Origin: Escherichia coli | GTDB taxonomy: Bacteria > Pseudomonadota > Gammaproteobacteria > Enterobacterales > Enterobacteriaceae | Direction: 5' to 3' (one strand) | Length of the DNA stretch: 64,000 nt | NCBI RefSeq assembly: GCF_030384885.1 | Contig: NZ_CP128613.1 | In this document: positions 1 to 64,000 of the stretch, piece after piece | Layout: each line of letters starts with the position of its first letter | Position numbering within the stretch: position 1 is the stretch's first letter | Notes under the pieces: model-generated | Database searches by the model: none | Seen by the model: only the letters and a program-made list of their open reading frames with translations | What the model was told of the DNA's origin: nothing | Translations under genes and position numbers: made by a program

Positions 1-1149
1 ACCGATCTGGCAAAACGCGCACGTCCGCAGGGTGAAAAAGAGCTGGCACAGCTGCGCACCTTCGCCAAAGCCGAATTTGGCGTCGATGAGTTGCAGCCGT
101 GGGATATCGCATACTACAGCGAAAAACAGAAACAGCACCTCTACAGCATCAGTGACGAACAGCTGCGTCCGTACTTCCCGGAAAACAAAGCGGTTAACGG
201 CTTGTTTGAAGTGGTGAAACGTATTTACGGCATCACCGCTAAAGAGCGTAAAGATGTTGATGTCTGGCATCCGGATGTACGTTTCTTCGAACTGTATGAC
301 GAGAACAACGAACTGCGCGGCAGCTTCTACCTCGACCTGTATGCCCGTGAAAACAAGCGCGGCGGGGCGTGGATGGATGACTGTGTAGGCCAGATGCGTA
401 AAGCCGACGGTTCGCTGCAAAAACCGGTCGCGTATCTGACCTGTAACTTCAACCGCCCGGTGAATGGTAAACCGGCGCTGTTTACGCATGACGAAGTAAT
501 CACGCTGTTCCACGAGTTCGGTCATGGTCTGCATCATATGCTGACCCGCATTGAAACCGCCGGTGTATCCGGGATCAGCGGGGTGCCGTGGGATGCGGTC
601 GAACTGCCGAGCCAGTTTATGGAAAACTGGTGCTGGGAGCCGGAGGCGCTGGCGTTTATCTCCGGTCACTATGAGACTGGCGAACCGCTGCCGAAAGAAC
701 TGTTGGATAAAATGCTGGCGGCGAAGAACTACCAGGCGGCGCTGTTTATTCTGCGTCAGCTGGAATTCGGCCTGTTCGATTTCCGTCTACATGCAGAATT
801 CCGTCCGGATCAGGGGGCGAAAATCCTCGAAACCCTGGCAGAAATCAAGAAACTGGTTGCCGTGGTGCCGTCTCCGTCCTGGGGCCGCTTCCCGCACGCT
901 TTCAGCCATATTTTCGCCGGTGGTTATGCGGCAGGTTACTACAGCTACCTGTGGGCTGACGTACTGGCGGCAGATGCCTTCTCACGCTTTGAGGAAGAGG
1001 GTATTTTCAACCGTGAAACCGGGCAGTCGTTCCTCGACAGTATCCTGAGCCGTGGCGGTTCAGAAGAGCCGATGGATCTGTTCAAACGCTTCCGTGGGCG
1101 TGAACCGCAACTGGATGCGATGCTGGAGCATTACGGCATTAAGGGCTGA
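1..1149 (+). CDS. prlC: oligopeptidase A (M3 zinc metallopeptidase), C-terminal part; 5' end lies upstream of the window
   Basis: Frame 1 is open from base 1 to TGA at 1147-1149; HEFGHGLHH (HExxH zinc site) present; matches OpdA C-terminus as recalled. Confidence 0.9.
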
Positions 1150-1156
1150 TCATTCA

Positions 1157-1909
1157 GTGAAAATCTGCTTAATTGATGAAACAGGCACCGGAGACGGTGC
1201 CTTATCTGTTCTGGCGGCTCGCTGGGGGCTGGAACATGATGAAGACAACCTGATGGCGCTGGTGTTAACGCCGGAGCATCTTGAATTGCGTAAGCGCGAT
1301 GAGCCAAAACTTGGCGGCATCTTTGTTGATTTTGTTGGCGGAACGATGGCGCACCGTCGCAAATTTGGCGGTGGACGCGGTGAGGCGGTGGCGAAAGCGG
1401 TGGGCATTAAAGGCGATTATCTCCCGGACGTGGTGGACGCTACCGCAGGACTGGGGCGCGATGCCTTTGTGCTGGCTTCGGTCGGCTGTCGTGTGCGGAT
1501 GCTGGAGCGTAATCCAGTCGTTGCCGCGCTGCTCGACGACGGCCTGGCGCGTGGTTATGCGGATGCGGAAATCGGCGGCTGGTTGCAGGAGCGTTTACAG
1601 TTAATCCACGCCTCCAGCCTGACGGCGCTGACTGATATTACCCCCCGCCCGCAGGTGGTCTATCTCGACCCGATGTTCCCGCATAAGCAGAAAAGCGCGC
1701 TGGTAAAAAAAGAGATGCGCGTGTTCCAGTCGCTGGTGGGGCCGGATCTCGACGCTGATGGATTGCTGGAGCCTGCACGCTTGCTGGCGACCAAACGCGT
1801 GGTGGTAAAGCGCCCGGACTACGCGCCACCGCTGGCGAATGTCGCCACGCCAAACGCGGTAGTTACCAAAGGGCATCGCTTTGATATTTATGCAGGTACG
1901 CCGGTGTGA
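1157..1909 (+). CDS. rsmJ: 16S rRNA m2G1516 methyltransferase RsmJ
   Basis: GTG at 1157 eight bases after prlC stop gives 250 aa starting [10 protein letters not shown]; longer ORF-track start at 1052 overlaps prlC and is rejected. Confidence 0.8.
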
Positions 1910-1916
1910 AAGTAAA

Positions 1917-1942
1917 GCAGGGTAGCGTTATCGCTACCCTGC
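1917..1942. terminator. hairpin between convergent rsmJ and dtpB, probably a bidirectional terminator
   Basis: GCAGGGTAGCG-ttat-CGCTACCCTGC perfect 11-bp stem with T-rich flanks on both strands. Confidence 0.6.
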
Positions 1943-1957
1943 TTTCTGCAAGAATAA

Positions 1958-3427
1958 TTAATGGCTTTCCGGCGTCGCAATCATGCGTTTCAGCCACGGC
2001 ACCATCAACAGCATCACTACTGCAACGCCTAGCGTGACCAGACCAATCTTACCAAACACGCTGGTATAGACGGGCAACGTCTCAAGCGGATCGGTAATGT
2101 TGTCTGGTACTGCGGTAAATGTTGCCACATAGCCGCCAAGCAAGAACGCGGCAGCTTGCGTCAGGAACCACATCCCGAGAATAAAGCCCATCAAATGCTG
2201 CGGCACCAGGGCAGCAATCATCGCCAGGCCAAGGGCACTAATAAACAGTTCACCTAAACTCTGGAATAAGTAAACCAGCACGATAAACCATGGTGATGTC
2301 AGCCCTTGTGCATCAGCAAACCACATTCCCGCAGCTGCAGCCGTCAAAAAGCCCAGCGAGCACATAAACATACCGAGAGTAAATTTCATCGGCATCGAGA
2401 GGTCTTTGCCTTTGTTACCCAAATGCGTGTAGATACCTGCCAGTATTGGGCTGGCGAGTACCACCCAGAACGGGTTAAGCGCCTGGAAGCTGACCGGGTT
2501 GATGGAAAAGCCGAGAATTTCATGATGCACGTTGTTGATGGCAAAGAAGTTCAGCGACGTTGGCATCTGGGCGTAGAGAATGTAAAACACCACCGCTTCG
2601 AGCATCAGAACAAAGGCGACAAACATTTTATTACGCCCGGTTTTATCCAGCTTGAATGCCTGACGAAAGAAGATGATGGTGACGACGATGGAGAGAACAA
2701 TCAGCACCAGATTGGCGACTTCTACGTTGTGCATCAGCCATGCACAGACGAAGATCATCACCACGCTGCCAAGTAATACGTACAACAGTTTGCTGAAGCT
2801 CATCGGCTTGAAGTCGGGTTCAGAACCAATGTCTTTCACCATTCCACGACAGGCGATGTAAACCAGTAATGCGATAATTAATCCCGCACCGCACAGGTTG
2901 TAGGTAACAGAATAACCGAATCTATCAGCGATCACAGGGGCCAACGATAACGCTATCAACGAGCCGATATTGATCGACATATAGAACAGGGTGAATGCGC
3001 CATCAAGCCGCGGATCTTTCGGTGGATAGCACTTCGAAAGCAAGCTGGCAGGGTTAGCTTTAAACAGGCCGTTACCGACAGCGATAGTCCCCAGGGCGAT
3101 GAAAATCAGGTCAGGCTTAAGTAGCGACATGCCGGTCATGAAATAGCCAATCGCCAGCACAAGTGCTCCGAGAACAATGGTGCGTTTGGTCCCCAGCAGG
3201 TGGTCGCCGACATAGCCGCCAATGGAAATGAGGCCATAGACCAGCGCAGCAAACGCACCAAAAGTGACAAAAGCCTGCTCTTGCGAGAATCCAAGCTGTT
3301 TAACGAAGAAAACCGCCAGTACGCCCTGCACGCCGTAGTAGCCGAATCGCTCCCATAACTCGACAAAAAAGATCATGAAAAATGGGCGAGGTTGCTGCAG
3401 CATCCCCATGGGTGTTGTTGTATTCAT
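1958..3427 (-). CDS. dtpB: dipeptide/tripeptide:proton symporter (POT family)
   Basis: 489-aa polytopic membrane ORF at the K-12 dtpB position between rsmJ and uspA. Confidence 0.9.
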
Positions 3428-3689
3428 ATTTATTAACCTTCCAATACCATCCTGAAAAGTATGAACGCGTAAGGGATAACGCGCGAAAAAGTTTACATCT
3501 GTCAGAGATTCTTAATATTGATGCGGTGAATAGATTAATACACTATTACAACAGAAAATAACCAGCTGATCACACTAATGATGGAAAATATGATGGTGTT
3601 AAATGTTGTATTGGCTGGGGATTTTGATTGCGTACGCAGATCGTAGGCCAGATAAGGCGTATACGCTGCATCAGGTAACAAGGCGCGCC

Positions 3690-3720
3690 AAAAAGCAAAA
3701 CGCCCGCATATGCGGGCGTT
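3690..3720 (-). terminator. rho-independent terminator of uspA
   Basis: CGCCCGCATATGCGGGCG palindrome followed on the minus strand by TTTTGCTTTTT, about 25 bp past the uspA stop. Confidence 0.7.
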
Positions 3721-3744
3721 CAGGCACACGTCGTGGAGGGAAGA

Positions 3745-4179
3745 TTATTCTTCTTCGTCGCGCAGCGGAACAATCAGCATATCAACGTGAACGGTGTTGA
3801 TCAGCTGACGTGCGGAAGACATCAGTTTACTCCAGAAGTCCTGGTGGTGACCACAAACCACCAGATCCATATCGTATTTCTTGATTGCATCGACCAGAAC
3901 CTGGCCCAGATCGCCGCTGCCGCTCAGGGTTTCAGTGATTGGGTAGCCTGCATTAGTGGAAAGCTCGGTCAGCGCATGATGTGTCTCTTCAGAGATGCGT
4001 TTCTGCATATCACCCAGATTCACATCAATAAGCCCGGTGTATAGGTCAGAGTAGTTTACATCTACGTGGATCAGAGAAACTTTCGCATTGTAGGGGCGAG
4101 CCATAGAGACTGCTTTCTCTACCAGAACTTTGCTTTCCGGGGAGAGATCGACCGCGATGAGAATGTGTTTATAAGCCAT
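3745..4179 (-). CDS. uspA: universal stress protein A
   Basis: 144-aa [27 protein letters not shown]... matches UspA. Confidence 0.95.
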
Positions 4180-4569
4180 AGTGTTACTCCTTCCATAAAG
4201 TTGTCGATGACTGGCCAGCTAGCGTTTCTTGTGCCGTTACGTCACCCGCGTCCTGCGAACTACGTGCGCGGGGCTAACCCAGCCGTAAAGATTCAGTGTT
4301 AAGACCATCCTTACCTTATAGCGACCCGGATGATCCGTCAATCCGCCTTGCTTACCCGTTAGATAAACAAATTTTCGGCATGAATATATTGATAGTGGTT
4401 AACCTTCTGGAAAAAAAACAACCTGATCTCCTACACTATCTATAGAGCCGCTCGGATGTTGGTCACCACAAAAGCGGTTTCTCCAGGACCTGGTGTTAAC
4501 TGATTGGCAGCGTATCGGGAGCGGTAGCCCCGGGGTGGAACTCCGCGGGCAGGTCGCCGGGGAGGAGGT

Positions 4570-4905
4570 ATGATAAGCACCGTCGCATTATTTTGGGCTT
4601 TATGTGTCGTTTGCATTGTTAACATGGCGCGCTATTTCTCATCACTACGCGCGTTGTTAGTGGTACTGCGTAACTGCGATCCATTGCTCTATCAATATGT
4701 TGATGGAGGGGGCTTTTTTACCTCACATGGCCAACCCAACAAACAGGTGCGTCTCGTTTGGTATATCTATGCCCAACGTTATCGCGATCATCACGATGAT
4801 GAGTTTATTCGCCGCTGTGAGCGGGTGCGTCGGCAGTTTATTCTGACCAGCGCATTGTGTGGTCTGGTGGTGGTCAGTCTGATTGCATTGATGATTTGGC
4901 ATTAA
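4570..4905 (+). CDS. uspB: universal stress protein B (small membrane protein)
   Basis: 111-aa [26 protein letters not shown]..., divergent from uspA as in K-12. Confidence 0.9.
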
Positions 4906-4926
4906 GCACTTCAGCAAAAATAACGC

Positions 4927-4957
4927 ATAAAAAAAGCGGGCCAGCAAACTGACCCGC
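4927..4957 (-). terminator. candidate rho-independent terminator for pitA, located beyond the REP element
   Basis: GCGGG-n12-CCCGC hairpin followed on the minus strand by a run of 7 T. Confidence 0.5.
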
Positions 4958-4983
4958 TCGAGACTGATTACAAACGCAAAATT

Positions 4984-5082
4984 GCCTGATGCGCTACGCT
5001 TATCAGGCCTACATAATCTCTGCAATCTATTGAATTTGCATGTTTTTGTAGGCTGGATAAGGCGTTCACGCCGCATCCGGCA
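4984..5082. repeat. REP/BIME-type extragenic palindromic repeats (two inverted units)
   Basis: GCCTGATGCGCTACGCTTATCAGGCCTAC and GTAGGCTGGATAAGGCGTTCACGCCGCATCCGGCA units between convergent uspB and pitA. Confidence 0.75.
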
Positions 5083-5113
5083 TGAACAAAGCGCACTATG
5101 TCAACAATCTGAA

Positions 5114-5140
5114 GCGGGCCAACTGACCCGCTCGTTTTGG
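5114..5140 (+). terminator. candidate plus-strand hairpin, possibly a weak uspB terminator
   Basis: GCGGG-ccaactga-CCCGC followed by TCGTTTTGG; same stem sequence as the 4927-4957 hairpin. Confidence 0.35.
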
Positions 5141-5149
5141 TGCGTGCGA

Positions 5150-6649
5150 TTACAGGAACTGCAAGGAGAGCCAGTAAAGCCCGCCGGAAAGCAGTACCGC
5201 AGCCGGAAGGGTAAACACCCAGGCCATCAGAATACTGGTCACGGTTTTACGCTGTAAGCCGCCGCCATCTACCACCATCGTCCCCGCGACAGAAGAGGAG
5301 AGTACGTGGGTAGTGGAAACCGGCATCCCGGTATAACTCGCCAGGCCGATAGACACTGCCGCAGTCATCTGGGCAGACATCCCCTGAGCGTAGGTCATGC
5401 CTTTCTTACCGATTTTCTCACCGATAGTCGTTGCCACACGACGCCAGCCAATCATCGTACCGATACCTAACGCCAGCGCGACCGCCATGATGATCCACAC
5501 CGGCGCATACTCGATGGTGCTAAGCATGTCGGACTTCAGTTTCTTCAACAGGCGCTGATCGTCTGCACTCACGCCAGGCATCTTCACCACTTTGTCGATA
5601 GTGTCAGAAACGCACAGCATAATGCGGCGCATCTGGCTACGTTGATCAAGCGACAGCTTGTCGTAGCTTTCCACATCAGTAGTCAACATGCCTTTCAGGC
5701 GGTTGAGCGCGTTAATGGTATTCGACGGATGGCAATGGAACTCCGCAGGTTGCGTTGCGCCAGCTTCCGGAGCCGGTACTAACTGATCAGCACCGGTAGC
5801 CTGTTTCAGCAGCGCAGGGTGCTGCTCAAAGTAAGCTTCCACGTTGTTGATGGCATCACGGGTACGGGTGATTTCGTAGCCAGTGGCATTCATATTCACC
5901 ACGAAGCCTGCTGGCGCGACGCCAATCAGTACCAACATAACCAGACCAATGCCTTTCTGACCATCATTTGCGCCGTGCGAAAACGCCACGCCGATAGCGG
6001 AAAGGATCAGCGCAATACGCGTCCAGAACGGCGGCTTTTTCTTGCCGTCTTTCTTTTCACGCTCCGCTGGGGTCAGGTGGATACGGGCGCGTTTCTTGGT
6101 GCCGCTCCAGTAGCGACGCAGCAAGAAAATCAGACCGCCAGCAAACACCAGGCCGACAATAGGGGAAACGATCAGAGAACCGAAAATACTTAATACTTTC
6201 GGGATATTGAGTGCATCCACCACTGACGTCCCGGTCATCAACGCATTGGTTAAACCAATCCCGATGATCGCGCCAATCAGCGTATGAGAGCTGGATGCAG
6301 GTAAACCAAAGTACCAGGTACCCAGGTTCCAGATAATCGCCGCTAATAACATAGAGAACACCATGGCAAGTCCATGAGACGATCCCATATTAAGCAGCAG
6401 ATCCGTCGGCAGCATATGCACAATGGCATAGGCAACACTCAGACCACCCAGCAAAACACCCAAAAAGTTGAACACCGCCGCCATAACCACGGCGAGCTGA
6501 GAACGCATCGCGCGGGTATAGATAACGGTTGCCACGGCGTTGGCTGTGTCATGGAAACCATTGATGGCTTCGTAGAACAGCACAAAAGCCAGTGCAAGCA
6601 ATAATAACAGCCCGGTATGCAAATCCAGGCCAGCAAACAAATGTAGCAT
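5150..6649 (-). CDS. pitA: low-affinity inorganic phosphate transporter
   Basis: 499-aa polytopic membrane ORF, length and position as K-12 PitA. Confidence 0.9.
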
Positions 6650-6879
6650 AGGACGTTACGCCATTTTGAGGACATGAACGCGGCGCATTATCAGTGACTT
6701 TCGCGGCGCGGGCAAAGTGAAATATAGACTTTTTTTGATTTGCCTCCTGTATAGATTGCACTCAAAAAATAATTATCTTATATAATTCAGGCAAATACTT
6801 CCTTTTAGTAATATTGATGCTGGTGCGACCACTGAGGAATCTTTACAATTCACGCCCGTTTTTTTTAGAGGAGCGCAAC

Positions 6880-8082
6880 GTGGAAAGGTTTGATGCCATT
6901 ATTATAGGCGCTGGTGCGGCGGGTATGTTCTGTTCTGCGCTGGCAGGTCAGGCAGGACGCCGGGTTCTGCTGATCGATAATGGTAAAAAACCAGGGCGCA
7001 AAATCCTCATGTCTGGCGGTGGGCGCTGCAACTTTACCAACCTTTATGTCGAACCGGGCGCTTATCTGAGCCAGAATCCGCATTTTTGTAAGTCTGCACT
7101 CGCGCGTTTTACCCAGTGGGATTTCATTGATCTGGTCAATAAACACGGCATTGCCTGGCACGAGAAAACGTTAGGGCAACTCTTCTGTGATGACTCCGCG
7201 CAGCAGATTGTCGACATGCTGGTGGCTGAGTGCGAGAAGGGCAATGTGACCTTCAGATTGCGAAGCGAAGTGCTGAGTGTGGCGAAGGATGAAACAGGCT
7301 TCACGCTTGAACTGAATGGCATGACCGTCGGTAGCGAAAAACTGGTCATCGCGACCGGTGGGCTGTCAATGCCGGGGCTGGGGGCATCGCCGTTTGGTTA
7401 TAAGATTGCCGAACAATTTGGCCTCAACGTGCTGCCGACCCGCGCGGGTCTGGTGCCATTCACTTTGCATAAACCGTTGCTCGAGGAGTTACAGGTGCTG
7501 GCGGGTGTGGCGGTACCTTCCGTGATTACGGCTGAAAACGGCACCGTTTTCCGTGAGAACTTACTCTTCACCCATCGCGGCTTGTCTGGACCGGCAGTGT
7601 TGCAGATTTCCAGCTACTGGCAACCGGGTGAATTTGTCAGCATTAATCTGCTACCGGATGTGGACCTCGAAACCTTCCTGAATGAACAGCGTAACGCACA
7701 TCCGAATCAGAGCCTGAAAAACACACTGGCGGTTCATCTACCGAAGCGGTTGGTTGAACGCTTACAACAACTCGGGCAAATCCCGGATGTCTCGCTAAAA
7801 CAGCTCAACGTACGTGACCAACAGGCACTGATTAGCACATTGACCGACTGGCGTGTGCAGCCGAACGGCACTGAAGGCTATCGCACTGCCGAAGTGACGC
7901 TCGGCGGCGTGGATACCAACGAACTCTCTTCACGGACGATGGAAGCGCGCAAAGTGCCTGGGCTGTATTTCATCGGCGAAGTGATGGACGTCACCGGCTG
8001 GCTGGGGGGCTATAACTTCCAGTGGGCGTGGTCGAGTGCGTGGGCTTGTGCGCAGGATTTGATTGCTGTGAAGTCGTCCTGA
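6880..8082 (+). CDS. yhiN: putative FAD-dependent oxidoreductase (HI0933-like flavoprotein)
   Basis: GTG at 6880 preceded by AGAGGAG gives 400 aa; FDAIIIGAGAAG dinucleotide-binding motif. Confidence 0.85.
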   Translation: MERFDAIIIGAGAAGMFCSALAGQAGRRVLLIDNGKKPGRKILMSGGGRCNFTNLYVEPGAYLSQNPHFCKSALARFTQWDFIDLVNKHGIAWHEKTLGQLFCDDSAQQIVDMLVAECEKGNVTFRLRSEVLSVAKDETGFTLELNGMTVGSEKLVIATGGLSMPGLGASPFGYKIAEQFGLNVLPTRAGLVPFTLHKPLLEELQVLAGVAVPSVITAENGTVFRENLLFTHRGLSGPAVLQISSYWQPGEFVSINLLPDVDLETFLNEQRNAHPNQSLKNTLAVHLPKRLVERLQQLGQIPDVSLKQLNVRDQQALISTLTDWRVQPNGTEGYRTAEVTLGGVDTNELSSRTMEARKVPGLYFIGEVMDVTGWLGGYNFQWAWSSAWACAQDLIAVKSS

Positions 8083-8388
8083 CCTATTACCTAAAGATGA
8101 AAATTATTAGAGCCGCATTAAAAATGAGCTAATTTTGATAGTGGCTATCTTGTGATTATTTTCTAATAAGCCCGTGAACTGAAACCCTCCATGCTTAAAA
8201 TAAGGTGGGGGAATGGTGATTAAAAATCGACCGAAGTCCAGATCTTTATAAAATATGAACAGGTTGAAAAAAGACAGTAACTTTACTGTTTTTTATACTT
8301 AACCATCAATGTTAAGTTATTTCATGATACCTAAGAAAAACCAGCGTTACGCAATTGGTCGACGCTGGTTTTATCCGGTACGTTGCAA

Positions 8389-9441
8389 TTATTTTTTAGC
8401 AGAACCTGCTTCTAATATTGAAACGATTGAGAACAACGTAAAGCATACCGCTCCCAAACCGACAAGAACCCGCGAAGGAATAAAATATCCCATGTCGGTC
8501 TGCGCCATTTCCGCAAGAAACGATGCCAGGAAAAGGCAAAACAGGCAGGTGAAGACGGGAATCATCGGAATTCTGTTGGCTAACGAACAGGTACGTCTCC
8601 AGACCAGTGCCAGTAGCCAGACTTTTGAGAATATGCTGTAACAGATCATTCCAAGGCAAATGAGAATAATGCCGGGAGCCAGCCGAGCGCTTGCATCGGA
8701 ACTGACTAAGACGTATATGCCCTGCAGCACCGTGATTGAGCCGAGAAAAATAACCCAATAACACCAAAGCCAGTGCTCTTTGGATGAGAACGTATTACGT
8801 GTTTGATGGACGATTGTGGCTACAAGGCCAATGAGACAGGCACAGATTGCGGTTAACCCAAGCAATACGTGACCGGCGACATAATGTGGGGTTATGTCGG
8901 CACTGCGTAACAGCGTTATCGACCAAATGAAACCGAGCAGGGTGAGTAATACGGGAACGGCAATGAGGCAATTACCGATTAATGAAGAATAAGCCTGTGC
9001 CGGTGTTCCGTCGCTTTTGCTCCCCGATGCATTTTTGGGAATGAGCAGAAAGTGACCGGATGACGCTGCCACTGTCGATACACAGGCGGCAATCATACCA
9101 ACGCCGAAAATCACATGACCGGCGACAAACTCGTCTGCCATCACATCATTGCCTGCTAACAGTGCCCAACCCCATATCATGGTGATAATTGACCCCGCAT
9201 AGCCAATAATGGGGAACAGTGTATTGTAAAACGTATTAACGCCGCGCGTGAGCTGCGAAATGATAATAAATGCGGTAGTGAATAATGCCAGGCATATGGC
9301 TGCCAGAGAAATCAGCACATGACCCGCGACGAAATACTCGCTTTGCCCTGAACTTTCCAGCACAAAGCCACCTAACGCGATACAAATTAACCCCATAATC
9401 AAGGGGATTAATTTGAAAAGCCACCCGATATATATGTTCAC
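8389..9441 (-). CDS. yhiM: inner membrane protein YhiM
   Basis: GTG start at 9441 preceded by GAGGAG gives 350 aa; polytopic, with three internal xVAGHV repeats. Confidence 0.8.
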   Translation of the reverse strand: MNIYIGWLFKLIPLIMGLICIALGGFVLESSGQSEYFVAGHVLISLAAICLALFTTAFIIISQLTRGVNTFYNTLFPIIGYAGSIITMIWGWALLAGNDVMADEFVAGHVIFGVGMIAACVSTVAASSGHFLLIPKNASGSKSDGTPAQAYSSLIGNCLIAVPVLLTLLGFIWSITLLRSADITPHYVAGHVLLGLTAICACLIGLVATIVHQTRNTFSSKEHWLWCYWVIFLGSITVLQGIYVLVSSDASARLAPGIILICLGMICYSIFSKVWLLALVWRRTCSLANRIPMIPVFTCLFCLFLASFLAEMAQTDMGYFIPSRVLVGLGAVCFTLFSIVSILEAGSAKK

Positions 9442-9822
9442 TTTAAACTCCTCAGGTATCCCTGCTAATATCGAAATGTGCATTAATGATAATTTCAGCC
9501 TGTTAATAAAATGACGAGATATCATTAAAGACAAATGCATAGCATAACTATAGCTGGGTTTACTTTGCCGAGTGCCACTTTTCAGCGTTCAAAAGGCCAT
9601 GGTAAATAAATATTTATCCTAAGATTAATTCTTATTCTGTAGTTCTTTACAATTATCTTCCAGGGAGGGATTATTTTTCATTATTGGTAAAAGACCGGAT
9701 AGTCTCGGCGTTTAAAATCAGCGAACATATAATTATTATTGTTTTATATCGTCGTAAATATGTCTTTCAGACATGTATCGTTTATTTTGTAACAAACAAT
9801 TCAAAAATATCATAGGTTATTT

Positions 9823-11430
9823 ATGAAAGCAATTCATAATCTGATTGGAAACAACTCCTTAAGCCATGAATATAAGCATTCAGATAAAGTTAACAATCAT
9901 CAACACCATGGCAAGGTTGATAAAAAACATCTTTCAAAGACAGTTGAAGTTAATATACTGGATAAATTTTCGCAAATAGGTAACAATGCAGGCCTGCATA
10001 TCATCTATTTCCTGCAATATGGTCACTGGAATGTAAATGACTATTTTCATCAGACGGTGAAAACATCGCTTTACAATAGTGAACCTTCTATAGATATCCA
10101 AGAATATAATAGTTTCGCCAACATGGATACTGACACGTTTATCTTTACAATTATACCAGACAATAACCATGTGTTAAAATTATCATCTCCCATAACCGTT
10201 ACGATTGAGCGTAGGGATGGTTATTATTTTATTAATTTCTCCGGAGATAAATCAGATATAATTTATAAAGTTGATGGGCTTTCTATCATATCCGAAAATT
10301 TCTTTACTCTTCTTAGCGGTAATTTTAAACCTGACTGGCGTTGGGATGTCTCTACTGAGAACCTCACTAAGGAAAAGTTTGATAACTATGTTAAATCTGT
10401 GTTCTCAGAAATAGATTTTTATAAACACTGTGGTGTGATTAACCCACAAAATATGAACACGGCTTATTTTGGCGATACAGATGGAAGAGTAGGCGCTATA
10501 CTTTATGCATTGCTCGTTTCAGGGCATATAGGCATCCGGGAAGAGGGGGGGAGTTTAATATGTGAATTATTAAATCACGAAAATATGGCTTCATCTGCAT
10601 ACGAAAAGAAAAAAATGGGAGAGCTCTACGCTTTATTAAATGCAAGAGACATGATCTTGAATGAGTTGCATAATCATGTTTTTTTAAAAGGCGATGCGAT
10701 TACTCCTTGTATTTTCCTTGGAGATCATACAGGCGACAGGTTTAGTACTATTTTTGGAGATCAATATATCCTTACTTTGCTAAATTCTATGCAAAATATG
10801 GAGGGTAATAAAGATAGTCGTATAAATAAAAATGTCGTCGTTCTGGCTGGAAATCATGAAATCAATTTTAATGGTAACTATAGTGCACGACTAGCAAATC
10901 ATAGACTCTCCGCCGGTGATACATATAACTTAATTAAAACGCTTGATGTTTGTAATTATGACCCAGAAAGGAAAGTTTTAACCAGTCATCACGGAATAAT
11001 AAGAAATGAAGAAAGTAAATGTTATTGTCTCGGTGCTTTGCAGGTTCCATTTAAACAGATGAAAAATCCTACTGATCCTGAGGAATTAGCTAATATATTT
11101 AATAAAAAACATAAAGAACATATGGATGATCCTCTATTCCATCTAATCCGAAGCAATATTATGAAACCCACTGCTTTATATACTGATTATTTTAATAACA
11201 CTACTGATTTCAGACCAGCACGTAATCATATCTTCATATGTGGAGAGAAACTCAAATGTGAAGACCCCAGCAAATACATTAGACAAAAATATGGCCATCA
11301 TGGGCTCGGGGTAGATCAGAATCAACAATTTGATAATGGTATTATGGGTCTAAATTCCCGGAAGGAAGTACGTGATAAAAATAATAAAATAATTTATTCA
11401 TCAGGGCTTAGTTGTTTTCAATCTCATTAA
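9823..11430 (+). CDS. yhiL: DUF4049-type protein, paralog of YhiJ (yhiL/yhiK position), intact 535 aa
   Basis: AT-rich ORF sharing motif blocks with the next ORF: YFGDTDGxVGA, FLGDxTGDRFS, VLAGNHE. Confidence 0.7.
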   Translation: MKAIHNLIGNNSLSHEYKHSDKVNNHQHHGKVDKKHLSKTVEVNILDKFSQIGNNAGLHIIYFLQYGHWNVNDYFHQTVKTSLYNSEPSIDIQEYNSFANMDTDTFIFTIIPDNNHVLKLSSPITVTIERRDGYYFINFSGDKSDIIYKVDGLSIISENFFTLLSGNFKPDWRWDVSTENLTKEKFDNYVKSVFSEIDFYKHCGVINPQNMNTAYFGDTDGRVGAILYALLVSGHIGIREEGGSLICELLNHENMASSAYEKKKMGELYALLNARDMILNELHNHVFLKGDAITPCIFLGDHTGDRFSTIFGDQYILTLLNSMQNMEGNKDSRINKNVVVLAGNHEINFNGNYSARLANHRLSAGDTYNLIKTLDVCNYDPERKVLTSHHGIIRNEESKCYCLGALQVPFKQMKNPTDPEELANIFNKKHKEHMDDPLFHLIRSNIMKPTALYTDYFNNTTDFRPARNHIFICGEKLKCEDPSKYIRQKYGHHGLGVDQNQQFDNGIMGLNSRKEVRDKNNKIIYSSGLSCFQSH

Positions 11431-11691
11431 AACTCCATGAATACTGTGGTATGTCTTATTAATCCTGAAAGTATTTCATAGGTTTTCTTAATCGATTGTA
11501 GAGGTATGTTCTGATAACGCCTCTACAATCTCTAGGGATTTTTTCTACTTTGAGATAAGAAATTTCATATTATGCCTTAAGGCTGAATGATTTGTGCAAA
11601 ATATAATTGTTTTTCCATCGAACATGAGGTGTATGTCATAAGATTAAATATTAACTACGTATTCCTCGCGGTGAATAGCATGAGGTAAAAA

Positions 11692-25862: not shown

Positions 25863-26590
25863 AACATCCCTCCGTTGATGGAAATAACCTGGCGGGTGAC
25901 GTAACCCGCAATATCAGACATTAAATAGCTGGCAAGCCCGGCAACTTCTTCCGCCTGGCCCATGCGTTTCATGGGGATCATCGACATTGCCTCTTTCAGA
26001 GCGCTCTCTTCCATTTCGATCATCCCGGTATCAATAAGCCCCGGCGCGATGCAGTTGACGGTGATTTTGCGCTTCGCGAGTTCGATAGCCAGTGCTTTTG
26101 TTGCGCCGATAATTCCGGCTTTGGCAGCGCTGTAGTTCACCTGGCCGCGATTGCCCATTACGCCGGAAACCGAGGACAGCGTGATGATGCGTCCACCCTG
26201 GCGTGCGCCGATCATCGGCATAATGCACGGCTGAATGACGTTGTAGAAACTGTCGAGGTTGGTGTGGATCACCGCATCCCAGTCGTCATCGCTTAAAGCC
26301 GGAAAAGCGGCATCGCGGGCGATCCCGGCGTTACTAACCACGCCGTACCAGGCACCGTGTTGCGCGATCTCGTGCTCCAGCACTTCCCGACACTGTTCGC
26401 GGTTTGCGACGTCGAAACTGAGCAAACGCCCGTTACCACCGTTGGCGACAATGGTATTCAGCGTTTCCTGAGCGCCTGTGGCGTCACGGTGATAGTGAAC
26501 GCCAATATTAAAGCCGTCTGCCGCCAGTTGGCAGGCGATGGCGCGACCAATGCCTTTGCTGGCACCAGTAACCAGAACTGAACGACTCAT
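25859..26590 (-). CDS. 3-oxoacyl-ACP reductase, SDR family (tentatively ApeQ-like)
   Basis: 243 aa; TGASKGIGRAIA cofactor-binding motif and YSAAK catalytic YxxxK. Confidence 0.85.
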   Translation of the reverse strand: MSRSVLVTGASKGIGRAIACQLAADGFNIGVHYHRDATGAQETLNTIVANGGNGRLLSFDVANREQCREVLEHEIAQHGAWYGVVSNAGIARDAAFPALSDDDWDAVIHTNLDSFYNVIQPCIMPMIGARQGGRIITLSSVSGVMGNRGQVNYSAAKAGIIGATKALAIELAKRKITVNCIAPGLIDTGMIEMEESALKEAMSMIPMKRMGQAEEVAGLASYLMSDIAGYVTRQVISINGGML

Positions 26591-27054
26591 CAGGACGCTC
26601 CTTGTTGAAACAGGGTGGTAAGTTCTTCCGCGGTCGGCTGGAAGGTGTTAATGCGGCCCGTTGCCTCGCCGTCGTTGATGCTGCACTCAAAACTACCGAA
26701 GCGTTCATCTTGCATCAGCAGTTTGACGGTAATGGTCAGCGTCTGGCCTGCGGGCAGAATGCCAGCGGCGCAAAGCAATTCACGCGCGCCCAGTACCATC
26801 CCTAACTCAATACTGTTTTTGCCCTGCTGGTGGCGATGCCAGCCAGACCAGACGCCGACGGTTTGCGCCATCAGTTCAAGGGCAAACCAGCCAGGGAGAT
26901 TGCCGTCCGGGTCGAGAAACGGTGCCAGTACACCACTGGGCGAAACCGTCACGCGGCACACGGCGCTGTCATCGCTGACGCTCACCACTTCTTCCAGCAG
27001 CAACATGGGCGCATCGTGGGGCAGATAAGCGCCGGGTGATAAATAGTGGCTCAC
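26590..27054 (-). CDS. hotdog-fold 3-hydroxyacyl-ACP dehydratase-like protein (tentatively ApeP-like)
   Basis: 154-aa ORF, 1-nt overlap with the reductase start; size and position fit a FabA/FabZ-like dehydratase. Confidence 0.65.
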   Translation of the reverse strand: MSHYLSPGAYLPHDAPMLLLEEVVSVSDDSAVCRVTVSPSGVLAPFLDPDGNLPGWFALELMAQTVGVWSGWHRHQQGKNSIELGMVLGARELLCAAGILPAGQTLTITVKLLMQDERFGSFECSINDGEATGRINTFQPTAEELTTLFQQGAS

Positions 27055-28229
27055 GAAACCCTCCCGAGCAGAATGCTGGCGTTATTGCCGCCAAAGGCGA
27101 AGGAATTGGACAGGATCACCGGACGTGCCAGCGGCTGTGGTTTTTCGATAATGCCGCACGGTGGCAGCGTGGGATCGCGTGGCGACAGGCTGAAGTCCTG
27201 AGCGGGCAGCGGTAAATCACGCTGTAAGATCAACATACTGATTGCCGCCTCGGTAATGCCCGCCGCGCCCAGCGTGTGTCCGGTCAAATGTTTGGTGGAG
27301 CTGCACGGTACGCGTTCGCCAAACAGGGCGTTAACCACTATTGATTCAATCTGGTCGTTGAGTTGTGTGGCGGTGCCGTGCAGGTTGATATAGCCGACGT
27401 CATCTGGCGTAAGCTGCGCATCGGTCAGCGCCTGGTTAATAGCGCGGATTGCCCCTTCGCCCTGCGGATGCGGGGCCGAAATATGGTAAGCGTCGCTCGA
27501 TTCACCAACGCCCAGTAACGCGATGGGCTGCGGTTCACGGGTCAGCAGCATTAGCCCCGCGCCTTCGCCAATGGTGATGCCCGCACGGTCACGACCAAAC
27601 GGCTGACATAAGGTTGGCGACAGCGATTCGAGGCTGTGAAAACCGTTAATTGGCATCCGGCTCAGGGTGTCTGCGCCACCCACAATGGCGGCATCGACCA
27701 GCCCCGCTTCGATAAGCCTGCGCCCGCTGATCATCGCTCTGGCGCTGGAAGAGCAGGCGGTTGAAAGAGTATATGCCGGGCCGTCGAGCGCCAGCCAGTG
27801 GCTGAGAAAACGCGACGGATCGCCGAGTTCCTGCTGCGCGTAGTGCCATGTGGTGCTTGGCTGCCCGTGGGTGCGCAGGTTAACGTGCGTGTCGCCTTCA
27901 TGCAGGCCGGAGGTGCTGGTGCCAAGCACAATCGCAATGCGCTCGCGGCCATATTTTGCGATGGCGTCATCAACCTGCGGCTGGATCTGCGCCAGCGCCG
28001 CCAGCAGGATCTGATTGTTGCGCGAGCGGTGCGCAGCGAATTTTTCCGGGATAAGCGGAAGCTCGCCATCCACGCCAGCCAGGACCGCCTGCGGATGCCC
28101 CTGCAACCAGCCTGCGCGTGGGCGCATTCCGGGAGCAACACCGCGAGTCAGGTTGGCTGCGATCTCATCAAGATTATTTCCCAGGGCGTTGATCATGCCA
28201 ACGGCGGAAATATAAATCATATTAGTCAC
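27051..28229 (-). CDS. beta-ketoacyl synthase (tentatively ApeO-like)
   Basis: 392 aa; Cys in STACSSS, His motifs LHGTATQ and TGHTLGAAG. Confidence 0.85.
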   Translation of the reverse strand: MTNMIYISAVGMINALGNNLDEIAANLTRGVAPGMRPRAGWLQGHPQAVLAGVDGELPLIPEKFAAHRSRNNQILLAALAQIQPQVDDAIAKYGRERIAIVLGTSTSGLHEGDTHVNLRTHGQPSTTWHYAQQELGDPSRFLSHWLALDGPAYTLSTACSSSARAMISGRRLIEAGLVDAAIVGGADTLSRMPINGFHSLESLSPTLCQPFGRDRAGITIGEGAGLMLLTREPQPIALLGVGESSDAYHISAPHPQGEGAIRAINQALTDAQLTPDDVGYINLHGTATQLNDQIESIVVNALFGERVPCSSTKHLTGHTLGAAGITEAAISMLILQRDLPLPAQDFSLSPRDPTLPPCGIIEKPQPLARPVILSNSFAFGGNNASILLGRVS

Positions 28230-28806
28230 CTAAGTATTGAATGGTGATGTGGTATTTAAAGACATGCTGCTCAATGCTGATTGGCACGCGTTTTCCTTTG
28301 CGATTCAAATAAGTGATTTCCGTGACCAGTTTGCCACTGGCGTTACGCAGTTCGCGTTTGTCACCGTTGTCGCGAAGCGTCCATCCAGCGGGGAGTTGCG
28401 GTTGCCAGGCGCTAATCGGCCAGTGGCTGAGCATCACGTCAGCCAGCACCTGACTTGCTGGCGGCAATTGTGGGACGACGATGGATTGCTCGGCGCGTAG
28501 CCCTTGCGCATCGTAGGTCACCAGAAACAGACGAATGCCGACTGATGACAGTCCGGCAAGGGTGATTTTCTGGTCGTCGGCATTAAGCATCACCAACAGC
28601 GACTGGGTTTTGCCGTTGAAGCTTCCGGTCAACAGTTGCTGGGAATTGACGGCGGGCGATATCCCCGGCGCAGGCAGCGTGATGCGTGTGCCAGGTTGCA
28701 GCCACGCCTGCGGGCGTCCTTCCTGTTCCGGTTGCGAGTGGCTACAGCCGGTGAGGATAAGCGTAGCGGTCAGGGCGAATGCCCGCCAAAAGGTGGGTTT
28801 GATCAT
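28222..28806 (-). CDS. lipoprotein, DUF3261-like (tentatively ApeN-like)
   Basis: 194 aa with signal peptide and lipobox LILTGCSHS. Confidence 0.7.
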   Translation of the reverse strand: MIKPTFWRAFALTATLILTGCSHSQPEQEGRPQAWLQPGTRITLPAPGISPAVNSQQLLTGSFNGKTQSLLVMLNADDQKITLAGLSSVGIRLFLVTYDAQGLRAEQSIVVPQLPPASQVLADVMLSHWPISAWQPQLPAGWTLRDNGDKRELRNASGKLVTEITYLNRKGKRVPISIEQHVFKYHITIQYLGD

Positions 28807-31118
28807 TTTTTTGTTCTCTTTTTATCGGGCATAGCCAGCGGCGAAAGCAGGAAGGCGGTGAAAATACCGCTCACCAGCACAATGCCAAAACTGCTGATGG
28901 CCTGAGTGGCGCTGAATACCAGCATTCCCAGCGTCAGCAAGGTGGTGAGCATTGCCAGCGTGATCGCCAGTAGGGAAGTTAACGGTGTACCGCGCGAATT
29001 ACTGAAAAACAGCGTGTAGTTGATGCCGATGCCAAGCACCAGCACCAGCGCCAGCAGCGAAAAGAGATTCACCGCCTGCCCGCTCATCGCCAGCACTGCC
29101 AGACCGCAGCCCAGCGAAAGCACCGAAGGCACCAGGCTGATAAGCCCTTTGCGCCAGCCGAGGCGGGCCACTGCGCCGCAGGCAATCACTGCCAGCGCCA
29201 CCAGCAACAAACCGGTTAAGACGTGGCGGTAAAGTGCGAACAATTCATCAAAAGTGTTTTTGCGATCAACCCAGGCAATGCCCTGGTAATAGCTGGCTGT
29301 TTCCTGCAACAACGCGCTACTTTTAACCCCTTCAACCGGCACCAGTACGCCGCTTGCGCCGTTTTCCAGCGTCAGCCACAGCAGACGCCAGCCTTCACTG
29401 GCGGGGCTTGCCAGCCATTCATCGACCTTCACTGGCATGGCGTTGAGATCTGGTTTCAGCGCCGTCAGTCCGGCATTTTGCAGCGCTTTTGTTACCGTCG
29501 GGGCAGCCGTTTTCAGCAGATGTAAATCTTCCTCCTGCCGCGCCAGGGAGTTCAGCGGAATAGTGCGGTAGTTGCTGATAAGACGGTCTTTTTTCGCTTT
29601 CTCCAGCGAGGTGGTAAATTTCTCCAGCCGCCGCAATGTTTGCTGTGGCGAATCGCCGTAAACCACAAACCATTTTTGATCGACGCTTTGTCCGGTCAGG
29701 GCGGTAATGGCTTTTTCCTGCGCCAGAATATGCTGCGGCAGCGCCTGTAACTGCGAGATATCGTCATCGACGCGCAGCATTGACATCCCCGCCAGCGAAA
29801 ACAGCGCCAGCGCGACGGGCAGACCCCGCGACAGTTTTTTATTGCGCCGCCACGCCGCCAGCCAGCGCAGCATCAACGCCATCGCCGGAACCGGACGCAC
29901 CGGCAGGCCACGGCACAGCCACGGATGCCAGAACAGAACGGTCAGACAGGAGGCGCTCAACCCGACGGCGGCAAAAATCGCCATCTGGCGAATGCCGGGG
30001 AAGGGGGCGAGCATCATAATCAGATACGCCGCCACGGTGGTGAGCAGCGCCAGTAGCAAGGCATTGCGCACTTTCACCAGGCTTTGCCACGGCGAAACGT
30101 CATTGCCGTGCACCATCCGCTCGGTAAGGTAATAGAGCGTGTAGTCAGCGGAAATGCCGATAACGCTCATGCTCATCACCAGCGTCATCAGGTGTAATTC
30201 ACCGAAAATCAACAAGGTGGCGACCGTTCCCGCCAGCGCGCCAATGCCGATGGAAATCACGCAAAGCAGCAACGGGCGTAAAGAGCGGAACACCGCCACA
30301 ATCAGTAATATCACCCCCAGCAGCGTTGCCACGCCCAGGGTTGAGATATCCTGCTTCGCCTGTTGACTGGCGTAATCGCTGTAAAACACCGTGCCGCGCG
30401 AGAGCAACTGCGCCTGCGGATAACGCGTTTTCAGATCCTTTTCCAGTGTATTCAGGGTGGTGATCAGCTGGTGGGTTTGCTGCATATCAAACGACGATCC
30501 CGCCAGTTCGCCGTGCAGCAGATACCAGTAGTTGCCCTGGGGATCCTGTGTCACCAGCCAGCCGTCCATCAGCCGCAAACGCTGGCCATTTTTCGCCATC
30601 GCCAGCTGCGAGCCGCGCATTAACATCAGCGGATCATTTTGCAGCTCCTTACCGCTTACCCCGGAGAACGCAGAATAAAGCTGGGAGAGGATCCACTGCG
30701 CCTGCGCTTCGCCGCCGTTTTGCAGGCGCGTGCGGGTGTCGGGGTCAATCAGGCCGTTACGATGCTGCCAGAAAAACGCTCCCCACGCTTGCTGGCTGGC
30801 GGCATCCATTGGCCCTTTAACGTCGCCGAGCGCAGCGGATTTTTGCAGCAGCGTCAGCCATTCCTGAGCCACACTGGGATTAGCCTCTTTACCGGGGCTG
30901 ACCAGCCACACCAGTTGGCGGTCCAGACGCTGCATAAAGCCGTCATTCAGCGCCGGGGGAATATCGCCCATCGCCTGTTTGGGTAACATAGCCAGCACGC
31001 TACTGTTCAGTCGTGATTGCGGCAGCAGGATCAGCAACGCCGCCGCCATGACCAGGCAGATGATCACCCATAACAGCGCCGGGCGTTTACTGGGCGGCAA
31101 AACGTTGGCGTTCGTCAT
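28803..31118 (-). CDS. MMPL/RND-superfamily membrane exporter (tentatively ApeM-like)
   Basis: 771 aa with two blocks of TM helices separated by large soluble domains. Confidence 0.8.
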   Translation of the reverse strand: MTNANVLPPSKRPALLWVIICLVMAAALLILLPQSRLNSSVLAMLPKQAMGDIPPALNDGFMQRLDRQLVWLVSPGKEANPSVAQEWLTLLQKSAALGDVKGPMDAASQQAWGAFFWQHRNGLIDPDTRTRLQNGGEAQAQWILSQLYSAFSGVSGKELQNDPLMLMRGSQLAMAKNGQRLRLMDGWLVTQDPQGNYWYLLHGELAGSSFDMQQTHQLITTLNTLEKDLKTRYPQAQLLSRGTVFYSDYASQQAKQDISTLGVATLLGVILLIVAVFRSLRPLLLCVISIGIGALAGTVATLLIFGELHLMTLVMSMSVIGISADYTLYYLTERMVHGNDVSPWQSLVKVRNALLLALLTTVAAYLIMMLAPFPGIRQMAIFAAVGLSASCLTVLFWHPWLCRGLPVRPVPAMALMLRWLAAWRRNKKLSRGLPVALALFSLAGMSMLRVDDDISQLQALPQHILAQEKAITALTGQSVDQKWFVVYGDSPQQTLRRLEKFTTSLEKAKKDRLISNYRTIPLNSLARQEEDLHLLKTAAPTVTKALQNAGLTALKPDLNAMPVKVDEWLASPASEGWRLLWLTLENGASGVLVPVEGVKSSALLQETASYYQGIAWVDRKNTFDELFALYRHVLTGLLLVALAVIACGAVARLGWRKGLISLVPSVLSLGCGLAVLAMSGQAVNLFSLLALVLVLGIGINYTLFFSNSRGTPLTSLLAITLAMLTTLLTLGMLVFSATQAISSFGIVLVSGIFTAFLLSPLAMPDKKRTKK

Positions 31119-31692
31119 CGGTCAGTTGCGCTGGCGTCAGTTGATGTTGGGTAAGAGCGATATCGGTGCGATCGTCCTGTTTATCATTAAGCTGAATGCT
31201 CTCCAGATAGGTTTGCCCGGCGAGATCGATGGTATTGAAAATTTTATCCAGCGGCGTGGTGGTCGGCGTCAGGCGCAGCGTCCAGCGGCCTTCGCCTTTG
31301 TCAGCAAATTCGACGCGGAAGTTTTGTTCCAGCACTTTGCGATCGGCCTGGAACAGCGCGCGCAGCAGGTGGTTAAACTGGAACATCTGCGGGTTATTTT
31401 CTGCCGTGATGATTTGTGGCGGCTGACCGTTGATCACCTGCACCATGCGTTTATCGTCCAGCAATAGCTGCATGGGAAATGGTGAGGTTTGATCCCACAA
31501 TAACCCCTGGTCGCGGGCGATCAACATCTGGCCCTGAGATCGCAGCGGCTGCGGCAGATCTTTAATCGTCCGGGTTTGATCAAAATGGGCGCGGATCACC
31601 GGCTGTTCGGTAAAGCGTTGCTGAAGATCGTCCAGGGTCAGGGCGCTCACAAACGGGCTAATCAGCAGCGCCAGCAGCGGTAAAAATTTCAT
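31087..31692 (-). CDS. LolA-like periplasmic lipoprotein-carrier protein (tentatively ApeL-like)
   Basis: 201 aa with signal peptide MKFLPLLALLISPFVSA; start overlaps the upstream stop (ATGA). Confidence 0.65.
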   Translation of the reverse strand: MKFLPLLALLISPFVSALTLDDLQQRFTEQPVIRAHFDQTRTIKDLPQPLRSQGQMLIARDQGLLWDQTSPFPMQLLLDDKRMVQVINGQPPQIITAENNPQMFQFNHLLRALFQADRKVLEQNFRVEFADKGEGRWTLRLTPTTTPLDKIFNTIDLAGQTYLESIQLNDKQDDRTDIALTQHQLTPAQLTDDERQRFAAQ

Positions 31693-32111
31693 GGTTTGAC
31701 TCCCATGCGTTCAAACAGAATATCGGGGCTGACAAAGCACAGTTCGCGGCTTTGCTCGTCGACCGCGACCTGAATGGTGTATCCGGTGGTGGCGCGTTTG
31801 CCCGTTTCGGCATCGAAAATCTGATAGCCAATTCGCAGGCGGTTTTCGAACTCTTCGATATGCGCACGCACGCGGATGCGTTGCTCAAAGGTGAGGGCGT
31901 GGCGATATTTCACCCGCGCATCGACCACTGGCCACAAATAACCCGACTCTTTCATCTGCCGATAGCCGTAATTGAACTGGTTGAGCAGCGCCTCGCGGGC
32001 CACTTCAAAGTAGCGAAAATAGTTACCGTGCCAGGCCACGCCCATCATATCGACGTCGTGAAATGGAATGATCAGCTCGACTTCAGCGGTAAATCGGGGA
32101 TCGTTAAGCAC
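31689..32111 (-). CDS. hotdog-fold acyl thioesterase, 4HBT/YbgC-like (tentatively ApeK-like)
   Basis: 140 aa; PFHDVDMMGVAWHGNYFRYFE resembles the 4HBT active-site region. Confidence 0.75.
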   Translation of the reverse strand: MLNDPRFTAEVELIIPFHDVDMMGVAWHGNYFRYFEVAREALLNQFNYGYRQMKESGYLWPVVDARVKYRHALTFEQRIRVRAHIEEFENRLRIGYQIFDAETGKRATTGYTIQVAVDEQSRELCFVSPDILFERMGVKP

Positions 32112-32114
32112 CCT

Positions 32115-33791
32115 TTACTCCTTGTCCTGGACTTCCGGCAGTTGCCAGAAATCGAAAAAATTAAACCAGTCGAGGGGCGACTGGAGCGCGTGATGTTCCA
32201 GACGCGCGGCGTAATGATCGATAGCGTTTTGCAGCGCCTGCTGGCGTTCGCCACGCGGCAACAGCAGCGGGTCGGCAAAGGTTTCGCAGTGAATATGCAG
32301 CTTGCCGTGCTGGCGCAGGGCGAAAATCAGATTCACCGGGCAGCGCAAAATAGAGGCGAGAATAAACGGCCCCTGTGGGAAGGGCGCAGGCTGGCCCATA
32401 AACGGACTCCAGCAGACGCGCCAGTCGCCGCCGCGTTGCGGGTTGATGGCGATGCGGTCAGCAACAATCGCCACCCATTCGCCGTTATCCAGCTTCTCTT
32501 TTAGCAGGATGGCGGTGTCCGGGCCGATATCCGTCACCGGGAGCAGGTTGATGCCTGCCTGCGGGGCCATCTCCTGCATTATCTGTTTAAAACGTTGGGC
32601 GTTTTCGCTAAACACCAGCGCGTTAATGGTTTTGTAGCCCTGAATTTTTGCCAGCGCCCGGCACACTTCCACATCGCCAAGATGCGAGGCCAGCAGCAAT
32701 TTGCCGCGCGGATCGCTGACGTTAAGTGCCGCTTCTGCGCCTGGTGCAAACAGCACATCACGCCCGAGTTGCAGCTCGCCGCGCCAACTGGCGATTTTGT
32801 CGAGCATGGCGTTGCCGAAACGTAGAAAGTGCTGATAGCTGTTGAGTTTTGCTGCCTGTGGTTGATGCTGGCGCACACGGGCGAGCCAGTCTTGCGACGC
32901 TTTGCGCGCCCGGCTGGCGGTGAGCCAGTAGACGCCCACCACCGGGTAAAGCAGCGCGGTAAACGCCGTTCTTCCCAGCAGGCGCCAGACCAGCAGCATC
33001 AGGCGCATTCCCCATAATCCTTTCACTTCGCTCTGCCGCGCCCAGTGGCTGGAAGAGTGGCGCATCAGCAGCGAAGGAATACGCGGCAACATGCCGAAAA
33101 ACAGGCGCGTGTGCATGAGCGAGATGCGGACGTTATCTTTCAGGGCATCAAAGTGCGAAAGCCCGTCCAGCGGATAGGTGACGCGAGTCGGCACGAAATA
33201 GCTGGTGTTTCCCTGCCAGTAGAGGCGCACCATCACTTCGGTGTCGAAATCCATCCGCTTGCCGATGGTGGCGTGTTTTGCCAGTTGCAGCGTTGGCGCA
33301 ACCGGATAAACGCGAAAGCCGCACATGCTGTCTTTCAGTTGCAGGGAGAGCGTTTCGATCCACACCCAGACGTGGGTGACCCAGCGCCCGTACAGCCGTG
33401 AGCGGGGGATGGAGTCATCGTAAATTGGCTGGCCGGAGATCAGTGCCGCAGGGTGTTGTTCAGCGAGTGCCAGCAGTTTGGGGATATCTTCAATCGCGTG
33501 CTGACCGTCGGCATCCACCTGTACCGCATGGCTGAACCCCGCGTCTGCCGCTGCCTGTAAGCCGCGCATTACCGCCGCGCCTTTGCCTGCGTTTTCTGCC
33601 AGGCGAATTAATGTCACGCCAGGCTGTTCGGCAACCAGATTATCCAGTTGCTGTTGCGTGGCGGCATCGCTGCCGTCATCCACCACAATACAGGGCAGAT
33701 TAAATGGCTTAAGACGCGCCAGCACGCCCGGCATCATTGCGCCGTGGTTGTAGCAGGGGATCAACACGCAGGGAGAAAAGTTTACCGACAT
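32115..33791 (-). CDS. fused family-2 glycosyltransferase / lipid-A-type acyltransferase (tentatively ApeJ-like)
   Basis: 558 aa; N-terminal VVDDGSD and QVDADGQH GT2 motifs; C-terminal half assigned by family recollection. Confidence 0.7.
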   Translation of the reverse strand: MSVNFSPCVLIPCYNHGAMMPGVLARLKPFNLPCIVVDDGSDAATQQQLDNLVAEQPGVTLIRLAENAGKGAAVMRGLQAAADAGFSHAVQVDADGQHAIEDIPKLLALAEQHPAALISGQPIYDDSIPRSRLYGRWVTHVWVWIETLSLQLKDSMCGFRVYPVAPTLQLAKHATIGKRMDFDTEVMVRLYWQGNTSYFVPTRVTYPLDGLSHFDALKDNVRISLMHTRLFFGMLPRIPSLLMRHSSSHWARQSEVKGLWGMRLMLLVWRLLGRTAFTALLYPVVGVYWLTASRARKASQDWLARVRQHQPQAAKLNSYQHFLRFGNAMLDKIASWRGELQLGRDVLFAPGAEAALNVSDPRGKLLLASHLGDVEVCRALAKIQGYKTINALVFSENAQRFKQIMQEMAPQAGINLLPVTDIGPDTAILLKEKLDNGEWVAIVADRIAINPQRGGDWRVCWSPFMGQPAPFPQGPFILASILRCPVNLIFALRQHGKLHIHCETFADPLLLPRGERQQALQNAIDHYAARLEHHALQSPLDWFNFFDFWQLPEVQDKE

Positions 33792-34165
33792 AGGCGGATC
33801 TTCCCGCTACTGGCGGTGTGGCGGGCGTCACCGTCGTGACGCTGATAACTAAAGCTCAGAATCTGGCGTTCTTCCTGCCAGCTAAGCGTGAGTGTGACGC
33901 GGTTATCCGGCAGCAATGGAGCCTGGAATTTGATGTTCTGAATGGAGTGAAAACGCCAACCGGGCGCGAGCAGGGCAAGCGCGTAACTCATCGCCCAGTC
34001 GATTTGTGCCACGCCGGGGAGTAATGGTTGTACGGCAAAATGACCGCGAAACCAGAACAGATCTGCCCTGAGATGCAAAACAATCTCAAGGTGATTCACT
34101 TGTGCCTGATGGCGCTCGATTTCATGGGGCTTCATGAAATAACTCCTGTAATTGCGCATAGACAC
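33782..34165 (-). CDS. hotdog-fold dehydratase (tentatively ApeI-like)
   Basis: 127 aa with FabZ-like GHFxxxPxxPGV-type motif (RGHFAVQPLLPGV). Confidence 0.65.
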   Translation of the reverse strand: MSMRNYRSYFMKPHEIERHQAQVNHLEIVLHLRADLFWFRGHFAVQPLLPGVAQIDWAMSYALALLAPGWRFHSIQNIKFQAPLLPDNRVTLTLSWQEERQILSFSYQRHDGDARHTASSGKIRLCR

Positions 34166-35483
34166 GCTTGTTCATACTGTTTACTGGCATTTCATCAATA
34201 ACGCGCCAGTAACGCGGAATAGCAACTGGCTCCAGCGTCGGGCGCAGTAATCGCCGCCAGGCCATTTCCTGGCTGTGCCCGCCGCCGTTTTGCCATTGCA
34301 GGCGAGCTTCGTCATCCAGCACCAGCAAAACGCCAATACTCTGACGCCCGCCGCGCGTAACGGGAACTGCCGCCGCCTCGTGAATACCGTCCAGCGCCAG
34401 CAGACGTTGTTCTACTTCCTGGAGTGAAATGCGTTTTTCTTCAATCTTAACGATGCGTCCGCGACGCCCCATCAGATGGAACTGGCCGTCTTCGCTAAAC
34501 TGCAAGATATCGTCGAGTAACAGGCCGCTATCTTCCTCCATCAGAGGTGAAAAGAGACGAAAGGCATCATCTTCGGCCTGGAACTGCATACCTGGAAAGG
34601 GCCGCCAGCGGCGTTGCTCTTGTTCGCGGTAACGCCAGGCGATGACGCCGGTTTCCGTGCTGCCGTAGATTTCATCAGGCCAGACGCGCAGCCAGCTCGC
34701 GGTGTGTTGTACGTCCTGCCACGGTAGTTCACCGCCAGCGGACAGAAGCACCTGAACGGGGGGCGGGGATAGCTGAGCATCCAGACGCTTCAAAAATGCC
34801 GGGCTGCTGATGAAGATATAGCGATGCTGATGACTCAACGCGGCAAACTGTTCGACATACCAGAGCATGGCGGCATGGAGCGGTAATCCCAGCGCCATGG
34901 GCAGGAAAACGCGAAAAGTCAGGCCGTACAAATGCTGCGGCAATACGGAACCGATGACACGACATCCGGCAAGACGTGCGCCTAATCGTTCAGCCAGCAG
35001 TTCTGCTTCACGGTCCAACAAACGAACAGGTTTAATCACCCGCTTCGGCTGCCCTGTGGAACCAGAGGTAAACAGCTCGATATAAGCGTCTGGCGCTATA
35101 GCGGCAAAGGTGAATGATTGTGTCGCGACTTGTGGGGAGCTTGCTACCAACTGCAATGAACCTTGGCAGTTAAGTTCGCTGTCGCTAAGCACACCATCGA
35201 ACAGTTCACGTTGCTCGTTAAGCTGGATGACGCGGTTATGCCCCGGAAGCACCGGTGTTTTTCCGGCGTGTAGCGTGGCGAGCAGGGCAACGATAAACAG
35301 ATAGCAGTCCTCAAAGCACAGCGCCCAGCGTTCACCTGGTTGTTGCTGTAAACGGCAGATAAGTTGCGAGACATCGTGACGCAAATCGCCCAGCGTCCAG
35401 GTGCTTTCGTCCAGCCACGCAATGGGCGTGTCATCAGAGCGTGGCGCAGTCAGCCAGCGTGCAAGCGGTAAGGTCTGCTTCAT
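34122..35483 (-). CDS. AMP-dependent synthetase/ligase (tentatively ApeH-like)
   Basis: AMP-binding motif LFTSGSTGQPKRV; start set at ATG 35483, overlapping the upstream stop (ATGA); ORF-track start 35522 is an alternative. Confidence 0.75.
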   Translation of the reverse strand: MKQTLPLARWLTAPRSDDTPIAWLDESTWTLGDLRHDVSQLICRLQQQPGERWALCFEDCYLFIVALLATLHAGKTPVLPGHNRVIQLNEQRELFDGVLSDSELNCQGSLQLVASSPQVATQSFTFAAIAPDAYIELFTSGSTGQPKRVIKPVRLLDREAELLAERLGARLAGCRVIGSVLPQHLYGLTFRVFLPMALGLPLHAAMLWYVEQFAALSHQHRYIFISSPAFLKRLDAQLSPPPVQVLLSAGGELPWQDVQHTASWLRVWPDEIYGSTETGVIAWRYREQEQRRWRPFPGMQFQAEDDAFRLFSPLMEEDSGLLLDDILQFSEDGQFHLMGRRGRIVKIEEKRISLQEVEQRLLALDGIHEAAAVPVTRGGRQSIGVLLVLDDEARLQWQNGGGHSQEMAWRRLLRPTLEPVAIPRYWRVIDEMPVNSMNKRVYAQLQELFHEAP

Positions 35484-36061
35484 GAGCGATCTCTTTTCAT
35501 CACCTGACGGCGCACCAGCCATTCACCAGCCATTAACGTCCCCATCAACAAATAAGCAATCATGCCGTTCCAGGCAGTCCATAACGACATATCGCCATGC
35601 AGCGCGGTAAAGAGGGCAATTCCGCCGTTGATGATGAAAAAGCCGCACCAGATTTGCGTGACGTGGCGGGTATAGCGCACGCCCTTTTCCGGGAGGTCTG
35701 GCTCCTGCAAACGCGCCAGCCGCTCAACAATTGGCATTGCCGACCACAGCGAACCGCCAAAAACCGCCAGCATTACCGCGTTAACCACTACCGGGTAAAA
35801 CAGCAGTAGCTGGTGCGTTTTCAACAGAAAGCTGGCAACACACAAGGCGATACCCACAACAGCGACGATTTGTGTGACGGCTTGTAGCGGCCCGGCCTGG
35901 CAACGAGTCTGGCGCAGGCGCAATAAAAGCAGCAGCGCCATCAGCGGCAACAGCCAGTGCAGGCCGTTATGTGCCAAACCAAGCCAAATCACAAACGGCC
36001 AGGCGAGCAGCAATAATCCAGTCAGCAGTTTAATAATCGGTAGCGAGCGAATGCCCGACAT
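35480..36061 (-). CDS. integral membrane protein of unknown function (tentatively ApeG-like)
   Basis: 193 aa with about 5 predicted TM helices; in-operon position. Confidence 0.6.
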   Translation of the reverse strand: MSGIRSLPIIKLLTGLLLLAWPFVIWLGLAHNGLHWLLPLMALLLLLRLRQTRCQAGPLQAVTQIVAVVGIALCVASFLLKTHQLLLFYPVVVNAVMLAVFGGSLWSAMPIVERLARLQEPDLPEKGVRYTRHVTQIWCGFFIINGGIALFTALHGDMSLWTAWNGMIAYLLMGTLMAGEWLVRRQVMKRDRS

Positions 36062-36065
36062 CAGA

Positions 36066-36317
36066 TCAGGCTTCTTGTAGCAGGCGTTCTACGGCCTCTA
36101 CGACATCCCGGACTGTACGCACTGCTTTAAACTCTTCCGGCTTGATTTTCTTACCGGTTTTCTTTTGCAGATGCACAATCATGTCAACGGCGTCGATGCT
36201 GTCCAGTTCCAGATCTTCGTACAGGCGCGCTTCAGGTTTGATGTCCTGCGGTTCGATTTCAAACAGCTTAACCAGCAGAGCTGAGACTTCCTGATAGACG
36301 GTTTGTTGTTCTGTCAT
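36066..36317 (-). CDS. acyl carrier protein
   Basis: 83 aa, acidic, with phosphopantetheine attachment motif DLELDSIDAVD. Confidence 0.85.
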   Translation of the reverse strand: MTEQQTVYQEVSALLVKLFEIEPQDIKPEARLYEDLELDSIDAVDMIVHLQKKTGKKIKPEEFKAVRTVRDVVEAVERLLQEA

Positions 36318-36328
36318 GATGGCTTTCC

Positions 36329-36586
36329 TCAGGCACGTTGTGCAGCAATAAAAGAGGCCAGAGTGGCGACAGAGAAAAAGTGCTGACGCATCTCTTCACT
36401 TTCCGCAGAAAGTACAACGCCATATTCATTTTTCACTGCCAGCCCCAGTTCCAGGGCATCGATAGAGTCCAGCCCTAAACCGTCGCCAAACAGTGGCGCG
36501 TCGGTATCGATATCATCAGGAGCCAACTCGTCCAGATTGAGGGTGCTGATGATGAGATTTTTAATTTCCAGATAAAGCGCTTGCAT
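36329..36586 (-). CDS. acyl carrier protein (second, tandem)
   Basis: 85 aa with attachment motif LGLDSIDALE. Confidence 0.85.
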   Translation of the reverse strand: MQALYLEIKNLIISTLNLDELAPDDIDTDAPLFGDGLGLDSIDALELGLAVKNEYGVVLSAESEEMRQHFFSVATLASFIAAQRA

Positions 36587-37382
36587 TATTTATTCCTGAG
36601 AGAGGTAAACAACCTTGTTGTAATTGAAGCAAAAGATGCCGGTTTAACTGCCTTGCTGCTAGCGCCGGTTCTTGTGAAGTTGCATCGTAAAATTTATTGA
36701 TTTCTACCCGCCCACGGACTTCAACCGTAAAAAGTGGCCTGGCAGGTGGAACGTCATACCATTTACTTTGTTTATCCAGCAGATGCTCGCTACAGCCGAT
36801 CGTCACGATGCGTAAATCGCTGGCGCAGCGCACGGCAATATTCGCCGCACCGCGCTGTAACGTCATTTTTTCACCAGGCTTCGTCCGCGTGCCTTCGGGG
36901 AAAATCAAGATAGTGTCGCCCTGTGCCAGTCGCTGTTGGCAACGGGGTAAGAGAGTTTCAGCTTCGCTGTTGATTAAATAATCTGCCGCCCGCACGACGC
37001 CGCCAAGAAAAGGATTTTTTAACAGCGCGCTTTTTACCAGGCAGTCAGTTTCTGGCATGACTGATGCCAGTAGTACGTAATCGATAAGCGTGGGATGATT
37101 AGCTACGACGAGGCAACCGCGTTCCTGACGTAAAATTTCAGCCCCATCAATACGATAATCCAGCACGCCAAGCCCTTTTGCGACTGTTAAAAACAGACGA
37201 AAACTGGCGGCAATGCTGCGACGCGCCAAACGACGGCGGCGGGAAGTGTTCCACACCAAAACTAACAGTACGTTAAACCACACCACAGAGAGTAGTAGTC
37301 CGCCGAGGCCAAACAGGGCAAAACACAACCCGGTCATAACCAGTCGCCATGTCCATTCCAGGCGTGACATCAGCTTACTCAT
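36561..37382 (-). CDS. PlsC-family lysophospholipid acyltransferase (tentatively ApeD-like)
   Basis: 273 aa; N-terminal TM helix, NHPTLID (HxxxxD) and FPEGTR motifs. Confidence 0.75.
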   Translation of the reverse strand: MSKLMSRLEWTWRLVMTGLCFALFGLGGLLLSVVWFNVLLVLVWNTSRRRRLARRSIAASFRLFLTVAKGLGVLDYRIDGAEILRQERGCLVVANHPTLIDYVLLASVMPETDCLVKSALLKNPFLGGVVRAADYLINSEAETLLPRCQQRLAQGDTILIFPEGTRTKPGEKMTLQRGAANIAVRCASDLRIVTIGCSEHLLDKQSKWYDVPPARPLFTVEVRGRVEINKFYDATSQEPALAARQLNRHLLLQLQQGCLPLSGINNASALSGN

Positions 37383-38125
37383 CTACGGCTCCAGCGCCAC
37401 TGTACGCGCTCACCAGGAAGTGAAAAAGCATCTGAATTTTGTAAATAGTGCTGTAAAAACAACATGCTTTGCGGCAGTGTTGTTTCATTGCCCGCAATGG
37501 CTGGCTGTGTTTCACATTGCCACTCATCGCCAGCTTCAATCACCAGCGCAACAGCATATGGCCAGGTCGGCATTTCTGCTGGGAGCTGCGGATGATAGAA
37601 CTCAGGTAGAAAGCCATCAAAATCGACCATCAACACACGCTGGTATCCCGCTTGTAGCAGGCTAAGCACTTCACTCAAACCTTGCTGGAAAGTGTCGCGA
37701 CCAGCCGAAAGCGATGACGAAACGATCGGCTGTTTGGCCGCAATGGTCAGGTTACCCACGGAAGAGTTGTGTACTGAAAGTGCAAAGTCGGTGGGGGAAA
37801 GCGCCTGTTCAGTTGCCAGTGCATGAACAATGCGGTAATTGCGCTCCAGTTCGCCATGACGACTGGTATACAAAACGGCGTCTGGCTGATGGCGGCGTAG
37901 CATTGCCAGGCCGCATTCAACAGCCAGTTTGCTGCCTGAACTGAGGCGGCGGGCGGTCATCATTGGCAGTTCACTTAATTTTGCCAACGGCGCGGCAGGG
38001 TCAATCGCCCACGGCTGGCGCGACCATGCTTGCCATTGCTGCGCTTCGCTAAGTCCAGGCGCCAGTGCCTGCCAGTCGGTAATATTTAATGTAAATTTCA
38101 TCAACGCGCGCCCGCGGTAAACCAA
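37379..38125 (-). CDS. ketosynthase-like protein without the recognisable catalytic triad; chain-length-factor-like partner (tentatively ApeC-like)
   Basis: 248 aa, start overlaps downstream-gene stop; no Cys/His KS motifs found by eye; alternative start at ATG 38101. Confidence 0.55.
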   Translation of the reverse strand: MVYRGRALMKFTLNITDWQALAPGLSEAQQWQAWSRQPWAIDPAAPLAKLSELPMMTARRLSSGSKLAVECGLAMLRRHQPDAVLYTSRHGELERNYRIVHALATEQALSPTDFALSVHNSSVGNLTIAAKQPIVSSSLSAGRDTFQQGLSEVLSLLQAGYQRVLMVDFDGFLPEFYHPQLPAEMPTWPYAVALVIEAGDEWQCETQPAIAGNETTLPQSMLFLQHYLQNSDAFSLPGERVQWRWSRR

Positions 38126-38141
38126 AATTATTAAGTGACGA

Positions 38142-39209
38142 TTATTTCTTTTGGCATATCAAAAGAGTATGCCCAACGCCTAAATTATCGTGGCGCTCTG
38201 CTACCTGAAATCCTGCTTTATTCAGATAGTCGTAAAATTTCTCTGCACTATAGAAACGGCTGTTACCGTTTGCCATGCAGGTGAAATAAAGTGAGGACGC
38301 GTTCAGGCTAAATGATGCTGCTTCAAACCGCTGCGCATCCCAGAACAACTCCATGATGCAAACTTTTGCGCCAGGCTTCATTACGCTGGCGATTTTGCTG
38401 AGTATGCTAATTATTTGTTCGGGTGAAAAACAGTCTAAAAATTGGCTCATCCACCAGATATCAGCCTCGCCCGGTAATGGGGCATCGCTTAGCATATCCA
38501 CCGCATGGAAATCTATGCGATCAGAAAAACCTGCATTCGCGATATTTTCTTTCGCTAGTACGATTTGTTGTGGCAGATCTAATAACGTCACGGCGATGTT
38601 TTCATTGTATTTGCAGCAACGCAAAGCCCACTTACCCGTATTGCCGCCTACATCGTACAATGTTGTGGGGTTGTTGGCGAATACATAAGGCAGTGCGGCG
38701 TTAAATGCGCCATCTGAATAGTAATGATCAAACGCAAACCAGCTTTCACGAGCGGCATCTGGTAATTGTGAAAGTGCGGGATATATCGTCGACCAGTCGC
38801 CAAATACTTTTAACCCGGACGGTTTTCCTTCATTGAGTGAATCGGCGAGGAAGAAGAGCCCCTGATAGCAGACATCCTGGGTGAAATCCATATTCACGCG
38901 AGTCATAGTGTCATGCAGGAGGTAATGACCGATTTTCGCCAGGTAATACATTCCCTCTTTACAGGTAATAATTCGCCCGCTTAAGCCCATATCTAACAGA
39001 ACGCTGGCCGCATATTCGTTGATATGGCTATGTTCGGTGATATCAGCCAGCGTTGCGCCATGTTTGCCTTGCCGATCCAGATATGAAAGTACACCCGCAT
39101 TACGTAGGCAGAGAGCTGTTTGAAAAAGCATGGGGGCAAAGGCAATGCGTTGAGCTTCGGTAATCGCATCCAGTGCGCTAAGAGAATCCTGTTCGTACAT
39201 GTTGGGCAC
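38142..39209 (-). CDS. class I SAM-dependent (O-)methyltransferase (tentatively ApeB-like)
   Basis: 355 aa; glycine-rich SAM-binding motif VGGNTGKWA. Confidence 0.75.
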   Translation of the reverse strand: MPNMYEQDSLSALDAITEAQRIAFAPMLFQTALCLRNAGVLSYLDRQGKHGATLADITEHSHINEYAASVLLDMGLSGRIITCKEGMYYLAKIGHYLLHDTMTRVNMDFTQDVCYQGLFFLADSLNEGKPSGLKVFGDWSTIYPALSQLPDAARESWFAFDHYYSDGAFNAALPYVFANNPTTLYDVGGNTGKWALRCCKYNENIAVTLLDLPQQIVLAKENIANAGFSDRIDFHAVDMLSDAPLPGEADIWWMSQFLDCFSPEQIISILSKIASVMKPGAKVCIMELFWDAQRFEAASFSLNASSLYFTCMANGNSRFYSAEKFYDYLNKAGFQVAERHDNLGVGHTLLICQKK

Positions 39210-39268
39210 AACCTGTTAAGAGGGAATTAAATTATTATCGGACCGAAGCGGCCCGACTTTAGGGGAAA

Positions 39269-39658
39269 TTACAAATCTGCGCCAGCCGACAAATTCAGTT
39301 GAATATCTTTGTCGAGATTGCGGACCCAGCGATTATAGTTTTTATGAATTTGTCCGCCTGATGCTTGCAGGTTCTGACTATTTTCATAATTGATATCGTA
39401 GCTGGATGCCGTGTAGTTAATGCGAATTTCGGCTGAATGATCGCGTGACTGTTGACGTGCTTTAATTACGCCTTGTCCGGCTTCGGACATAATCCATTTG
39501 CGTTCAACGCCAGCTTTCAGAATCGCTTTTTTCACTTGTTCCGGGGTATGACCAGCGCTGACGGTTGAGTGAACCTGATCAATTGGCGCAGTACGCGCGC
39601 AACCCGCTAAAGCACCCACAACAGCAATAGCCGCAAACCATTTCATGTAATGTCTCAT
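39269..39658 (-). CDS. small lipoprotein, first gene of the cluster transcription unit
   Basis: 129 aa; signal peptide with lipobox LAGC; lower GC than the downstream genes. Confidence 0.55.
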   Translation of the reverse strand: MRHYMKWFAAIAVVGALAGCARTAPIDQVHSTVSAGHTPEQVKKAILKAGVERKWIMSEAGQGVIKARQQSRDHSAEIRINYTASSYDINYENSQNLQASGGQIHKNYNRWVRNLDKDIQLNLSAGADL

Positions 39659-39988
39659 TAGAATCCCATTAAAGTATTGTTTTTACGAGTAAAGCAAGAT
39701 TTAACTGTAATTGCTGGCATCACTATTCTTTATTTAGCGAAAAAATTACTTGTGAGATAAGTCAGTAAGTGCACATCAGAGTAAAAATTTCTGAAATGAC
39801 TAAATTACTGCCAGCGGGGACCAACTATAAGTGAGTGAGAAAAATGAGGCAATAAAAATAACAGATTGTTATCAGTGCATTCTTTGAGAGGGATTTAATC
39901 GCTATTCGGCGTTTATATATATTTGACTTAAGGAATGGTTTTTATAAATTAATTGTCTGAATAATGTTTCTTCATTTCCTCAAATCAA
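39659..39988 (-). promoter_or_regulatory. AT-rich putative promoter/regulatory region of the biosynthetic cluster
   Basis: About 330 bp non-coding, very AT-rich (TTTATATATATTTGACTTAAGG), between the yhhT terminator and the first cluster gene. Confidence 0.4.
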
Positions 39989-40017
39989 ATGGCCACTGTT
40001 AGATAAACGGTGGCCAT
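39989..40017 (-). terminator. candidate yhhT terminator hairpin
   Basis: ATGGCCAC-n13-GTGGCCAT stem 20 bp past the yhhT stop, followed on the minus strand by TTGATTTGAGG. Confidence 0.5.
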
Positions 40018-40037
40018 TGCCTGCTCAGGAGGTGCTA

Positions 40038-41087
40038 TTAACCTGGTAACCGACTTTTCGGTCTGCCCGGCCCCAGTAAGATCGCCAGTTTGCTACCGCC
40101 TTTGGTGGTTTCCATCCAGATTTTACACACGCTGGTTAATGGTACCGAAAGTAGCATTCCAACCGGGCCGAGCAGCCATCCCCAAATCAACAATGAAAGA
40201 AATACCACCATGGTGGACATCCCCAGGCGATGGCCCATCATCCGCGGTTCTAAAATATTGCCGATGACCATATGGACAACTAAAAACAATGCGCCGACCA
40301 GAATACATTCGTAAACGCCATTAAACAGCAGCACCTGAATCATTGGCGGTACGGCGGAAATTACCGCGCCGATATTGGGGACGTAGTTAAGCAAAAACGC
40401 CAGTACCGCCCACATCAGCGCAAACTGTACACCCATAAGTTCCAGCCCCAGCCAGACGATAATGCCTGTCCATAAACTTAGCAGTGTCTTCAATGCAAGA
40501 TAGTGCGAAACACCTTTTAAGGCGCGGTGTAGTCCGGCGATGTGAATCTGTGGATTATTCAACGCAAAACGCATTTTGTAAGGGACGTGGCGCACTTCAA
40601 ACAGCATGAAAACTACGGTCATCACCAGCAAAAGCACGCTCGCCATTGCCCCGGAAAGCCCGGTCATTAGCGCCGTGGTGAAGGTAACCACTTTTTCCGA
40701 GTCCATCCGCTGCAGCATTCGCTCCGGCGACATATGCAAATTAAGAAAAGGCAACATCTCCTGCAATTTAAAAAGCTTGCGCGTCAGCTCCTTATTAAAC
40801 TTCGGCAGCATAGAGATAAATTCGTTAAACGAAGCTGCCAGTACACCGACCAGTGCGGTAAGTGCGATCAGCATCACCACCACCACAATCGTAATTGCAA
40901 CGGGGCGTTGTACTCCGCGACGAATAAACCAGGTGACGAGCGGGTTGAGGACGATGGCAAAAAACAGCGCCAGTAACAGTTGCACAATGATATCTGCCGC
41001 TGCGTGAATGCCCGCGAGGATTACTACCAGCGAGGCCAGTTTAAGCAGAATGTGCATGCCCGTTTTATCGGGTTGAGGGGTTTCCAT
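40038..41087 (-). CDS. yhhT: AI-2E family (PerM-like) membrane transporter
   Basis: ATG at 41087 gives 349 aa (METPQPDKTGMHILL...); polytopic. Confidence 0.8.
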   Translation of the reverse strand: METPQPDKTGMHILLKLASLVVILAGIHAAADIIVQLLLALFFAIVLNPLVTWFIRRGVQRPVAITIVVVVMLIALTALVGVLAASFNEFISMLPKFNKELTRKLFKLQEMLPFLNLHMSPERMLQRMDSEKVVTFTTALMTGLSGAMASVLLLVMTVVFMLFEVRHVPYKMRFALNNPQIHIAGLHRALKGVSHYLALKTLLSLWTGIIVWLGLELMGVQFALMWAVLAFLLNYVPNIGAVISAVPPMIQVLLFNGVYECILVGALFLVVHMVIGNILEPRMMGHRLGMSTMVVFLSLLIWGWLLGPVGMLLSVPLTSVCKIWMETTKGGSKLAILLGPGRPKSRLPG

Positions 41088-41218
41088 TGGGGCTTCCTTG
41101 TGACTTTTTGTATTAAGTGTAGCGGGAGTCACGCCAGCAATATTCTGATTCTTACTGCTGATTTTCACGTCAGCACGTGGTAAAAATGAAACACTGTTGT
41201 AAAAATGTGGTGATCCTC

Positions 41219-42436
41219 ATGCCCGAACCCGTAGCCGAACCCGCGCTAAACGGATTGCGCCTGAATTTGCGCATTGTCTCCATTGTCATGTTTAACTTCG
41301 CCAGCTACCTCACCATCGGGTTGCCGCTCGCTGTATTACCGGGCTATGTCCATGATGTGATGGGCTTTAGCGCTTTCTGGGCAGGATTGGTTATCAGCCT
41401 GCAATATTTCGCCACCTTGCTGAGCCGCCCTCATGCCGGACGTTACGCCGATTTGCTGGGACCCAAAAAGATTGTCGTCTTCGGTTTATGCGGCTGCTTT
41501 TTAAGCGGTTTGGGGTATCTGACGGCAGGATTAACCGCCAGTCTGCCCGTCATCAGCCTGTTATTACTTTGCCTGGGACGTGTGATTCTCGGCATTGGGC
41601 AAAGTTTTGCCGGAACAGGGTCGACACTGTGGGGCGTTGGCGTGGTTGGTTCGCTGCATATCGGGCGGGTGATTTCGTGGAACGGCATTGTCACTTACGG
41701 GGCGATGGCGATGGGTGCGCCGTTAGGTGTCGTGTTTTATCACTGGGGCGGCTTGCAGGCGTTAGCGTTAATCATTATGGGTGTGGCGCTGGTGGCCATT
41801 TTGTTAGCGATCCCGCGTCCGACGGTAAAAGCCAGTAAAGGCAAACCACTGCCGTTTCGCGCGGTGCTTGGGCGCGTCTGGTTATACGGCATGGCGCTGG
41901 CGTTGGCTTCTGCCGGATTTGGCGTTATCGCCACCTTTATCACATTGTTTTATGACGCTAAAGGCTGGGACGGTGCGGCTTTTGCGCTGACGCTGTTTAG
42001 CTGTGCATTTGTTGGAACGCGATTGTTATTCCCTAACGGCATAAATCGTATCGGCGGCTTAAATGTGGCGATGATTTGCTTTAGCGTTGAGATAATCGGC
42101 CTGCTACTGGTTGGCGTGGCGACTATGCCGTGGATGGCGAAAATCGGCGTCTTACTCGCGGGGGCGGGGTTTTCGCTGGTGTTCCCGGCATTGGGCGTAG
42201 TGGCGGTAAAAGCAGTGCCGCAGCAGAATCAGGGGGCGGCGCTGGCAACTTACACCGTATTTATGGATTTATCGCTTGGCGTGACCGGACCACTGGCTGG
42301 GCTGGTGATGAGTTGGGCGGGCGTCCCGGTGATTTATCTGGCGGCGGCGGGACTGGTCGCAATCGCGTTATTACTGACGTGGCGATTAAAAAAACGGCCT
42401 CCGGTGGAAGTACCTGAGGCCATCTCATCATCTTAA
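41219..42436 (+). CDS. yhhS: MFS transporter
   Basis: ATG at 41219 gives 405 aa; 12-TM MFS topology. Confidence 0.8.
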   Translation: MPEPVAEPALNGLRLNLRIVSIVMFNFASYLTIGLPLAVLPGYVHDVMGFSAFWAGLVISLQYFATLLSRPHAGRYADLLGPKKIVVFGLCGCFLSGLGYLTAGLTASLPVISLLLLCLGRVILGIGQSFAGTGSTLWGVGVVGSLHIGRVISWNGIVTYGAMAMGAPLGVVFYHWGGLQALALIIMGVALVAILLAIPRPTVKASKGKPLPFRAVLGRVWLYGMALALASAGFGVIATFITLFYDAKGWDGAAFALTLFSCAFVGTRLLFPNGINRIGGLNVAMICFSVEIIGLLLVGVATMPWMAKIGVLLAGAGFSLVFPALGVVAVKAVPQQNQGAALATYTVFMDLSLGVTGPLAGLVMSWAGVPVIYLAAAGLVAIALLLTWRLKKRPPVEVPEAISSS

Positions 42437-42439
42437 AAC

Positions 42440-42997
42440 TTACTGAATAACCAGCGTATTAATGATGTTTTCTGCGGTGGTCTGTGCTTTTTGCTGATCG
42501 TCAGCTGGCAGCGTAATTTGCATGGTCAGCAGTTGATTACCCACGTTACCCAGAATAACGGAAGAGTACGCCGTCTGGCCTTTCGCGGAGATAATGCTGT
42601 CTAACTGCTGCATTTTGTGACCTTTCAGCTCAATGGCTTTGTTGGTCACTACTTGCAGCTGTGGATCGCGGCTACGTTGCTGATCTTCCAGGCGCTTCGC
42701 CAGCACCGCCAGATCTTCTTTCGGATCATCGCCCATGATGACGATGACTGCTTTTTGCCCGGTGGCGTCGGACCAGACATGCATGTTATTAGCCTGCGTT
42801 CCCAGCTTACCGCTCTGGTCGGTCATATCCGCTGGCAGCGAGAAACTTAACTTGCCATCAAGCAGGTTGACGGGATTCCCGGTAGCGTTACTTTCCGCGA
42901 CCGAACCCTGCGCCGTAGCGTTAGTGTCTTTATCATCACAGGCCGCAAGCCCCATAACCAGCAGGCCAATTCCGACATATTTAACCAGATTGCGCAT
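42440..42997 (-). CDS. dcrB: periplasmic lipoprotein DcrB
   Basis: 185 aa from [22 protein letters not shown] (lipobox). Confidence 0.8.
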
Positions 42998-43069
42998 TGA
43001 CTTCTTCCTTTCGATAAACGGCCATAACGGCTCATTCATCCATCTTATCACAACTCTGATAACGAACCT

Positions 43070-43735
43070 TTAACTCGCCTGCAAAGCGTTGATTTCGGAT
43101 TTATCTGCCAGTCTTTTCAACAGCATATTGAGTAATACGCCATACATTGGCAGGAAGAAAACGATACTGATTAACACTTTGAAACAGTAATCGACCAGCG
43201 CGATTTCCATCCAGTGTTCAGCCATAAAGGCATCTGGGCTGCGCCAGAAGGCAATGAAGAAGAAGGCCAGCGTGTCGCTGACGTTACCAAACAGGGTGGA
43301 AGCCGTCGGTGCCAGCCACCAGCGACGACTCTGACGCAGGCGGTTAAAAACGTGCACGTCGAGGATTTGCCCCAGCGCGTAGGCCATGAAACTGGCGGTG
43401 GCGATACGGGCGACAAACAGGTTGAAGTGGGCGAGCGCGCCGAATCCCTGCCAGGAACCCATATAGAACAGCGACGAGATGACGTAGGAGATCAGTAACG
43501 CCGGGATCATCACCGCAAAGATGATACGACGGGCCAGCGGTGCGCCAAAAATACGCACAGTCAGGTCGGTAGCAAGGAAAATAAACGGAAAGCTAAACGC
43601 GCCCCAGGTGGTATGGAAACCAAAAATGGATACGGGAAGCTGAACCAGATAGTTACTGGAGGTGATCACCAACAGATGAAATAACGATAACCAGAACAAC
43701 GCTTTATAGCGTTGAGTTTGCGAGAAAACGTTCAT
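43070..43735 (-). CDS. yhhQ: queuosine-precursor transporter family membrane protein
   Basis: 221-aa polytopic ORF at the K-12 yhhQ position. Confidence 0.8.
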   Translation of the reverse strand: MNVFSQTQRYKALFWLSLFHLLVITSSNYLVQLPVSIFGFHTTWGAFSFPFIFLATDLTVRIFGAPLARRIIFAVMIPALLISYVISSLFYMGSWQGFGALAHFNLFVARIATASFMAYALGQILDVHVFNRLRQSRRWWLAPTASTLFGNVSDTLAFFFIAFWRSPDAFMAEHWMEIALVDYCFKVLISIVFFLPMYGVLLNMLLKRLADKSEINALQAS

Positions 43736-43954
43736 ATTGTACCTTTTTGATTAACCATTGGGGTGAGGGAACCCAATACGTACGACACGTCTGTTACCTT
43801 AACATAATAACGTGCTGACCCTTTTTTCGAGCCGCCGCATGATACTGCTTTACGTTGACAATGCAATGGTTAATTTTCGCGCAATCGTTAACCTGGTTTG
43901 CTTACGGACTCACAGGGCGTAAACTAGCGCCGTTTTTTATGTGATGAGAAGAAA

Positions 43955-44200
43955 ATGACCGATCTCTTTTCCAGCCCTGACCACACACTCGACGCACTTG
44001 GCCTGCGCTGCCCGGAACCCGTGATGATGGTGCGCAAAACTGTGCGCAATATGCAACCTGGCGAAACGTTGCTGATTATTGCTGATGATCCGGCGACGAC
44101 ACGCGATATTCCTGGGTTTTGTACCTTTATGGAACACGAACTGGTTGCTAAAGAAACGGATGGACTGCCTTATCGTTATTTGATTCGTAAATCGGGGTAA
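43955..44200 (+). CDS. tusA: sulfur carrier protein TusA
   Basis: 81 aa with CPEP active-site motif ([12 protein letters not shown]). Confidence 0.9.
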
Positions 44201-44304
44201 GGTGGATCAGGCTAGCGGACCGATCGCGCTCAATTTTGCGGCTTGCAACCGGTTTGTAGGACGGATAAAACGTTCAAGCTGCATCTGGCGATACGGTGCG
44301 CAAT

Positions 44305-44391
44305 GCCTGATGCGACGCTGTCGCGTCTTATCATGCCTACGAGTTCAATGCCCTGTGTAGGCCAGATAAGGCGTTTACGCCGCATCCGGCA
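44305..44391. repeat. REP/BIME-type extragenic palindromic repeats
   Basis: GCCTGATGCGACG...CATGCCTAC and GTAGGCCAGATAAGGCGTTTACGCCGCATCCGGCA units. Confidence 0.75.
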
Positions 44392-44414
44392 CGCAAACGT
44401 AATGGAATGCACAA

Positions 44415-44723
44415 ATGGATTATTTAATTCCAGTTTGTCTGGTATTGCTGGGATTGCTCGCGATCTTCACCCCCAATTGGCTGATCCCTGTTTTTATCGT
44501 CGTGGGGGGATGGCTGGGGGTACTTGCCTGGGGTTGGCTCTGGCTAATGATTTTTTTACCTTTACTTAACGGTGTCGGGCTTGCTTATGCCCTGTGGTTG
44601 ATGTTCAAAAGGCCATCCATAGCATCCCGCCTGGTTGCTGCATGCTGTGTTATCTCCGTCATTCTGATGTTAGCGCTTTATTATGCTTTCCTGACTATGC
44701 CGCCGTTCCCGCCTCAGCACTAA
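44415..44723 (+). CDS. hypothetical small hydrophobic membrane protein (102 aa)
   Basis: ORF with 3 predicted TM helices, Trp/Leu-rich, followed directly by a strong hairpin; weak ribosome-binding site. Confidence 0.35.
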   Translation: MDYLIPVCLVLLGLLAIFTPNWLIPVFIVVGGWLGVLAWGWLWLMIFLPLLNGVGLAYALWLMFKRPSIASRLVAACCVISVILMLALYYAFLTMPPFPPQH

Positions 44724-44748
44724 GCCTGATAGCCAGAGGCTATCAGGC
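44724..44748. terminator. strong hairpin between the small ORF and convergent zntA, possibly a bidirectional terminator
   Basis: GCCTGATAGCC-aga-GGCTATCAGGC perfect 11-bp stem; T-rich sequence follows on the plus strand. Confidence 0.55.
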
Positions 44749-44755
44749 AACACTT

Positions 44756-46954
44756 TTACTTCCTGCGCAACAATCTTAACGCATTCGCTGTCACCAGCAC
44801 CGTCGCACCCGTATCTGCCAGCACCGCCAGCCATAGTCCGGTCATCCCTAACAGCGTTGTGACGAGGAAGATCCCTTTCAGCCCCAGCGCAATGGTGATG
44901 TTCTGGCGGATATTGGCGTGAGTGGCGCGTGCCAGTTCAATCATCTGCACCAGGCCGCGCAGGTGGTTATGGGTTAATGCAGCGTCGGCGGTTTCCAGCG
45001 CCACATCTGTGCCACTGCCCATTGCAATCCCTATGGCGGCAGCTTTCATGGCGGGCGCGTCGTTAATACCGTCACCGACCATCGCCAGAGGCGCATGTTG
45101 ATTCAGCTCGGTCACCGCTTTGACTTTATCTTCTGGTAATAGGCCCGCTTTAAATTTCAGCCCCAGTTCACCGGCGATTGCCGCCGCTGCGTGTGGATTA
45201 TCGCCAGTGAGGATCACTCCTTTGACGCCCAGGGCGCTCAGTTCGCTGATGGCAGTTGCGGCGTCGGCGCGCAGGGTATCCTGCAATGCAATGACACCCA
45301 GCACTTCATCGTTACGCACCACCAGTACTACCGTTTGCCCGGCGCTTTCCAGTTCGTTAATTAAACCAGCAAATGCAACAGCCGGATGTTTTCCGGCAGC
45401 GCATATCAACACGCGCTCACCGTTAATCAGTGCTTCAATACCAGACCCGACCAGCGCCCGCTGTGATTCGGCGGCGGGAATGGCGAGTTCAGCAACCTGT
45501 GCTTCGCGTACGATGGCTTGCGCCAGTGGATGCGTCGCGCCTTGCTCGACCGCCGCTGCCAGTGTCAGCAGTTCAGATTCACTAATACCCGTTGCCGGAT
45601 GAATCGCGGTAACGCGCGGTTTACCGACGGTCAGCGTGCCGGTTTTATCAAACGCCACCTGGGTAACACGACCTAGTTGTTCCAGCGCCGCACCGCCTTT
45701 AATCAACGCCCCATGACGCGCTGCTGCCGCCAGCCCGGAGGTGATCGCCGCAGGTGTTGAGATCACCAGCGCACACGGGCAGCCAATCAGCAGCAGCGTC
45801 AGCCCTTTATAAATCCACTCCTGCCAGCTTGCGGCAAACAGCAGCGGTGGCACCAGCGTCACCAGCAGGGCGACGGCCATAATCGCTGGCGTGTAAATAC
45901 GGCTGAAACGGTCGATAAACCGCTCAATGGGCGCGCGGCGCTCTTCGGCTTCTTCGATCAGTTTCAGAATCCGGTCAATGGCGCTGGCACCCGGTTCTGA
46001 CAGCACTTCCAGCGTTACCAGACGGTCTACGCTGGTGGCGCCTGCAGGAACTTTATCACCCGTCGCGCGCTCCACCGGAATGGATTCGCCGGTCAGGGCG
46101 CTTTCATCAAAACTGGCAAAGGGCGAGAGCAGTTTACCGTCGGCAGGTAAACGCCCACCTGCCGCAACTTCGATAACATCGCCCGGACGCAGGCTGTTAA
46201 TTGCTACCTCTTCACGCTTGCCATTACGCAGGCGCGTGGCGGTTTCCGGTTTCAGCGCCATTAACGCGCTGACCCCTTGACGCGCGCGGCTGGCGGCCCA
46301 GCCTTCCAGTCGTTCACCAATCAAAAACAGCAGCAACACCATCGCAGCTTCAGCCGTTGCGCCAATAAACAGCGCACCAATAGCGGCTACGCTCATTAAG
46401 GTTTCAATAGCGAAGTAGCTGCCGGATTTGATCAGCCGTAATGCCTGACGAGCAATCGGGTACAGCCCAACCAGCGTGGTCGCGATAAACGCCAGTTGAC
46501 CGAACGGATGATTAAACTGCTCCAGACCCCAGCTGATTGCCATCAACACGATTAGCGTAATCAGCGGCAGATTCTCTTTCAGGCGTGATGCTTGCGGTTC
46601 TACGGCTGCCTGTTCATCGCGCAGGGAATAGCCCGCTTTTTGCACCGCAGATTCAACTTGTGCACGGATGTCATTGTCGGCATCAACCACCAGTTTTTCG
46701 GTGGCGAACAGCACCTGCACCTGATTCACGCCTGCAAGCTGGCGCACGGCATTTTCTACCTTGCGCGCGCAGGCGGCGCAGTCCATGCCGCTGACTTTCC
46801 AGCTATAGCGGGTGCCGGAGACGTTTTCAGAGAGCGTTGGCGTGCTGGAACATGCGCCGTCGCAGCAACAGTCGTTGACGTTCTGTACCGTGGTTAGCGG
46901 TTTGAACGCAGAAAATTGAGGGGCTTTCTTGCCGTGATTGTCAGGAGTCGACAT
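44756..46954 (-). CDS. zntA: Zn(II)/Cd(II)/Pb(II)-translocating P-type ATPase
   Basis: 732 aa; GMDCAAC metal-binding motif, CPC in a TM helix, DKTGTLT phosphorylation site, GDGINDAP. Confidence 0.95.
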   Translation of the reverse strand: MSTPDNHGKKAPQFSAFKPLTTVQNVNDCCCDGACSSTPTLSENVSGTRYSWKVSGMDCAACARKVENAVRQLAGVNQVQVLFATEKLVVDADNDIRAQVESAVQKAGYSLRDEQAAVEPQASRLKENLPLITLIVLMAISWGLEQFNHPFGQLAFIATTLVGLYPIARQALRLIKSGSYFAIETLMSVAAIGALFIGATAEAAMVLLLFLIGERLEGWAASRARQGVSALMALKPETATRLRNGKREEVAINSLRPGDVIEVAAGGRLPADGKLLSPFASFDESALTGESIPVERATGDKVPAGATSVDRLVTLEVLSEPGASAIDRILKLIEEAEERRAPIERFIDRFSRIYTPAIMAVALLVTLVPPLLFAASWQEWIYKGLTLLLIGCPCALVISTPAAITSGLAAAARHGALIKGGAALEQLGRVTQVAFDKTGTLTVGKPRVTAIHPATGISESELLTLAAAVEQGATHPLAQAIVREAQVAELAIPAAESQRALVGSGIEALINGERVLICAAGKHPAVAFAGLINELESAGQTVVLVVRNDEVLGVIALQDTLRADAATAISELSALGVKGVILTGDNPHAAAAIAGELGLKFKAGLLPEDKVKAVTELNQHAPLAMVGDGINDAPAMKAAAIGIAMGSGTDVALETADAALTHNHLRGLVQMIELARATHANIRQNITIALGLKGIFLVTTLLGMTGLWLAVLADTGATVLVTANALRLLRRK

Positions 46955-46996
46955 GGCATCCTCCGGTTAAGTTTTTTCTCATTAACCGAAGGATAC

Positions 46997-47022
46997 ACTC
47001 TGGAGTCGACTCCAGAGTCAAG
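46997..47022 (-). promoter_or_regulatory. zntA promoter with ZntR (MerR-family) operator
   Basis: Perfect 22-bp palindrome ACTCTGGAGTCGACTCCAGAGT lying between TTGACT (-35) and TATCCT (-10) with a 20-bp spacer on the minus strand. Confidence 0.8.
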
Positions 47023-47027
47023 TTTTA

Positions 47028-47654
47028 TCAGAGATACAGCGAGCGGACGATGAGGAAATGTCCGGCAAAGTAGCAGGCCGCAGCAATCGCGTTGTCCGCA
47101 CGGAAGCGTCGGCGATAGTGACTACCCAGCCAGACAAAGTTACTTATAAACAGCAACGAAGCGCCGACAAACGCAGAGAGCGCCGGAGCGGTCGGACGGA
47201 AGAACCACAGTTCACCTGCCAGCCACACCATCACCAGCGTCATGCCGATAAACGTGCAGATAGGCCAACGATACTCTTCCAGACGCGTCCAGATAATCGC
47301 CAGTAACAGCGCACCCAGCACCAGCAACACCAGCGGCAAAGGCCAGAAGAAAGAGAGCGTCATCTGGCTGGCGAAATAGATGGTGTACAACAGGTGCGAG
47401 AGGAAAAACGCGCCGATGGCGTACATCAGACGTTGACGTGGCAACAGGGTTAGCGCATCGCCCAGCAGTGAGGCGCACAGTCCCGCCAGCACCAGATAGC
47501 TAATGGCGTCGAACATCGGCGCTTGCCAGGCCAGCAACAGCAGGAGAAGAAGGGTTAATGGTTTAAATACCCAGCGTTGCCAGGTTGGCCCACGATACGA
47601 TGCATCCACAGATAGCCATGCGGAAAGACAGACAGCGATAAACGACCAAAGCAT
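47028..47654 (-). CDS. yhhN: YhhN-family integral membrane protein
   Basis: 208-aa polytopic ORF at the K-12 yhhN position. Confidence 0.8.
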
Positions 47655-47794
47655 CTTAGTTCCTTGAATTCGTTATTTTTTCGTAAGCGGAATGCCTACG
47701 GTCTTGCTTCCAGTTTAGTGGCGAGGGTGGACGGATGACAACACCATAACTGGCAGGGTATGCTTATTTCCGCATTTTCCGATGAGGGATAAAG

Positions 47795-48154
47795 ATGAGC
47801 AAACCACCTCTTTTCTTTATTGTTATCATTGGCTTAATTATCGTCGCCGCATCGTTTCGTTTTATGCAACAGCGACGGGAAAAAGCTGATAATGATATAG
47901 CGCCACTCCAGCAAAAGTTGGTGGTGGTGAGCAATAAGCGGGAAAAACCGATTAACGATCGCCGTTCGCGCCAGCAGGAAGTGACACCGGCTGGTACCAG
48001 CATGCGCTATGAGGCGAGCTTCAAACCGCAAAGCGGAGGAATGGAACAGACGTTTCGCCTCGACGCCCAGCAGTACCATGCCCTGACAGTGGGCGATAAA
48101 GGTACGCTGAGCTATAAAGGAACGCGCTTTGTCAGCTTTGTCAGCAAACAATAA
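47795..48154 (+). CDS. yhhM: small protein with N-terminal TM anchor
   Basis: 119-aa ORF at the K-12 yhhM position. Confidence 0.75.
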   Translation: MSKPPLFFIVIIGLIIVAASFRFMQQRREKADNDIAPLQQKLVVVSNKREKPINDRRSRQQEVTPAGTSMRYEASFKPQSGGMEQTFRLDAQQYHALTVGDKGTLSYKGTRFVSFVSKQ

Positions 48155-48156
48155 GG

Positions 48157-48426
48157 TTATTTTTTAACGTTAAATTTCTTCTGCCAGACCAGCAATTCAA
48201 ACACGCCGAAAAGGAAAATCCGCACCTTTTCGGCGGTGGTCATCTGCGGGCCATCTTTCGGCAAAGTGGATTTCAATAGCGCCAGCTGCATACCATGCAT
48301 CAGCACGGTAAAAATCAGCGCCACGTTAACGAAAATATTCAGCGGACGCGGGAAGGGATGCACCAGGTTGAGGATTAAAAATCCCCAAACGCAGAGCATT
48401 AACAAACGTCCAATATTAATCAACAT
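48157..48426 (-). CDS. yhhL: small inner membrane protein (DUF1145)
   Basis: ATG at 48426 gives 89 aa (MLINIGRLLMLCVWGFLILN...), overlapping the rsmD 3' end. Confidence 0.7.
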   Translation of the reverse strand: MLINIGRLLMLCVWGFLILNLVHPFPRPLNIFVNVALIFTVLMHGMQLALLKSTLPKDGPQMTTAEKVRIFLFGVFELLVWQKKFNVKK

Positions 48427-49012
48427 CACTTTCTCCTTGTGCTTCGCGTTGATACAGGCGGTAAGCCACCTGACCTGCCACTTTTTCCCGATGTAATGAC
48501 CAGTTCGCCGGAACAGTGGGCAGACCGTTTTCGACTTCGCTTTCGACATAAATCAGGGCTTCGTCAGCCAGCCAGCCGTTATCTTCCAGTAAATTTATCG
48601 TCTCTTCTAACAAGCCACGGCGGAACGGTGGATCGACAAACACGATATTATGCGGTGTGCCTTTTTGCGCCAGGAATGACATCGCGTTGCTGTTCACCAC
48701 GCGTGCATTGCCTGCTTTTAGTGTCGCCAGATTCTTAATTAACTGTTGAGAAACCGCGCGATCCATCTCAATCAACGTGGCCCCCGCAGCGTAGCGCGAT
48801 AACGCTTCCAGCCCCAGCGCGCCGCTCCCGGCGAAGCAATCCAGACATTGGGCGTCAACAATGACCGGAGCCAGCCAGTTAAACAACGTTTCGCGTACGC
48901 GGTCGGTGGTGGGGCGCAGGCCTGGGCTATCAGGAACCGGGAGTTTACGGCCTCGCCACTGCCCGCCAATAATGCGGATTTGGCCGCTGCCGGAATGATT
49001 CGGTTTTTTCAT
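48416..49012 (-). CDS. rsmD: 16S rRNA m2G966 methyltransferase RsmD
   Basis: 198 aa; SAM-binding DCFAGSGALGLEA and DPPF motifs. Confidence 0.85.
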   Translation of the reverse strand: MKKPNHSGSGQIRIIGGQWRGRKLPVPDSPGLRPTTDRVRETLFNWLAPVIVDAQCLDCFAGSGALGLEALSRYAAGATLIEMDRAVSQQLIKNLATLKAGNARVVNSNAMSFLAQKGTPHNIVFVDPPFRRGLLEETINLLEDNGWLADEALIYVESEVENGLPTVPANWSLHREKVAGQVAYRLYQREAQGESDVD

Positions 49013-49161
49013 GATAAATTGCTCAATCCGCCAGATAACACATACTTGCAGGCGGTGATGTGAATTAAGTTAAGTGATAGACTATTTCATCATTTTTTTA
49101 GCTGCTATGTACATAGCGTTAACGCTGTGCCATGAAGCAACAGCGAGGAGTGTAGTCGCAA

Positions 49162-50700
49162 ATGGCGAAAGAAAAAAAACGTGGCTTTTTTTCCTGGCTG
49201 GGCTTTGGTCAAAAAGAGCAGACCCCGGAAAAAGAGACAGAAGTCCAGAACGAACAACCGGTTGTAGAAGAAATCGTTCCGGCGCAAGAGCCTGCGAAGG
49301 CTTCTGAACAAGCCGTTGAAGAGCAGCCGCAGGCGTATACTGATGCCGAGGCGGAAACTTTTGCTGCCGAAGTTGTGGAAGTCACTGAACAGGTTGCTGA
49401 AAGTGAAAAAGCGCAGCCTGAAGCTGTTGCTGAACCGGAAGTTATTACTGAGCCGGAAACGATAGTTGAAGAAACGCCAGCGTCAGTCATTGAACCTGAA
49501 GTTACGCCAGAGCCTGTGGCTATCGAGCGTGAAGAGCTGCCGTTGCCGGAAGACGTCAAAGCCGAAGAGGTTTCGCCAGAAGAGTGGCAGGCCGAAGCGG
49601 AAACCGTAGAGATTGTCGAAGCGGCGGAAGAAGAAGCGGCTAAAGACGAAATCACCGACGAAGAGCTGGAAGCACAGGCGCTGGCTGCCGAAGCGGCAGA
49701 AGAGGCGATGATGGTGGTTCCTCCGGCAGAAGAAGAGCAGCCGGTGGAAGAAATCGCTCAGGAGCAGGAAAAACCGACCAAAGAAGGTTTCTTCGCGCGC
49801 CTGAAACGCAGCCTGTTAAAAACCAAAGAAAACCTCGGTTCCGGATTTATCAGCCTGTTCCGCGGTAAAAAAATCGACGATGATCTGTTTGAAGAATTGG
49901 AAGAGCAATTGCTCATCGCCGATGTGGGCGTGGAAACCACGCGTAAAATTATCACCAATCTGACAGAAGGTGCGACCCGCAAGCAGCTACGTGATGCCGA
50001 GGCGCTCTATGGCCTGCTGAAAGAAGAGATGGGCGAGATTCTGGCGAAAGTCGATGAACCGCTGAACGTTGAAGGTAAAACGCCGTTCGTGATCCTGATG
50101 GTGGGCGTCAACGGTGTGGGTAAAACCACGACGATTGGTAAGCTGGCGCGTCAGTTTGAGCAGCAGGGTAAATCAGTGATGCTGGCGGCGGGCGATACTT
50201 TCCGTGCAGCAGCGGTTGAACAGCTTCAGGTCTGGGGTCAGCGTAATAATATTCCGGTGATTGCCCAGCATACCGGTGCGGATTCCGCTTCTGTTATCTT
50301 CGACGCCATTCAGGCCGCTAAAGCGCGTAACATCGACGTTTTGATTGCCGATACCGCCGGACGCCTGCAGAACAAATCGCACTTGATGGAAGAGTTGAAG
50401 AAAATCGTCCGCGTGATGAAGAAACTCGACGTTGAAGCTCCGCATGAAGTTATGCTGACTATCGACGCCAGTACCGGGCAGAATGCAGTAAGCCAGGCCA
50501 AACTGTTCCACGAAGCCGTTGGCTTAACCGGCATCACGCTAACGAAACTGGACGGCACGGCGAAAGGCGGGGTAATTTTCTCGGTGGCTGACCAGTTTGG
50601 TATCCCTATCCGCTACATTGGTGTCGGCGAACGTATTGAGGATTTGCGTCCGTTTAAAGCGGACGACTTTATAGAGGCACTTTTTGCCCGAGAGGATTAA
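49162..50700 (+). CDS. ftsY: signal recognition particle receptor FtsY
   Basis: 512 aa; acidic Glu/Ala-rich A domain then NG domain with GVNGVGKTTT. Confidence 0.95.
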   Translation: MAKEKKRGFFSWLGFGQKEQTPEKETEVQNEQPVVEEIVPAQEPAKASEQAVEEQPQAYTDAEAETFAAEVVEVTEQVAESEKAQPEAVAEPEVITEPETIVEETPASVIEPEVTPEPVAIEREELPLPEDVKAEEVSPEEWQAEAETVEIVEAAEEEAAKDEITDEELEAQALAAEAAEEAMMVVPPAEEEQPVEEIAQEQEKPTKEGFFARLKRSLLKTKENLGSGFISLFRGKKIDDDLFEELEEQLLIADVGVETTRKIITNLTEGATRKQLRDAEALYGLLKEEMGEILAKVDEPLNVEGKTPFVILMVGVNGVGKTTTIGKLARQFEQQGKSVMLAAGDTFRAAAVEQLQVWGQRNNIPVIAQHTGADSASVIFDAIQAAKARNIDVLIADTAGRLQNKSHLMEELKKIVRVMKKLDVEAPHEVMLTIDASTGQNAVSQAKLFHEAVGLTGITLTKLDGTAKGGVIFSVADQFGIPIRYIGVGERIEDLRPFKADDFIEALFARED

Positions 50701-50702
50701 CA

Positions 50703-51371
50703 ATGATTCGCTTTGAACATGTCAGCAAGGCTTATCTCGGTGGGAGACAGGCGCTGCAGGGCGTTACGTTCCATATGCAGCCGGGTGAGATGGCGTTTCT
50801 GACCGGTCATTCCGGCGCAGGGAAAAGTACCCTCCTGAAGCTGATCTGTGGGATTGAGCGGCCCAGCGCCGGGAAAATCTGGTTTAGCGGCCATGACATC
50901 ACGCGTCTGAAAAACCGTGAAGTTCCGTTTCTGCGCCGCCAGATTGGCATGATTTTCCAGGATCACCATCTACTGATGGACCGTACTGTCTACGATAACG
51001 TGGCGATACCCCTGATTATCGCCGGTGCCAGCGGTGACGATATTCGTCGTCGTGTATCGGCGGCGCTGGATAAAGTCGGGCTACTGGACAAAGCGAAGAA
51101 CTTCCCTATTCAGCTTTCCGGCGGTGAACAACAGCGTGTTGGCATTGCCCGCGCGGTGGTGAACAAGCCCGCGGTACTGCTGGCGGATGAACCGACCGGT
51201 AACCTTGACGACGCGTTGTCAGAAGGAATTCTACGTCTGTTTGAAGAATTTAACCGCGTTGGGGTAACCGTATTGATGGCAACGCACGACATCAACCTGA
51301 TTTCGCGGCGTTCCTATCGCATGCTCACCCTGAGCGATGGTCACTTGCATGGAGGCGTGGGCCATGAATAA
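50703..51371 (+). CDS. ftsE: cell-division ABC ATPase FtsE
   Basis: 222 aa; Walker [18 protein letters not shown] signature. Confidence 0.95.
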
Positions 51372-52422
51372 GCGCGATGCAATCAATCATATCCGGCAGT
51401 TTGGCGGGCGTCTGGATCGCTTCCGTAAATCGGTCGGCGGCTCTGGCGACGGCGGTCGTAACGCGCCAAAACGGGCGAAATCCTCGCCAAAACCGGTAAA
51501 TCGCAAAACCAACGTTTTCAACGAACAGGTGCGCTATGCCTTCCACGGCGCATTGCAGGATCTGAAAAGTAAACCGTTCGCCACGTTTTTAACGGTGATG
51601 GTTATCGCCATCTCCCTGACGCTGCCCAGCGTCTGTTATATGGTGTACAAAAACGTTAACCAGGCGGCGACGCAGTATTATCCGTCACCGCAAATCACCG
51701 TTTATCTGCAAAAAACGCTGGACGATGACGCCGCTGCGGGCGTGGTGGCACAGTTGCAGGCCGAGCAAGGTGTAGAGAAAGTGAATTATCTTTCTCGTGA
51801 AGACGCACTGGGCGAGTTCCGTAACTGGTCTGGTTTTGGTGGTGCGCTGGATATGCTGGAAGAAAACCCGCTTCCGGCAGTGGCGGTGGTGATCCCGAAA
51901 CTCGATTTTCAGGGGACCGAGTCACTGAATACCTTGCGCGATCGTATCACCCAGATCAACGGCATTGACGAAGTGCGAATGGATGACAGCTGGTTTGCCC
52001 GTCTGGCGGCGTTGACCGGGCTGGTCGGGCGCGTTTCGGCAATGATCGGCGTATTGATGGTGGCGGCAGTGTTCCTCGTCATCGGTAACAGTGTGCGTCT
52101 GAGCATCTTTGCTCGCCGTGACTCCATTAACGTACAGAAACTGATTGGTGCGACAGATGGTTTCATCCTGCGCCCATTCCTGTACGGTGGCGCATTGCTG
52201 GGATTTTCTGGCGCATTGCTGTCATTAATTTTGTCGGAAATTCTGGTCCTGCGTTTGTCTTCGGCGGTTGCGGAAGTGGCACAGGTTTTCGGAACGAAGT
52301 TTGATATCAATGGCTTATCTTTCGATGAATGTCTGCTTTTGCTGCTGGTGTGTTCGATGATTGGCTGGGTGGCAGCCTGGCTTGCCACGGTACAACATTT
52401 ACGCCACTTTACGCCTGAATAA
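51364..52422 (+). CDS. ftsX: cell-division ABC permease-like protein FtsX
   Basis: ATG at 51364 (MNKRDAINH) gives 352 aa, overlapping ftsE by 8 nt. Confidence 0.9.
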
Positions 52423-52546
52423 TAAAAGCGTGTTATACTCTTTCCCTGCAATGGGTTCCGTAGCAGGGAAAGAGACCCCGTTGTCTCTTCCCGGTATTTC
52501 ATCTCTATGTCACATTTTGTGCGTAATTTATTCACAGCGTTGCATT

Positions 52547-52573
52547 GAACTTGTGGATAAAATCACGGTCTGA
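52547..52573 (+). promoter_or_regulatory. sigma-E-type promoter upstream of rpoH (P3-like)
   Basis: GAACTT, 16-bp spacer, TCTGA fits the sigma-E -35/-10 consensus about 95 bp upstream of rpoH. Confidence 0.55.
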
Positions 52574-52666
52574 TAAAACAGTGAATGATAACCTCGTTGC
52601 TCTTAAGCTCTGGCACAGTTGTTGCTACCACTGAAGCGCCAGAAGATATCGATTGAGAGGATTTGA

Positions 52667-53521
52667 ATGACTGACAAAATGCAAAGTTTAGCTTTAGCCC
52701 CAGTTGGCAACCTGGATTCCTACATCCGGGCAGCTAACGCGTGGCCGATGTTGTCGGCTGACGAGGAGCGGGCGCTGGCTGAAAAGCTGCATTACCATGG
52801 CGATCTGGAAGCAGCAAAAACGCTGATCCTGTCTCACCTGCGGTTTGTTGTTCATATTGCTCGTAATTATGCGGGCTATGGCCTGCCACAGGCGGATTTG
52901 ATTCAGGAAGGTAACATCGGCCTGATGAAAGCAGTGCGCCGTTTTAACCCGGAAGTGGGTGTGCGCCTGGTCTCCTTCGCCGTTCACTGGATCAAAGCAG
53001 AGATCCACGAATACGTTCTGCGCAACTGGCGTATCGTCAAAGTTGCGACCACCAAAGCGCAGCGCAAACTGTTCTTCAACCTGCGTAAAACCAAGCAGCG
53101 TCTGGGCTGGTTTAATCAGGATGAAGTCGAAATGGTGGCCCGTGAACTGGGCGTAACCAGCAAAGACGTACGTGAGATGGAATCGCGTATGGCGGCACAG
53201 GACATGACCTTTGACCTGTCTTCCGATGACGATTCCGACAGCCAGCCGATGGCTCCGGTGCTTTATCTGCAGGATAAATCGTCCAACTTTGCCGACGGCA
53301 TTGAAGATGATAACTGGGAAGAGCAGGCGGCAAACCGTCTGACCGACGCGATGCAGGGCCTGGATGAGCGTAGCCAGGACATTATCCGCGCACGCTGGTT
53401 GGACGAAGACAACAAGTCCACGTTGCAGGAACTGGCTGACCGTTACGGTGTTTCCGCTGAGCGTGTGCGCCAGCTGGAAAAGAACGCGATGAAAAAACTT
53501 CGCGCTGCTATTGAAGCGTAA
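52667..53521 (+). CDS. rpoH: RNA polymerase sigma-32 (heat-shock sigma factor)
   Basis: 284-aa ORF matching RpoH. Confidence 0.95.
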
Positions 53522-53541
53522 TTTCCACTATTAATCAGAGA

Positions 53542-53576
53542 ACCCTGGATGAGAGTCCGGGGTTTTTGTTTTTTGG
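53542..53576 (+). terminator. rho-independent terminator of rpoH
   Basis: ACCCTGGA-tgagag-TCCGGGGT hairpin followed by TTTTTGTTTTTT. Confidence 0.8.
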
Positions 53577-53792
53577 ACCTCTGCAATAATCAATTACCCC
53601 CTCCGACAAAACGCCAATCCCCACGCAGATTGTTAATAAACTGTCAAAATAGCTATTCCAATATCATAAAAATCGGGTATGTTTTAGCAGAGTATGCTGC
53701 TAAAGCACGGGTAGTCATGCATAAAACGAAATAAAGTGCTGAACAACAACATCACAACACACGTAATAACCAGATGAATGGGGATTCTCAGG

Positions 53793-54896
53793 ATGAATAT
53801 AAAGGGTAAAGCGTTACTGGCAGGATGTATCGCGCTGGCATTCAGCAATATGGCTCTGGCAGAAGATATTAAAGTCGCGGTTGTGGGCGCAATGTCCGGT
53901 CCGGTGGCCCAGTACGGCGACCAGGAGTTTACTGGCGCAGAGCAGGCAGTTGCGGATATTAACGCTAAAGGCGGTATCAAAGGCAACAAACTGCAAATCG
54001 TAAAATATGACGATGCCTGTGACCCGAAACAGGCGGTTGCGGTGGCGAACAAAGTCGTTAACGACGGCATTAAATATGTCATTGGCCACCTCTGTTCTTC
54101 ATCAACGCAGCCAGCGTCTGACATCTACGAAGACGAAGGCATTTTAATGATCACCCCAGCAGCAACCGCACCAGAGCTGACCGCCCGTGGCTATCAGCTG
54201 ATCCTGCGCACCACCGGCCTGGACTCCGACCAGGGACCGACGGCGGCGAAATATATTCTTGAGAAAGTGAAACCGCAGCGTATTGCTATCGTTCATGATA
54301 AACAGCAATACGGCGAAGGTCTGGCGCGTGCGGTGCAGGACGGCCTGAAGAAAGGCAATGCTAACGTGGTGTTCTTTGATGGCATCACCGCCGGGGAAAA
54401 AGATTTCTCAACGCTGGTGGCGCGTCTGAAAAAAGAGAATATCGACTTCGTTTACTACGGCGGTTATCACCCGGAAATGGGGCAGATCCTGCGTCAGGCA
54501 CGCGCGGCAGGGCTGAAAACTCAGTTTATGGGGCCGGAAGGCGTGGCTAACGTCTCGCTGTCTAACATTGCGGGCGAATCAGCGGAAGGGCTGCTGGTAA
54601 CCAAGCCGAAGAACTACGATCAGGTTCCGGCGAACAAACCCATTGTTGACGCGATCAAAGCGAAAAAACAGGACCCAAGCGGCGCGTTCGTCTGGACCAC
54701 CTACGCCGCGCTGCAATCTTTGCAGGCGGGCCTGAATCAGTCTGACGATCCGGCTGAAATCGCCAAATACCTGAAAGCGAACTCCGTGGATACCGTGATG
54801 GGGCCGCTGACCTGGGATGAGAAAGGCGATCTGAAAGGCTTTGAGTTCGGCGTATTTGACTGGCACGCCAACGGCACGGCGACCGATGCGAAGTAA
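53793..54896 (+). CDS. livJ: periplasmic Leu/Ile/Val-binding protein
   Basis: ATG at 53793 gives 367 aa with signal peptide; paralog of the livK product. Confidence 0.9.
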
Positions 54897-54956
54897 TCAT
54901 TAATCGGCAACTTTGGGTTGCCGCCAAATTGCTAATATCGAGTACGCATGCTTCAT

Positions 54957-55055
<99 letters not shown>

Positions 55056-55096
55056 AATTTCTCGTTGGTCATCACTTTTGAAATCAAACTTGACGA

Positions 55097-55480
55097 TTAA
55101 CGCTTCTCCCAGCCGCCCTGTTGTGCCGTAAACCCCAGCGCCTGCATAAACGCCGTCATCACGCCGCGATCTTCCACGCCTGCATCCGCCATCCACCAGC
55201 CTGAAACGCCGGGATTGTTACGCAAAACCTCTTCCAGCAAATATTGCCCCACACCGCGACGTCGGGTGACTTCCCGCACGCGCAGGGAATCCAGTGCCCC
55301 CTCGGTGCCGCTTAAGGTTACGCGCACGGCAGCAAGCAGGCGCTCGTTAAAACGCGCGGCGTAGATGCGGTGGTTATCGTCAACCTGTAAAGAGGAAGAT
55401 GAATACTCCGGCCAGATCTTTTGCAGATCAATCCGGTCCTGGTCGCTAAAGTGTTCTAATCGAATGATGGTCAGCTTCAT
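55097..55480 (-). CDS. panM: GNAT-fold PanD maturation factor PanM
   Basis: 127-aa ORF MKLTIIRLEHFSDQDRIDLQKIWPEY..., convergent with livJ. Confidence 0.85.
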   Translation of the reverse strand: MKLTIIRLEHFSDQDRIDLQKIWPEYSSSSLQVDDNHRIYAARFNERLLAAVRVTLSGTEGALDSLRVREVTRRRGVGQYLLEEVLRNNPGVSGWWMADAGVEDRGVMTAFMQALGFTAQQGGWEKR

Positions 55481-55903
55481 GGGGAACCCGTGTAAATCAC
55501 AAAAGTGGAACCAGTGTAGCGAAATAATTTAATCGGAGGCTTTCTCTTTTTTATTTCTTTTGGCAGGTGATTAATTTTTTAACAGCAATAATTACAAATT
55601 AAAAACATTAGAGAATGAAAAATGTCCAGCATAATCCCCTGAATGGTAGTGAATTATTCCGCCCTTTGTACCGTTATTTTATGCTGACAACGGCGCTTTT
55701 TTCTGTTTATCTATCAATAAATTCAGAATATTATCTGTTCTTAATCGACTGAAAAATAGGGATTTTAATCGCTATTATCACAAAACACTGCGCTAAACCC
55801 TTAATCAGACAGGCAAAAACAGTGCAGTATAAAAAAAGTACAGTCTGATTTGTTAACACATAAAAACAAAGCAACACAACATCACGAATGGGGATTTTTG
55901 ACT

Positions 55904-64000: not shown

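Follow-up and report, generated by a model that had tools for sequence, protein, structure and literature searches.

The convergent genes uspB (+) and pitA (-) of Escherichia coli are separated by a 244-bp spacer (4906-5149) in which the hairpin AAGCGGGCCAG..CTGACCCGCTCG occurs twice, with a pair of REP sequences between the two copies. This arrangement raises two questions, namely which gene is terminated at which hairpin and how one spacer came to hold the same hairpin twice. The spread of REP/BIME elements has been a question since the 1980s, their insertion mechanism is still called not established (bioRxiv 10.64898/2026.03.23.713779; PMC3116915), and the duplication of a hairpin may be a clue to how REPs move. 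Here we analyzed the spacer within a 64,000-nt stretch of E. coli DNA (assembly GCF_030384885.1, contig NZ_CP128613.1), referred to as the window, whose numbering is used throughout unless K-12 is named. Very probably a BIME-1/RIP element inserted into the one bidirectional terminator of uspB and pitA and the whole hairpin was duplicated, leaving the canonical terminators crossed and the two 3′ UTRs complementary over at most ~210 nt.

Results and Discussion

The spacer and its two hairpins

The DNA is ordinary E. coli sequence at the uspB–pitA locus and its features are collected in Table 1. REP features are absent from the annotation of this stretch in the RefSeq K-12 record.

Table 1: Features of the uspB–pitA region, with positions in the window.
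Feature	Position	Strand	Basis or remark
uspB, CDS of 111 aa	4570-4905	+	ORF; uspB in the annotation of matching E. coli records
A7 tract, the T7/U7 of the putative pitA-direction terminator	4929-4935	-	sequence, terminator scan, K-12 3′ ends
Hairpin copy 1, AAGCGGGCCAGCAAACTGACCCGCTCG; left copy of the target duplication	4934-4960		terminator scan, repeat search, RNA folding
BIME-1/RIP element, ~152 nt	4960-5112		missing from short-allele genomes; ~91% identical copies elsewhere
Outer left arm	4960-4982		part of the element
Z-type REP	4983-5012		part of the element
Linker match to Rfam RF02751 ES036 (CssrF)	5005-5045	-	42 bits versus a gathering score of 37.6
L linker, 35 nt	5013-5047		part of the element
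Y REP	5048-5082		part of the element
Outer right arm	5083-5112		part of the element
Hairpin copy 2, AAGCGGGCCAACTGACCCGCTCG; right copy of the target duplication	5112-5134		terminator scan, repeat search, RNA folding
T4 tract (TTTT) of the putative uspB-direction terminator	5135-5138	+	sequence, terminator scan, K-12 3′ end
pitA, CDS of 499 aa	5150-6649	-	ORF; pitA in the annotation of matching records

Copy 2 lacks four loop bases and is otherwise identical to copy 1. The terminator scan made a minus-strand call at copy 1, with 11 pairs followed by T7, and a plus-strand call at copy 2, with 6 pairs followed by CGTTTTGG. In RNA folding copy 1 reached -19.6 kcal/mol (z -4.2) on the minus strand versus -13.9 on the plus strand, and it is stronger as pitA RNA because a G-U pair forms there in place of the C/A mismatch of the plus strand; copy 2 folded weakly on the plus strand in its context (-12.4 kcal/mol, z -1.6). 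By their sequence both sites, each a hairpin with a U tract, are putative intrinsic (Rho-independent) terminators. A preliminary description of this DNA had recognized the GCGGG...CCCGC hairpin on both sides of the REP pair, had assigned the copy beside uspB with its minus-strand T7 to pitA, and had regarded the plus-strand T tract at the pitA-side copy as the weaker one. These assignments agree with the repeat positions and the scan, with a K-12 3′ end inside the T7 tract (see below) and with the T4 tract, six pairs and low folding energy of copy 2.

The element and the two spacer alleles

Among 5,426 complete E. coli genomes, ~5,399 of which carry the uspB–pitA locus, the spacer has two alleles, a long one (1,941/5,426, 36%) and a short one (64%). 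The short spacer measures 70 bp and contains one hairpin, GCATAAAAAAAGCGGGCCAGTAAACTGACCCGCTCGTTTTGG, in the order A7-hairpin-T4, which is a classic bidirectional terminator. Aligned to it the long allele shows an insertion of 173-174 bp directly after the hairpin, which ends in a second hairpin copy, and the two alleles differ by exactly the 152-nt element plus one copy of the hairpin.

BIME-1 elements consist of one Y and one Z-type REP with a long L linker, in which an IHF site is often present (PMC3333891; PMC1187871), and the inserted element has this arrangement of REPs and linker. Its REPs are inverted with their CTAC and GTAG ends pointing to the linker, and it is a single, extragenic unit that is polymorphic among the genomes. 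The linker is conserved among element copies and includes at 5023-5035 a site resembling the IHF consensus with one mismatch, ATTCAATAGATTG, a type of match that is in marginal excess in the window (61 versus a shuffle mean of 48.4). As the linker itself is repeated, we read its match to ES036/CssrF as membership of the repeat and not as a gene. Rfam matches to L20_leader and naRNA4 were below their gathering scores and were set aside. Together the two outer arms, (G)AGAcTGATGACAAACGC and GCGCACTTTGTCAACAATCTGA, form an imperfect inverted repeat, and copies at entD-fepA and yjbR-uvrA are ~91% identical over the full length of the element, including the 23 nt to the left and the 30 nt to the right of the REPs.

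The element itself shows no difference from BIME-1/RIP/RIB as described before (Gilson, Bachellier, Hofnung; Oppenheim 1993; Boccard and Prentki 1993), with which it shares the inverted Y and Z-type REPs, the conserved long linker with a possible IHF-type site, a size of ~140-150 bp, a single copy per locus, the location at 3′ ends of genes and a strain-variable presence (PMC3333891; PMC1187871). Two features go beyond BIME-1 as described in the accessible literature: the mobile unit as defined by filled and empty sites includes the outer inverted arms of 23-30 nt, and a duplicated terminator hairpin of the host encloses it on both sides.

Hairpin duplication at other loci

The duplication recurs elsewhere, and at 5/5 pairs of filled and empty loci the repeat is single in the empty site, as is characteristic of a target-site duplication. 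At yjbR-uvrA, filled in 89/5,426 genomes and with the empty site AAAAGGCCGCTCAGAAAGCGGCCTTAACG, a 174-bp insertion comes with a 20-nt duplication, and at srmB-yfiE, filled in 2,524 genomes, the duplication is 24 nt long. One hairpin in the empty site corresponds to hairpin-element-hairpin in the filled site both at artJ-rlmC, filled in 3,191 genomes, and at metE-ysgA, filled only in a metagenome contig and empty in E. coli. The yddM-fdnI spacer contains two tandem BIME-1 copies interleaved with three copies of the terminator hairpin AAATGGCGCCTTTTACAGCGCCATTT, which looks like a tandem duplication of a unit of element plus hairpin, and at gldA-yijF diverged hairpin copies flank the element on both sides. 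A flanking direct repeat above shuffles was absent at three of the eight loci inspected by hand (entD-fepA, panM-livJ and yajD-tsx).

A metagenome scan for the BIME-1 core yielded 120 loci representing 45 distinct sites. Significant flanking direct repeats, each reached by at most 3/200 shuffles, were found at 14 of these sites, and at 12 of the 14 (12/45 overall) GC-rich stem-loops abut the outer arms at the ends of the element; on the left they begin 22-25 nt from the Z REP and on the right 28-30 nt from the Y REP. The two other significant sites were excluded, one having a repeat that is not a hairpin and one a boxC-type-like repeat directly beside the REPs. For a control that keeps terminator-like flanks, left flanks were aligned to the right flanks of other sites: an alignment score of at least 15 was reached by 11/45 same-site flank pairs (24%) versus 9/1,980 cross-site pairs (0.45%). 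At about two thirds of the 45 sites a flanking repeat was not detectable, and these, like the three loci inspected by hand, may represent older, decayed insertions or a second insertion mode. Even at clear sites one hairpin copy is frequently degenerate. The length of the duplication is not fixed and follows the hairpin, being ~18-27 nt and once 36 nt.

Relative to the hairpin of the empty site, both copies are often altered, with substitutions in the stem, changes in the loop or a 4-nt loop deletion; in the metE-ysgA copies compensatory T-to-C and A-to-G changes keep the stem. Such changes may stem from errors made during fill-in, from a relaxation of selection or from selection that disfavors perfect repeats. 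The window itself contains a second BIME-1-like element in the panM-livJ spacer (54941-55074, minus strand), which is 81% identical to the uspB–pitA copy and has a hairpin, CGGCAACCCAAAGTTGCCG, on one side only. This region is also polymorphic, since 3,747/5,426 genomes cover at least 80% of it. Relative to replication, the orientation of the element probably differs among three loci considered, and we assert no orientation bias.

The duplication pattern itself is well supported. A broader statement, which we offer as a tentative but real possibility, is that BIME-1/RIP elements integrate specifically at the hairpins of intrinsic terminators, duplicate the whole stem-loop (~18-27 nt) and systematically leave, in place of a single bidirectional terminator, a crossed pair that yields long antisense 3′ UTRs.

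A model for the duplication

The duplication appears to be defined by structure and not by a fixed stagger, and we favor structure-directed breakage because in every case the duplicated segment covers the stem-loop and is matched in length to the hairpin. In the preferred model the hairpin would be extruded, alone or as a cruciform, and each strand would receive a nick at the base of its own stem-loop, on the 3′ side. The staggered nicks would leave 3′ overhangs of hairpin length, between which the element would be joined, and the gaps would then be filled in. HUH tyrosine transposases perform chemistry of this kind, with cuts at the foot of a hairpin, and one may speculate that a REP-associated transposase is involved in the hairpin duplication by BIME-1.

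Known transposition systems resemble this picture in part. For IS200/IS605 relatives and the REP-associated transposase the known biochemistry predicts no target duplication (PMC2817692; PMC3333891), and the reported cleavage sites of TnpA-REP lie beside the REPs (PMC3333891). In contrast, a duplication of 18-27 nt is present here and the insertion boundaries lie 23-30 nt beyond each REP, so that the insertions do not conform to single-strand transposition of the IS200/IS605 type (RAYT). REPINs, which are mobilized by RAYT (REP-associated tyrosine transposase), are similar in being non-autonomous REP doublets that form a long hairpin, are rarely mobile and are vertically inherited (PMC3116915). 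With MITEs the element shares the small non-coding format, imperfect terminal inverted repeats and a direct duplication lacking at empty sites, but DDE transposases typically duplicate 2-14 bp, whereas its duplication is far longer, is variable and coincides with a stem-loop. Likewise, classical duplications have a length defined by the transposase, whereas here the length varies.

The main alternative to staggered cleavage is template switching at a stalled fork, in which replication halts at the terminator hairpin, uses a BIME-1 located elsewhere as template, resumes upstream of the hairpin and copies it again. A duplication that varies in length and matches the size of the hairpin would follow from this as well, and the substitutions or loop changes often seen in both hairpin copies relative to the empty site would suit it, as would the palindromic nature of both hairpin and element, either of which could stall a fork. 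We nevertheless consider template switching unlikely, as the boundaries of the element are nearly constant at independent sites, with (G)AGAcTGATGAC at the left end and CAACAATCTGA at the right end, which is unexpected from switching driven by microhomology, and microhomology is not evident at the junctions.

While the mechanism is a proposal, the insertion and the duplication at uspB–pitA are shown by the alleles themselves. The ancestral spacer had a single bidirectional intrinsic terminator of the form A7-hairpin-T4. On insertion of the ~152-nt BIME-1/RIP the hairpin was duplicated in the manner of a target site, one copy at each end of the element, with the A tract remaining by the left copy and the T tract by the right copy. 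With the tracts in these places, the sole combination of hairpin and U tract for each gene lies beyond the element and beside the other gene. Terminators that cross thus follow automatically from a target duplication of hairpin length.

RNA 3′ ends at the two hairpins

The evidence for 3′ ends consists solely of published maps of strain K-12, which by alignment carries the same long allele as the window. In K-12 coordinates pitA is on the plus strand, the spacer extends over 3639142-3639384, copy 2 over 3639158-3639179 and copy 1 over 3639331-3639356. The TRS study (PMC10687069, supplementary files 4/5) gives a plus-strand (pitA) terminus at 3639356-3639366 with its peak at 3639360/62 and a score of 0.98-1.0, a position that corresponds to the U7 tract past copy 1. 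A table of ‘overlapping bidirectional terminators’ (Table 16 of bioRxiv 10.64898/2026.03.23.713779, reused from its reference 47) lists 3639328-3639360 (uspB:pitA) and 3639152-3639183 (pitA:uspB), both for stationary phase. From its column names and the description in bioRxiv 10.1101/2022.10.23.513370 we infer that the reused table is that of the SEnd-seq study by Ju et al. 2019.

Reading every overlap of this table as the span from a minus-strand end to a plus-strand end, pitA RNA ends in K-12 at 3639183, just past copy 2 and without a U tract, and at 3639360 in U7 (window ~5108 and ~4930), and uspB RNA ends at 3639328, just past copy 1 and without a U tract, and at 3639152 after UUUU (window ~4962 and ~5139). 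The overlaps across the individual hairpins amount to 33 and 32 nt, and by these K-12 literature data both hairpins belong to the bidirectional terminators as defined by SEnd-seq. Copy 1 thus combines on the minus strand 11 pairs, U7 and a K-12 end at 3639360/62, and copy 2 combines on the plus strand six pairs, UUUU and the K-12 end at 3639152 from one dataset, as is typical of intrinsic terminators. The distal ends, 3639360 (plus) and 3639152 (minus), delimit an overlap of 209 nt that halts 11 and 25 nt before the two stop codons and leaves the coding regions untouched.

The preliminary description had proposed terminators that cross and ~200 bp of overlapping antisense 3′ UTRs. The length is borne out by the 209 nt between the distal K-12 ends, and crossing finds support in the pitA end at T7 (two datasets) and the uspB end at T4 (one dataset, stationary phase); the K-12 maps do not place the ends directly past the stop codons without read-through. 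What has to be qualified is the completeness of the crossing: distal ends are present on both strands, but 3′ ends also lie at the proximal hairpin of each gene, so crossing is either restricted to some of the RNA, or trimming has produced the proximal ends. The detection of the table entries in stationary phase only is in keeping with uspB as a stationary-phase gene. Entries for uspB or pitA are absent from the TERMITe Term-seq supplement, and the SEnd-seq table holds no entry for srmB-yfiE, yddM-fdnI, gldA-yijF or yajD-tsx.

The most probable reading of both kinds of ends is that some RNA ends at the first hairpin, which lacks a U tract, be it that polymerase pauses and terminates there or that exonucleases trim the RNA back, and that the remaining RNA passes through the element to end at the distal canonical terminator. 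Distal termination on both strands then produces complementary 3′ UTRs of up to ~210 nt.

Improbable, in our opinion, is that each gene stops at its own proximal hairpin and the distal ends belong to separate small transcripts of the spacer, for example an RNA like ES036, so that long antisense 3′ UTRs would not exist. Although both proximal hairpins are listed as 3′-end sites on the relevant strands, neither has a U tract in the relevant direction; and although the linker matches a candidate sRNA family of Rfam above its gathering score, this match is the repeated linker itself and speaks for a repeat, not for a gene. Moreover, promoter prediction across 4906-5149 gave no sigma-70-like site, the SEnd-seq-derived table attributes the ends to uspB and pitA, and the pitA-strand terminus at T7 has a near-maximal TRS score. 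We therefore keep to partial crossing, or crossing with trimmed proximal ends, as the preferred reading.

The ancestral state of the spacer

To these data from E. coli we can add 77 uspB–pitA loci of other bacterial species, with one genome per species. Their spacers mostly measure 50-75 bp, and a single hairpin with A-tract, GCGGGCCAG..CTGACCCGC and T-tract is kept in Escherichia, Citrobacter, Klebsiella, Enterobacter and Salmonella; the identical long allele occurs outside E. coli in one Escherichia sp. only. As the single hairpin and the short spacer are conserved across genera, the short state is ancestral and the allele of the window is a derived insertion.

The reverse polarity, with an ancestral long allele from which the short one arose by deletion (slippage or recombination) between the direct repeats of 23-27 nt, so that the duplication would be no footprint of insertion, is very improbable. 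A palindromic element between direct repeats is indeed prone to deletion, and within E. coli some short alleles could be secondary revertants. The abstract of Bachellier et al. 1997 is said to speak of ‘excision of a whole BIME-1’. As far as the work of Bachellier et al. 1997 is relayed in PMC1187871, BIME-1 is present or absent among isolates, as deletion would allow. However, all lineages outside E. coli that we examined are single-hairpin without such an element, apart from the one Escherichia sp. mentioned, and the insertions at yjbR-uvrA and metE-ysgA occur in just 1.6% and in 0 of the E. coli genomes in the collection, respectively. Even with deletions, two hairpins from a one-hairpin ancestor still require a duplication at insertion.

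That the two hairpins are unrelated terminators, alike by chance or convergence, has a negligible probability: intrinsic terminators in general consist of a GC stem plus A and T tracts, but here 23/23 aligned positions match, including the non-stem CTCG, the direct-repeat score is reached by 0/500 shuffles, such similarity is almost never reached in the cross-site flank comparisons, and the comparison of filled and empty sites, with exactly one copy in the short allele, rules independent terminators out.

Other insertions are found in the same spacer. Citrobacter amalonaticus, C. sedlakii and Salmonella enterica subsp. diarizonae and arizonae have independent insertions of a REP or a REP pair, which lie on the pitA side of the conserved hairpin and have not duplicated it. 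The uspB–pitA spacer is a recurrent landing site for REPs, and hairpin duplication seems to be specific to the BIME-1-type element. In Raoultella, Enterobacter and other species the spacer is ~830-1,000 bp long, which suggests an extra gene or element.

Relation to previous work and significance

Several parts of this picture are already published, among them how BIME-1 is built, that it has an IHF site, that it lies at the 3′ ends of genes and that its presence varies with the strain (PMC3333891; PMC1187871). It is likewise published that REPs are enriched between convergent genes and act both as terminators and as stabilizers, and the 3′ ends at both uspB–pitA hairpins are in public tables (bioRxiv 10.64898/2026.03.23.713779; PMC10687069). 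An account of the duplication of a terminator hairpin or of the resulting crossed terminators was absent from the accessible REP/BIME/REPIN literature, and older BIME papers might hold one. The overlapping bidirectional terminators of SEnd-seq (Ju et al. 2019; collision model in bioRxiv 10.1101/2022.10.23.513370) are similar in that a hairpin between convergent genes gives a ~30-nt overlap of the 3′ ends of the two strands. At uspB–pitA, in contrast, the ancestral terminator has been split into two copies 174 bp apart with one U tract each, and the crossed canonical halves give a potential overlap of ~209 nt instead of ~30 nt.

Crossing terminators at uspB–pitA alone are a modest finding, and the value lies in the genome-wide, recurrent target duplication of hairpin length by a REP doublet. 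If true, it is a sequence footprint of REP/BIME transposition that a model without duplication, as for IS200/IS605, does not predict. Recent polymorphic insertions with intact footprints provide testable constraints, namely a unit of 152 nt, a terminator hairpin as target and duplication of the whole hairpin. Each insertion moves the two halves of a bidirectional terminator apart and gives both genes longer 3′ UTRs that are complementary to each other; 3′ ends are rewired in this way while coding and promoter sequences stay untouched. With both alleles common at uspB–pitA (36% long, 64% short), natural comparisons of nearly isogenic type are available.

Further observations on REPs and palindromes

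IS110-family elements have been reported to target REPs. In agreement with this, E. coli O112ab:H8 Res13-Lact-EA06-22 carries IS621 (IS110 family) inside the Z-type REP of the uspB–pitA spacer at about window position 5009, with the junction lying between ...GGCCATAACAGTAT and CTACATAATCTC. Using the element as query, other REP-like matches, single or paired REPs, were found in the window at 3643-3686, 44253-44391 and 63201-63231. A terminator-like site called on the plus strand at 4687-4708, which consists of the 9-pair palindrome CTCTATCAATATGTTGATGGAG and then GGGGCTTTTT, falls inside the reading frame of uspB and includes a perfect match to the IHF consensus, TATCAATATGTTG, at 4690-4702.

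Follow-up and report, generated by a model that had tools for sequence, protein, structure and literature searches.

The inner-membrane protein YhiM of Escherichia coli almost certainly consists of five helical hairpins, homologous to one another and arranged in tandem. These are helix-loop-helix units of about 60-80 amino acids, repeated five times along the chain, and the sequence [FY]VAGHV[LI], intact in three of them, marks the start of their second helix. A preliminary description of this DNA had reported three copies of the motif with a fourth, degenerate one near the C-terminus, and had proposed the duplication of a helix pair whose conserved Gly-His could line a channel or a metal site. 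The comparison of the units with each other and with their counterparts in homologous proteins, combined with a structure prediction, gives this proposal a defined register and a set of five equivalent residues, H41, H109, H191, I258 and R324, which are referred to below as the ring residues and whose alignment position is called offset 0.

The gene lies in a stretch of E. coli DNA of 64,000 nucleotides (the window), together with its flanking signals:

8389..9441, minus strand: yhiM coding sequence, 350 codons and a TAA stop, with a GTG start (translation, Pfam and RefSeq annotation)
9448..9463, minus strand: 5' leader of yhiM (read from the sequence, with the K-12 mapping of PMC6604978)
8334..8372, minus strand: intrinsic-terminator-like hairpin, then UUUUUCUU (RNA fold and the stem-loop of PMC6604978)

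The product is an inner-membrane protein of the DUF2776 family. The Pfam profile PF10951 matches its 350 amino acids over their full length (E = 7.8e-159, profile positions 1-347 of 348) with a score of 529 bits against a cutoff of 26.1, which places YhiM within the family, and the protein has the length of about 350 amino acids, the ten predicted transmembrane helices and the predicted cytoplasmic N- and C-termini expected of a member. Each of the five units taken alone also matches its own stretch of the profile. NCBIfam returned no model for YhiM. RefSeq calls the locus yhiM in a 99.9%-identical genome, that of E. coli 2013C-4282, where it is flanked by yhiN and two DUF4049 genes. The allele found here is a minority variant of the species, its coding sequence sharing about 96% nucleotide identity with that of most strains, and it carries I258 and C262 where most of the DUF2776 family has C258 and G262. 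DUF2776 proteins have no assigned biochemical function.

In K-12, the GTG start of yhiM and a transcription start 22 nt upstream, mapped by primer extension, have been reported together with a GAGGAG-N6-GTG arrangement (PMC6604978). Motif sequence identity to K-12 served to place the same elements in the present allele: the Shine-Dalgarno sequence GAGGAG occupies positions 9448-9453 on the minus strand, six nt ahead of the GTG, and the A at 9463 on the same strand, 22 nt upstream of the GTG, is the equivalent of the mapped start. At the other end of the gene, a terminator-like hairpin followed by a U-run is centred about 35 nt past the stop codon (RNA fold -22.5 kcal/mol, z = -3.25 against shuffles), in agreement with a stem-loop described earlier (PMC6604978). 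It was found by direct folding; a simple terminator scan did not pick it up, probably owing to its long loop.

The motif [FY]VAGHV[LI] occurs exactly three times in YhiM, at amino acids 37-43, 105-111 and 187-193, as the preliminary description had it, and corresponds at the DNA level to a family of 18-nt repeats at positions 9316-9333, 9112-9129 and 8866-8883. The exact pentapeptide VAGHV is thus present three times, whereas any pentapeptide reached at least three occurrences in only 8 of 20,000 composition-preserving shuffles. Cutting the protein at its cytoplasmic loops, the longest of which precedes unit 3, delimits five units, each with its own version of the motif:

9238..9441, minus strand: repeat unit 1, amino acids 1-68, with TM1 (3-29), a periplasmic loop and TM2 (34-65)
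9313-9333, minus strand: unit 1 motif FVAGHVL, amino acids 37-43, ring residue H41
9022..9237, minus strand: repeat unit 2, amino acids 69-140, with TM3 (70-95) and TM4 (102-130)
9109-9129, minus strand: unit 2 motif FVAGHVI, amino acids 105-111, ring residue H109
8776..9021, minus strand: repeat unit 3, amino acids 141-222, with TM5 (153-179) and TM6 (184-214)
8863-8883, minus strand: unit 3 motif YVAGHVL, amino acids 187-193, ring residue H191
8596..8775, minus strand: repeat unit 4, amino acids 223-282, ...RLAPGIILICLGMICYSIF, with TM7 (220-247) and TM8 (251-279)
8662-8682, minus strand: unit 4 motif LAPGIIL, amino acids 254-260, ring residue I258
8392..8595, minus strand: repeat unit 5, amino acids 283-350, ...YFIPSRVLVGLGAVCFTLF, with TM9 (293-312) and TM10 (317-347)
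8464-8484, minus strand: unit 5 motif FIPSRVL, amino acids 320-326, ring residue R324

Two types of comparison establish the relationship between these units. Using the YhiM sequence alone, pairs of units were compared by Smith-Waterman alignment with BLOSUM62 against a control of shuffles in 7-residue blocks that keep the hydropathy profile. Seven of the ten pairs surpass this control, with z values of 8.9 for units 1 and 4 (score 77) and for units 1 and 5 (score 83), 7.4 for units 1 and 3, 6.8 for units 2 and 3, 5.2 for units 4 and 5, 4.8 for units 1 and 2, and 4.2 for units 3 and 5. Unit 1 resembles units 4 and 5 as strongly as it resembles unit 3. The pairs formed by units 2 and 4, 2 and 5, and 3 and 4 did not reach significance against the block shuffles in this single-sequence comparison. 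In the second approach, unit profiles were drawn from a family alignment of 73 sequences and compared with hhalign. All ten pairs align, with probabilities of 80-99% and E values from 1e-5 to 2e-18; unit 4 is matched to every other unit with a probability of 94-97% and unit 5 with a probability of 80-98%. Profiles with reversed columns gave at most 1.8% probability, and block-shuffled profiles always remained below the real scores.

With offset 0 as the anchor, the alignment of the five units runs gap-free from about position -25 to +23, over about 45 residues. The second helix has the consensus (A/P)(-2) G(-1) H(0) V L x G(+4) L G/x A I C(+9) x S/A L, and its repeated part, (A/P)-G-(H)-V-L-x-G-L-x-A-I-C, occupies the N-terminal half of each inner helix, on the periplasmic side. 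The first helices of the units have in common a proline near the cytoplasmic end and a glycine at -17.

Because the single-sequence and the profile scores both exceed those of the shuffled and reversed controls, the five-fold repeat is real and no by-product of transmembrane composition. An origin of the motif in compositional bias and in the generic hydrophobic pattern of transmembrane hairpins, without homology of the repeats, could appeal to the low complexity of transmembrane segments, to the three non-significant pairs and to the false positives for which HH-suite is known among membrane proteins, but it is extremely unlikely in view of the z values of 4-9 against hydropathy-preserving shuffles, of ten profile pairs out of ten above both kinds of control and of a gap-free alignment in register with the helix starts of an independent structure prediction.

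The preliminary description was right about the helix-pair duplication, which the alignments with their controls and ten regularly spaced helices in a high-confidence model all bear out, and its proposed self-comparison yields significant repeats. Its degenerate C-terminal copy is also genuine and corresponds to unit 5; the total, however, is five, since unit 4 (amino acids 223-282) had been overlooked. As for the conserved Gly-His, the glycine is indeed near invariant in four units (95-99%) while the histidine is less so (79-89% in the 73-sequence alignment), and the pair is found in units 1-3 and not in every copy, the histidine giving way to Cys or Ile in unit 4 and to Arg in unit 5.

YhiM homologues share 50-60% identity and a nearly constant length of about 349 amino acids. 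They are distributed over several proteobacterial classes and the Actinobacteria, and display the same five units throughout. Among 1.8 billion representatives clustered at 50% identity, 257 clusters match YhiM and most of these are fragments; by these sequence counts the family is small and tightly conserved. An origin of the units by internal duplication preceding the diversification of the family is strongly supported by the sequences.

The AlphaFold2 model of YhiM computed from the family alignment (pLDDT 94.5, pTM 0.94) consists of ten long helices arranged as five hairpins, each with an outer helix, a periplasmic loop of 3-6 residues and an inner helix. Its even helices begin at amino acids 34, 102, 184, 251 and 317, exactly seven residues before offset 0, so that the ring residue is in every case the eighth residue of its helix. 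As for topology, the segments assigned to the cytoplasm carry 10 Lys/Arg and those assigned to the periplasm 2, which supports cytoplasmic N- and C-termini with periplasmic hairpin tips, a topology also predicted in PMC6604978. The periplasmic loops are acidic (9 Asp/Glu against 2 Lys/Arg).

Conservation distinguishes the two sets of helices. In all five units, the even helix has a lower entropy and is more conserved than the odd one. TM1, TM3, TM5 and TM7 possess a significant conservation moment (p <= 0.002) with one variable face, and the even helices are conserved uniformly all round; TM9 is an exception and does not exhibit the pattern expected for an outer helix. Because of this uniform conservation of the even helices and of the one-faced conservation of TM1, TM3, TM5 and TM7, we infer that the even helices would lie inside and the odd ones outside, facing the lipid. 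The five hairpins would close as a two-layer pseudo-five-fold barrel, with TM2, TM4, TM6, TM8 and TM10 as a parallel inner ring of five helices surrounded by a lipid-facing outer ring of odd helices. We regard such a closed barrel as probable, and the step that leads to it from five homologous hairpins as well supported; its closure and the diameter of its lumen are deduced from helical periodicity, conservation and the matches obtained in the fold search.

In that search, the best Foldseek matches to the YhiM model were designed single-chain alpha-helical barrels and toroids, of which only the designed parallel barrels came near significance, and no natural structure matched at E <= 1e-3. The resemblance to the barrels sc-CC-6, sc-CC-7 and sc-CC-8 (8qag, 8qai and 8qah) and to the closed helical-repeat toroids DHR81 (5cwq), dTor_9x57R (6xr1) and MC7BP34 (8u1a) is one of architecture only: the designs are soluble and have no evolutionary link to YhiM, which occurs in nature, is embedded in the membrane and has five predicted inner helices. 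That the AlphaFold model of YhiM is built on five central helices was remarked earlier by Albanese et al. 2024, who considered it the natural model closest to their parallel barrels (PMC11288890).

Among natural structures, the closest to the model is TehA/SLAC1, an anion channel of five hairpins in a quasi-five-fold arrangement (PDB 3m71, 7wnq, 8gw6, 9m7r and 9m7s). YhiM shares with it this architecture and, in the case of SLAC1, the cytoplasmic location of the termini. The direction in the membrane would nevertheless be opposite: the inner helices are the odd ones in SLAC1, where they form a Phe-gated pore (PMC11260165), and the even ones in YhiM, as judged from conservation. A conserved Phe gate, a trimeric assembly and anion conductance characterise TehA/SLAC1; no counterpart of the SLAC1 gating Phe is established in YhiM, and YhiM, unlike TehA/SLAC1, retains clear repeats at the sequence level. 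Sequence kinship with TehA/SLAC1 or with any other solved structure was considered and rejected, as PF03595 gave no match at E <= 1 and no TehA/SLAC1 chain appeared at E <= 10 when the family profile was searched against PDB chain sequences, a search that returned just three chance-level matches.

A relative was also sought closer to hand. HdeD is encoded in the acid fitness island, about 21 kb from yhiM. It matches the Pfam DUF308 repeat and is likewise an inner-membrane protein made from a short repeated helical hairpin; the two also have in common their co-regulation with acid-resistance genes (PMC6604978). Kinship was again rejected: the family profile aligns with HdeD at a probability of 3%, and a search with each of the five units of YhiM gave no DUF308 match at E <= 10.

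Across the family, offset 0 is His in 79%, 89% and 86% of the sequences for units 1, 2 and 3, respectively, Cys in 51% for unit 4 (Ile in E. coli) and Arg in 85% for unit 5 (His in 10%). The ring reads H-H-H-C-R in 76 of 132 full-length homologues (58%) and H-H-H-I-R in 10 others; all three histidines are present in 100 and at least one in 131. Divergent homologues exchange one or two of them for N, R, L, P, S, Q or F, as in a P-R-S-F-R ring, and such replacements indicate that the ring is no family-wide requirement. In the predicted barrel, the side chains would be found at one depth, some two turns below the periplasmic ends of the helices. The face of the even helices bearing the histidines (0, +4, +7, +11, +14 and +18) is small and polar, rich in Gly, Ser, Ala, Cys and Thr, and the stripe headed by the ring residues continues with Gly/Ser, Ala/Met, Ala/Cys/Ser/Thr and Thr/Ser; the opposite face (+2, +5, +9, +12 and +16) is made of Leu, Leu, Cys, Leu and Val. 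The former would line the axis and the latter, bulkier, would pack on the outer ring. In a mutual-information analysis with APC correction, whose top pairs are noisy at an Neff of about 58, the ring positions did not stand out, and of their pairs just 41-191 fell in the top 1%. Cys262, one turn below, was considered as compensation for the lost Cys258 and discarded, the I258/C262 combination being limited to E. coli-like sequences and thus amounting to a single lineage event.

Any functional reading has to take into account the published properties of YhiM, which are strain-dependent and partly contradictory (PMC11005409; PMC6604978). Stationary phase at pH 5.5 and anaerobic conditions induce the gene, in part through GadE and GadX; its mutation lowers GABA export at pH 5 by about 50%, and overexpression leads to more export (PMC6604978). 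Contrary to an earlier report, no major role was found in acid resistance at pH 2.5 (PMC6604978), and the premise of the acid-resistance phenotyping of histidine mutants put forward in the preliminary description is thus disputed (PMC6604978; PMC11005409). In the uropathogenic strain CFT073, the yhiM mutant is copper-resistant and, when stressed with copper, contains less of this metal, while its Fe, Mn and Zn contents stay the same; it also over-expresses copA and activates the CpxAR system (PMC11005409). Since Cpx activation and higher copA expression occur in the same mutant, the lower copper content may be indirect. The copper phenotype is absent in K-12, a difference that the authors credit in part to an N-terminal MXXXM present in UPEC alleles only (PMC11005409); the K-12 allele class carries the same ring as UPEC.

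Genomic context contributes little. Around six homologues from different lineages, no conserved partner gene and no metal-related neighbour was detected; the contexts comprise YceI/EamA, SDR/GSCFA, transposases, TrkH, a histidine kinase and one uninformative contig of 2 kb, share nothing and hence give no functional support. The sole neighbourhood of suggestive value is that of Clostridium perfringens, where a yhiM homologue is located between the gadC and gadB homologues (PMC6604978).

The mechanism that we propose starts from the stripe of small and hydroxyl residues, which would line a narrow axial lumen. YhiM would let small cationic solutes pass, as a channel or facilitator working in monomeric form, and so allow copper entry and GABA efflux, and the His3-(Cys)-Arg ring would constitute a periplasmic constriction involved in selectivity, metal binding or protonation sensing. 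A Gly-His lining a channel or a metal site, as first suggested, is plausible from the sequence, and such a role of the ring would fit the published copper and GABA phenotypes. Taken as a whole, the combination of five-hairpin barrel, lumen and ring constriction is the best explanation at hand and has roughly an even chance of being correct; its more specific component, a conducting pore with the ring as functional site, is put forward tentatively and falls short of that. The lumen of a parallel five-helix barrel is narrow, and GABA may not fit.

The strongest competing explanation makes the repeat purely structural. The motif would ensure tight packing and hydrogen bonding of the helices, at their periplasmic ends, in a closed bundle that does not conduct, and YhiM would be a scaffold or a partner in the envelope stress response, modulating CpxA for instance. 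The composition of the motif, rich in Gly, Ala and Cys, is indeed typical of close helix packing, the histidines are replaceable in divergent homologues and five-helix coiled-coil barrels have very small lumens. The activation of CpxAR upon loss of YhiM, with a copper phenotype tied to Cpx (PMC11005409), points the same way. On the other hand, three membrane-embedded histidines and an arginine at one depth are energetically costly, more than half of the homologues keep the exact H-H-H-C-R combination, GABA export shifts on deletion as well as on overexpression (PMC6604978) and TehA/SLAC1, the natural protein closest in architecture, is a channel. We consider this alternative fairly unlikely.

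The ring could alternatively be a dedicated His3(Cys) site for copper or zinc, made up of the three histidines of adjacent parallel inner helices and, in most homologues, of the Cys on TM8, in a protein primarily devoted to copper uptake or sensing, the GABA and acid phenotypes being secondary. His3 sites in designed parallel helical bundles bind both metals. The frequent occurrence of H-H-H-C at one helical level and the acidity of the periplasmic loops above the ring would suit such a site, as would the copper resistance of the mutant and its lower content of copper but not of Fe, Mn or Zn (PMC11005409). However, E. coli, from which the copper phenotype comes, has Ile instead of Cys at the fourth position, the conserved Arg within the ring would repel cations, K-12 lacks the copper phenotype despite an identical ring and the six neighbourhoods are devoid of metal-related genes, which makes this alternative unlikely. 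A haem-binding, cytochrome-b-like YhiM with transmembrane histidines as ligands is highly improbable: conserved intramembrane histidines, an up-regulation of yhiM in a cytochrome bd mutant (cited in PMC6604978) and a weak match of unit 3 to Pfam DUF4079 (E = 1.2e-3) could be invoked in its favour, but the match concerns one unit only and stays below the curated cutoff (19.6 bits against 31.4), and the histidines, carried by neighbouring helices of a narrow barrel, would all lie in one layer instead of adopting the paired bis-His arrangement of four-helix haem bundles.

The proposed barrel with its ring constriction also admits a bolder formulation, speculative and doubtful as it stands, in which nature would have produced, through the five-fold duplication of one hairpin, a monomeric but pseudo-pentameric channel: YhiM would form a single-chain five-helix parallel barrel, its inner helices opposite in polarity to those of SLAC1/TehA, with the periplasmic His3-(Cys)-Arg ring as a selectivity filter sensitive to protonation and to copper.

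The yhiM gene, the DUF2776 family and the predicted structure were already public, and the five central helices had been remarked on (PMC11288890). No description of the five-fold sequence repeat, of its register or of the conserved ring was found in the literature searched, and the two studies naming DUF2776 (PMC6604978; PMC11005409) make no mention of internal repeats or of the histidines. The advance is an incremental one and introduces no new system.

For an orphan stress protein that has been linked to survival in acid, to growth at high temperature and at low osmolarity, to the export of GABA and to a copper sensitivity accompanied by Cpx activation, five equivalent hairpins and their ring turn a domain of unknown function with ten transmembrane helices into a hypothesis at the level of individual residues, namely H41, H109, H191, I258 and R324. 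YhiM is an uncommon membrane protein in that its five-fold internal duplication stays obvious in the sequence, and its predicted fold is of a type for which protein designers found nearly no natural match (PMC11288890). The likeness to SLAC1/TehA, with inner and outer helices swapped, raises the question of convergence versus very deep divergence. If YhiM were indeed a pseudo-pentameric channel, its acid, copper, GABA, temperature and osmolarity phenotypes would be unified, and its ancestor would have been a two-helix protein working as a homopentamer.

The gene yhiM (window 8389-9441), which encodes the DUF2776 inner-membrane protein YhiM, is not universally present in Escherichia coli. It finds a match in 4250 of the 5426 complete E. 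coli genomes, and in some genomes a 57-nt remnant is all that is left of it; the adjoining yhiN (window 6814-8082) is matched in 5422 of the same 5426. The published study of the uropathogenic E. coli (UPEC) yhiM mutant and copper discusses the gene against the background of the E. coli core genome (PMC11005409). Sequence comparison of the region 6814-9600 assigns the window to a minority lineage of E. coli. In their coding sequences, yhiM and yhiN are about 96% identical (95-99% band) to their counterparts in most complete genomes; an identity of at least 99% is reached in only 6-15 genomes, the top match for this stretch being strain 2013C-4282; when the intergenic flanks are included, the identity of the yhiM stretch falls to 90-95%. 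Directly past the yhiM promoter lies a further gene:

9823-11430, + strand: open reading frame of 535 aa

Its counterpart in the matching RefSeq genome leads a pair of tandem DUF4049 genes (yhiJ/yhiL-like), both of which are intact there.

An N-terminal MXXXM copper motif has been reported for UPEC YhiM (PMC11005409). In one common allele of E. coli (cluster P0002, 354 aa), which gains four extra codons from an upstream ATG, its counterpart is MGFKM. In the window, the stretch upstream of the GTG start (9442-9456) reads ...EEFK-V(GTG), and a GAGGAG Shine-Dalgarno sequence occupies the place of MGFKM; the MXXXM motif is therefore missing from this yhiM, as it is from K-12. A mechanical open reading frame continues in frame as far as an ATG at 9540 (window 9442-9540, - strand), yielding 383 aa, and in one database cluster (P0001, 364 aa) the start is a different upstream ATG. 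Both are probably over-extended gene calls, since their starts lie upstream of position 9463, the equivalent of the transcription start mapped in K-12.

Seven transmembrane cysteines of YhiM, at residues 20, 50, 120, 200, 267, 302 and 333 (window 8443-9384, - strand), each show a conservation of at least 90% within the family. Counted from the His/ring position of each inner helix (residues 41, 109, 191, 258 and 324), four of them stand in register at offset +9 and C120 at +11; helical periodicity places the +9 cysteines on the side facing away from the histidine. Within unit 3 of the tandem helix-loop-helix repeats, residues 155-209 give a weak, sub-threshold match to Pfam DUF4079 (E = 1.2e-3; 19.6 bits, where the cutoff is 31.4) that is probably due to chance; it figures in the rival haem hypothesis.

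E. coli-type YhiM carries Ile258/Cys262 (window 8656-8670, - strand) in place of the Cys258/Gly262 seen in most of the family, so that the thiol stays on the same face but lies deeper by one helical turn. The Ile258/Cys262 pair does not occur outside the E. coli lineage and thus counts as one evolutionary event.

Follow-up and report, generated by a model that had tools for sequence, protein, structure and literature searches.

Aryl polyene (APE) gene clusters belong to the most widespread biosynthetic clusters of bacteria; in uropathogenic Escherichia coli they have been tied to biofilm formation and protection from oxidative stress. The pairing of the ketosynthase (KS) ApeO with the chain length factor (CLF) ApeC, which jointly make a yellow aryl-polyene pigment of the membrane, is already known from two orthologous complex structures, in vitro reconstitution, E. 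coli genetics and a RefSeq product name. ApeC forms a pseudo-two-fold heterodimer with ApeO and lines the cavity wall without having a cavity of its own, and chain length is set by cavity depth (PMC8358021, PMC9006962). Arg30, Arg31 and Thr83 of AbApeC, the Acinetobacter baumannii protein, are conserved surface residues, and both arginines were proposed for docking of the acyl carrier protein (ACP) (Lee et al. 2021, PMC8358021). Docking via this Arg-Arg patch and control of cavity depth are the only roles described for ApeC in these papers (PMC8358021, PMC9006962). When the cluster of E. coli CFT073 is expressed heterologously, pigment is formed, and it is lost in most deletions of core genes; for apeO, no clean scarred deletion was obtained in CFT073 (PMC8253772). 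The distance of apeC from the other core genes was remarked on in the same study (Johnston et al. 2021, PMC8253772).

The window analysed here, a 64,000-nucleotide stretch of E. coli DNA (NZ_CP128613.1), contains an intact 18-gene APE cluster on one strand (minus), inserted between acpT and yhhT. Nineteen minus-strand genes follow one another in tandem between 39646 and 24044, with stop/start overlaps of 1 or 4 nt between many neighbouring genes. Positions 24000–39700 are 100% identical to E. coli 2013C-4282 (NZ_CP027579.1, 3884817–3900517). Elsewhere the window has the usual chromosomal genes of E. coli; one flank carries prlC, usp, pitA and nikABCDER, the opposite one yhhT, zntA, ftsYEX, rpoH, liv and ugp. 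The genes, from first to last, are as follows.

apeA, 39269..39646, minus strand: small lipoprotein, first gene of the cluster (RefSeq hypothetical protein; Table 1 of PMC8253772)
apeB, 38142..39200, minus strand: SAM-dependent O-methyltransferase (PF00891)
apeC, 37379..38101, minus strand: half-size, catalytically silent KS-like chain length factor, 240 aa (PF13723, 6qsp_B, AF2 model, RefSeq)
apeD, 36561..37382, minus strand: lysophospholipid acyltransferase, its start overlapping the apeC stop by 4 nt (PF01553)
apeE, 36329..36586, minus strand: acyl carrier protein 1 (PF00550, NF006617)
apeF, 36066..36317, minus strand: acyl carrier protein 2 (PF00550, NF003757)
apeG, 35480..36061, minus strand: membrane protein (conserved cluster position)
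apeH, 34122..35483, minus strand: adenylating enzyme, 4-hydroxybenzoate onto ACP (PF00501; function according to PMC8253772)
apeI, 33782..34135, minus strand: dehydratase (PF22818, ApeI-like, 1.4e-39)
apeJ, 32115..33791, minus strand: glycosyltransferase/acyltransferase (PF00535, RefSeq)
apeK, 31689..32111, minus strand: thioesterase (PF13279)
apeL, 31087..31692, minus strand: LolA-like carrier (PF03548, PF19574)
apeM, 28803..31118, minus strand: MMPL/RND-type exporter (PF03176, RefSeq)
apeN, 28222..28806, minus strand: DUF3261, LolB-like lipoprotein (PF11659, 2.6e-39; Table 1 of PMC8253772)
apeO, 27051..28220, minus strand: active beta-ketoacyl-ACP synthase, KS-alpha equivalent, 389 aa (Pfam, motifs, 6qsp_A, RefSeq CDS)
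apeP, 26590..27054, minus strand: dehydratase (PF22817, ApeP-like, 4.3e-40)
apeQ, 25859..26590, minus strand: 3-ketoacyl-ACP reductase, FabG2 (PF13561, PF00106, RefSeq)
apeR, 24633..25862, minus strand: second ketosynthase, 409 aa, Cys165/His302/His336 (PF00109, PF02801, 4ewg_A, NF006587)
acpT, 24044..24631, minus strand: 4'-phosphopantetheinyl transferase, 1 bp downstream of apeR (PF01648, RefSeq)

Apart from the ketosynthase-related genes discussed below, the genes agree with the published ApeA–R list (PMC8253772), and the dedicated Pfam models for ApeP-like and ApeI-like proteins matched the expected neighbours. ApeG had no match in Pfam or NCBIfam. Activation by AcpT in vitro is reported for the ApeE/F homologues of O157:H7 (PMC8253772), and AcpT is the probable activator of ApeE and ApeF here.

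An earlier note on this DNA had drawn attention to two minus-strand ORFs, one at 27051–28229 (392 aa) and the other at 37379–38125 (248 aa). Both were found at these coordinates, but the starts in the mechanically generated ORF list are too long in each case; RefSeq and the beginning of the 6QSP alignment place the true starts at ATG 28220 for apeO, giving 389 aa, and at ATG 38101 for apeC, giving 240 aa. ApeO is a full two-domain ketosynthase with a Cys-His-His triad, matching PF00109 (2.4e-21) and PF02801 (4.4e-27) in the Pfam search. Its four motifs, TAC159SSS, H284GTAT, GH318TLGAAG and FAFGG in the numbering of the 392-aa ORF, occur as identical copies in 6qsp_A, so that the triad reported for this ORF from short motifs was borne out; in the 389-aa numbering it reads Cys156/His281/His315. 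Among all PDB sequences, the best match of ApeO was 6qsp_A (E 2e-175, 68% identity), followed by 7f28_B (E 3e-82), as against E 1e-48 for the best FabF structure. ApeO is thus closer to solved ApeO than to FabF, FabB or ApeR, and its identity to the ApeR of the same window is only 29%. The protein is 99% identical to CFT073 c1189 and scored 556.7 bits with NCBIfam NF006618 (cutoff 407). Downstream of apeO lie apeP, apeQ and apeR, in the same order as in CFT073.

The 240-aa protein is covered end to end by PF13723 (Ketoacyl-synt_2; 1.7e-66, profile positions 1–223 of 223), and its best match among all PDB sequences was 6qsp_B (E 4e-92, 60% identity), with 7f28_A in second place. At the E-values obtained with the two 6QSP chains, chance can be dismissed for ApeO and ApeC alike. 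RefSeq names the product "beta-ketoacyl synthase chain length factor". At 95% identity to CFT073 c1202, ApeC is the most diverged among ApeO, ApeC and ApeR. A search of the 248-aa ORF for ketosynthase motifs found none, and the ORF has two cysteines only. The two catalytic histidines of a ketosynthase sit in its C-terminal thiolase half, and ApeC lacks them because it is too short to include that half. The AF2 model of ApeC, built on an alignment with 52 homologues of 29%–85% identity, reached a pLDDT of 94.4 and a pTM of 0.91. In a Foldseek search against the PDB, the model was superposed on 6qsp_B with a TM-score of 0.95/0.96 and an rmsd of 1.3 Å; the next matches were AbApeC, the ishigamide CLF Iga12, FabF, the actinorhodin CLF and AntE. 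As judged from this model, ApeC has the KS/thiolase fold, but about half of it. The profile search and structure prediction that the earlier note had proposed for the 248-aa protein therefore returned both a KS-type domain match and the fold. ApeC and ApeO were not significantly similar by BLASTP (E 0.27), nor by hhalign when the ApeC family profile was compared with the single ApeO sequence (E 0.13) or with a six-sequence ketosynthase profile (E 0.07). Since the kinship of the two proteins is not visible by sequence alone, the KS-like assignment of ApeC rests on Pfam clan membership and structure.

We consider it highly probable (about 95%) that ApeO and ApeC are the KS and CLF subunits of the APE synthase, an unusual highly reducing type II polyketide synthase (PKS). 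A ketosynthase/chain-length-factor pair as in type II PKS was what the earlier note had envisaged, and the idea is supported by the co-crystallisation of the orthologues of ApeO and ApeC (6QSP, 7F28). Orthology, fold, the presence or absence of catalytic residues, the intactness of the cluster and the conserved gene order were established directly. By analogy with the 60%–68% identical orthologues, E. coli ApeO almost certainly forms a heterodimer with ApeC.

The third ketosynthase-type protein of the window, ApeR, is a complete ketosynthase with its own triad (C165, H302, H336). Its best PDB matches were 4ewg_A (E 1.4e-165) and 7f27_A (E 4e-159), the NCBIfam equivalog NF006587 was scored at 779 bits against a cutoff of 470, and the protein is 98% identical to CFT073 c1186. 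It had been described as a FabB-like, separate elongation ketosynthase; "separate elongation ketosynthase" is a fair description, and FabB-like is the term used in the literature, but the HMM score of ApeR is slightly nearer to FabF than to FabB. Orthologues of ApeR are homodimeric ketosynthases of initiation and early elongation (PMC8253772, PMC8358021). According to Xenorhabdus in vitro work, as cited by Johnston et al., ApeR is "required for initiation" (Grammbitter et al. 2019, via PMC8253772). In Acinetobacter, ApeR makes short polyenes and more than doubles the throughput, and ApeO-ApeC alone reaches full length (PMC8358021). The sources thus differ on how labour is split between ApeO:ApeC and ApeR.

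Since ApeO and ApeR share an operon-like cluster and apeC adjoins the gene of neither, the silent 240-aa protein might be thought to partner the 409-aa ApeR instead of the 389-aa ApeO. Such a pairing is highly improbable. The ApeR structures 4EWG (Paraburkholderia) and 7F27 (Acinetobacter) are homodimers (PMC8358021), whereas the partner of ApeC in both solved complexes is the ApeO orthologue, with 6qsp_A and 7f28_B top-matching the 389-aa protein and not the 409-aa one. Furthermore, ApeR of E. coli is largely dispensable for pigmentation, its deletion mutant keeping the pigment that is lost in most core-gene deletions (PMC8253772).

The generic annotations of the cluster (FabG2, beta-ketoacyl-ACP synthase, acyl carrier protein) resemble those of a fatty-acid synthase, and the nearest non-Ape structures to ApeO are FabF enzymes. 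If the cluster were a fatty-acid-synthase paralogue making an unusual lipid and not an aryl polyene, the analogy with a CLF would be void. We regard this as very unlikely, given that ApeO, ApeC and ApeR are 95%–99% identical to the proteins of the CFT073 cluster, which produces an aryl-polyene pigment when heterologously expressed (PMC8253772). In addition, the cluster has the ApeI-like and ApeP-like Pfam matches and a dedicated AMP-ligase, and a search of its genes in Pfam and RefSeq found no enoyl reductase.

The ApeC family comprises 2,077 representative clusters at 50% identity. An alignment of 53 selected full-length members (236–253 aa) showed invariant R51, R52, S102, P103, F106, V110, H111 and N112, with T104 present in 44 of them; RR, SPxxF and VHN are therefore motifs common to all aligned members. 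No conserved cysteine was found across these 53 members, and the only conserved histidines were H82 (85%) and H111 (100%). Both the motif search and the family alignment thus agree with the claim that the 248-aa ORF has no recognisable triad. In a low-confidence profile alignment (E 0.07), Cys156 of ApeO was placed opposite R135 of ApeC, after a conserved Ser-Ala-Gly and in a column where residues vary (A/R/K/E/V/S). The predicted order of strands and helices in the ApeC model agrees with position 135 as the Cys-equivalent. The same E 0.07 alignment had no conserved Gln in this column, the E. coli residue being R135. Asn112 was also considered as the replacement of the catalytic cysteine ("SVHNSS" against "TACSSS") and was rejected, the Cys-equivalent being placed at the variable position 135 by this alignment and by the strand-helix order. 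The VHNxxxG helix of ApeC precedes the strand leading to position 135 and would, by comparison with the FabF sequence, correspond to the preceding ketosynthase helix. R51/R52 and the SPT of E. coli ApeC align with Arg30, Arg31 and Thr83 of AbApeC.

The distance from the apeC stop to the apeO start was measured as 9,158 bp, in line with the 9 kb given earlier, with apeC upstream on the same minus strand. Nine to 11 genes lie between the two, and apeC overlaps apeD, not apeO. In all five distant ApeC relatives with genomic context (42%, 35%, 31%, 30% and 29% identity), apeC heads a block of apeC-acyltransferase-ACP-ACP-...-AMP-ligase-ApeI; two further distant relatives were left out because their contigs were too short for context. 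None of the five loci had a ketosynthase gene adjoining apeC. In the 42% and 35% relatives, whose contigs reach far enough, a two-domain ketosynthase of 392–393 aa is encoded 9–10 kb downstream. On one metagenomic contig the block stops after apeI and is followed by unrelated genes; the ketosynthase must therefore lie elsewhere. Because the arrangement is kept in distant relatives, the separation of apeC from apeO is ancient and has remained stable in the family. Among 5,426 complete genomes of E. coli, 824 have apeC, in each case chromosomally, and 820 have 80% or more of the entire 15.7-kb cluster, indicating that apeC and apeO co-occur. The notion that the 240-aa ORF is a functionless, decayed ketosynthase remnant beside an ordinary ApeO homodimer, which its half length, its want of any catalytic motif and the lack of an NCBIfam model match for the 240-aa protein might suggest, deserves next to no credence in view of a family of this size, its 53 aligned members of 236–253 aa with invariant RR, SPxxF and VHN, a position at the head of the apeC-apeD-ACP-ACP block kept down to 29%–31% identity, a confident and well-folded model with the same fold as a protein crystallised as part of a complex, and a functional heterocomplex described in the literature (PMC8253772, PMC8358021).

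With ApeO and ApeC read as the KS and CLF subunits of the APE synthase, the pathway steps and the control of chain length can be outlined from the orthologues and the literature. ApeH would adenylate 4-hydroxybenzoate and transfer it to one of the two ACPs, ApeE or ApeF, which the neighbouring AcpT would activate. ApeO, using Cys156/His281/His315, would carry out repeated decarboxylative Claisen condensations with malonyl-ACP, and after each of them ApeQ (ketoreductase) and ApeI/ApeP (dehydratases) would generate a conjugated double bond. ApeC, a first thiolase half devoid of a nucleophile, would replace the second protomer of the ketosynthase dimer and shut one side of the substrate cavity of ApeO, so that polyene length would be set by the depth of this cavity; its conserved Arg-Arg patch may serve ACP docking. 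ApeR, as a separate homodimer, would make short early intermediates and raise throughput. The other genes of the cluster are likely to act in methylation of the product, its release, lipid attachment and export to the outer membrane.

The invariance of His111-Asn112 in all 53 aligned members leaves room for a second role of ApeC, as does the arrangement in all relatives examined, where apeC is linked to apeD and the two ACP genes and not to apeO, together with the 4-nt overlap of apeC and apeD. ApeC might conceivably be more than a passive cavity plug, for example in the catalysis or gating of malonyl-ACP decarboxylation or in handing the finished chain over from the ACP to the lipid-attachment enzymes, although we consider this very unlikely.

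The value of the present analysis is that of a correct annotation, with proper gene starts and names, and the motif-based inference in the earlier note proved right. For the "uncommon type II PKS" behind aryl-polyene pigments, the pair is a textbook case. The cluster also adjoins AcpT, its probable activating phosphopantetheinyl transferase, and could be a convenient native context for study.

Compared with described systems, the ApeO:ApeC of Xenorhabdus doucetiae (6QSP; Grammbitter et al. 2019, as reported in PMC8253772 and PMC8358021) are direct orthologues with 68% and 60% identity, respectively. The X. doucetiae ApeC is likewise a 240-aa protein with a single thiolase half (TM-score 0.95 to the E. 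coli model), and the two 18-gene clusters agree in content and order; the E. coli cluster resides in another host, at an acpT-adjacent chromosomal site. The APE cluster of E. coli CFT073 (c1186–c1204; Johnston et al. 2021, PMC8253772) comes from the same species and agrees in its 18 genes and their order, but forms part of an island that also has an integrase and IS remnants, in contrast to the position between acpT and yhhT found here. Acinetobacter baumannii has the same two-ketosynthase system, with ApeO-ApeC (7F28) and ApeR (7F27) (Lee et al. 2021, PMC8358021). Its ApeC shares the RR, SPT and VHN motifs with the E. coli protein, but has 204 aa, is about 20 residues shorter at the N-terminus and has an identity of only about 25%. 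FabF and FabB have the fold, the Cys-His-His triad and the ACP-bound substrates in common with ApeO and ApeR, but form homodimers and have no silent partner; the curated NCBIfam equivalog cutoffs for fabF and FabB were reached by neither ApeO nor ApeR.

The canonical type II PKS pairs, such as the actinorhodin KS-CLF (1TQY), AntD-AntE (6SMP) and Iga11-Iga12 (6KXF), likewise combine an active ketosynthase with a nucleophile-less partner that closes the cavity and sets chain length, and the fold of ApeC is related to those of canonical CLFs (Foldseek E 6e-8 to 2e-5). However, canonical CLFs have 350–400 aa as against the 240 aa of ApeC, which lacks their full-length double thiolase fold (about 400 aa), and the target-normalised TM-scores were 0.39 for 1tqy_B and 0.46–0.52 for Iga12. 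Canonical KS-alpha and KS-beta genes are adjacent and translationally coupled, whereas apeC lies 9 kb from apeO. ApeC is therefore not a canonical type II PKS KS-beta, being half-size and encoded by a gene that is not beside that of its partner. The products also differ, in that canonical type II PKSs produce a poly-beta-ketone, whereas the APE product is a fully reduced, dehydrated polyene.

Two invariant motifs mark ApeC, the half-size chain length factor of the aryl-polyene (APE) cluster:
37946-37951, Arg51-Arg52 (RR motif), invariant in the family alignment
37766-37771, His111-Asn112 (VHN motif), invariant in the family alignment
Both were retained in 53/53 aligned family members, which span 29%–85% identity to E. 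coli ApeC. A role in ACP docking has been proposed for the Arg-Arg pair (PMC8358021), and no role is described for the His-Asn pair in the cited APE literature.

Among E. coli genomes, apeC (37379-38101) was more diverged than the whole cluster (24000-39700). Most E. coli apeC copies showed 90%–95% nucleotide identity, compared with 98% for the best whole-cluster matches, and protein identity to CFT073 was 95% for ApeC versus 99% for the ketosynthase ApeO. This excess divergence suggests that apeC has a mosaic or recombinant history or is under looser constraint.

One and the same APE cluster occupies two distinct chromosomal sites in E. coli. In the window, it is flanked by acpT and yhhT, and acpT, a PPTase gene, begins 1 bp past the apeR stop:
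24044-39646, minus strand, APE cluster with acpT
24044-24631, minus strand, acpT
In CFT073 and GABEEC10, by contrast, the cluster is part of a genomic island that also contains an integrase gene and remnants of IS elements, and acpT is not nearby; in GABEEC10 the cluster is next to cdiBA. Elsewhere in the window, positions 8001-14000 have a low GC content (0.35–0.42 vs. ~0.55 in the rest) and span yhiM and two tandem DUF4049 genes:
about 9823-11430, plus strand, DUF4049 gene 1
about 11692-13314, plus strand, DUF4049 gene 2

A distant APE-type locus on a 78.9-kb contig of JGI metagenome 3300072015 has the order apeC-apeD-ACP-ACP-apeH-apeI. Unrelated genes come next, and no ketosynthase gene lies within 10 kb. 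The APE cluster is physically split here, and the partner ketosynthase is encoded elsewhere. In two other distant APE-like clusters (L005 and L010), an aromatic ammonia-lyase gene lies within the cluster, and L006 has a gene for a halogenase-like flavoenzyme:
L005 15284-16837, aromatic ammonia-lyase gene (PF00221)
L010 16311-17873, aromatic ammonia-lyase gene (PF00221)
L006 19214-20455, halogenase-like flavoenzyme gene
These genes suggest aryl starter units or head-group tailoring unlike those of the E. coli type.

Follow-up and report, generated by a model that had tools for sequence, protein, structure and literature searches.

Three minus-strand genes in the 64,000-nucleotide stretch of Escherichia coli DNA analysed here (contig NZ_CP128613.1; hereafter, the window) are apeL, apeM and apeN, the export part of the E. 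coli aryl polyene (APE) cluster, and they probably serve as the envelope-transport genes of this cluster by handing a lipid from ApeM to ApeL and from ApeL to ApeN. Both the gene set and the transport hypothesis are already known from the literature, and the present finding is a correct re-identification: a lipid relay to the outer membrane was proposed for the APE cluster by Johnston et al. 2021 (PMC8253772, Table 1, Fig. 8), and the same transport model by Grammbitter et al. 2020 (bioRxiv 10.1101/2020.12.19.423268).

The aryl polyene locus

The whole cluster, from apeA to apeR, was delimited to positions 24633-39646 on the minus strand using the RefSeq annotation of a 99.9% identical strain, gene-by-gene tblastn against Sakai, ABU 83972/CFT073 and 80 further loci, and the CFT073 gene table. 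Its gene order (apeA-B-C-D-E-F-G-H-I-J-K-L-M-N-O-P-Q-R) is that of the published apeA-R table of CFT073 (PMC8253772), and it is inserted between acpT and yhhT in the E. coli chromosome, the same site at which the same cluster is found in O157:H7 Sakai. Over the APE stretch the window shares 99.9% DNA identity with E. coli strain 2013C-4282, whose RefSeq annotation matches: with identical boundaries, the three genes are named 'LolA family protein', 'MMPL family transporter' and 'DUF3261 domain-containing protein', and an 'ApeP family dehydratase' and an 'ApeI family dehydratase' are annotated as well.

Transcription runs from apeL through apeM to apeN, all on the minus strand. The first gene, apeL (31087-31692; 201 aa), encodes a predicted periplasmic LolA-like carrier (Pfam LolA and LolA_3); apeM (28803-31118; 771 aa) a predicted inner-membrane RND/MMPL-type transporter (Pfam MMPL and hydropathy); and apeN (28222-28806; 194 aa) a predicted outer-membrane lipoprotein (Pfam DUF3261, a lipobox LTG-C21 and a divergent LolB-like fold). 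Neighbouring genes overlap by 4 nt (apeK/apeL), 32 nt (apeL/apeM) and 4 nt (apeM/apeN, ATGA). An earlier note on this DNA, whose title gives the genes in plus-strand order, had described three consecutive overlapping genes for an RND/MMPL-type inner-membrane protein, a secreted LolA-like protein and a DUF3261 lipoprotein, and these assignments stood, the ORFs lying where it had placed them; what it had missed was the aryl polyene cluster around them and the part of the DUF3261 protein as a LolB-like partner.

All 18 ape ORFs and acpT were found intact in the window when examined gene by gene with tblastn, the ape proteins share 93-100% identity with the Sakai copy, and the sole difference between ApeM and the remaining E. 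coli copies is an indel of one codon in a periplasmic loop. These observations speak against the module being silent or non-functional in the present strain, which we regard as very unlikely, even though the Xenorhabdus doucetiae cluster is silent in laboratory conditions and required an inserted promoter, the E. coli APE work relied on heterologous expression (PMC8253772), and a consensus scan of positions 23800-40200 found no convincing promoter. The promoter and terminator scans of that region gave 15 matches against 11.0±2.9 and 27 against 19.2±5.5, respectively, which is chance level, so that they are uninformative on operon structure.

The CFT073-type cluster is the version that has been studied experimentally. 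The CFT073 cluster (c1192, c1191 and c1190; Johnston et al. 2021, PMC8253772) has the same content and the same apeK-L-M-N-O order, and ApeL, ApeM and ApeN of the window are 99, 97 and 96% identical to the CFT073-type proteins of ABU 83972, whose ApeM and ApeN carry the same WP accessions as those of CFT073. ApeM is one codon shorter here than in the CFT073 type, and identity falls to 65-82% for ApeA, ApeG, ApeH and ApeI, which have diverged far more. The insertion sites also differ: that of the window is the acpT-yhhT interval, as in Sakai, and that of the CFT073/ABU 83972 cluster an integrase-flanked island around 1.14 Mb.

Among complete E. coli genomes, 825 of 5426 contain apeL, apeM and apeN, which are real conserved genes and not chance ORFs. 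A set of 80 further loci, nearly all from Enterobacterales, was found from an 18-sequence DUF3261 alignment and compared by tblastn. The three genes were all present and in order in 77 of them, and the other three comprised two loci too short for apeL and apeM and one without an apeM match above the coverage filter. Barring the latter, the order K-L-M-N-O was seen in every sufficiently long locus, with a thioesterase gene (apeK) before the three genes and a ketosynthase gene (apeO) after them, in a type II PKS-like aryl polyene cluster. The apeL-apeM-apeN order is kept from Enterobacterales to Francisella, whose APE cluster reads thioesterase, LolA_3, MMPL, DUF3261. The distant DUF3261 representatives led only to short metagenomic contigs, informative for the adjacency of apeM and apeN and not for ApeL; in four of these contigs an ApeM-like gene lies directly upstream of a DUF3261 gene whose product is 25-35% identical to ApeN. 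Overall, the L-M-N adjacency persists down to 25-28% identity.

Predicted properties of the three proteins

ApeL has an N-terminal hydrophobic segment (residues 1-21) with a type I signal peptide (...VSA/LT, cut after VSA17), a feature shared by the ApeL homologues that were extracted, and is thus predicted to be a secreted, soluble periplasmic protein. It matched the Pfam families LolA (E=7e-11) and LolA_3 (E=4e-10), whereas its NCBIfam matches to LolA (E=8e-16) and to the flexirubin LolA2 were both under the curated cut-offs. Against the housekeeping LolA equivalog (NCBIfam TIGR00547) it scored 58 bits for a cut-off of 112, and by these scores ApeL is a paralogue within the LolA superfamily, not LolA itself.

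The earlier note had suggested structure prediction of the LolA-like protein as a check. In a Foldseek search, the AF2 model of ApeL (pLDDT 85) had its best match in PDB 8T5J (E=1e-16, TMt 0.88), followed by LolA of Pseudomonas, Xanthomonas, Francisella, Yersinia and E. coli; the matches to LolA structures ranged from E=1e-9 to 1e-16, with prob 1.00 and TM 0.6-0.9, and LprG, of the LppX family, was a weak fold match only. The model thus predicts a LolA fold, an unclosed antiparallel beta-barrel with a helical lid, and from this fold we infer a hydrophobic cavity. The 8T5J structure, deposited as Francisella philomiragia "LolA", also matched ApeL in sequence (E=1.8e-23) and, because it is encoded inside the F. 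philomiragia APE cluster, represents a solved ApeL orthologue; the PDB entries 9COZ and 9CWL have the same sequence. A literature search on this PDB code returned no relevant paper, and the protein is apparently undescribed there as an APE component.

For ApeM, hydropathy predicted 12 transmembrane (TM) helices in the RND layout (TM1, a loop of ~215 aa, TM2-6, TM7, a loop of ~175 aa, TM8-12), with the large loops, between TM1 and TM2 and between TM7 and TM8, on the periplasmic side. The Pfam MMPL match had an E=3.3e-7. NCBIfam matches to HAE3 and HpnN were weak (E about 1e-13), and the best scores (48.8, 47.7 and 28.4 bits) reached none of the cut-offs of the HpnN, HAE3 and MMPL subfamilies (352 to 875). 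On sequence grounds, ApeM belongs to the RND superfamily, yet lies outside the named HpnN, HAE3 and MMPL families; it has been placed in a separate 'APPE' family (bioRxiv 10.1101/2020.12.19.423268).

Its closest sequence match in the PDB was the hopanoid transporter HpnN (5khn, E=5e-7 over ~190 residues). Across 81 homologues, D325-Y326 of TM4 and Y701 of TM10 never vary, the former pair even at 27% identity, and N700 is replaced by Asp in a single one. Conserved relay residues in TM4 and TM10 carry protons in RND proteins, and D325 of ApeM aligns with D344 of HpnN, which we take to have a functional role.

Membership of the RND superfamily is also what would be expected if ApeM were an ordinary efflux pump that rids the cell of a toxic intermediate or soluble metabolite, with the two neighbouring genes, LolA-like and DUF3261, as unrelated passengers. 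We consider this extremely improbable. No gene for an adaptor (membrane-fusion) protein and none for an outer-membrane or TolC-like channel was found among the APE cluster genes, which ruled out ApeM as part of a tripartite RND efflux pump; the nearest relatives of ApeM are lipid shuttles (HpnN, HAE3) and not multidrug pumps; the persistent adjacency of the three genes described above does not fit passengers; and the pigment does not diffuse into the medium (PMC8253772). A nearby HlyD-family gene, yhiI, belongs to the yhiI-rbbA-yhhJ operon and is unrelated to the APE cluster.

The only Pfam match of ApeN was DUF3261 (E=3.4e-39). Its lipobox (L-T-G-C21) is followed by Ser at position +2; the lipobox Cys is present in 87 of 88 ApeN homologues and Asp at +2 in none of the 88, and with no Asp at +2 ApeN is predicted to carry sorting signals of the outer-membrane type. 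Its structure model, of high confidence, aligned with LolB at a Foldseek TM of 0.40-0.43 and shows a divergent LolB-like fold, a likeness at the fold level only. Neither the single sequence nor an 88-sequence DUF3261 profile detected LolB homology in the PDB, the profile matching lipoprotein signal peptides only, so that the link between ApeN and LolB is a structural one. An origin of ApeL and ApeN as a duplicate of the housekeeping LolA and LolB was rejected, both being under the family cut-offs and strictly cluster-linked.

A candidate lipid relay and its parallels

For orthologous clusters, experiments have established that the APE product is a lipid that stays bound to the cell, as opposed to a metabolite that diffuses away, which bears out the earlier note on this point: the pigment remains with the cells (PMC8253772), and the end product in X. 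doucetiae is an APE-GalNAc-phosphate-diacylglycerol lipid. The polyketide and lipid enzymes of the cluster would assemble an APE glycolipid at the inner membrane, which by analogy with Xenorhabdus may likewise be APE-GalNAc-phosphate-diacylglycerol. Driven by the proton gradient, ApeM would pull this lipid out of the inner membrane and offer it on the periplasmic domains; ApeL would accept the acyl and polyene chains in a hydrophobic cavity and ferry the lipid through the periplasm to ApeN, which, tethered to the outer membrane on its inner leaflet, would take the lipid over and insert it. Overall, this would amount to a private Lol-like relay for a lipid, in which an RND protein replaces the LolCDE ABC transporter. 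Our fold, topology and synteny results agree with the published transport model, and hence with the periplasmic handover to the outer membrane that the earlier note had put forward; the relay through ApeM, ApeL and ApeN itself is still what we infer.

The likeness to the Lol pathway (LolCDE to LolA to LolB) lies in the pairing of a periplasmic carrier of LolA fold with an outer-membrane receptor that has a LolB fold and a lipid anchor, as predicted for ApeL and ApeN. The two differ in the cargo, presumably a glycolipid for Ape in contrast to a lipoprotein, in the inner-membrane partner, a proton-driven RND protein in contrast to an ABC transporter, and in sequence, ApeL being under the LolA equivalog cut-off and ApeN being without sequence similarity to LolB. 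HpnN, of the HAE3 family, is the best relative of ApeM with a solved structure, the TM4 Asp being aligned in both; the two are stand-alone RND proteins of lipid biosynthesis clusters, thought to shift a lipid towards the outer membrane, although the similarity is very weak and ApeM is shorter (771 aa, compared with 883 aa). To our knowledge, HpnN has no dedicated LolA- or LolB-like partners, nor do we know of a soluble carrier in PDIM export by mycobacterial MmpL7 and LppX. In the mycobacterial system, an RND/MMPL transporter of a polyketide-lipid cluster and a lipid-binding lipoprotein bring PDIM to the surface (PMC8427324); the comparison with Ape export, also drawn by Grammbitter et al. (bioRxiv 10.1101/2020.12.19.423268), is one of analogy and not orthology, the envelope being a different one. 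LolA2 and LolB2 of the Bacteroidota flexirubin loci (PMC11885536) are a LolA/LolB-like pair in an aryl-polyene-type cluster and proposed pigment carriers; ApeL matched the NCBIfam LolA2_flexi family with E=9e-15 and 54.5 bits, below its cut-off of 125.

Accessory genes, mutant phenotypes and significance

Directly downstream of apeR lies acpT (24044-24631, minus strand), annotated as a phosphopantetheinyl transferase gene. In most of the further loci (mostly Enterobacterales), apeR is likewise followed by a gene for an AcpT homologue, and acpT is probably a functional part of the APE cluster. The gene assigned by its position as apeG (35480-36061, minus strand) encodes a small membrane protein, which has been grouped with ApeLMN as proposed transport machinery (PMC8253772; bioRxiv 10.1101/2020.12.19.423268). 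ApeG had no NCBIfam or PADLOC match, and PADLOC likewise gave none for ApeA, two DUF4049 proteins and a small ORF near tusA. The translation of apeA (39269-39646, minus strand) is a small predicted lipoprotein with a lipobox LAG-C16, annotated in Sakai as 'putative lipoprotein' and also classed as a lipoprotein by Table 1 of PMC8253772.

The presence of this predicted lipoprotein in the cluster, together with the fact that LolA and LolB normally carry lipoproteins, underlies an alternative of Johnston et al., in which the cargo of ApeL and ApeN is ApeA, possibly APE-anchored, and not a free pigment lipid. We find this highly improbable, given that the end product in X. doucetiae is a free glycolipid, that pigment intermediates are still made after apeA deletion (PMC8253772), and that normal lipoprotein release is accomplished by LolCDE and not by an RND protein. 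Moreover, when the two E. coli cluster types are compared, conservation is lowest for ApeA (65%, compared with 96-99% for ApeL, ApeM and ApeN), and the Francisella cluster, which keeps L-M-N, yielded no ApeA homologue.

The published mutants amount to part of the deletion check that the earlier note had suggested, in which loss of these genes should change where the product is found, and the outcome was unexpected. Deletion of apeM did not relocate the pigment but nearly abolished it, leaving a faint colour and almost no or no detectable APE metabolites; apeL and apeN disruptions were unpigmented, and clean, scar-free deletions of either were not obtained (PMC8253772), so that their phenotypes may be polar. 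Loss of pigment in all three cases would also be seen if ApeM, possibly with ApeL and ApeN, acted mainly as a scaffold or coupling partner in lipid assembly, with synthesis and export obligatorily coupled; such coupling has been put forward for some mycobacterial MmpL proteins, and MmpL proteins of mycobacteria have been described as scaffolds for lipid-modifying machinery (PMC8427324). We regard this reading of ApeLMN as unlikely, and find it similarly doubtful that the module is needed for biosynthesis more than for localisation. Coupled synthesis is nevertheless compatible with transport, since an export block can cost product through feedback or toxicity; the possible polarity weakens the apeL and apeN evidence for it, and an assembly confined to the cytoplasmic face would hardly account for a LolA fold that is secreted or for a lipoprotein of the outer-membrane type.

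Returning to the lipid relay from ApeM through ApeL to ApeN, the idea of such a dedicated route is already in print, and only its demonstration would be new. The additions made here are supporting details, namely the LolB-like fold of DUF3261 borne out by modelling, the invariant Asp-Tyr pair in TM4 of ApeM, and a solved ApeL orthologue that is labelled LolA. By published accounts, aryl polyene clusters are one of the most widely distributed kinds of biosynthetic gene cluster in bacteria, and their pigments reportedly confer protection from reactive oxygen species and favour biofilm formation in pathogenic E. coli (PMC8253772). For work on the lipid route to the outer membrane, ApeLMN is a reasonable experimental target. 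On balance, we lean towards ApeLMN being a self-contained, proton-driven glycolipid route to the outer membrane, which would operate independently of LolCDE, Lpt and Mla and of which 8T5J would be the first solved component.

The apeLMN genes and the aryl polyene cluster

The three overlapping genes at 28222-31692 are the ApeLMN module of the aryl polyene (APE) cluster, in agreement with it in every aspect of membership that could be tested. In order of transcription they are apeL (31692-31087, 201 aa), apeM (31118-28803, 771 aa) and apeN (28806-28222, 194 aa), all ORFs on the minus strand; apeL and apeM overlap by 32 nt, apeM and apeN by 4 nt (ATGA), and the upstream thioesterase gene overlaps apeL by 4 nt. 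RefSeq gives identical boundaries under the labels 'LolA family protein', 'MMPL family transporter' and 'DUF3261 domain-containing protein', and the ORFs, Pfam matches, lipobox and hydropathy showed that the earlier note had described the genes correctly in every particular. In the RefSeq annotation they lie within 18 co-directional genes, including two ketosynthases, a chain-length factor, two acyl carrier proteins, an AMP-binding enzyme, FabG2, 'ApeI family' and 'ApeP family' dehydratases, a methyltransferase, a lysophospholipid acyltransferase, a fused glycosyltransferase and a separate thioesterase. The content and order of this run are those of the apeA-R table of the E. coli CFT073 APE cluster (Johnston et al. 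2021, PMC8253772), in which c1192 is ApeL ('LolA-like molecular chaperone'), c1191 ApeM ('RND family transporter') and c1190 ApeN ('DUF3261 - LolB-like membrane protein'). The proteins of ABU 83972, whose ApeM and ApeN carry the WP accessions of CFT073 itself, were 99% (ApeL), 97% (ApeM) and 96% (ApeN) identical to those in the window. The 3.5-kb apeLMN stretch was 99.9% identical to that of E. coli 2013C-4282, and 822 further records matched it at 95-98% identity. Of 5426 complete E. coli genomes, 825 carried it, chromosomal every time.

With acpT and yhhT on either side, the cluster (24633-39646) occupies the site that it also has in O157:H7 Sakai (ECs_4324 to ECs_4341), whereas CFT073 and ABU 83972 carry it near 1.14 Mb on an integrase-flanked island. 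One base beyond apeR lies acpT (24044-24631), which encodes a phosphopantetheinyl transferase. It appears to have belonged to the cluster ancestrally, because most of the other clusters, the majority of them from Enterobacterales, have an AcpT homologue at this place; the CFT073-type island does not carry it. E. coli K-12 reportedly retains acpT without the cluster, an observation attributed to De Lay and Cronan (2006). Divergence between the acpT-linked and CFT073-type clusters was mosaic, with identities of 65% for ApeA, 65% for ApeH, 72% for ApeI and 82% for ApeG (33782-36061 and 39269-39646) against 94-99% for all other Ape proteins, a pattern suggesting that apeG-apeI and apeA have recombined with those of a more distant donor.

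Elsewhere the window is ordinary E. coli backbone (prlC, dtpB, pitA, the nik operon, zntA, ftsYEX, rpoH, liv genes and ugpA). A low-GC block at 8000-14000 (35-42%, versus about 55% around it) contains yhiM and two tandem paralogous DUF4049 genes (9823-11430 and 11692-13314, plus strand), neither of whose products matched in PADLOC; nor did an annotated 102-aa hypothetical protein encoded between tusA and zntA (44415-44723, plus strand). A 248-aa 'hypothetical protein' encoded between livF and ugpB (60859-61605, plus strand) has two hydrophobic segments near its N terminus, and its C-terminal part is helical and TPR-like.

The linkage of the three genes was examined by tblastn of 19 window proteins (18 Ape proteins and AcpT) against 80 loci, mostly from Enterobacterales, recovered through ApeN. 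The order K-L-M-N-O was present in every locus that was long enough, except one with no ApeM match above the filter, and ApeL identity ranged from 58 to 99%. Four short metagenomic contigs encoded DUF3261 proteins only 25-35% identical to ApeN; all four had an ApeM-like gene directly upstream, and an ApeO-like ketosynthase directly downstream wherever the contig extended. The order L-M-N is kept in Francisella too. Taken together, these loci show apeL, apeM and apeN to be a conserved unit of the APE cluster family. One contig, labelled Chryseobacterium sp. 18061 (CACSKA010000004.1), carried an Enterobacteriaceae-type APE cluster with AcpT, whose proteins had about 80% identity to those of the window. 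This contig closely parallels another of the same project, labelled 'Citrobacter sp. 18056', and looks like a mislabelled or contaminated assembly.

Fold and family of ApeL, ApeN and ApeM

The secreted LolA-like protein described in the earlier note was recovered as ApeL by its Pfam matches (LolA, E = 7e-11; LolA_3, E = 4e-10) and its type I signal peptide, with cleavage between MKFLPLLALLISPFVSA and LT. The structure prediction that had been proposed as a check gave an AlphaFold2 model (20 sequences, mean pLDDT 85) with an N-terminal helix, eleven strands and a helical insert. Its top Foldseek match in the PDB was 8T5J (E = 1.2e-16, target-normalised TM 0.88), followed by LolA of Pseudomonas, Xanthomonas, Francisella tularensis, Yersinia, Vibrio and E. 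coli, all with probability 1.00; 8T5J was also the sole significant PDB match of the sequence (E = 1.8e-23). Identification of ApeL as the housekeeping LolA was rejected, as ApeL scored 58 bits against an NCBIfam LolA cut-off of 112; the cut-off for flexirubin LolA2 was not reached either (54.5 versus 125 bits). ApeL is a LolA-superfamily paralogue that has the LolA fold.

The entry 8T5J was deposited as 'LolA from Francisella philomiragia', and no mention of it was found in the literature searched. Its gene (10001-10585 of the F. philomiragia locus) belongs to a complete APE-type cluster, where this LolA_3 gene comes after that for a 4HBT thioesterase and before those for an MMPL and then a DUF3261 protein, with the other ape functions all nearby; tblastn with the window's proteins recognised ApeC through ApeR, while ApeA was not detected. 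Because it is encoded in this cluster, the crystallized protein (8T5J, 9COZ and 9CWL) is the F. philomiragia ApeL orthologue and not the housekeeping LolA, so that an experimental structure of the carrier already exists.

ApeN was confirmed as a DUF3261 lipoprotein (Pfam E = 3.4e-39) with the lipobox LTG-C21 followed by Ser. Its AlphaFold2 model (mean pLDDT 92.9, pTM 0.84) had V. cholerae LolB as top Foldseek match (E = 3.3e-5), with TM-scores of only 0.40-0.43, and the DUF3261 family sequence profile found no LolB in the PDB. ApeN thus shares a LolB-like fold and a lipoprotein anchor with LolB but not sequence membership, and it is best placed in the LolA/LolB fold superfamily, as a divergent member whose nearest relatives of solved structure are LolB proteins. 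DUF3261 representatives were gathered (760 at 50% clustering), and 87 full-length sequences were aligned with the ApeN query. The lipobox Cys was present in 87 of these 88 diverse homologues, and the +2 residue was mostly Ala, Ser, Thr, Gln or Gly, and Asp in none. By the established rule for lipoprotein sorting in E. coli, an outer-membrane location is therefore predicted for ApeN.

The RND/MMPL-type assignment of ApeM was borne out by Pfam (MMPL, E = 3.3e-7, residues 252-402) and by a classic RND hydropathy plan, with TM1 at 10-38, a periplasmic loop of about 215 residues, TM2-6 at 256-400, TM7 at 432-450, a second loop of about 175 residues and TM8-12 at 626-764. The best solved relatives were structures of the Burkholderia hopanoid transporter HpnN (5khn, E = 5e-7; 6wu0, E = 1.9e-5), and NCBIfam gave weak matches to HAE3, HpnN, BstA and MMPL, far under their cut-offs. 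ApeM falls in the RND superfamily, with HpnN and HAE3 nearest to it, but outside those curated families. In the HMMER alignment its D325 is paired with HpnN D344, which is reported in the HpnN structure paper to belong to the proton relay. G321, S323, D325, Y326, Y330 and Y701 did not vary among 81 ApeM homologues, one of them the Francisella protein with 27% identity, and N700 was replaced by Asp in one of the 81. These residues resemble the motifs for TM4/TM10 coupling in MmpL-type RND proteins, in which TM4 and TM10 are described as the proton-coupling elements (PMC8427324). The family of ApeM has been named APPE in the literature (bioRxiv 10.1101/2020.12.19.423268). A role in a tripartite efflux pump was rejected, as no membrane-fusion or TolC-like gene is annotated among the APE cluster genes. 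ApeM has 771 aa in the window versus 772 aa in Sakai, ABU 83972/CFT073 and Escherichia sp. E1V33, owing to a single-codon indel in the second periplasmic loop (residue ~612, window ~29283).

Proposed transport of the aryl polyene lipid

In the published model, ApeD and ApeJ join the APE carboxylic acid to a lipid anchor, the product leaves the cytoplasmic membrane via ApeM, and the Lol homologues ApeL and ApeN deliver it to the outer membrane (PMC8253772 Fig. 8; bioRxiv 10.1101/2020.12.19.423268). The earlier note, which had proposed a lipid handed across the periplasm to the outer membrane, was thus right in both its finding and its interpretation; the gene set and the hypothesis were already known. 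The same kind of carriage has been proposed for LolA2 and LolB2 of the flexirubin loci of Bacteroidota (PMC11885536). Our predicted structures and sequence comparisons support each structural premise of the model. By functional analogy with the Lol pathway, an RND protein would take the place of LolCDE and a lipid that of the lipoprotein; the other closest analogy would be mycobacterial MmpL7 and LppX for PDIM (PMC8427324).

Johnston et al. (PMC8253772) raised the lipoprotein ApeA as the cargo of the Lol-like pair, which is unlikely given that ApeA is the least conserved protein in the cluster and escaped detection by tblastn in the Francisella cluster, and that the known end products, the APE-GalNAc-phosphate-glycerol lipids with two acyl chains of X. 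doucetiae, are free glycolipids. The genetic data are less tidy than the earlier note had assumed in proposing deletion of the export genes as a test. An apeM deletion strain contained almost no APE metabolites, and it was not possible to delete apeL or apeN cleanly; the marked mutants were unpigmented, possibly through polar effects (PMC8253772). Because of these phenotypes, a role in which synthesis and export are coupled is a live alternative.

The remaining value of the locus would lie in the proposed transport mechanism, for which the existing crystal structure of the ApeL orthologue (8T5J, 9COZ, 9CWL) and the invariant D325-Y326 pair of ApeM, as a mutagenesis target, are practical leads.

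Follow-up and report, generated by a model that had tools for sequence, protein, structure and literature searches.

Aryl polyene (APE) gene clusters have been described as belonging to the most widespread families of bacterial biosynthetic gene clusters, and in uropathogenic E. coli the lipids that they produce favour biofilm formation and give protection from oxidative stress (PMC8253772, PMC12871727). In the table of ape genes given by Johnston et al. for E. coli CFT073, the tenth gene, apeJ (c1194), appears as ‘glycosyltransferase / acyltransferase’ (PMC8253772), and qPCR primers for it have been published (PMC12871727). The only solved structure of the APE anchor lipid comes from a preprint on Xenorhabdus, and none exists for E. 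coli (PMC8253772; 10.1101/2020.12.19.423268). In X. doucetiae, this lipid is built on a glycerol with two acyl chains, one saturated and the other a conjugated C26:5 chain. A phosphate links the glycerol to GalNAc at C1, and the C6 oxymethylene of the same sugar is esterified with the APE carboxylate; the GalNAc-1-phosphate was reported as the alpha anomer, with a J of 2.8 Hz (10.1101/2020.12.19.423268). Deletion of apeJ in X. doucetiae leads to the accumulation of a diacyl-glycerol-phosphate intermediate (glycerol-phosphate with one acyl and one conjugated fatty acyl chain), and the authors proposed that ApeJ adds GalNAc first and then acylates it with the APE bound to ApeE (10.1101/2020.12.19.423268). 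The corresponding E. coli mutant keeps part of its pigment and makes late, unattached intermediates (PMC8253772). Our searches of the searchable literature returned no report of in-vitro activity of ApeJ, no newer ApeJ biochemistry and no peer-reviewed structure of the APE lipid.

Two enzymes of known mechanism are relevant to such an annotation. Asp91 and Gln93 of the glycosyltransferase DPMS bind its metal and nucleotide diphosphate, and C1 is attacked by the lipid phosphate without a catalytic base (PMC5526996). The mycobacterial acyltransferase PatA uses His126 as general base towards the mannose 6-OH, with Glu200 as the charge-relay partner of this His (PMC8519569).

The gene analysed here lies in a 64,000-nucleotide window of E. 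coli DNA (contig NZ_CP128613.1, assembly GCF_030384885.1), and all positions refer to this window (Table 1). The initial annotation had placed a 558-aa ORF at this site, and the PGAP CDS WP_106907723.1 of the matching E. coli record has identical coordinates, under the product name ‘glycosyltransferase family 2 protein’ only. A chromosomal gene of E. coli 2013C-4282 (NZ_CP027579.1) matches the DNA of the ORF at 100% identity. The gene is found in 823 of 5426 complete E. coli genomes, in every case on the chromosome; the carrier count (822 records) refers to matches covering at least 80% of the ORF length, and 812 E. coli records show 95–99% identity. The gene shares 10 nt with the upstream apeI, and 3 nt lie between it and the downstream apeK, an arrangement typical of an operon. 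This spacing, the 822 E. coli records and the more than 100 clusters at 50% identity with end-to-end alignments show that the ORF is not a chance frame.

Table 1. Positions in the window of apeJ, its domains and motifs, and the surrounding cluster.
Feature	Positions	Strand	Remarks
apeJ ORF	32115..33791	-	ATG start, 558 aa plus stop; bifunctional glycosyltransferase/acyltransferase gene of the aryl polyene cluster
GT2 (GT-A) domain, aa 1-245	33057..33791	-	includes a C-terminal amphipathic helix, aa 216-245
VVDDGSD motif, aa 36-42	33666..33686	-	nucleotide-binding Asp39 invariant; aligns with VVVDDDS of DPMS
DADGQH motif, aa 93-98	33498..33515	-	DXD plus Gln metal/diphosphate site, by alignment with DPMS
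Fusion junction/linker, about aa 246-255	33027..33056	-	lowest pLDDT; the Methylobacter split ends at aa 245 and restarts at aa 247
LpxL/LpxM/PatA-type acyltransferase domain, aa 247-558	32118..33053	-	
Long hydrophobic, Arg-rich helix, aa 256-291	32919..33026	-	start of the acyltransferase domain; DSSP helix
HX4E catalytic motif, His370-Leu-Gly-Asp-Val-Glu375, in SHLGDVEVCR	32667..32684	-	His370 invariant
Asp445-Arg446	32454..32459	-	invariant in 41 homologs; predicted charge-relay acid
Aryl polyene (APE) gene cluster apeA-apeR	24633..39658	-	from Pfam of neighbours, PGAP and gene order
apeA	39269-39658	-	first gene of the cluster
apeI	33782-34165	-	upstream neighbour of apeJ; ApeI dehydratase
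apeK	31689-32111	-	downstream neighbour of apeJ; ApeK thioesterase
apeR	24633-25862	-	last gene of the cluster

Read downward from position 39658, the cluster begins with a small lipoprotein-like ORF, an O-methyltransferase, a chain-length-factor-type ketosynthase (PF13723) and a PlsC-type acyltransferase, continues with two ACPs, a small polytopic membrane protein, an AMP-binding enzyme, an ApeI-family dehydratase and apeJ, and ends with a 4HBT thioesterase, a LolA-like protein, an MMPL transporter, a DUF3261 protein, a ketosynthase, an ApeP-family dehydratase, a FabG-type reductase and a further ketosynthase. Pfam searches of 19 neighbours returned the ApeI-like, ApeP-like, Ketoacyl-synt_2 (CLF), AMP-binding, LolA, MMPL and DUF3261 families and both ACPs. 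This order matches, gene for gene, Table 1 of the description of the E. coli CFT073 cluster (PMC8253772), and the published apeJ (c1194) primers match without mismatches at 32608-32628 (minus) and 32481-32500 (plus), both within the ORF and with 0 chance matches expected. According to the identical gene order and the exact primer matches, the ORF is apeJ, an allele of an already described gene with a published dual annotation. The initial annotation had read it as a two-domain protein, which stands, and had not recognised it as apeJ in an aryl polyene cluster. Elsewhere in the window, a low-GC stretch at 8–14 kb holds yhiM and two DUF4049 genes, and is unrelated to apeJ.

Regarding the N-terminal half, the family-2 glycosyltransferase motifs VVDDGSD and DADGQH, which had been pointed out from the sequence, fall within a region matched by PF00535 (Glycos_transf_2) at aa 8–131 with an E-value of 1.4e-20 (74.3 bits, against a cut-off of 23.3), and both the DXD metal-binding motif of GT2 enzymes and a GT-A fold are present. 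The best NCBIfam matches of this domain are all GT2 enzymes acting on lipid phosphates, with PpgS (polyprenyl-phospho-GalNAc synthase) at the top, followed by ArnC, AglJ and PgfS; the equivalog thresholds are missed widely (53.7 bits against 370 for PpgS, and 25.2 against 529 for ArnC). A stand-alone GT2 homolog from Methylobacter gives the same NCBIfam ranking, and the only PDB entries matched by sequence are DPMS, ArnC and GtrB. In the alignment with DPMS, 93-DADGQH-98 of ApeJ falls on 89-DADLQH-94. Across 41 full-length homologs, with identities as low as 30%, residues D39, D93, D95, Q97, H98, R132, R136 and R160 show no variation. Equivalents of the DPMS residues that bind the acceptor phosphate (Arg117, Arg131 and Ser135) were sought and then dropped, as the pairwise alignment is too uncertain in that part: Arg117 aligns with the non-conserved Gln121 of ApeJ, and Arg131 lies within one residue of the invariant Arg136. 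We claim only that the alignment places the invariant Arg132 and Arg136 on the helix that would correspond to the acceptor-phosphate helix of DPMS.

The C-terminal half had been called a lipid-A-type acyltransferase with no motif to point to, an assignment that is borne out by the profiles of homologs, the predicted fold and the catalytic motif, and not by a direct Pfam match. Searches of aa 280–558 and of the whole protein gave no match to PF03279 or to any other Pfam family in the C-terminal part at E ≤ 0.1, so the domain was assigned through homologs, profiles and structure. The sole direct link from the sequence is a weak match to the NCBIfam model of PatA (E-value 7.7e-4, 18.6 bits against a cut-off of 209). 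Homologs of this half with 41–50% identity (E-values from 1e-66 to 1e-84) carry precomputed PF03279 (Lip_A_acyltrans) assignments and are named LpxL/LpxP family acyltransferases, and 17 of the 23 aligned family members match PF03279, with a best E-value of 5.6e-12. When a profile of this family was compared with PDB sequences, LpxM of A. baumannii (5kn7) was the only natural match (E-value 1.3e-3). The top match of that comparison, to DARPins (designed ankyrin repeat proteins; E-value 6e-6), was discarded as a repeat-summation artefact, because each stretch contributes only about 9 bits (i-Evalue of about 4.5) and the sum runs over a repeated module; the similarity between LAAWxG...SHLGNLEV and the ankyrin consensus is due to chance. 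No match of ApeJ to PF01553 (PlsC/LPLAT) was found by Pfam search; the ‘LPLAT superfamily’ label that its homologs carry at JGI is a superfamily-level name. The PF01553 (PlsC) enzyme of the cluster is ApeD (TIGR00530, E-value 3e-15).

The block SHLG[N/D]xE is invariant in the C-terminal alignment, and in ApeJ it corresponds to His370-X4-Glu375, the HX4[D/E] motif of the family. His370, Asp445 and Arg446 are invariant in the 41 fused homologs, and position 375 is Glu in 34 of them and Asp in the remaining 7. Through the Methylobacter homolog, His370 aligns with His126 of PatA, and Asp445-Arg446 with its Glu200-Arg. One could argue that one of the two halves is a pseudo-enzyme domain, a reading that we rejected because neither domain varies in any of its catalytic residues across the 41 homologs, down to 30% identity.

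The AlphaFold2 model of ApeJ, built from a 41-sequence alignment, has a mean pLDDT of 90.3 and a pTM of 0.66; each domain is well defined, and the pTM value makes their mutual orientation uncertain. The only weak stretch is that of about aa 241–260, with block pLDDT values of 66 and 60. In a Foldseek search of the PDB with this model, PatA was the top match (E-value 8e-11, target TM 0.70), followed by GtrB, ArnC and DPMS, and the fold of the C-terminal domain is that of the LpxL/LpxM/PatA acyltransferases. The initial annotation had named a single unrelated fold over the whole protein as the outcome that would speak against a fusion; ApeJ consists instead of two domains with two known folds. 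As for the region between them, the 36-residue helix at aa 256–291 has a mean KD of 1.04, 4 Arg and no acidic residues, with a best 19-mer of KD 1.37. No classical transmembrane helix was detected in the inter-domain region at a threshold of KD 1.6, and hence we call this segment only a probable membrane-association helix. Together with aa 216–245, it is reminiscent of the DPMS interface helices and of the membrane helices at the N termini of PatA and LpxM. A monotopic association of ApeJ with the cytoplasmic face of the membrane is likely.

The two domains also occur apart. Shewanella intestini and a Methylobacter genome have, next after apeI in their APE clusters, two separate, overlapping genes, encoding a GT2 protein of 244–247 aa and a Lip_A_acyltrans protein of 303–313 aa. 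The Methylobacter pair tiles ApeJ, covering aa 8–245 at 51% identity and aa 247–550 at 44%, and its split point coincides with the low-confidence linker of the ApeJ model. The fused form is common, since more than 100 representatives of 50% identity clusters align with ApeJ from end to end, among them proteins of Vibrio fluvialis, Opitutaceae, Paraferrimonas and Anaerobiospirillum. By these alignments, ApeJ is a fusion of two enzymes that other APE clusters encode in separate, adjacent genes. That the two are fused in some lineages and neighbours in others argues that the glycosyltransferase and the acyltransferase act consecutively.

The reading that we favour, with a probability of roughly 75%, is that ApeJ is the enzyme of APE attachment: its GT2 domain would glycosylate a lipid phosphate, and its PatA/LpxM-type domain would then add the APE to the sugar. 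We infer the donor, the acceptor and the order of the steps as follows. The GT2 domain, similar to those of DPMS, ArnC and PpgS, would use a nucleotide sugar, probably UDP-GalNAc, as donor of an N-acetylhexosamine, whose anomeric carbon would become bonded, at the metal-binding DADGQH site, to the phosphate group of a lipid in the membrane. In the Xenorhabdus model, the acceptor would be the 1-acyl-2-(conjugated fatty acyl)-glycerol-3-phosphate made by ApeD, and, as in DPMS, a phosphate acceptor would require no catalytic base. His370, backed by Asp445 and with Glu375 of the HX4E motif, would act as the general base that deprotonates the 6-OH of the sugar, whose oxygen would attack the thioester of the APE carried by the ACP ApeE, yielding a 6-O-APE ester. 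This acyl step would be the same chemistry as that of PatA when it acylates the mannose 6-OH of phosphatidylinositol mannoside. Through the fusion, the two steps would stay together on a single membrane-associated protein at the cytoplasmic face, and the APE lipid would then be exported by ApeM, ApeL and ApeN.

By analogy, both bonds of the solved lipid would fit this assignment. A sugar-1-phosphate-lipid diester is exactly the type of product expected from GT2 enzymes such as DPMS, ArnC and PpgS, and the top family match of the domain is a GalNAc enzyme; likewise, a 6-O-ester of the sugar on a glycerophospholipid glycoside is exactly the type of product that a PatA-like domain would give. The initial annotation had suggested that the fusion attaches a polyketide-like chain to a glycosylated or lipid anchor, and this agrees with the published APE-lipid structure and with the phenotypes of the apeJ mutants.

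The reported alpha-GalNAc-1-phosphate does not fit ApeJ as a direct inverting GT2, since an inverting enzyme would give the beta product from UDP-alpha-GalNAc. ApeJ might be the first of its clade to act on diacylglycerol phosphate with net retention, either through a retaining GT2-like site or through a polyprenyl-phosphate-GalNAc carrier and a second transferase, although we regard this as rather unlikely. Somewhat less probable, in our view, is that the GT domain makes polyprenyl-phosphate-GalNAc and that a second, inverting transferase moves the sugar to the glycerolipid phosphate; the fused acyltransferase may in that case acylate the carrier-bound sugar. GT2 enzymes invert, so the two inversions would yield the reported alpha anomer, and all the nearest neighbours in sequence and structure (PpgS, ArnC, GtrB and DPMS) use polyprenyl-phosphate acceptors, the top NCBIfam match being a polyprenyl-phosphate-GalNAc synthase. 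The two-step decoration of lipid phosphates of the ArnC/ArnT type provides a precedent. Yet no GT-C-like transferase was found in the APE cluster, whose sole membrane protein without an assignment is ApeG, of 193 aa, and the GT domain lacks a transmembrane domain of the GtrB/ArnC kind, while its scores against PpgS and ArnC are far under the cut-offs. Besides, the build-up of a phosphatidic-acid-type lipid upon deletion of apeJ fits a direct use of this acceptor, though it is compatible with a carrier too.

The attachment role that we propose for ApeJ on a glycerophospholipid has a further competitor in the likeness of its C-terminal domain to LpxL and LpxM, which would suit an E. coli APE anchored on a lipid-A-like glycolipid instead. 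Fold and family are indeed those of the lipid A secondary acyltransferases, the anchor structure is known from Xenorhabdus and not from E. coli, and Johnston et al. (PMC8253772) considered that the E. coli anchor might be lipid A. We consider this improbable: the orthologous pathway of Xenorhabdus leads to a glycerol-phosphate-GalNAc lipid, the PlsC-type ApeD encoded in the cluster fits a glycerolipid, and PatA, a sugar 6-O-acyltransferase on a glycerophospholipid glycoside, is structurally at least as close as LpxM. LpxL and LpxM make acyloxyacyl esters on lipid A, not sugar 6-O-esters, and a fused glycosyltransferase for lipid phosphates has no role in a reaction of the LpxL type. Least probable of all, and very much so, is an exchange of acyl roles in which ApeJ moves the conjugated or an ordinary fatty acid and ApeD (or another enzyme, using an acid released by ApeK) attaches the APE: the cluster does contain two ACPs and two acyltransferases, and the donor specificity of ApeJ is a proposal only, but ApeD is of the PlsC/LPAAT type suited to the sn-2 position of glycerol, the intermediate of the apeJ mutant already has both glycerol-bound chains and neither sugar nor APE, and enzymes of the PatA type acylate the 6-OH of the sugar, which is the position of the APE.

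As the step that we propose to couple the pigment to its membrane anchor, ApeJ now offers residue targets that separate the two activities, D93 and D95 for the glycosyltransferase and H370 and D445 for the acyltransferase. PatA, as a sugar 6-O-acyltransferase, emerges as the best mechanistic analogue of the acyl step, and the anomeric configuration of the APE lipid is stated explicitly as a problem. The gene and its dual annotation were already published, and therefore the two-domain reading adds no new biology in itself.

In comparison with described systems, the ApeJ proteins of E. coli CFT073 and X. doucetiae (PMC8253772; bioRxiv 10.1101/2020.12.19.423268) are products of the same gene in the same slot between apeI and apeK, and the protein studied here shows no difference of substance from them; the earlier assignment rested on annotation and mutant phenotype, to which we add residue-level and fold evidence for the C-terminal domain. 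DPMS (5MLZ), ArnC, GtrB and PpgS use a polyprenyl phosphate as acceptor, whereas the acceptor proposed for ApeJ is a diacylglycerol phosphate, and ApeJ has none of the transmembrane domains of the GtrB/ArnC type. LpxL and LpxM (PF03279; A. baumannii LpxM, 5KN7/5KNK) act on lipid A, while the solved Xenorhabdus product is not lipid A. Finally, the C-terminal domain shares about 16% identity with PatA (PDB 5F2T, 5OCE and 7OJT), which takes its acyl group from palmitoyl-CoA, relies on Glu200 and has no fused glycosyltransferase, in contrast to ApeJ, for which we propose an ACP-bound aryl polyene as donor and predict Asp445 as the acid.

The aryl polyene (APE) cluster that contains apeJ is flanked by acpT and nikA on one side and by yhhT on the other, and we found it in only 823 of the 5426 complete E. 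coli genomes. AcpT is a 4'-phosphopantetheinyl transferase, the 'orphan' one of K-12, its cognate carrier proteins lying, presumably, in this island in O157:H7. Elsewhere in the window, we also observed a stretch of low GC content (35-42%, against around 55% elsewhere), in which lie yhiM and a tandem pair of DUF4049 paralogues. This stretch has no relation to apeJ.

When the starts of the longest ORFs in the window were compared with those given by PGAP, both coincided for apeJ and differed for apeH, apeI, apeC and yhhT. Regarding apeG, its product presents several strongly hydrophobic segments and gave no match in Pfam or NCBIfam; the label 'COG4648 pyrophosphatase' that it has received comes from annotation alone (PMC8253772).

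Coordinates of the features discussed, in the E. coli window and in the APE loci of Methylobacter (L002) and Shewanella (S. intestini, L003)
Feature	Sequence	Coordinates	Strand	Length	Remark
Low-GC stretch	window	8389-13314
DUF4049 gene	window	9823-11430
DUF4049 gene	window	11692-13314
acpT	window	24044-24631	-		directly downstream of apeR
apeI	window	33782-34165		127 aa (longest ORF); 117 aa (PGAP)
apeH	window	34122-35522		466 aa (longest ORF); 453 aa (PGAP)
apeG	window	35480-36061	-	193 aa
apeC	window	37379-38125		248 aa (longest ORF); 240 aa (PGAP)
yhhT	window	40038-41168		376 aa (longest ORF); 349 aa (PGAP)
AMP-binding/dehydratase fusion	L002	5576-7273		565 aa
Aromatic ammonia-lyase	L002	8992-10536		514 aa	PF00221; after acyltransferase gene
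Aromatic ammonia-lyase	L003	8929-10473		514 aa	PF00221; after acyltransferase gene

A resemblance within the acyltransferase family is a trap for automated annotation. Positions 95-145 of the profile built from the acyltransferase-family alignment A2 (around residues 330-385 of ApeJ) read LAAWxGd...SHLGNlEvcRaL, which is close to the designed ankyrin-repeat consensus, and through this likeness DARPins rank top when the profile is searched against PDB sequences.

Among the ApeJ-matching representatives at 50% clustering, some are much longer proteins that enclose the entire ApeJ architecture: P0122 (1185 aa, with residues 596-1162 matching residues 5-553 of ApeJ), P0137 (977 aa), P0131 (881 aa) and P0154 (854 aa). 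These may be bigger fusions with other ape genes or artefacts of gene calling.

By comparing the cluster annotations, we found no aromatic ammonia-lyase gene in the APE cluster of E. coli, whereas those of Methylobacter and Shewanella both have one, which suggests that the aryl starter unit is supplied differently in E. coli. In the Methylobacter cluster, the AMP-binding enzyme and an ApeI-like dehydratase form a single protein, and the GT2 glycosyltransferase and the acyltransferase are encoded by separate genes. Among APE clusters, the fused or split state differs gene by gene: E. coli has ApeH and ApeI separate and ApeJ fused, while in Methylobacter the situation is the reverse.

Follow-up and report, generated by a model that had tools for sequence, protein, structure and literature searches.

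Two adjacent genes on the minus strand of a 64,000-nucleotide stretch of the Escherichia coli chromosome (hereafter the window; its closest strain is 2013C-4282) are apeE and apeF, which encode free-standing acyl carrier proteins (ACPs) of an aryl polyene (APE) type II PKS-like cluster. The two proteins probably divide their labour, with ApeE holding the starter and growing chain and ApeF supplying malonyl extender units. Gene identity, motifs, cluster context and conservation were read directly in the present analysis. ApeE and ApeF are an already known and well-characterised pair in a well-known and widespread E. coli cluster, and the immediate value of the assignment lies in annotation: two open reading frames (ORFs) that in RefSeq bear no more specific labels than 'phosphopantetheine-binding protein' and 'acyl carrier protein' can now be assigned as apeE and apeF, and the surrounding 15.6 kb can be recognised as an intact APE cluster with its phosphopantetheinyl transferase gene. 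The cluster bears on the fitness of pathogens, as APE lipids confer protection from oxidative stress and favour the formation of biofilms (PMC8253772).

Two acyl carrier proteins of different sequence

The gene pair consists of the following features.

apeE, 36329..36586, minus strand: 85-aa acyl carrier protein; phosphopantetheine (Ppant) serine S41
apeF, 36066..36317, minus strand: 83-aa acyl carrier protein; Ppant serine S40

The ORF list places the two genes 11 nt apart, and an AGGA Shine–Dalgarno-like motif stands 5' of each. Both products match the Pfam PP-binding domain PF00550 above its gathering cut-off of 20.8 bits, ApeF with E=3.5e-13 (50 bits) and ApeE with E=3e-08 (34.2 bits). In NCBIfam they belong to different curated ACP families, each above cut-off: ApeE matches NF006617 (90.7 bits versus a cut-off of 70) and ApeF matches NF003757 (144.5 bits versus 65). 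Pairwise alignment gives 31% identity over 81 aligned residues. An initial annotation of this DNA had described tandem ACPs of 83 and 85 aa with clearly different sequences; both ORFs are present where it placed them, on the minus strand, both are PP-binding proteins, and the alignment and family assignments agree with its account of their divergence. It had also given their serine motif as DSID/DSLD. The serine motif does occur in both proteins, but both read DSID and neither reads DSLD. On re-inspection the conserved serine is intact in each: ApeE has D40-S41-I42-D43 in the context G34-D-G36-L-G38-L-D-S41-I-D, and ApeF has D39-S40-I41-D42 in the context L-E-L-D-S40-I-D. These serines align with S41 of Protein Data Bank (PDB) entry 9LS6 and S40 of 9L1V, respectively.

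Judged by sequence similarity, ApeF is much closer than ApeE to fatty acid synthase (FAS)-type ACPs. It scores 48 bits against TIGR00517, versus 26 bits for ApeE, and FAS-type ACPs in the PDB match it with E=5e-13 (1x3o, described generically as 'acyl carrier protein') and ~1e-9 (AcpM), versus only ~1e-3 for ApeE. The E. coli FAS carrier AcpP shares the four-helix PP-binding fold family, with its serine at the start of helix 2. AcpP is 23% identical to ApeF over 71 residues, and its match to ApeE is local and spans just 28 residues; its motif is DSLD, in contrast to DSID in both ApeE and ApeF.

Two antisense ORFs on the plus strand, 36142-36294 and 36338-36478, were set aside as spurious, as the strand facing them is strongly conserved coding sequence and they have no matches. 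Rfam likewise returned no match in or near the two ACP genes. A consensus promoter and terminator scan of 23500-40500 yielded 16 and 27 candidates, compared with 11.4±3.0 and 20.5±5.3 in shuffled sequence; with no excess over the shuffled level, these counts lend no support to the idea that the ACP genes are transcribed separately.

An intact aryl polyene cluster

apeE and apeF lie within an 18-gene, co-oriented and uninterrupted run, apeA–apeR (24633-39646, minus strand), that follows the gene order of E. coli CFT073. By its gene order and sequence, this run is the APE cluster known from CFT073 (Cimermancic 2014; Johnston et al. 2021, PMC8253772), and we use the ape gene names given for the CFT073 cluster in Table 1 of PMC8253772. 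The initial annotation had not identified it as this known cluster. The remaining genes, together with the adjacent acpT, are as follows.

apeA, 39269..39646, minus strand: small hypothetical protein or lipoprotein that opens the cluster (RefSeq; position as CFT073 c1204)
apeB, 38142..39200, minus strand: SAM-dependent methyltransferase (RefSeq 'methyltransferase')
apeC, 37379..38101, minus strand: ketosynthase chain-length factor (RefSeq 'beta-ketoacyl synthase chain length factor')
apeD, 36561..37382, minus strand: lysophospholipid acyltransferase (PF01553, E=1.3e-19; RefSeq; named ApeD in PMC8253772 Table 1)
apeG, 35480..36061, minus strand: 193-aa membrane protein, COG4648 family according to other E. 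coli records
apeH, 34122..35483, minus strand: AMP-binding acyl-ACP synthetase (Pfam AMP-binding, E=1.8e-14; RefSeq start)
apeI, 33782..34135, minus strand: dehydratase (RefSeq 'ApeI family dehydratase')
apeJ, 32115..33791, minus strand: glycosyltransferase/acyltransferase (RefSeq 'glycosyltransferase family 2 protein'; NCBIfam matches)
apeK, 31689..32111, minus strand: thioesterase (RefSeq 'acyl-CoA thioesterase')
apeL, 31087-31692, minus strand: LolA-like protein (RefSeq and NCBIfam)
apeM, 28803-31118, minus strand: MMPL transporter (RefSeq and NCBIfam)
apeN, 28222-28806, minus strand: DUF3261 protein (RefSeq and NCBIfam)
apeO, 27051-28220, minus strand: ketosynthase (RefSeq and NCBIfam)
apeP, 26590-27054, minus strand: dehydratase, ApeP-family (RefSeq and NCBIfam)
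apeQ, 25859-26590, minus strand: ketoreductase ApeQ/FabG2 (RefSeq and NCBIfam)
apeR, 24633-25862, minus strand: ketosynthase (RefSeq and NCBIfam)
acpT, 24044..24631, minus strand: 4'-phosphopantetheinyl transferase (NF007676 AcpT, E=3.7e-119, 395.4 bits, cut-off 174)

The window carries intact copies of the 18 cluster genes and of acpT, whose start codon lies 1 nt past the apeR stop. The ACP genes have the neighbours that the initial annotation had named, with the acyltransferase gene upstream (the last 26 nt of apeD are shared with the start of apeE) and the genes for the 193-aa membrane protein and the AMP-binding ligase downstream. Two enzymes resemble curated NCBIfam models while scoring under their cut-offs. 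ApeB matches the FlxJ family methyltransferase model with E=1.1e-142 and 475.1 bits against a cut-off of 560, which by sequence amounts to strong similarity and not to curated membership; ApeK matches the YbgC/FadM thioesterase model with E=1.4e-16 and 60.8 bits, just under the cut-off of 68.7. ApeG has no NCBIfam match. Among complete E. coli genomes, ~15% (824/5426) carry the APE cluster.

Orthologues in other E. coli strains

The CFT073 counterparts of the pair are c1200 (ApeE, WP_001148680.1) and c1199 (ApeF, WP_000132059.1), each 94% identical to the window protein with five substitutions. They share with the window pair their lengths of 85 and 83 aa, their DSID sites and the 18-gene order from apeA to apeR. 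An O157:H7 strain is closer still, at 98% identity for ApeE and 96% for ApeF, and there too the cluster adjoins acpT. These identities and the shared gene order establish the 85-aa gene as apeE and its 83-aa neighbour as apeF.

The strains differ in where the cluster resides. In the window (24044-40000) and in O157:H7 it occupies the acpT–yhhT interval, whereas CFT073-type strains have it within a pathogenicity island marked by an integrase and IS fragments, beside a two-partner-secretion hemagglutinin locus and without an adjacent acpT. One 18-gene APE cluster is thus found at two chromosomal sites in E. coli (the CFT073 copy is 18727-33748 of our locus L092), and the two versions differ by ~6-7% at the DNA level across the ACP genes. 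At 89%, H40 gave the poorest match within E. coli; it was considered as a divergent allele and rejected, as its assembly is frameshift-ridden.

Alignment of the window with its best match, NZ_CP027579.1 (E. coli 2013C-4282), shows 228 mismatches, of which 223 fall in 21-19762 (prlC to nikE) and 5 in the remaining 44 kb. This pattern looks like that of a close relative with a recombined left segment (1-19762). One of the five right-hand mismatches, at window position 36109, falls in apeF codon 70 and gives R here versus Q in the RefSeq strain. O157 and CFT073 likewise have Q at residue 70, as do 75 of the 76 ApeF sequences of full length (83 aa) taken from 80 species loci; the one remaining sequence has K, and A. 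baumannii ApeF has L. Within these sequences, Q70R is a private substitution of the window ApeF.

Conservation across Enterobacterales

A search covering one genome per species yielded 80 loci, all from Enterobacterales. The order apeD-apeE-apeF-apeG-apeH is kept in 79 of the 80, and in these 79 loci apeF starts 6-40 nt past apeE. The DSID motif is invariant across the species loci, in 80/80 ApeE and 79/79 ApeF sequences. ApeF and ApeD are both present in nearly every locus of this Enterobacterales sample, and Kluyvera and Serratia-like contigs show the same C-D-E(85)-F(83)-G(193)-H-I-J order as the window. At E≤1e-5 the ApeE family comprises at least 7,900 clusters.

Pairwise dN/dS values against the O157, CFT073-type, Serratia-like and Kluyvera alleles ranged from 0.04 to 0.2 for both genes, with ApeE versus the Serratia-like allele excluded because synonymous sites were saturated. 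Values in this range indicate that both genes are maintained by purifying selection.

The single exception to the conserved order is Enterobacter asburiae INSAq146 (locus L033, 9965-11490), in which apeE is joined directly to a truncated apeR and acpT, and apeF through apeQ are deleted. It is a degraded cluster with an internal deletion. This locus also places acpT directly 3' of apeR in Enterobacter.

Structural relatives and family hallmarks

In the PDB, the best match to ApeE is 9LS6 (E=1.2e-24, with a runner-up at only 5e-05) and the best match to ApeF is 9L1V (E=1.8e-19). These entries are NMR structures of A. baumannii ApeE and ApeF, respectively (Lee et al. 2025, PMC12624758). A. baumannii ApeE is about 56% identical to the window protein, and its hallmarks recur there: F33, the glycine-rich motif G34/G36/G38, S41, A44, G48 and F70. 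In the alpha1-alpha2 loop, L18-D19-E20 of the window ApeE occupies the site of the LED insertion of 9LS6. The lengthened alpha2-alpha3 loop carries S60-A61-E62 (SAE) where 9LS6 has NAE (the 'NAE lid'), and position 67 is R in the window versus K in A. baumannii. For ApeF, the residues that form the shallow cavity of 9L1V are shared at A43, F63, K64 and V66, and position 38 is L in the window versus V. The window ApeE thus combines orthology and ApeE-specific motifs with a position between apeD and apeF in the company of apeH and of ketosynthase/chain-length factor, ketoreductase and dehydratase genes, and the window ApeF combines orthology with cavity residues that show four identities and one conservative change.

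Xanthomonadin (XanC) and flexirubin clusters are like the APE cluster in using an aryl starter, in building the polyene with a type II PKS and in having ApeE-type motifs. They differ in their ACP complement: xanthomonadin clusters have a single ACP and lack a second (PMC8253772), and the flexirubin ACPs Fjoh_1089 and Fjoh_1101 are presumably non-adjacent, as their locus tags are 12 apart.

A proposed division of labour

The initial annotation suggested that the two ACPs serve different functions, such as loading of the starter in one case and elongation in the other. This corresponds to the current published model for ApeE and ApeF, in which the role of ApeF is still debated. The enzymatic steps proposed here are modelled on published orthologues, at 94-98% identity in E. 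coli and about 56% for A. baumannii ApeE. AcpT would convert both apo-ACPs to their holo forms, at S41 in ApeE and S40 in ApeF. ApeH would adenylate 4-hydroxybenzoate and load it selectively onto ApeE, which would then carry the aryl starter and, as it lengthens, the polyene during successive rounds of the ApeR or ApeO-ApeC ketosynthases, the ApeQ ketoreductase and the ApeI/ApeP dehydratases. The finished chain would pass from ApeE to the lipid-attachment enzymes ApeJ and ApeD. ApeF would be malonylated by the housekeeping FabD and supply malonyl extender units, a role that ApeE or AcpP could partly cover.

Published work on the orthologues points in this direction. As reported in PMC8253772, AcpT activates the two carrier proteins of O157:H7 EDL933, its cognate substrates (De Lay & Cronan 2006); by that account, the AcpT study addressed phosphopantetheinylation only, and biosynthetic roles lay outside its scope. 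In CFT073, an in-frame ΔapeE mutant makes no pigment, whereas ΔapeF makes partial pigment and yellow intermediates, and the peak of the mature APE lipid is found only in the wild type and ΔapeR (PMC8253772). The authors of that study describe ApeE as the ACP loaded in vivo with 4-hydroxybenzoate and suggest that ApeF may deliver malonyl units and be partly replaceable. In NMR titrations of the A. baumannii proteins, ApeH perturbs ApeE and not ApeF; A. baumannii ApeF binds FabD in vitro, malonyl-ApeF has been characterised, and the shallow ApeF cavity is described as fit for malonyl and unfit for long chains (PMC12624758). Those authors distinguish a starter ACP, ApeE, from an elongating ACP, ApeF.

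Several observations stand against this model or temper it. Pigmented intermediates are still made in ΔapeF, so a malonyl-shuttle role cannot be essential. Xanthomonadin-type clusters manage with one ACP. A preprint proposes a role for ApeF with a conjugated fatty acid, not malonyl delivery (bioRxiv 10.1101/2020.12.19.423268). The window ApeF itself has R70 where nearly all full-length homologues have Q.

Alternative roles for the pair

Whether ApeF is a malonyl shuttle or the carrier of a second acyl chain is a question already posed in the literature. The latter role, which we regard as possible but rather unlikely, would make ApeF a dedicated carrier on which the second APE-lipid chain, a conjugated fatty acid, is built by the same PKS machinery before ApeD transfers it to the sn-2 position of lysophosphatidylglycerol, leaving ApeE to carry the aryl polyene chromophore only. 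Grammbitter et al. put this role forward on the basis of the APE-lipid structures of X. doucetiae and of apeB-R deletions (bioRxiv 10.1101/2020.12.19.423268), and it would account for the CFT073 ΔapeF mutant, in which yellow intermediates without a mature lipid peak can be read as a defect in lipid assembly and not in chromophore synthesis (PMC8253772). Gene order is consistent with it, as apeF lies within two genes of apeD, with only apeE between, in 79/80 species loci, and so is the FAS-like character of ApeF. We could then tentatively picture ACP identity as the device that routes chains, with one set of ketosynthase, ketoreductase and dehydratase enzymes serving both an aryl polyene on ApeE destined for ApeJ and a conjugated fatty acid on ApeF destined for ApeD. 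The shallow cavity, which suits malonyl and not long chains, and the binding of FabD argue against this role (PMC12624758), and no acyl-ApeF species has been reported. Several of these data fit both roles: the ΔapeF phenotype fits a second-chain carrier as well as a malonyl shuttle, and FabD–ApeF binding and malonyl-ApeF would be expected under either role of ApeF. The co-occurrence of apeF and apeD likewise favours neither role, since nearly all of the sampled Enterobacterales loci have both genes.

Two further explanations would deny the pair distinct functions altogether. That ApeE and ApeF are redundant duplicates that raise flux, as tandem ACP domains do in PUFA synthases and some type I PKSs, is very improbable. 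X. doucetiae ApeH does load 4-hydroxybenzoate onto both ACPs in vitro, although ApeF only poorly, as reported in PMC8253772, and the defect of ΔapeF is only partial. However, a match to the near-identical tandem ACPs of such synthases was rejected: ApeE and ApeF come from separate genes, share less than a third of their residues and fall into different curated families, and their knock-outs are unlike. As the CFT073 single deletions differ, the pair is not fully redundant, contrary to the outcome that would have undercut the suggestion of distinct roles. In A. baumannii, moreover, ApeH interacts with ApeE only (PMC12624758), and each paralogue has kept its own motifs across 80 species under purifying selection. 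It is more improbable still that one of the two genes is a decaying or non-functional copy in the window strain. The private Q70R substitution in ApeF could be taken as a sign of decay, but position 70 is variable, with L in A. baumannii ApeF; both ORFs are intact with the DSID serine, both are preceded by ribosome-binding motifs, both show the low dN/dS range given above, and the remainder of the cluster and acpT are intact as well. We retain the division between a starter and chain carrier, ApeE, and a malonyl carrier, ApeF, as the preferred reading.

Further features of the cluster and the window

Gene boundaries in the cluster are compact, with overlaps of 1-32 nt between many genes, the apeD/apeE junction being one example. 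The longest ORF for apeH encodes 466 aa, against 453 aa from the RefSeq start, and extends 39 nt further upstream (35484-35522); the RefSeq start produces a 4-nt ATGA overlap with the apeG stop, an arrangement typical of translational coupling.

Gene content varies at the upstream end. apeB is absent from many Enterobacterales APE clusters, in up to 28 of 80 loci (L012-L091), a count that is an upper bound because some loci end short upstream, and apeA is also absent from some. Where apeB is absent, the aryl head groups are predicted to be unmethylated. In Kluyvera (L008/L009, 2483-3208), a gene for an iron-type ABC transporter lies directly upstream of apeC.

Elsewhere in the window, the sole Rfam match is the ES036 (CssrF) sRNA, which lies between uspB and pitA at 5005-5045 on the minus strand and scores 42 bits against a gathering threshold of 37.6.

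Follow-up and report, generated by a model that had tools for sequence, protein, structure and literature searches.

Aryl-polyene clusters are among the commonest biosynthetic gene clusters of Gram-negative bacteria, and they affect oxidative-stress tolerance and biofilm formation. Their architecture is that of a type-II-like polyketide synthase/fatty-acid synthase set, with a ketosynthase, a chain-length factor, two acyl carrier proteins and an adenylating enzyme, together with ApeI- and ApeP-type dehydratases, a ketoreductase, export genes of the LolA-like, MMPL and DUF3261 types, and two acyltransferases. Work by Cimermancic et al. in 2014 is said to be connected with the aryl-polyene cluster of strain CFT073, APE_Ec, and De Lay and Cronan in 2006 reportedly dealt with O-island 138 and the phosphopantetheinyl transferase AcpT.

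Functional and regulatory experiments have all been carried out on the CFT073 cluster (apeA-apeR, c1204-c1186; Johnston et al. 2021, PMC8253772), and not on the locus described here. Production of the yellow aryl-polyene lipid has been shown only for CFT073 (PMC8253772) and, by analogy, may be expected of the O-island-138-type locus; a CFT073 strain deleted for apeA still makes the pigment but no longer forms the mature lipid (PMC8253772). The cluster contains no regulator gene and its expression is driven by the native promoter(s) (bioRxiv 10.64898/2026.01.21.700819). Conditional expression, which an earlier note on the present DNA had proposed, agrees with the literature: in CFT073 a temperature of 37 °C induces the cluster, beginning at its 5′ end (PMC12890032), and in EDL933 RpoS represses the genes of O-island 138, which are 2-6 fold higher in an rpoS mutant (PMC2907692).

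Here we analyse the 5′ end of an aryl-polyene-type locus in a 64,000-nucleotide stretch of Escherichia coli DNA (hereafter the window), which is a 100% match to strain 2013C-4282. Sequence comparison assigns positions 38142-40037 to the known aryl-polyene-type lipid cluster apeA-apeR, of which they comprise the promoter region and the two leading genes. In our judgement this interval is quite probably the regulatory front end of a syntenic cluster, one whose low G+C is an old family trait rather than the mark of a recent hybrid, and which would be governed by a single conditional promoter and a hairpin. The cluster itself is already known; the gain is incremental and consists of minor new detail; the feature is ordinary overall, and the understanding of the aryl-polyene system is unchanged.

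The locus and its chromosomal context

RefSeq annotates 18 ape-type genes between yhhT and acpT in the identical record. They stand in the canonical apeA-apeR order, and each has its colinear counterpart in the CFT073 cluster (amino-acid identity 66-99%), which gives the locus an aryl-polyene architecture. The layout on the minus strand is the predicted yhhT terminator, the spacer, apeA, a hairpin, apeB, and then a gapless series of apeC-apeR and acpT (Table 1).

The yhhT and acpT flanks, judged by their coordinates and by comparison with the K-12 junction, identify the locus as O-island 138, the AcpT-associated cluster. In O157:H7 EDL933 this island is Z4849-Z4866, with Z4850 an O-methyltransferase and Z4852 an acyltransferase; it is the same locus, with strain-level differences only (~1-3%), and in a blast search of E. 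coli genomes those of O157 match positions 38142-40037 at 97.6%. The locus type is carried by 569 of 5,426 complete E. coli genomes. In K-12, yhhT is followed by 54 bp and then by acpT; homology stops at the yhhT stop codon and the last ~30 nt of apeR are retained, K-12 being a deletion derivative of the ape locus.

Table 1. Positions of genes, predicted elements and junctions at the ape locus, in window coordinates
Feature	Position	Strand	Description
yhhT	40038-41087		upstream flank of ape cluster
yhhT-apeA intergenic spacer	39659..40037	(-)	379 bp, G+C 0.338; predicted control region of cluster
Intrinsic terminator of yhhT, predicted	39980..40018	(-)	stem AAUGGCCAC...GUGGCCAUU, tail UGAUUUG
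Sigma-70 promoter, predicted	39824..39852	(-)	TTGCCT-17 nt-TATAGT; -35 at 39847-39852, -10 at 39824-39829; predicted start ~39817
Leader, predicted	39659..39817	(-)	~160 nt, AT-rich; semi-conserved block TCGCTAAATAAAG at 39728-39740; ribosome-binding site GGGA at 39664-39667
apeA	39269..39658	(-)	129-aa lipoprotein, signal peptide with lipobox LAGC; G+C 0.462, GC3 0.415
G+C-rich stem-loop right after apeA stop codon	39237..39257	(-)	GUCGGGCCG-CUU-CGGUCCGAU
apeB	38142..39200	(-)	352-aa SAM-dependent O-methyltransferase; G+C ~0.463, GC3 0.476
Recombination junction inside apeB (~codon 70) relative to CFT073-type	38949..38994	(-)	from sliding-window identity and mismatch map; change-point 38,993
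apeF/apeG junction	36061..36066	(-)	compositional boundary of cluster; GC3 0.480 upstream, 0.659 downstream
apeR	24633-25862		last ketosynthase gene of cluster
acpT	24044-24631		one base past apeR; directly downstream

Base composition along the operon

The earlier note had judged by eye that the 5′ genes and their upstream region are more AT-rich than the ketosynthase, reductase and exporter genes, and the computed values bear this out, beyond chance. G+C is 0.438 in positions 38142-40037 and 0.526 in the whole window; it is 0.462 in apeA and ~0.464 in apeB, compared with 0.602 in apeO, 0.590 in apeJ, 0.580 in apeM, 0.561 in apeQ and 0.550 in apeR. GC3 is likewise ~0.41 and ~0.48 in the first two genes and 0.58-0.71 in apeG-apeR. 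By G+C the interval falls in the lowest 7% of same-size windows within the 64 kb, and those that are equally low or lower, barring overlaps with the interval itself, all start at ~7.9-13 kb.

The contrast is therefore real, but its edge does not lie at the end of apeB, where the note had drawn it. A maximum-likelihood search along the operon puts the GC3 change-point at 36,011 (~36.0 kb), the junction between apeF and apeG, with a likelihood-ratio statistic of 120 against at most 16.4 in 200 permutations, whereas apeB/apeC has no significant GC3 step (statistic 4.5). It follows that the AT-shifted block comprises apeA-apeF plus the spacer, ~36.06-40.04 kb.

Relative to the 45 non-ape genes of the window, the GC3 z-scores of apeA and apeB are -2.15 and -1.44. 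Codon use was scored as a leave-one-out typicality against the window's core genes, in place of the codon adaptation index of Sharp and Li. On this scale apeB has z = -2.95 and apeD z = -2.86. The 5′ block is distinct in codon use as well.

The yhhT-apeA spacer

The upstream region extends 379 bp to the apeA start, and not roughly 330 bp as first estimated. The start is taken as the ATG at 39658, which is conserved in orthologues together with its ribosome-binding site; the RefSeq start lies 12 nt later. Among the 25 intergenic regions of at least 50 bp in the window (mean G+C 0.426, sd 0.063) the spacer is fourth lowest, and the core panM-livK spacer equals it at 0.336. The spacer is no more AT-rich than the promoter region of core livK.

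AT-rich yhhT-apeA spacers of 280-570 bp (G+C 0.30-0.42) are present in 25 other loci, and that of locus L040 is 711 bp long. By blastn, E. coli genomes beyond the 569 with this locus type contain no copy of the spacer. An Rfam scan of 39100-40150 returned only a chance snoRNA match (E = 0.53), and the spacer holds no credible small ORF; a 21-codon frame ending in TAATG at the apeA start was rejected, being kept only in the near-identical Escherichia sp. E1V33.

At the distal end of the spacer, the fold of 39975-40035 has a free energy of -21.4 kcal/mol (z = -3.07; 1 of 200 shuffles as good), and in the alignment other genera have a different hairpin and T-run at the same place after yhhT. The predicted terminator would insulate the ape genes from yhhT transcription.

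The putative sigma-70 promoter was located by a coding-strand consensus scan of the spacer and agrees with the consensus hexamers at 9 of 12 positions, with a spacing inside the accepted 16-18 nt. The scan gave three sites where 2.4 were expected, so that a match alone is weak, and support for the promoter comes from conservation. The site aligns with TTGATA/TTGATG-17-TATACT of Citrobacter and K. michiganensis amid otherwise unalignable sequence, and in Escherichia, four Citrobacter loci and K. michiganensis it scores highest of all candidates, at a distance of 165-210 nt upstream from the ATG of apeA. This conservation is limited to the Escherichia/Citrobacter/Klebsiella group, and other genera have other candidate sites. 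In the predicted leader, the TCGCTAAATAAAG block and the ribosome-binding site are the sole stretches conserved in the alignment. A riboswitch-like leader structure was considered and discarded, the fold being no better than shuffles (z = -0.37).

The first two genes and the hairpin between them

ApeA matches no Pfam family. ApeB matches PF00891 at 6.6e-18 and contains the dimerisation domain PF21212; against the NCBIfam model for FlxJ-family methyltransferases it scores 474 bits over its full length, below the 560-bit cut-off, and by these scores it is related to the FlxJ (flexirubin-type) family without being an equivalog.

The stem-loop after apeA folds with a 9-bp stem. A consensus fold of 27 loci has 8 pairs, 5 of them with compensatory double changes. 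Over 1.31 Mb the covariance model finds a single match in each locus, and every time it lies after apeA (E = 2e-8 to 5e-3), most of these matches being the sequences used to build it; it also matches the CFT073-type locus, which is absent from the model (E = 2e-5), and finds no further hairpin within the window. Loci without apeB have unrelated but equally strong hairpins after apeA. In E. coli the hairpin is followed by the tail AUAAUAAUUUAAUU, without the U-tract of an intrinsic terminator, and a terminator scan did not report the site; in Atlantibacter, Edwardsiella, Dickeya and Pectobacterium a T-run comes after it. The element is probably an attenuator, a partial terminator or a stabiliser of the mRNA 3′ end, any of which would separate apeA from apeB-apeR.

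Intercistronic stem-loops are known to set differing expression within an operon, for example the REP hairpin of malE-malF and the mRNA processing of papB-papA. The ape locus resembles these systems in its stable hairpin just past the first cistron, which has been kept through compensatory changes and has a U-tract in some genera but not in others. The ape hairpin is not a REP element, because it occurs once per locus and at this position only.

Expression and the question of nucleoid-protein control

Under the reading we favour, transcription of the whole operon would start at the single conditional promoter in the spacer, the hairpin would determine how much apeA mRNA there is relative to mRNA for the downstream enzymes, and regulation would weaken with distance from the promoter. 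In CFT073 the log2 fold change between 37 and 23 °C (37/23) declines along the cluster, being 2.1 at apeC and 0.3 at apeR (rho = -0.93 with gene position), a gradient that belongs to a CFT073-type cluster whose upstream region is non-homologous to this spacer. Low G+C was tried as a predictor of this thermal induction and rejected, since gene position accounts for the induction, leaving a partial correlation of 0.12 with GC3. A literature search on the ape genes of O-island 138 and CFT073 and on nucleoid regulators found no promoter mapping and no H-NS dataset that covers the ape genes; only papers on RpoS, MmpL, temperature and TosR were relevant.

A second reading, which can coexist with the first and which we hold to be possible rather than probable, is that selection has favoured the AT shift because it offers a platform to which H-NS or its relatives among the nucleoid proteins (StpA, Hha, Lrp, IHF) bind. 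Such a platform would keep a costly, regulator-less operon silent until 37 °C or stress released it. Over its 379 bp the spacer has an AT content of 66%, with 100-bp peaks of 70-72%, and many genera have an AT-rich spacer that is conserved in length and composition but not in sequence. However, AT content reaches 60% or more only within ~39,600-40,050, and the coding DNA of apeA and apeB is only ~54% AT, so that the platform would be limited to ~400 bp; the equally AT-rich panM-livK spacer also speaks against a special role, as do the Enterobacter loci, which pass from yhhT to apeC in only 128-153 bp at ~50% G+C.

The sequence TCGCTAAATA at 39731-39740 shares 8 of its 10 positions with the H-NS consensus TCGATAAATT, and near-matches to the consensus are raised relative to the window, but composition alone explains the excess (15 observed against 10.9 +/- 3.4; p ~0.16). 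The spacer has no site for the IHF consensus WATCARNNNNTTR. In favour of nucleoid control, aryl-polyene production in Frischella perrara is IHF-dependent (PMC10104596). In published H-NS binding tables for strains SE11, SE15 and K-12, yhhT and acpT are marked as not bound; these tables cover shared genes only, the ape genes being absent (PMC4720273). Binding of H-NS to the spacer would be plausible.

With respect to expression, nucleoid control accords with the thermo-induction of the sister CFT073 cluster from its 5′ end, and with its induction by TosR, as cited in PMC8253772. TosR belongs to the PapB family of regulators, and the prediction for it is that it binds AT-rich DNA and acts as an antagonist of H-NS and Lrp (PMC5956150). 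Array signals of O-island 138 in EDL933 grown in LB are nevertheless mid-range and not silent (log2 7-10 for several genes). The ape locus shares with H-NS-silenced AT-rich islands an AT-rich promoter, an accessory distribution (569/5,426) and conditional expression, but its genes are far milder in composition (G+C 0.46 versus 0.34-0.38 for the DUF4049 genes of the window; codon z -1 to -3 versus -5.8), and the locus is syntenic across the family rather than foreign.

Divergence from the CFT073-type cluster

The CFT073 cluster has the same 18 genes in the same order, and it shares both the 5′-low GC3 gradient and the hairpin after apeA. Nucleotide identity to the present locus is 92-98% in the 3′ part of apeB through apeF and in apeJ-apeR; apeA is only 66% identical, the segment from the 3′ part of apeG through apeH and apeI is 57-76% identical, and the upstream region cannot be aligned with this spacer. 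The CFT073 cluster also occupies another chromosomal site, in a pathogenicity island adjoining cdiBA and without acpT. At the recombination junction inside apeB, divergence changes from 35.6% upstream to 3.6% downstream, with no change in G+C. No close relative of the divergent CFT073-type segments, and hence no donor, was found among 80 loci. Of the two leading genes, 38 loci have both, 21 have apeA alone, 1 has apeB alone and 15 have neither. With this junction and the gain and loss of apeA and apeB among genera, the 5′ end of the cluster has evolutionary dynamics of its own.

A more speculative and, in our estimate, doubtful extension is that 38,994-40,037, which runs from the spacer through apeA and the hairpin to about codon 70 of apeB, is an exchangeable regulatory cassette. 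On this view the family-wide AT shift of the promoter-proximal half would persist because selection favours control through nucleoid proteins (H-NS, Lrp, IHF, and PapB-family proteins such as TosR), and the hairpin would set the ratio of ApeA to the enzymes. If this were true, the most widespread family of Gram-negative biosynthetic clusters, which is regulator-less, would be rewired by the swap, gain and loss of an AT-rich module.

The low-G+C front end across Enterobacterales

The earlier note took the G+C contrast to suggest a mosaic origin. In its strongest form, a promoter, apeA and apeB from a lower-G+C donor would recently have been fused to a higher-G+C biosynthetic core, which would account for the distinct composition and codon use of the 5′ block, the sharp junction relative to the CFT073-type cluster, and the variation of apeA and apeB by genus. 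We consider this improbable and, as regards G+C as evidence, already largely refuted. The G+C step sits at apeF/apeG, away from the recombination junction, and G+C is equal on either side of that junction and in both allele types.

The same gradient is present in every host examined. GC3 of apeA and apeB is below that of apeG-apeR in 57 of 57 comparable Enterobacterales loci (mean difference 0.137), and that of apeC-apeF is lower in 73 of 74, although the 57-74 loci are phylogenetically related and the counts overstate independence. Compared with the host's own yhhT and acpT flanks, apeA and apeB are 0.135 lower in 36 of 36 loci. A rise from apeF to apeG occurs in nearly all other loci as well, and the gradient persists in hosts of contrasting composition (GC3 30/39 versus 56 in Tolumonas; 62/66 versus 81 in Edwardsiella).

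Gene order and divergence point in the same direction. The order yhhT-spacer-apeA...apeR-acpT is syntenic from Escherichia to Atlantibacter, and the yhhT-acpT context is common to Citrobacter, K. michiganensis, Lelliottia, Leclercia, Kosakonia, Atlantibacter and others; relatives thus have the cluster in the same place, and K-12 has a deletion scar there, which is not the pattern of a foreign insertion. A non-syntenic island context belongs to the CFT073-type and not to this E. coli type. In comparison with Citrobacter, amino-acid identity stays level from one end of the cluster to the other, ApeA (80-86%) and ApeB (85-87%) matching their orthologues as well as the other proteins do (71-95%; YhhT 88-91%). 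Given the family-wide 5′-low pattern, the synteny and the even divergence, the G+C contrast is not evidence of a recent mosaic, and the note's suggestion, as drawn from G+C, is not supported. Least probable of all is that nothing specific underlies the pattern beyond ordinary gene-to-gene scatter and the usual AT-richness of promoters, for although the spacer is no outlier among the intergenic regions of the window (z = -1.4) and the GC3 z-score of apeB is small, the operon step is highly significant and recurs in all compared loci, as random scatter would not.

We therefore return to the regulatory front end of an old, syntenic cluster. Low G+C would have marked the apeA-apeF half of the cluster family for a long time, in all the hosts examined, rather than being the trace of a recent hybrid in E. 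coli, and it is strongest in apeA and apeB, accessory genes that are prone to gain and loss. Candidate explanations for its upkeep are a faster turnover of the front end, or selection that favours AT-rich DNA as a target of global regulators. An implication is that the G+C contrast at the ape locus should not be taken as recent chimerism. The analysis also supplies concrete testable elements, namely the predicted promoter, the conserved hairpin after apeA, and the exact junctions of the 5′ module swapped between the two E. coli types.

Finally, we note a pair of DUF4049 genes at 9.8-13.3 kb of the window, with G+C of 0.34-0.38 and codon typicality z = -5.8, which by composition alone resembles an H-NS-silenced island.

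Identity and distribution of the locus

The AT-rich segment at 38142-40037 is real, yet as the front end of a known cluster it is an ordinary feature; what is new are small details, namely a conserved predicted promoter, a hairpin after apeA, exact recombination junctions and an AT shift that is family-wide. The window matches the E. coli 2013C-4282 chromosome at 100%, and the segment is the front of a putative 18-gene operon on the minus strand, with yhhT upstream and acpT, then nikA, downstream. RefSeq annotates, in order, a hypothetical protein (the lipoprotein ApeA), a methyltransferase, a chain-length factor, a lysophospholipid acyltransferase, two acyl carrier proteins, a COG4648-like protein, an AMP-binding enzyme, the ApeI dehydratase, a GT2/acyltransferase, a thioesterase, a LolA-like protein, an MMPL transporter, a DUF3261 protein, a ketosynthase, the ApeP dehydratase, FabG2 and another ketosynthase. 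This is the aryl-polyene (APE) gene order apeA-apeR, as in E. coli CFT073 (PMC8253772). Because it is sited between yhhT and acpT, the cluster is O-island 138 of O157:H7, in which Z4850 is the methyltransferase and Z4852 the acyltransferase (PMC2907692); the segment matches O157 genomes at 97.6%.

Of the 5,426 complete E. coli genomes compared, 569 carry this locus type. In K-12, yhhT and acpT are only 54 bp apart. There the homology to the window breaks off with the yhhT stop codon, and at the acpT end ~30 nt from the 3′ terminus of apeR survive; K-12 therefore represents a deletion. In a canine E. coli isolate (NZ_CM176495.1, match H11), an IS1B splits the match to window positions 37300-41200 in two.

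Of the two proteins encoded in the segment, ApeB contains an O-methyltransferase domain (PF00891) and is near the FlxJ methyltransferase family, with a score below the cut-off. A lipoprotein signal (LAGC) marks ApeA, which matched no Pfam family. In the AlphaFold model (pLDDT 85.7, pTM 0.75), ApeA is a small alpha+beta domain: after the signal helix come a further helix, five to six strands forming a sheet, and a helix at the C-terminus. Structural comparison places KA1 membrane-binding domains and the BamC lipoprotein's N-terminal domain closest to the model, at a low level of similarity (TM 0.48-0.52, E about 1e-3, 11% identity).

Composition of the cluster

The G+C content of the segment is 0.438 versus 0.526 for the window, which places it among the lowest 7% of same-size windows; overlaps aside, equally low or lower windows start only at ~7.9-13 kb. 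The 379-bp yhhT-apeA spacer has a G+C content of 0.338, the fourth lowest among the window's 25 intergenic regions and equal to that of the core panM-livK spacer. Values for apeA and apeB are 0.462 and 0.464, compared with 0.55-0.60 in apeJ, apeM, apeO, apeQ and apeR, and G+C at third codon positions (GC3) is 0.41 and 0.48 versus 0.58-0.71 for apeG-apeR (z-scores of -2.15 for apeA and -1.44 for apeB against the window's 45 other genes).

The earlier note had described the promoter-proximal genes and the upstream region as AT-rich, which is right in direction but understated in extent. In a change-point analysis of third positions, the best single boundary along the operon is at 36,011, the apeF/apeG junction, where GC3 rises from 0.480 to 0.659 (likelihood-ratio statistic 120, versus at most 16.4 in 200 permutations); the same analysis gave no significant step at apeB/apeC. 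The AT-shifted block is thus the spacer plus apeA-apeF, and the shift is moderate in size. In codon typicality, apeB and apeD reach z-scores of -2.95 and -2.86, against -5.8 in the DUF4049 genes described below.

A block between yhiM and yhiY (9442-13503) deviates far more in composition than the ape segment does. It contains two DUF4049 genes flanked by spacers of 0.31-0.32 G+C, and is a more typical candidate than the ape segment for H-NS-bound foreign DNA.

Features of the window
Feature	Coordinates	Strand	Basis or properties
yhhT terminator, strong hairpin with U-rich tail	39980-40018	minus	fold z = -3.07
Block 1, predicted sigma-70-like promoter TTGCCT-17-TATAGT	39852-39824	minus	alignment, scan
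Block 2, TCGCTAAATAAAG	39728-39740	minus	cross-genus alignment
Block 3, ribosome-binding site and apeA ATG	ATG at 39658	minus	cross-genus alignment
9-bp G+C-rich hairpin	39237-39257	minus	directly 3' of apeA stop codon
DUF4049 gene	9823-11430		G+C 0.34, GC3 0.28, codon-typicality z -5.8
DUF4049 gene	11692-13314		G+C 0.38, GC3 0.34, codon-typicality z -5.8

Age of the G+C contrast

The contrast had been taken to suggest a mosaic origin, a reading that comparison with the family does not support. Ape proteins were placed by tblastn in 80 related loci, one genome per species, from Enterobacterales and Tolumonas. GC3 is lower in apeA+apeB than in apeG-apeR in all 57 loci compared (mean difference 0.137), and lower in apeC-apeF in 73 of 74 (mean 0.075), the window having the largest value (0.164). 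Relative to the core flanks yhhT and acpT of the same locus, apeA+apeB are 0.135 lower (36/36 loci), apeC-apeF 0.050 lower and apeG-apeR 0.030 higher. The gradient is common to low- and high-G+C hosts (Tolumonas, 30/39 versus 56; Edwardsiella, 62/66 versus 81). The order yhhT, AT-rich spacer, apeA to apeR, acpT is shared with Escherichia sp. E1V33, Citrobacter, Superficieibacter, K. michiganensis, Lelliottia, Leclercia, Kosakonia, Atlantibacter and others, and identity to Citrobacter is uniform along the cluster (ApeA 80-86%, ApeB 85-87%, other proteins 71-95%; flanking YhhT 88-91% and AcpT about 82%). It follows that the contrast is an old property of the family and no mark of recent fusion in E. 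coli.

Exchange at the 5′ end does occur, and is evident from the CFT073-type locus, a second E. coli APE cluster that adjoins cdiBA in a pathogenicity island in ~255 genomes. Most genes of the two types are 92-98% identical; the exceptions are apeA (66%), apeH (68%) and apeI (72%), and the upstream regions are unalignable. Divergence falls from 35.6% to 3.6% at a sharp junction at 38,949-38,994, inside apeB near codon 70, and further sharp junctions are found at ~35,644 in apeG and at 33,847 at the apeI/apeJ boundary. The interval 33847-35644 (the 3′ part of apeG, apeH and apeI) is a second replaced segment, with 57-76% identity versus ~96% on either side; apeH differs in G+C (0.560 in the window, 0.478 in the CFT073 type), and ApeH is the least conserved protein in every comparison. 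No close sequence to the divergent CFT073-type segments was found among the 80 loci.

Both apeA and apeB occur in 38 of the 75 loci whose upstream sequence was long enough to judge; 21 have apeA only, 1 apeB only and 15 neither. The comparison loci of Enterobacter hormaechei (L023), E. mori (L026) and Enterobacter genomosp. O (L038) are without both genes and without the AT-rich spacer, yhhT and apeC being 128-153 bp apart at ~50% G+C; transcription of these clusters may differ, possibly occurring jointly with yhhT. The front-end swap and the gain and loss of apeA and apeB took place without a change in G+C, and the two apeA alleles of E. coli are alike AT-rich (G+C 0.47 and 0.42). In these comparisons the 5′ end acts as an exchangeable module with a behaviour of its own.

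The control region

Between genera, the upstream sequences are nearly unalignable except for three conserved blocks (see table). Other genera have a terminator of their own at the same place after yhhT. The predicted promoter aligns with TTGATA-17-TATACT of Citrobacter and K. michiganensis, and a site of this type, 165-210 nt 5′ of the apeA ATG, is the best sigma-70-like site in Escherichia, Citrobacter and K. michiganensis. RefSeq starts apeA at 39646 (MKWF...); however, at least 14 other loci share an ATG that lies 12 nt further 5′ and has a GGGAGTT-like ribosome-binding site in front of it. Because both elements are conserved in orthologues, the start is more likely at 39658, with the product MRHYMKWF....

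The predicted ~160-nt leader showed no unusual structure on folding and no Rfam match. It contains a 21-codon ORF (39658-39723, minus strand) with a GTG start, MMPAITVKSCFTRKNNTLMGF; its stop codon and the apeA start overlap in TAATG. Escherichia sp. E1V33 retains the ORF, the differences being mostly synonymous. The region is unalignable in other genera and the ORF lacks a clear ribosome-binding site; it is probably spurious.

In the hairpin after apeA, 8 pairs are retained across 27 loci, and 5 of these show compensatory double changes. A covariance model run over 1.31 Mb found one hairpin per locus, always 3′ of apeA, and matched the CFT073-type locus, which was absent from the model. Loci without apeB have unrelated, equally strong hairpins at the same position. 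A T-run follows the hairpin in some genera; because E. coli has none, the predicted role is attenuation or stabilisation and not termination. The downstream genes overlap or are at most 11 nt apart, and acpT begins one base after apeR, a spacing that fits one long operon.

Possible nucleoid-protein binding and regulation

AT content reaches 60% or more only within ~39,600-40,050, where local peaks stand at 70-72%; apeA and apeB themselves are about 54% AT in their coding sequence. There are 15 near-matches to the H-NS consensus, against an average of 6.6 in stretches of the same length across the window, but no clear excess over composition-matched shuffles (10.9 +/- 3.4). A scan of the window found no IHF consensus site in the ape spacer. 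Across the window, the IHF consensus WATCARNNNNTTR occurs at 14 sites versus 3.9 +/- 1.8 expected, a number reached in 0 of 100 shuffles, and 4 of the 14 are in the AT-rich DUF4049 block (11320-13087). The literature searched gave no nucleoid-protein binding data for the ape locus; in Frischella perrara, aryl-polyene production requires IHF (PMC10104596). Control of the ape cluster by H-NS would be a reasonable hypothesis.

In a stationary-phase rpoS mutant of EDL933, O-island 138 genes are 2-6 fold up (PMC2907692), and sub-inhibitory ciprofloxacin raises z4861 (apeM) 2.3-2.8 fold (PMC6471949). The CFT073 sister cluster responds modestly to chronic peroxide (bioRxiv 10.64898/2026.01.21.700819) and to TosR overproduction (as cited in PMC8253772), and is expressed more highly at 37 C than at 23 C (PMC12890032 supplement). 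The log2 fold changes between these temperatures are 1.5-2.1 for apeA-apeF, 1.1-1.5 for apeG-apeI, 0.5-0.8 for apeJ-apeP and 0.3 for apeQ-apeR (PMC12890032). Induction weakens along the operon (rho = -0.93 against gene position), a trend to which GC3 contributes nothing after correction for position. In the sister cluster, regulation therefore enters at the 5′ end. Together with the IHF dependence in Frischella perrara, these results, most of which concern a non-homologous upstream region, are compatible with a conditional promoter subject to the influence of global DNA-binding proteins.

In one CFT073-type locus (L003, 19514-20028), apeA and the cdiB/cdiA contact-dependent inhibition operon face each other, with a spacer of 515 bp and 0.37 G+C between them. 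The cdiA remnant c1205 is induced at 37 C about as strongly as apeA (log2 1.54 versus 1.46; PMC12890032 supplement). We suggest that the cdi/apeA spacer of the CFT073 type is a shared, thermoregulated, divergent control region.

Follow-up and report, generated by a model that had tools for sequence, protein, structure and literature searches.

A 102-aa open reading frame (ORF) lies between tusA and zntA in the stretch of Escherichia coli DNA analysed here (64,000 nt, hereafter the window). According to the ORF list, it occupies positions 44415-44723 of the + strand, with an ATG start, 102 codons and a TAA stop. Upstream, on the same strand, is tusA, encoding the sulfurtransferase TusA (43955-44200), and the convergent downstream neighbour on the - strand is zntA, which encodes a Zn/Cd/Pb P-type ATPase (44756-46954); both genes were taken from the ORF list and RefSeq, the latter for tusA through the annotation of an identical stretch. 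The original prediction had called the ORF unannotated-looking, but the RefSeq annotation of the identical stretch already carries it as hypothetical protein WP_000385061.1, and PGAP annotates it in 60 of 60 sampled genomes. As it is already in the databases as a hypothetical protein, the finding is a modest one. The product is Trp/Leu-rich and hydrophobic, as predicted (Leu 22/102, Trp 6/102, GRAVY 1.47), and its only charged residues are D2, K65, R66, R72 and H102. The ORF list, RefSeq, alignments, an AlphaFold model and hydropathy together suggest a small polytopic membrane protein.

Searches of Pfam (at E <= 1), NCBIfam, PHROGs and PADLOC gave no family match for this protein, and we found no paper mentioning it. 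A hit to Mnh/Pha antiporter subunit F (NF009243), which reached 17.1 bits (E = 0.007) over 47 residues against a cutoff of 95 bits, was rejected as compositional. Identity as a phage holin, a type I toxin or a defence membrane protein was rejected on the lack of any PHROGs or PADLOC match. A tblastn search against phages likewise gave no match, and the single 'plasmid' match is a 4.9-Mb record that is evidently a chromosome, so a phage or plasmid origin was also rejected.

Flanking repeats, putative expression signals and the shared hairpin

The interval between tusA and the ORF contains a cluster of REP/BIME-type palindromic repeats (44259-44394, + strand), recognised from Rfam matches to naRNA4 (REP325) and from copy number. 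The two matches, at 44259-44337 (52.7 bits) and 44360-44394 (34.1 bits), are both below the naRNA4 gathering score of 59.5. REP/BIME elements are imperfect palindromes of about 35 nt that fit the REP consensus and have many copies per genome; the repeats here were assigned to them on the Rfam matches and on copy number, the median being 6 places in each E. coli genome. The palindromes end at 44394, 20 nt before the ATG, in agreement with the prediction that the ORF begins just after a REP element, and the ORF-proximal REP is conserved in all Escherichia loci examined. The ORF itself is found at one place per genome and overlaps no REP; it is not a by-product of the repeats.

The gap between tusA and the ORF is 214 nt long and filled with REP hairpins. 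No sigma-70-like promoter was found within it, and the ORF is probably transcribed from tusA, by read-through across the REP cluster; the same cluster could block this read-through. Translation would start from a weak Shine-Dalgarno-like GGAA located 7-8 nt 5′ of the ATG (44404-44407, + strand). Its GGA is invariant in nine of nine loci compared and the sequence further upstream is variable; GGAA is a putative ribosome-binding site.

Between the convergent stops of the ORF and zntA, folding and a repeat scan revealed a hairpin (44724-44748) with a 3-nt loop. Its arms (44724-44734 and 44738-44748) form an 11-bp stem with 100% complementarity, and its free energy is -20.6 kcal/mol (z = -3.9 versus shuffles). 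The perfect 11-bp stem had been predicted correctly, but it follows the ORF stop with a gap of 0 nt rather than 1. Nor does the hairpin belong to the ORF as its own: it is shared with the convergent zntA, beginning 7 nt past that gene's stop. It occurs once in the window, versus 0 occurrences expected by chance, and this single occurrence led us to reject a dispersed repeat. Past the stem the + strand reads AACACUUUU and the - strand UUAGUG, with no adjacent U-tract on either, and the hairpin was not reported by a terminator scan. Although the stem is strong, we thus rejected a canonical Rho-independent terminator, in which a U-tract directly follows a GC-rich stem. The hairpin is conserved in Escherichia loci without a DUF2004 gene; in E. 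whittamii its loop is inverted (AGA to TCT), and loci L005 and L012 show one mismatch. That the arms are inverted repeats around the E. albertii DUF2004 gene was considered and rejected, since the right arm is absent near zntA in locus L006. The hairpin may be a shared 3′-end structure of both convergent genes, acting as an RNA-end stabiliser or as a weak bidirectional terminator.

Conservation and distribution of the frame

The ORF is intact at 102 codons and syntenic, following tusA and converging on zntA, in five other Escherichia species representatives. These GTDB representatives are those of E. albertii, E. whittamii and three other species, and the order yhhQ-tusA-ORF-zntA is found in all of them. 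Across the window and 8 other loci, covering at least six Escherichia lineages, the frame has 102 codons, 0 stops and 0 indels. There are no indels in its 306 nt, whereas both flanks are riddled with them; frame length is identical across lineages that are 10-14% divergent in DNA, while the adjacent non-coding DNA is heavily rearranged.

The substitution pattern is specific to this frame. Pairwise dN/dS of the ORF (frame +0) is 0.29-0.71, with a pooled value of 0.40, and synonymous change is in excess (binomial p ~0.001 for the most divergent pairs). The remaining frames either have dN/dS of 0.75-1.6 or contain 23-49 stops, and the sole other frame with a low ratio is an antisense frame that shares third positions and has 23 stops. 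The overlapping frames at 44243-44569 (108 aa) and 44594-44779 (61 aa) and the antisense frames were rejected as non-coding on the basis of stops in other species or of dN/dS of at least 0.75. Variable sites are enriched at third codon positions (19/15/36 by position; chi-square p = 0.005). Synonymous divergence is alike in both halves of the gene, which argues for constraint on the protein and not on the DNA. The N-terminal half has dN/dS of up to 0.57, and an overall value of 0.4 is relaxed for a bacterial gene. The amino-acid changes among alleles are conservative hydrophobic swaps. At least 1000 contigs carry one exact sequence, and 410 carry that of the window. Frameshifted or truncated alleles are on record (P0023, P0026-P0028, P0030, P0031 and P0035), but the frameshifted clusters have 1-4 members each and intact alleles dominate.

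The gene is nevertheless rare in E. coli, being carried by 317 of 5426 complete genomes (about 94% are without it, K-12-like genomes among them); carrier strains include 2013C-4282 and O145:H28 RM13516. In the ATCC 25922-type spacer the REPs and the left arm of the hairpin persist, and the ORF is missing; such gene-less E. coli spacers look like deletion derivatives. We suggest that the ancestor of Escherichia already had the gene and that most E. coli lineages then lost it by deletion; the gene would accordingly be dispensable. The tusA-zntA spacer, with at least five structural states, is a small hotspot and a useful marker of Escherichia lineage history.

The rarity of the gene raises the question of whether the frame is non-functional, either a decaying relic or spurious in a repeat-rich spacer, and conserved merely through close kinship. 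Its loss in most E. coli genomes, the frameshifted and truncated alleles, a dN/dS that is only moderately low, the failure to match any family, domain or paper, the lack of a predicted promoter and the weak ribosome-binding site would all fit such a history. However, kinship alone does not account for an indel-free frame of constant length across such DNA divergence, beside rearranged non-coding neighbours, or for a synonymous excess confined to this frame. The conservative nature of the hydrophobic swaps is also at odds with decay, and homologues at 32-37% identity, far beyond neutral drift, fill the same slot downstream of tusA. We therefore regard a non-functional frame as unlikely. The original prediction had left the choice between a small membrane protein and an artefact in a repeat-rich spacer; the intact frame and the frame-specific ratio favour the former and contradict the latter. 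On these sequence comparisons we judge the ORF to be a genuine gene that encodes a protein, rather than an artefact of the spacer. The correction is that the frame is more than spacer noise. With it the accessory genome of Escherichia gains one more real, lineage-restricted small membrane protein, and no long-standing open question is touched.

Relatives, predicted topology and a probable helix duplication

When 1.84 billion representatives were scanned exhaustively with HMMER, only one distant relative turned up beyond the Escherichia sequences, a metagenomic protein that is 37% identical to the ORF product, and a search with this relative (P0039) as sole query returned only itself. The gene thus appears confined to the genus Escherichia, plus this one relative, and the conservation that had been proposed as a check across Enterobacteriaceae is borne out, with constraint, only within the genus. 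Short relatives occur in some non-coli Escherichia and in a related enterobacterium; the 83-aa form starts 35 nt and the 84-aa form 27 nt downstream of tusA. At the distant relative's locus (L009), the homologue again lies after tusA, and the contig's far end carries a partial gene that is not zntA-like; linkage to tusA is the one feature common to all three family branches. The residues P25, W33, G55, P67, R72, L73, S81, L84, M85 and L88 are invariant in the family, and the alignment contains no conserved Cys or polar motifs. These proteins form a tiny family, without a family model, that occupies the slot downstream of tusA and is older than the genus Escherichia.

An AlphaFold model (pLDDT 74), built on a shallow alignment of 17 sequences, has helices at residues 4-18, 21-39, 41-65 and 69-94, and the hydropathy profile is consistent with four hydrophobic helices, where about three transmembrane helices had originally been predicted. 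K65, R66 and R72 form the only basic cluster, located in the loop between helices 3 and 4, and no Glu or Asp lies inside any helix, D2 being the sole acidic residue. With its basic residues confined to loops between predicted helices, the ORF product is modelled as an integral membrane protein. It would insert into the inner membrane, and by the positive-inside rule the K65/R66/R72 loop would face the cytoplasm. A fold comparison of the model gave no informative match.

The N-terminal part carries a probable internal tandem duplication of 57 nt, or 19 codons (44418-44537, + strand), detected as a self-match. Residues ~3-21 (YLIPVCLVLLGLL...) resemble residues ~22-40 (WLIPVFIVVGGWL...), and the best self-match is 34 of 57 nt at offset 57, a score reached by 0 of 500 codon shuffles; since the shuffle maximum was 33, this statistic is borderline. 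The 83-aa and 84-aa relatives lack exactly those 19 residues, and the 102-aa form is thus most likely the short form plus a 19-residue duplication of its first helix. Such a duplication would have added an N-terminal helix and converted a three-helix short form into a four-helix form, and by the positive-inside rule the N-terminus would have moved from the cytoplasm (MKY...) to the periplasm (MDY...), with the C-terminus predicted to lie outside in both forms. This would be a compact natural case in which a three-helix protein gained a fourth helix and the charge at its N-terminus changed along with it (MKY to MDY).

Possible roles and likeness to known systems

The explanation that accounts best for these observations, and one that we consider likely, is a coding gene for a four-helix inner-membrane protein, belonging to a family in the tusA-downstream slot and mostly deleted in E. 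coli. The product would most likely serve as a small subunit that assists or modulates a larger protein in, or associated with, the membrane, rather than as an autonomous transporter or enzyme, because its membrane-embedded part has no conserved polar or charged residues. Our best guess is an accessory protein of the inner membrane that is dispensable and is translated from transcripts reading through from tusA, and we infer the accessory role from size, composition and analogy only.

The neighbouring genes suggest two possible partners. The product could be a membrane anchor or adaptor for TusA that links this cytoplasmic sulfur carrier with a process in the membrane, on the model of the TusA-like proteins YeeD and YedF, which are encoded beside the membrane proteins YeeE and YedE. 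The gene is on the tusA strand with no promoter-like site between, the short relatives follow tusA at operon-like spacing, and the linkage extends to every family branch. On the other hand, most E. coli have a working TusA but lack this protein. The cytoplasmic surface of the product would also be nearly nil (only the KRPSIASR loop, to which the short forms add an N-terminus of 2-3 residues), with no conserved Cys or polar motif in the family, and a Pfam scan gave no homology to YeeE/YedE. We consider a TusA anchor very improbable.

Alternatively, the product could be a small modulator of ZntA that tunes Zn/Cd/Pb efflux where the gene is kept, as KdpF does for KdpB and MgtS/MgtR for MgtA. Small hydrophobic partners of P-type ATPases are well established as a class, and in Escherichia the ORF always adjoins zntA. 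However, the two genes are convergent and not co-transcribed, the distant homologue sits after tusA on a contig whose partial gene at the far end does not resemble zntA, ZntA works in the 94% of E. coli without the gene, and the known modulators are single helices shorter than 50 aa. A ZntA modulator likewise seems very improbable. A broader proposal, which we also think unlikely, is an unrecognised, fast-evolving family of small membrane proteins (three-helix short forms of 83-84 aa and the four-helix 102-aa form) that works with the TusA sulfur relay or with ZntA, in which helix duplication changed the topology and a homopolymer T8/T9 tract might switch the 84-aa paralogue on and off. If true, it would offer a natural example of topology change, with the N-terminus going from inside to outside.

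Among known systems, the preferred reading, a small inner-membrane accessory protein, resembles the uncharacterised small polytopic 'y-gene' inner-membrane proteins of E. coli (~80-110 aa, 3-4 helices). The ORF product is like them in size and in being extremely hydrophobic, has a short basic loop in the cytoplasm as they do, is encoded at a chromosomal site between core genes and lacks enzymatic motifs. Unlike them, it belongs to no sequence family and its gene is absent from K-12-like genomes. SMR proteins (EmrE/SugE, PF00893) are similar in having ~105-110 aa and four transmembrane helices, compared with 102 aa and four predicted helices here. EmrE carries a conserved membrane-embedded Glu14, however, and the ORF product has no such membrane-embedded acidic residue and no Pfam match; with both the PF00893 match and the helix-1 Glu absent, we rejected SMR membership. 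The likeness to KdpF, MgtS and MgtR lies in a small hydrophobic protein being encoded beside a P-type ATPase gene. Those proteins consist of one helix in under 50 aa, and they share transcription or regulation with their targets. The ORF product, at 102 aa and with four predicted helices, shows no homology to them; its gene converges on zntA and is tusA-linked in the relatives. Finally, the spacer has the same REP palindromes and presence/absence polymorphism as the REP/BIME-flanked intergenic regions of E. coli, but the ORF itself overlaps no REP and is unique in the genome.

The tusA-zntA spacer

The 102-codon ORF at 44415-44723 (+), which runs from ATG to TAA, is a real, uncharacterised and genus-restricted small membrane protein gene, already listed in databases as hypothetical. 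It had been described as unannotated-looking, but a stretch identical to 44150-44800 of the window is present in E. coli 2013C-4282, where PGAP annotates the ORF as hypothetical protein WP_000385061.1. We counted 410 contigs with the exact protein and at least 1000 with a near-identical member of its cluster; all of these records call it hypothetical or uncharacterised.

The gene order in the window is yhhQ (43070-43735, -), tusA (43955-44200, +), the ORF and convergent zntA (44756-46954, -). The 555-bp tusA-zntA spacer contains, besides the ORF, a cluster of REP-type palindromes (44259-44337 and 44360-44394; sub-threshold Rfam matches to naRNA4/REP325), whose sequences have a median of six copies per E. 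coli genome, and a perfect hairpin with an 11-bp stem and 3-nt loop (44724-44748). The original prediction was right about the ORF and this stem; the 1-nt gap that it reported is absent, as the hairpin directly abuts the stop codon. Nor is the hairpin the ORF's own: it lies 7 nt beyond the zntA stop, and is therefore common to both genes. It has a free energy of -20.6 kcal/mol (z = -3.9), occurs once within the window, lacks a U-tract on either strand and was not reported by the terminator scan. In E. whittamii (L008:3310-3334) the arms are identical and the loop is reverse-complemented (TCT versus AGA), the pattern, to judge from sequence, that a palindrome leaves when it is flipped by template switching. 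On the tusA strand, approximately 15 nt 5′ of the tusA start, lies a separate T-run hairpin that resembles a terminator (GGCGTAAACTAGCGCC GTTTTTTATG; 43916-43940, +). It may belong to a leader or attenuator, or have arisen by chance; the expectation from shuffles is 1.5 sites of this kind.

Selection on the reading frame

Conservation and dN/dS across Enterobacteriaceae had been proposed as a check on the frame. The frame is intact across Escherichia, while full-length relatives beyond this genus were not found by protein search, which recovered sequences of 83-97% identity in E. coli, E. marmotae, E. albertii, Escherichia sp. E4742 and unclassified Escherichia strains. When one genome of each GTDB species was scanned, five more loci emerged (E. 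albertii, E. whittamii, Escherichia sp. E1V33, Escherichia sp. MOD1-EC7003 and SCPM-O-B-8794, a divergent strain labelled E. coli), each with an intact frame for 102 aa in the yhhQ-tusA-ORF-zntA context. Aligned at the DNA level, the loci show many indels in both flanks and none in the 306 coding bases. The dN/dS ratio (Nei-Gojobori) is 0.29-0.71 for pairs and 0.40 pooled, indicating constraint in the ORF frame. The other five frames give 0.75-1.6, except for the antisense frame with common third positions (0.41), which contains 23 stops over six sequences; this control supports the ORF frame alone. The synonymous excess is significant in divergent pairs (binomial p ~0.001), and variable sites at codon positions 1, 2 and 3 number 19, 15 and 36 (p = 0.005). 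Of the two readings originally offered, a small membrane protein or an artefact of a repeat-rich spacer, the latter is contradicted by the lack of indels and the frame-specific dN/dS.

Synonymous divergence is alike in the two halves of the ORF (pS 0.13 and 0.17), while non-synonymous divergence is smaller in the C-terminal half (ratio 0.30 versus 0.57 N-terminally), so the constraint is on protein rather than DNA. Frameshifted or truncated alleles form rare clusters of 1-4 sequences, and intact clusters have up to 147 members. In the allele alignment, P0023, P0026, P0027 and P0030 start in the +1 frame (MECTNGLFNSS...; window frame 44243-44569) and then rejoin the ORF frame. The C-terminal half, which is conserved, is retained in such alleles, suggesting that constraint is strongest on the last two helices. 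We conclude that the ORF is probably a real gene under moderate, relaxed purifying selection.

Predicted protein structure and probable helix duplication

As predicted, the protein is Trp/Leu-rich and extremely hydrophobic (22 Leu, 6 Trp; GRAVY 1.47); its only charged residues are D2, K65, R66, R72 and H102. Instead of about three transmembrane helices, AlphaFold2 predicts four (4-18, 21-39, 41-65 and 69-94) from a 17-sequence alignment, with mean pLDDT 74 and pTM 0.60. The positive-inside rule would place the K65/R66/R72 loop in the cytoplasm and both termini in the periplasm. An autonomous transport or catalytic role is unlikely, because no conserved polar or charged residue lies within the membrane.

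HMMER, run exhaustively against 1.84 billion cluster representatives, recovered a single credible distant relative other than sequences and fragments from Escherichia: P0039 (83 aa; 37% identity to ORF residues 21-102). On its metagenomic contig of 1.4 kb, the gene for P0039 follows tusA by 35 nt, and the TusA encoded there is 89% identical to that of E. coli. The only two further hits below the threshold are P0041, a 36-aa fragment of Escherichia type, and P0040, a repetitive protein of 360 aa that we took to be a compositional match. A profile search found P0056 (84 aa; 32% identity to the window protein, 43% to P0039), encoded 27 nt after tusA and 172 nt upstream of the 102-aa copy, in the order tusA, 84-aa gene, 102-aa gene, convergent zntA. 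This paralogue occurs in some non-coli Escherichia, intact at L012:4001-4255 and frameshifted at L005:2575-2828, and was found in none of 5426 complete E. coli genomes. The frameshift, in a T-run (T8; T9 in the intact copy), breaks the gene into two frames of 49 and 42 aa and could reflect slipped-strand on/off switching or an assembly error.

On the simplest reading, the 102-aa protein would be the short form plus a tandem duplication of its first helix. Two independent directions back this reading: residues 2-20 of the long form are exactly those missing from both short forms, and residues ~3-21 recur at ~22-40, with a DNA self-match of 34/57 nt at offset 57 that none of 500 codon shuffles reached (maximum 33). 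The N-terminal change from MKY (basic, expected inside) in the short form to MDY (acidic, expected outside) in the long form is in keeping with this duplication.

Spacer history and possible role

The ORF is present in 317 of the 5426 genomes, always as a single chromosomal copy, and is clearly dispensable. Its alleles there range from 90% to 100% identity. The E. coli O145:H28 allele (L010:811-1119) shares 98% identity with that of Escherichia sp. E1V33 (L004:3001-3309) and only 92% with the window allele, which would seem a wider spread than is likely within E. coli and may point to old allelic lineages or to recombination at this locus between clades of Escherichia.

The spacer has at least five structural states across Escherichia. 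In most E. coli it is 101 bp long with a GC-rich palindrome; ATCC 25922-like strains have the REPs and no ORF. Of the 12 bases formed by the stop-proximal base and the left arm of the hairpin, 11 survive in their spacer, which therefore derives by deletion from an ancestor with the ORF. The palindrome, CCCTCTCCCCAGAG(A/G)GGCGAGGGG, which is presumably BoxC-like, lies just after tusA in K-12-like and ATCC 25922-like spacers (L002/L003 1552-1610) and is missing from the window (44198-44260). E. albertii, MOD1-EC7003 and two of the 5426 E. coli genomes (GF4-3 and 6EVA) have an extra minus-strand gene of 164-165 aa between the ORF and zntA. Genes of this kind at L006:3369-3866, L011:1880-2374 and L009:688-1176 (all -) encode 162-165 aa. 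PGAP labels the extra gene DUF2004 domain-containing; a Pfam scan gave no match at E ≤ 0.1, and we found no mention of DUF2004 in the literature. Since a homologue (64% identical) follows P0039 in the distant relative, the ancestral order was likely tusA, small membrane protein and convergent DUF2004-like gene, with later lineage-wise loss of pieces.

Conservation upstream of the ORF covers the adjoining REP and ~25 nt preceding the ATG, including an invariant GGA at -8 nt. Because a promoter scan found no sigma-70-like promoter across 43700-44900, and the short relatives are spaced operon-like to tusA, tusA transcripts would run on through the REP hairpins into the ORF, a route that probably holds expression low, with translation from a weak ribosome-binding site. 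Our best guess is a small subunit, accessory or modulatory, that would serve a larger protein in or associated with the membrane. By proximity its partner might be TusA or ZntA, but both proteins function in the many E. coli, the majority, that lack the gene. The locus is of modest interest for its probable helix-duplication history and polymorphic spacer.
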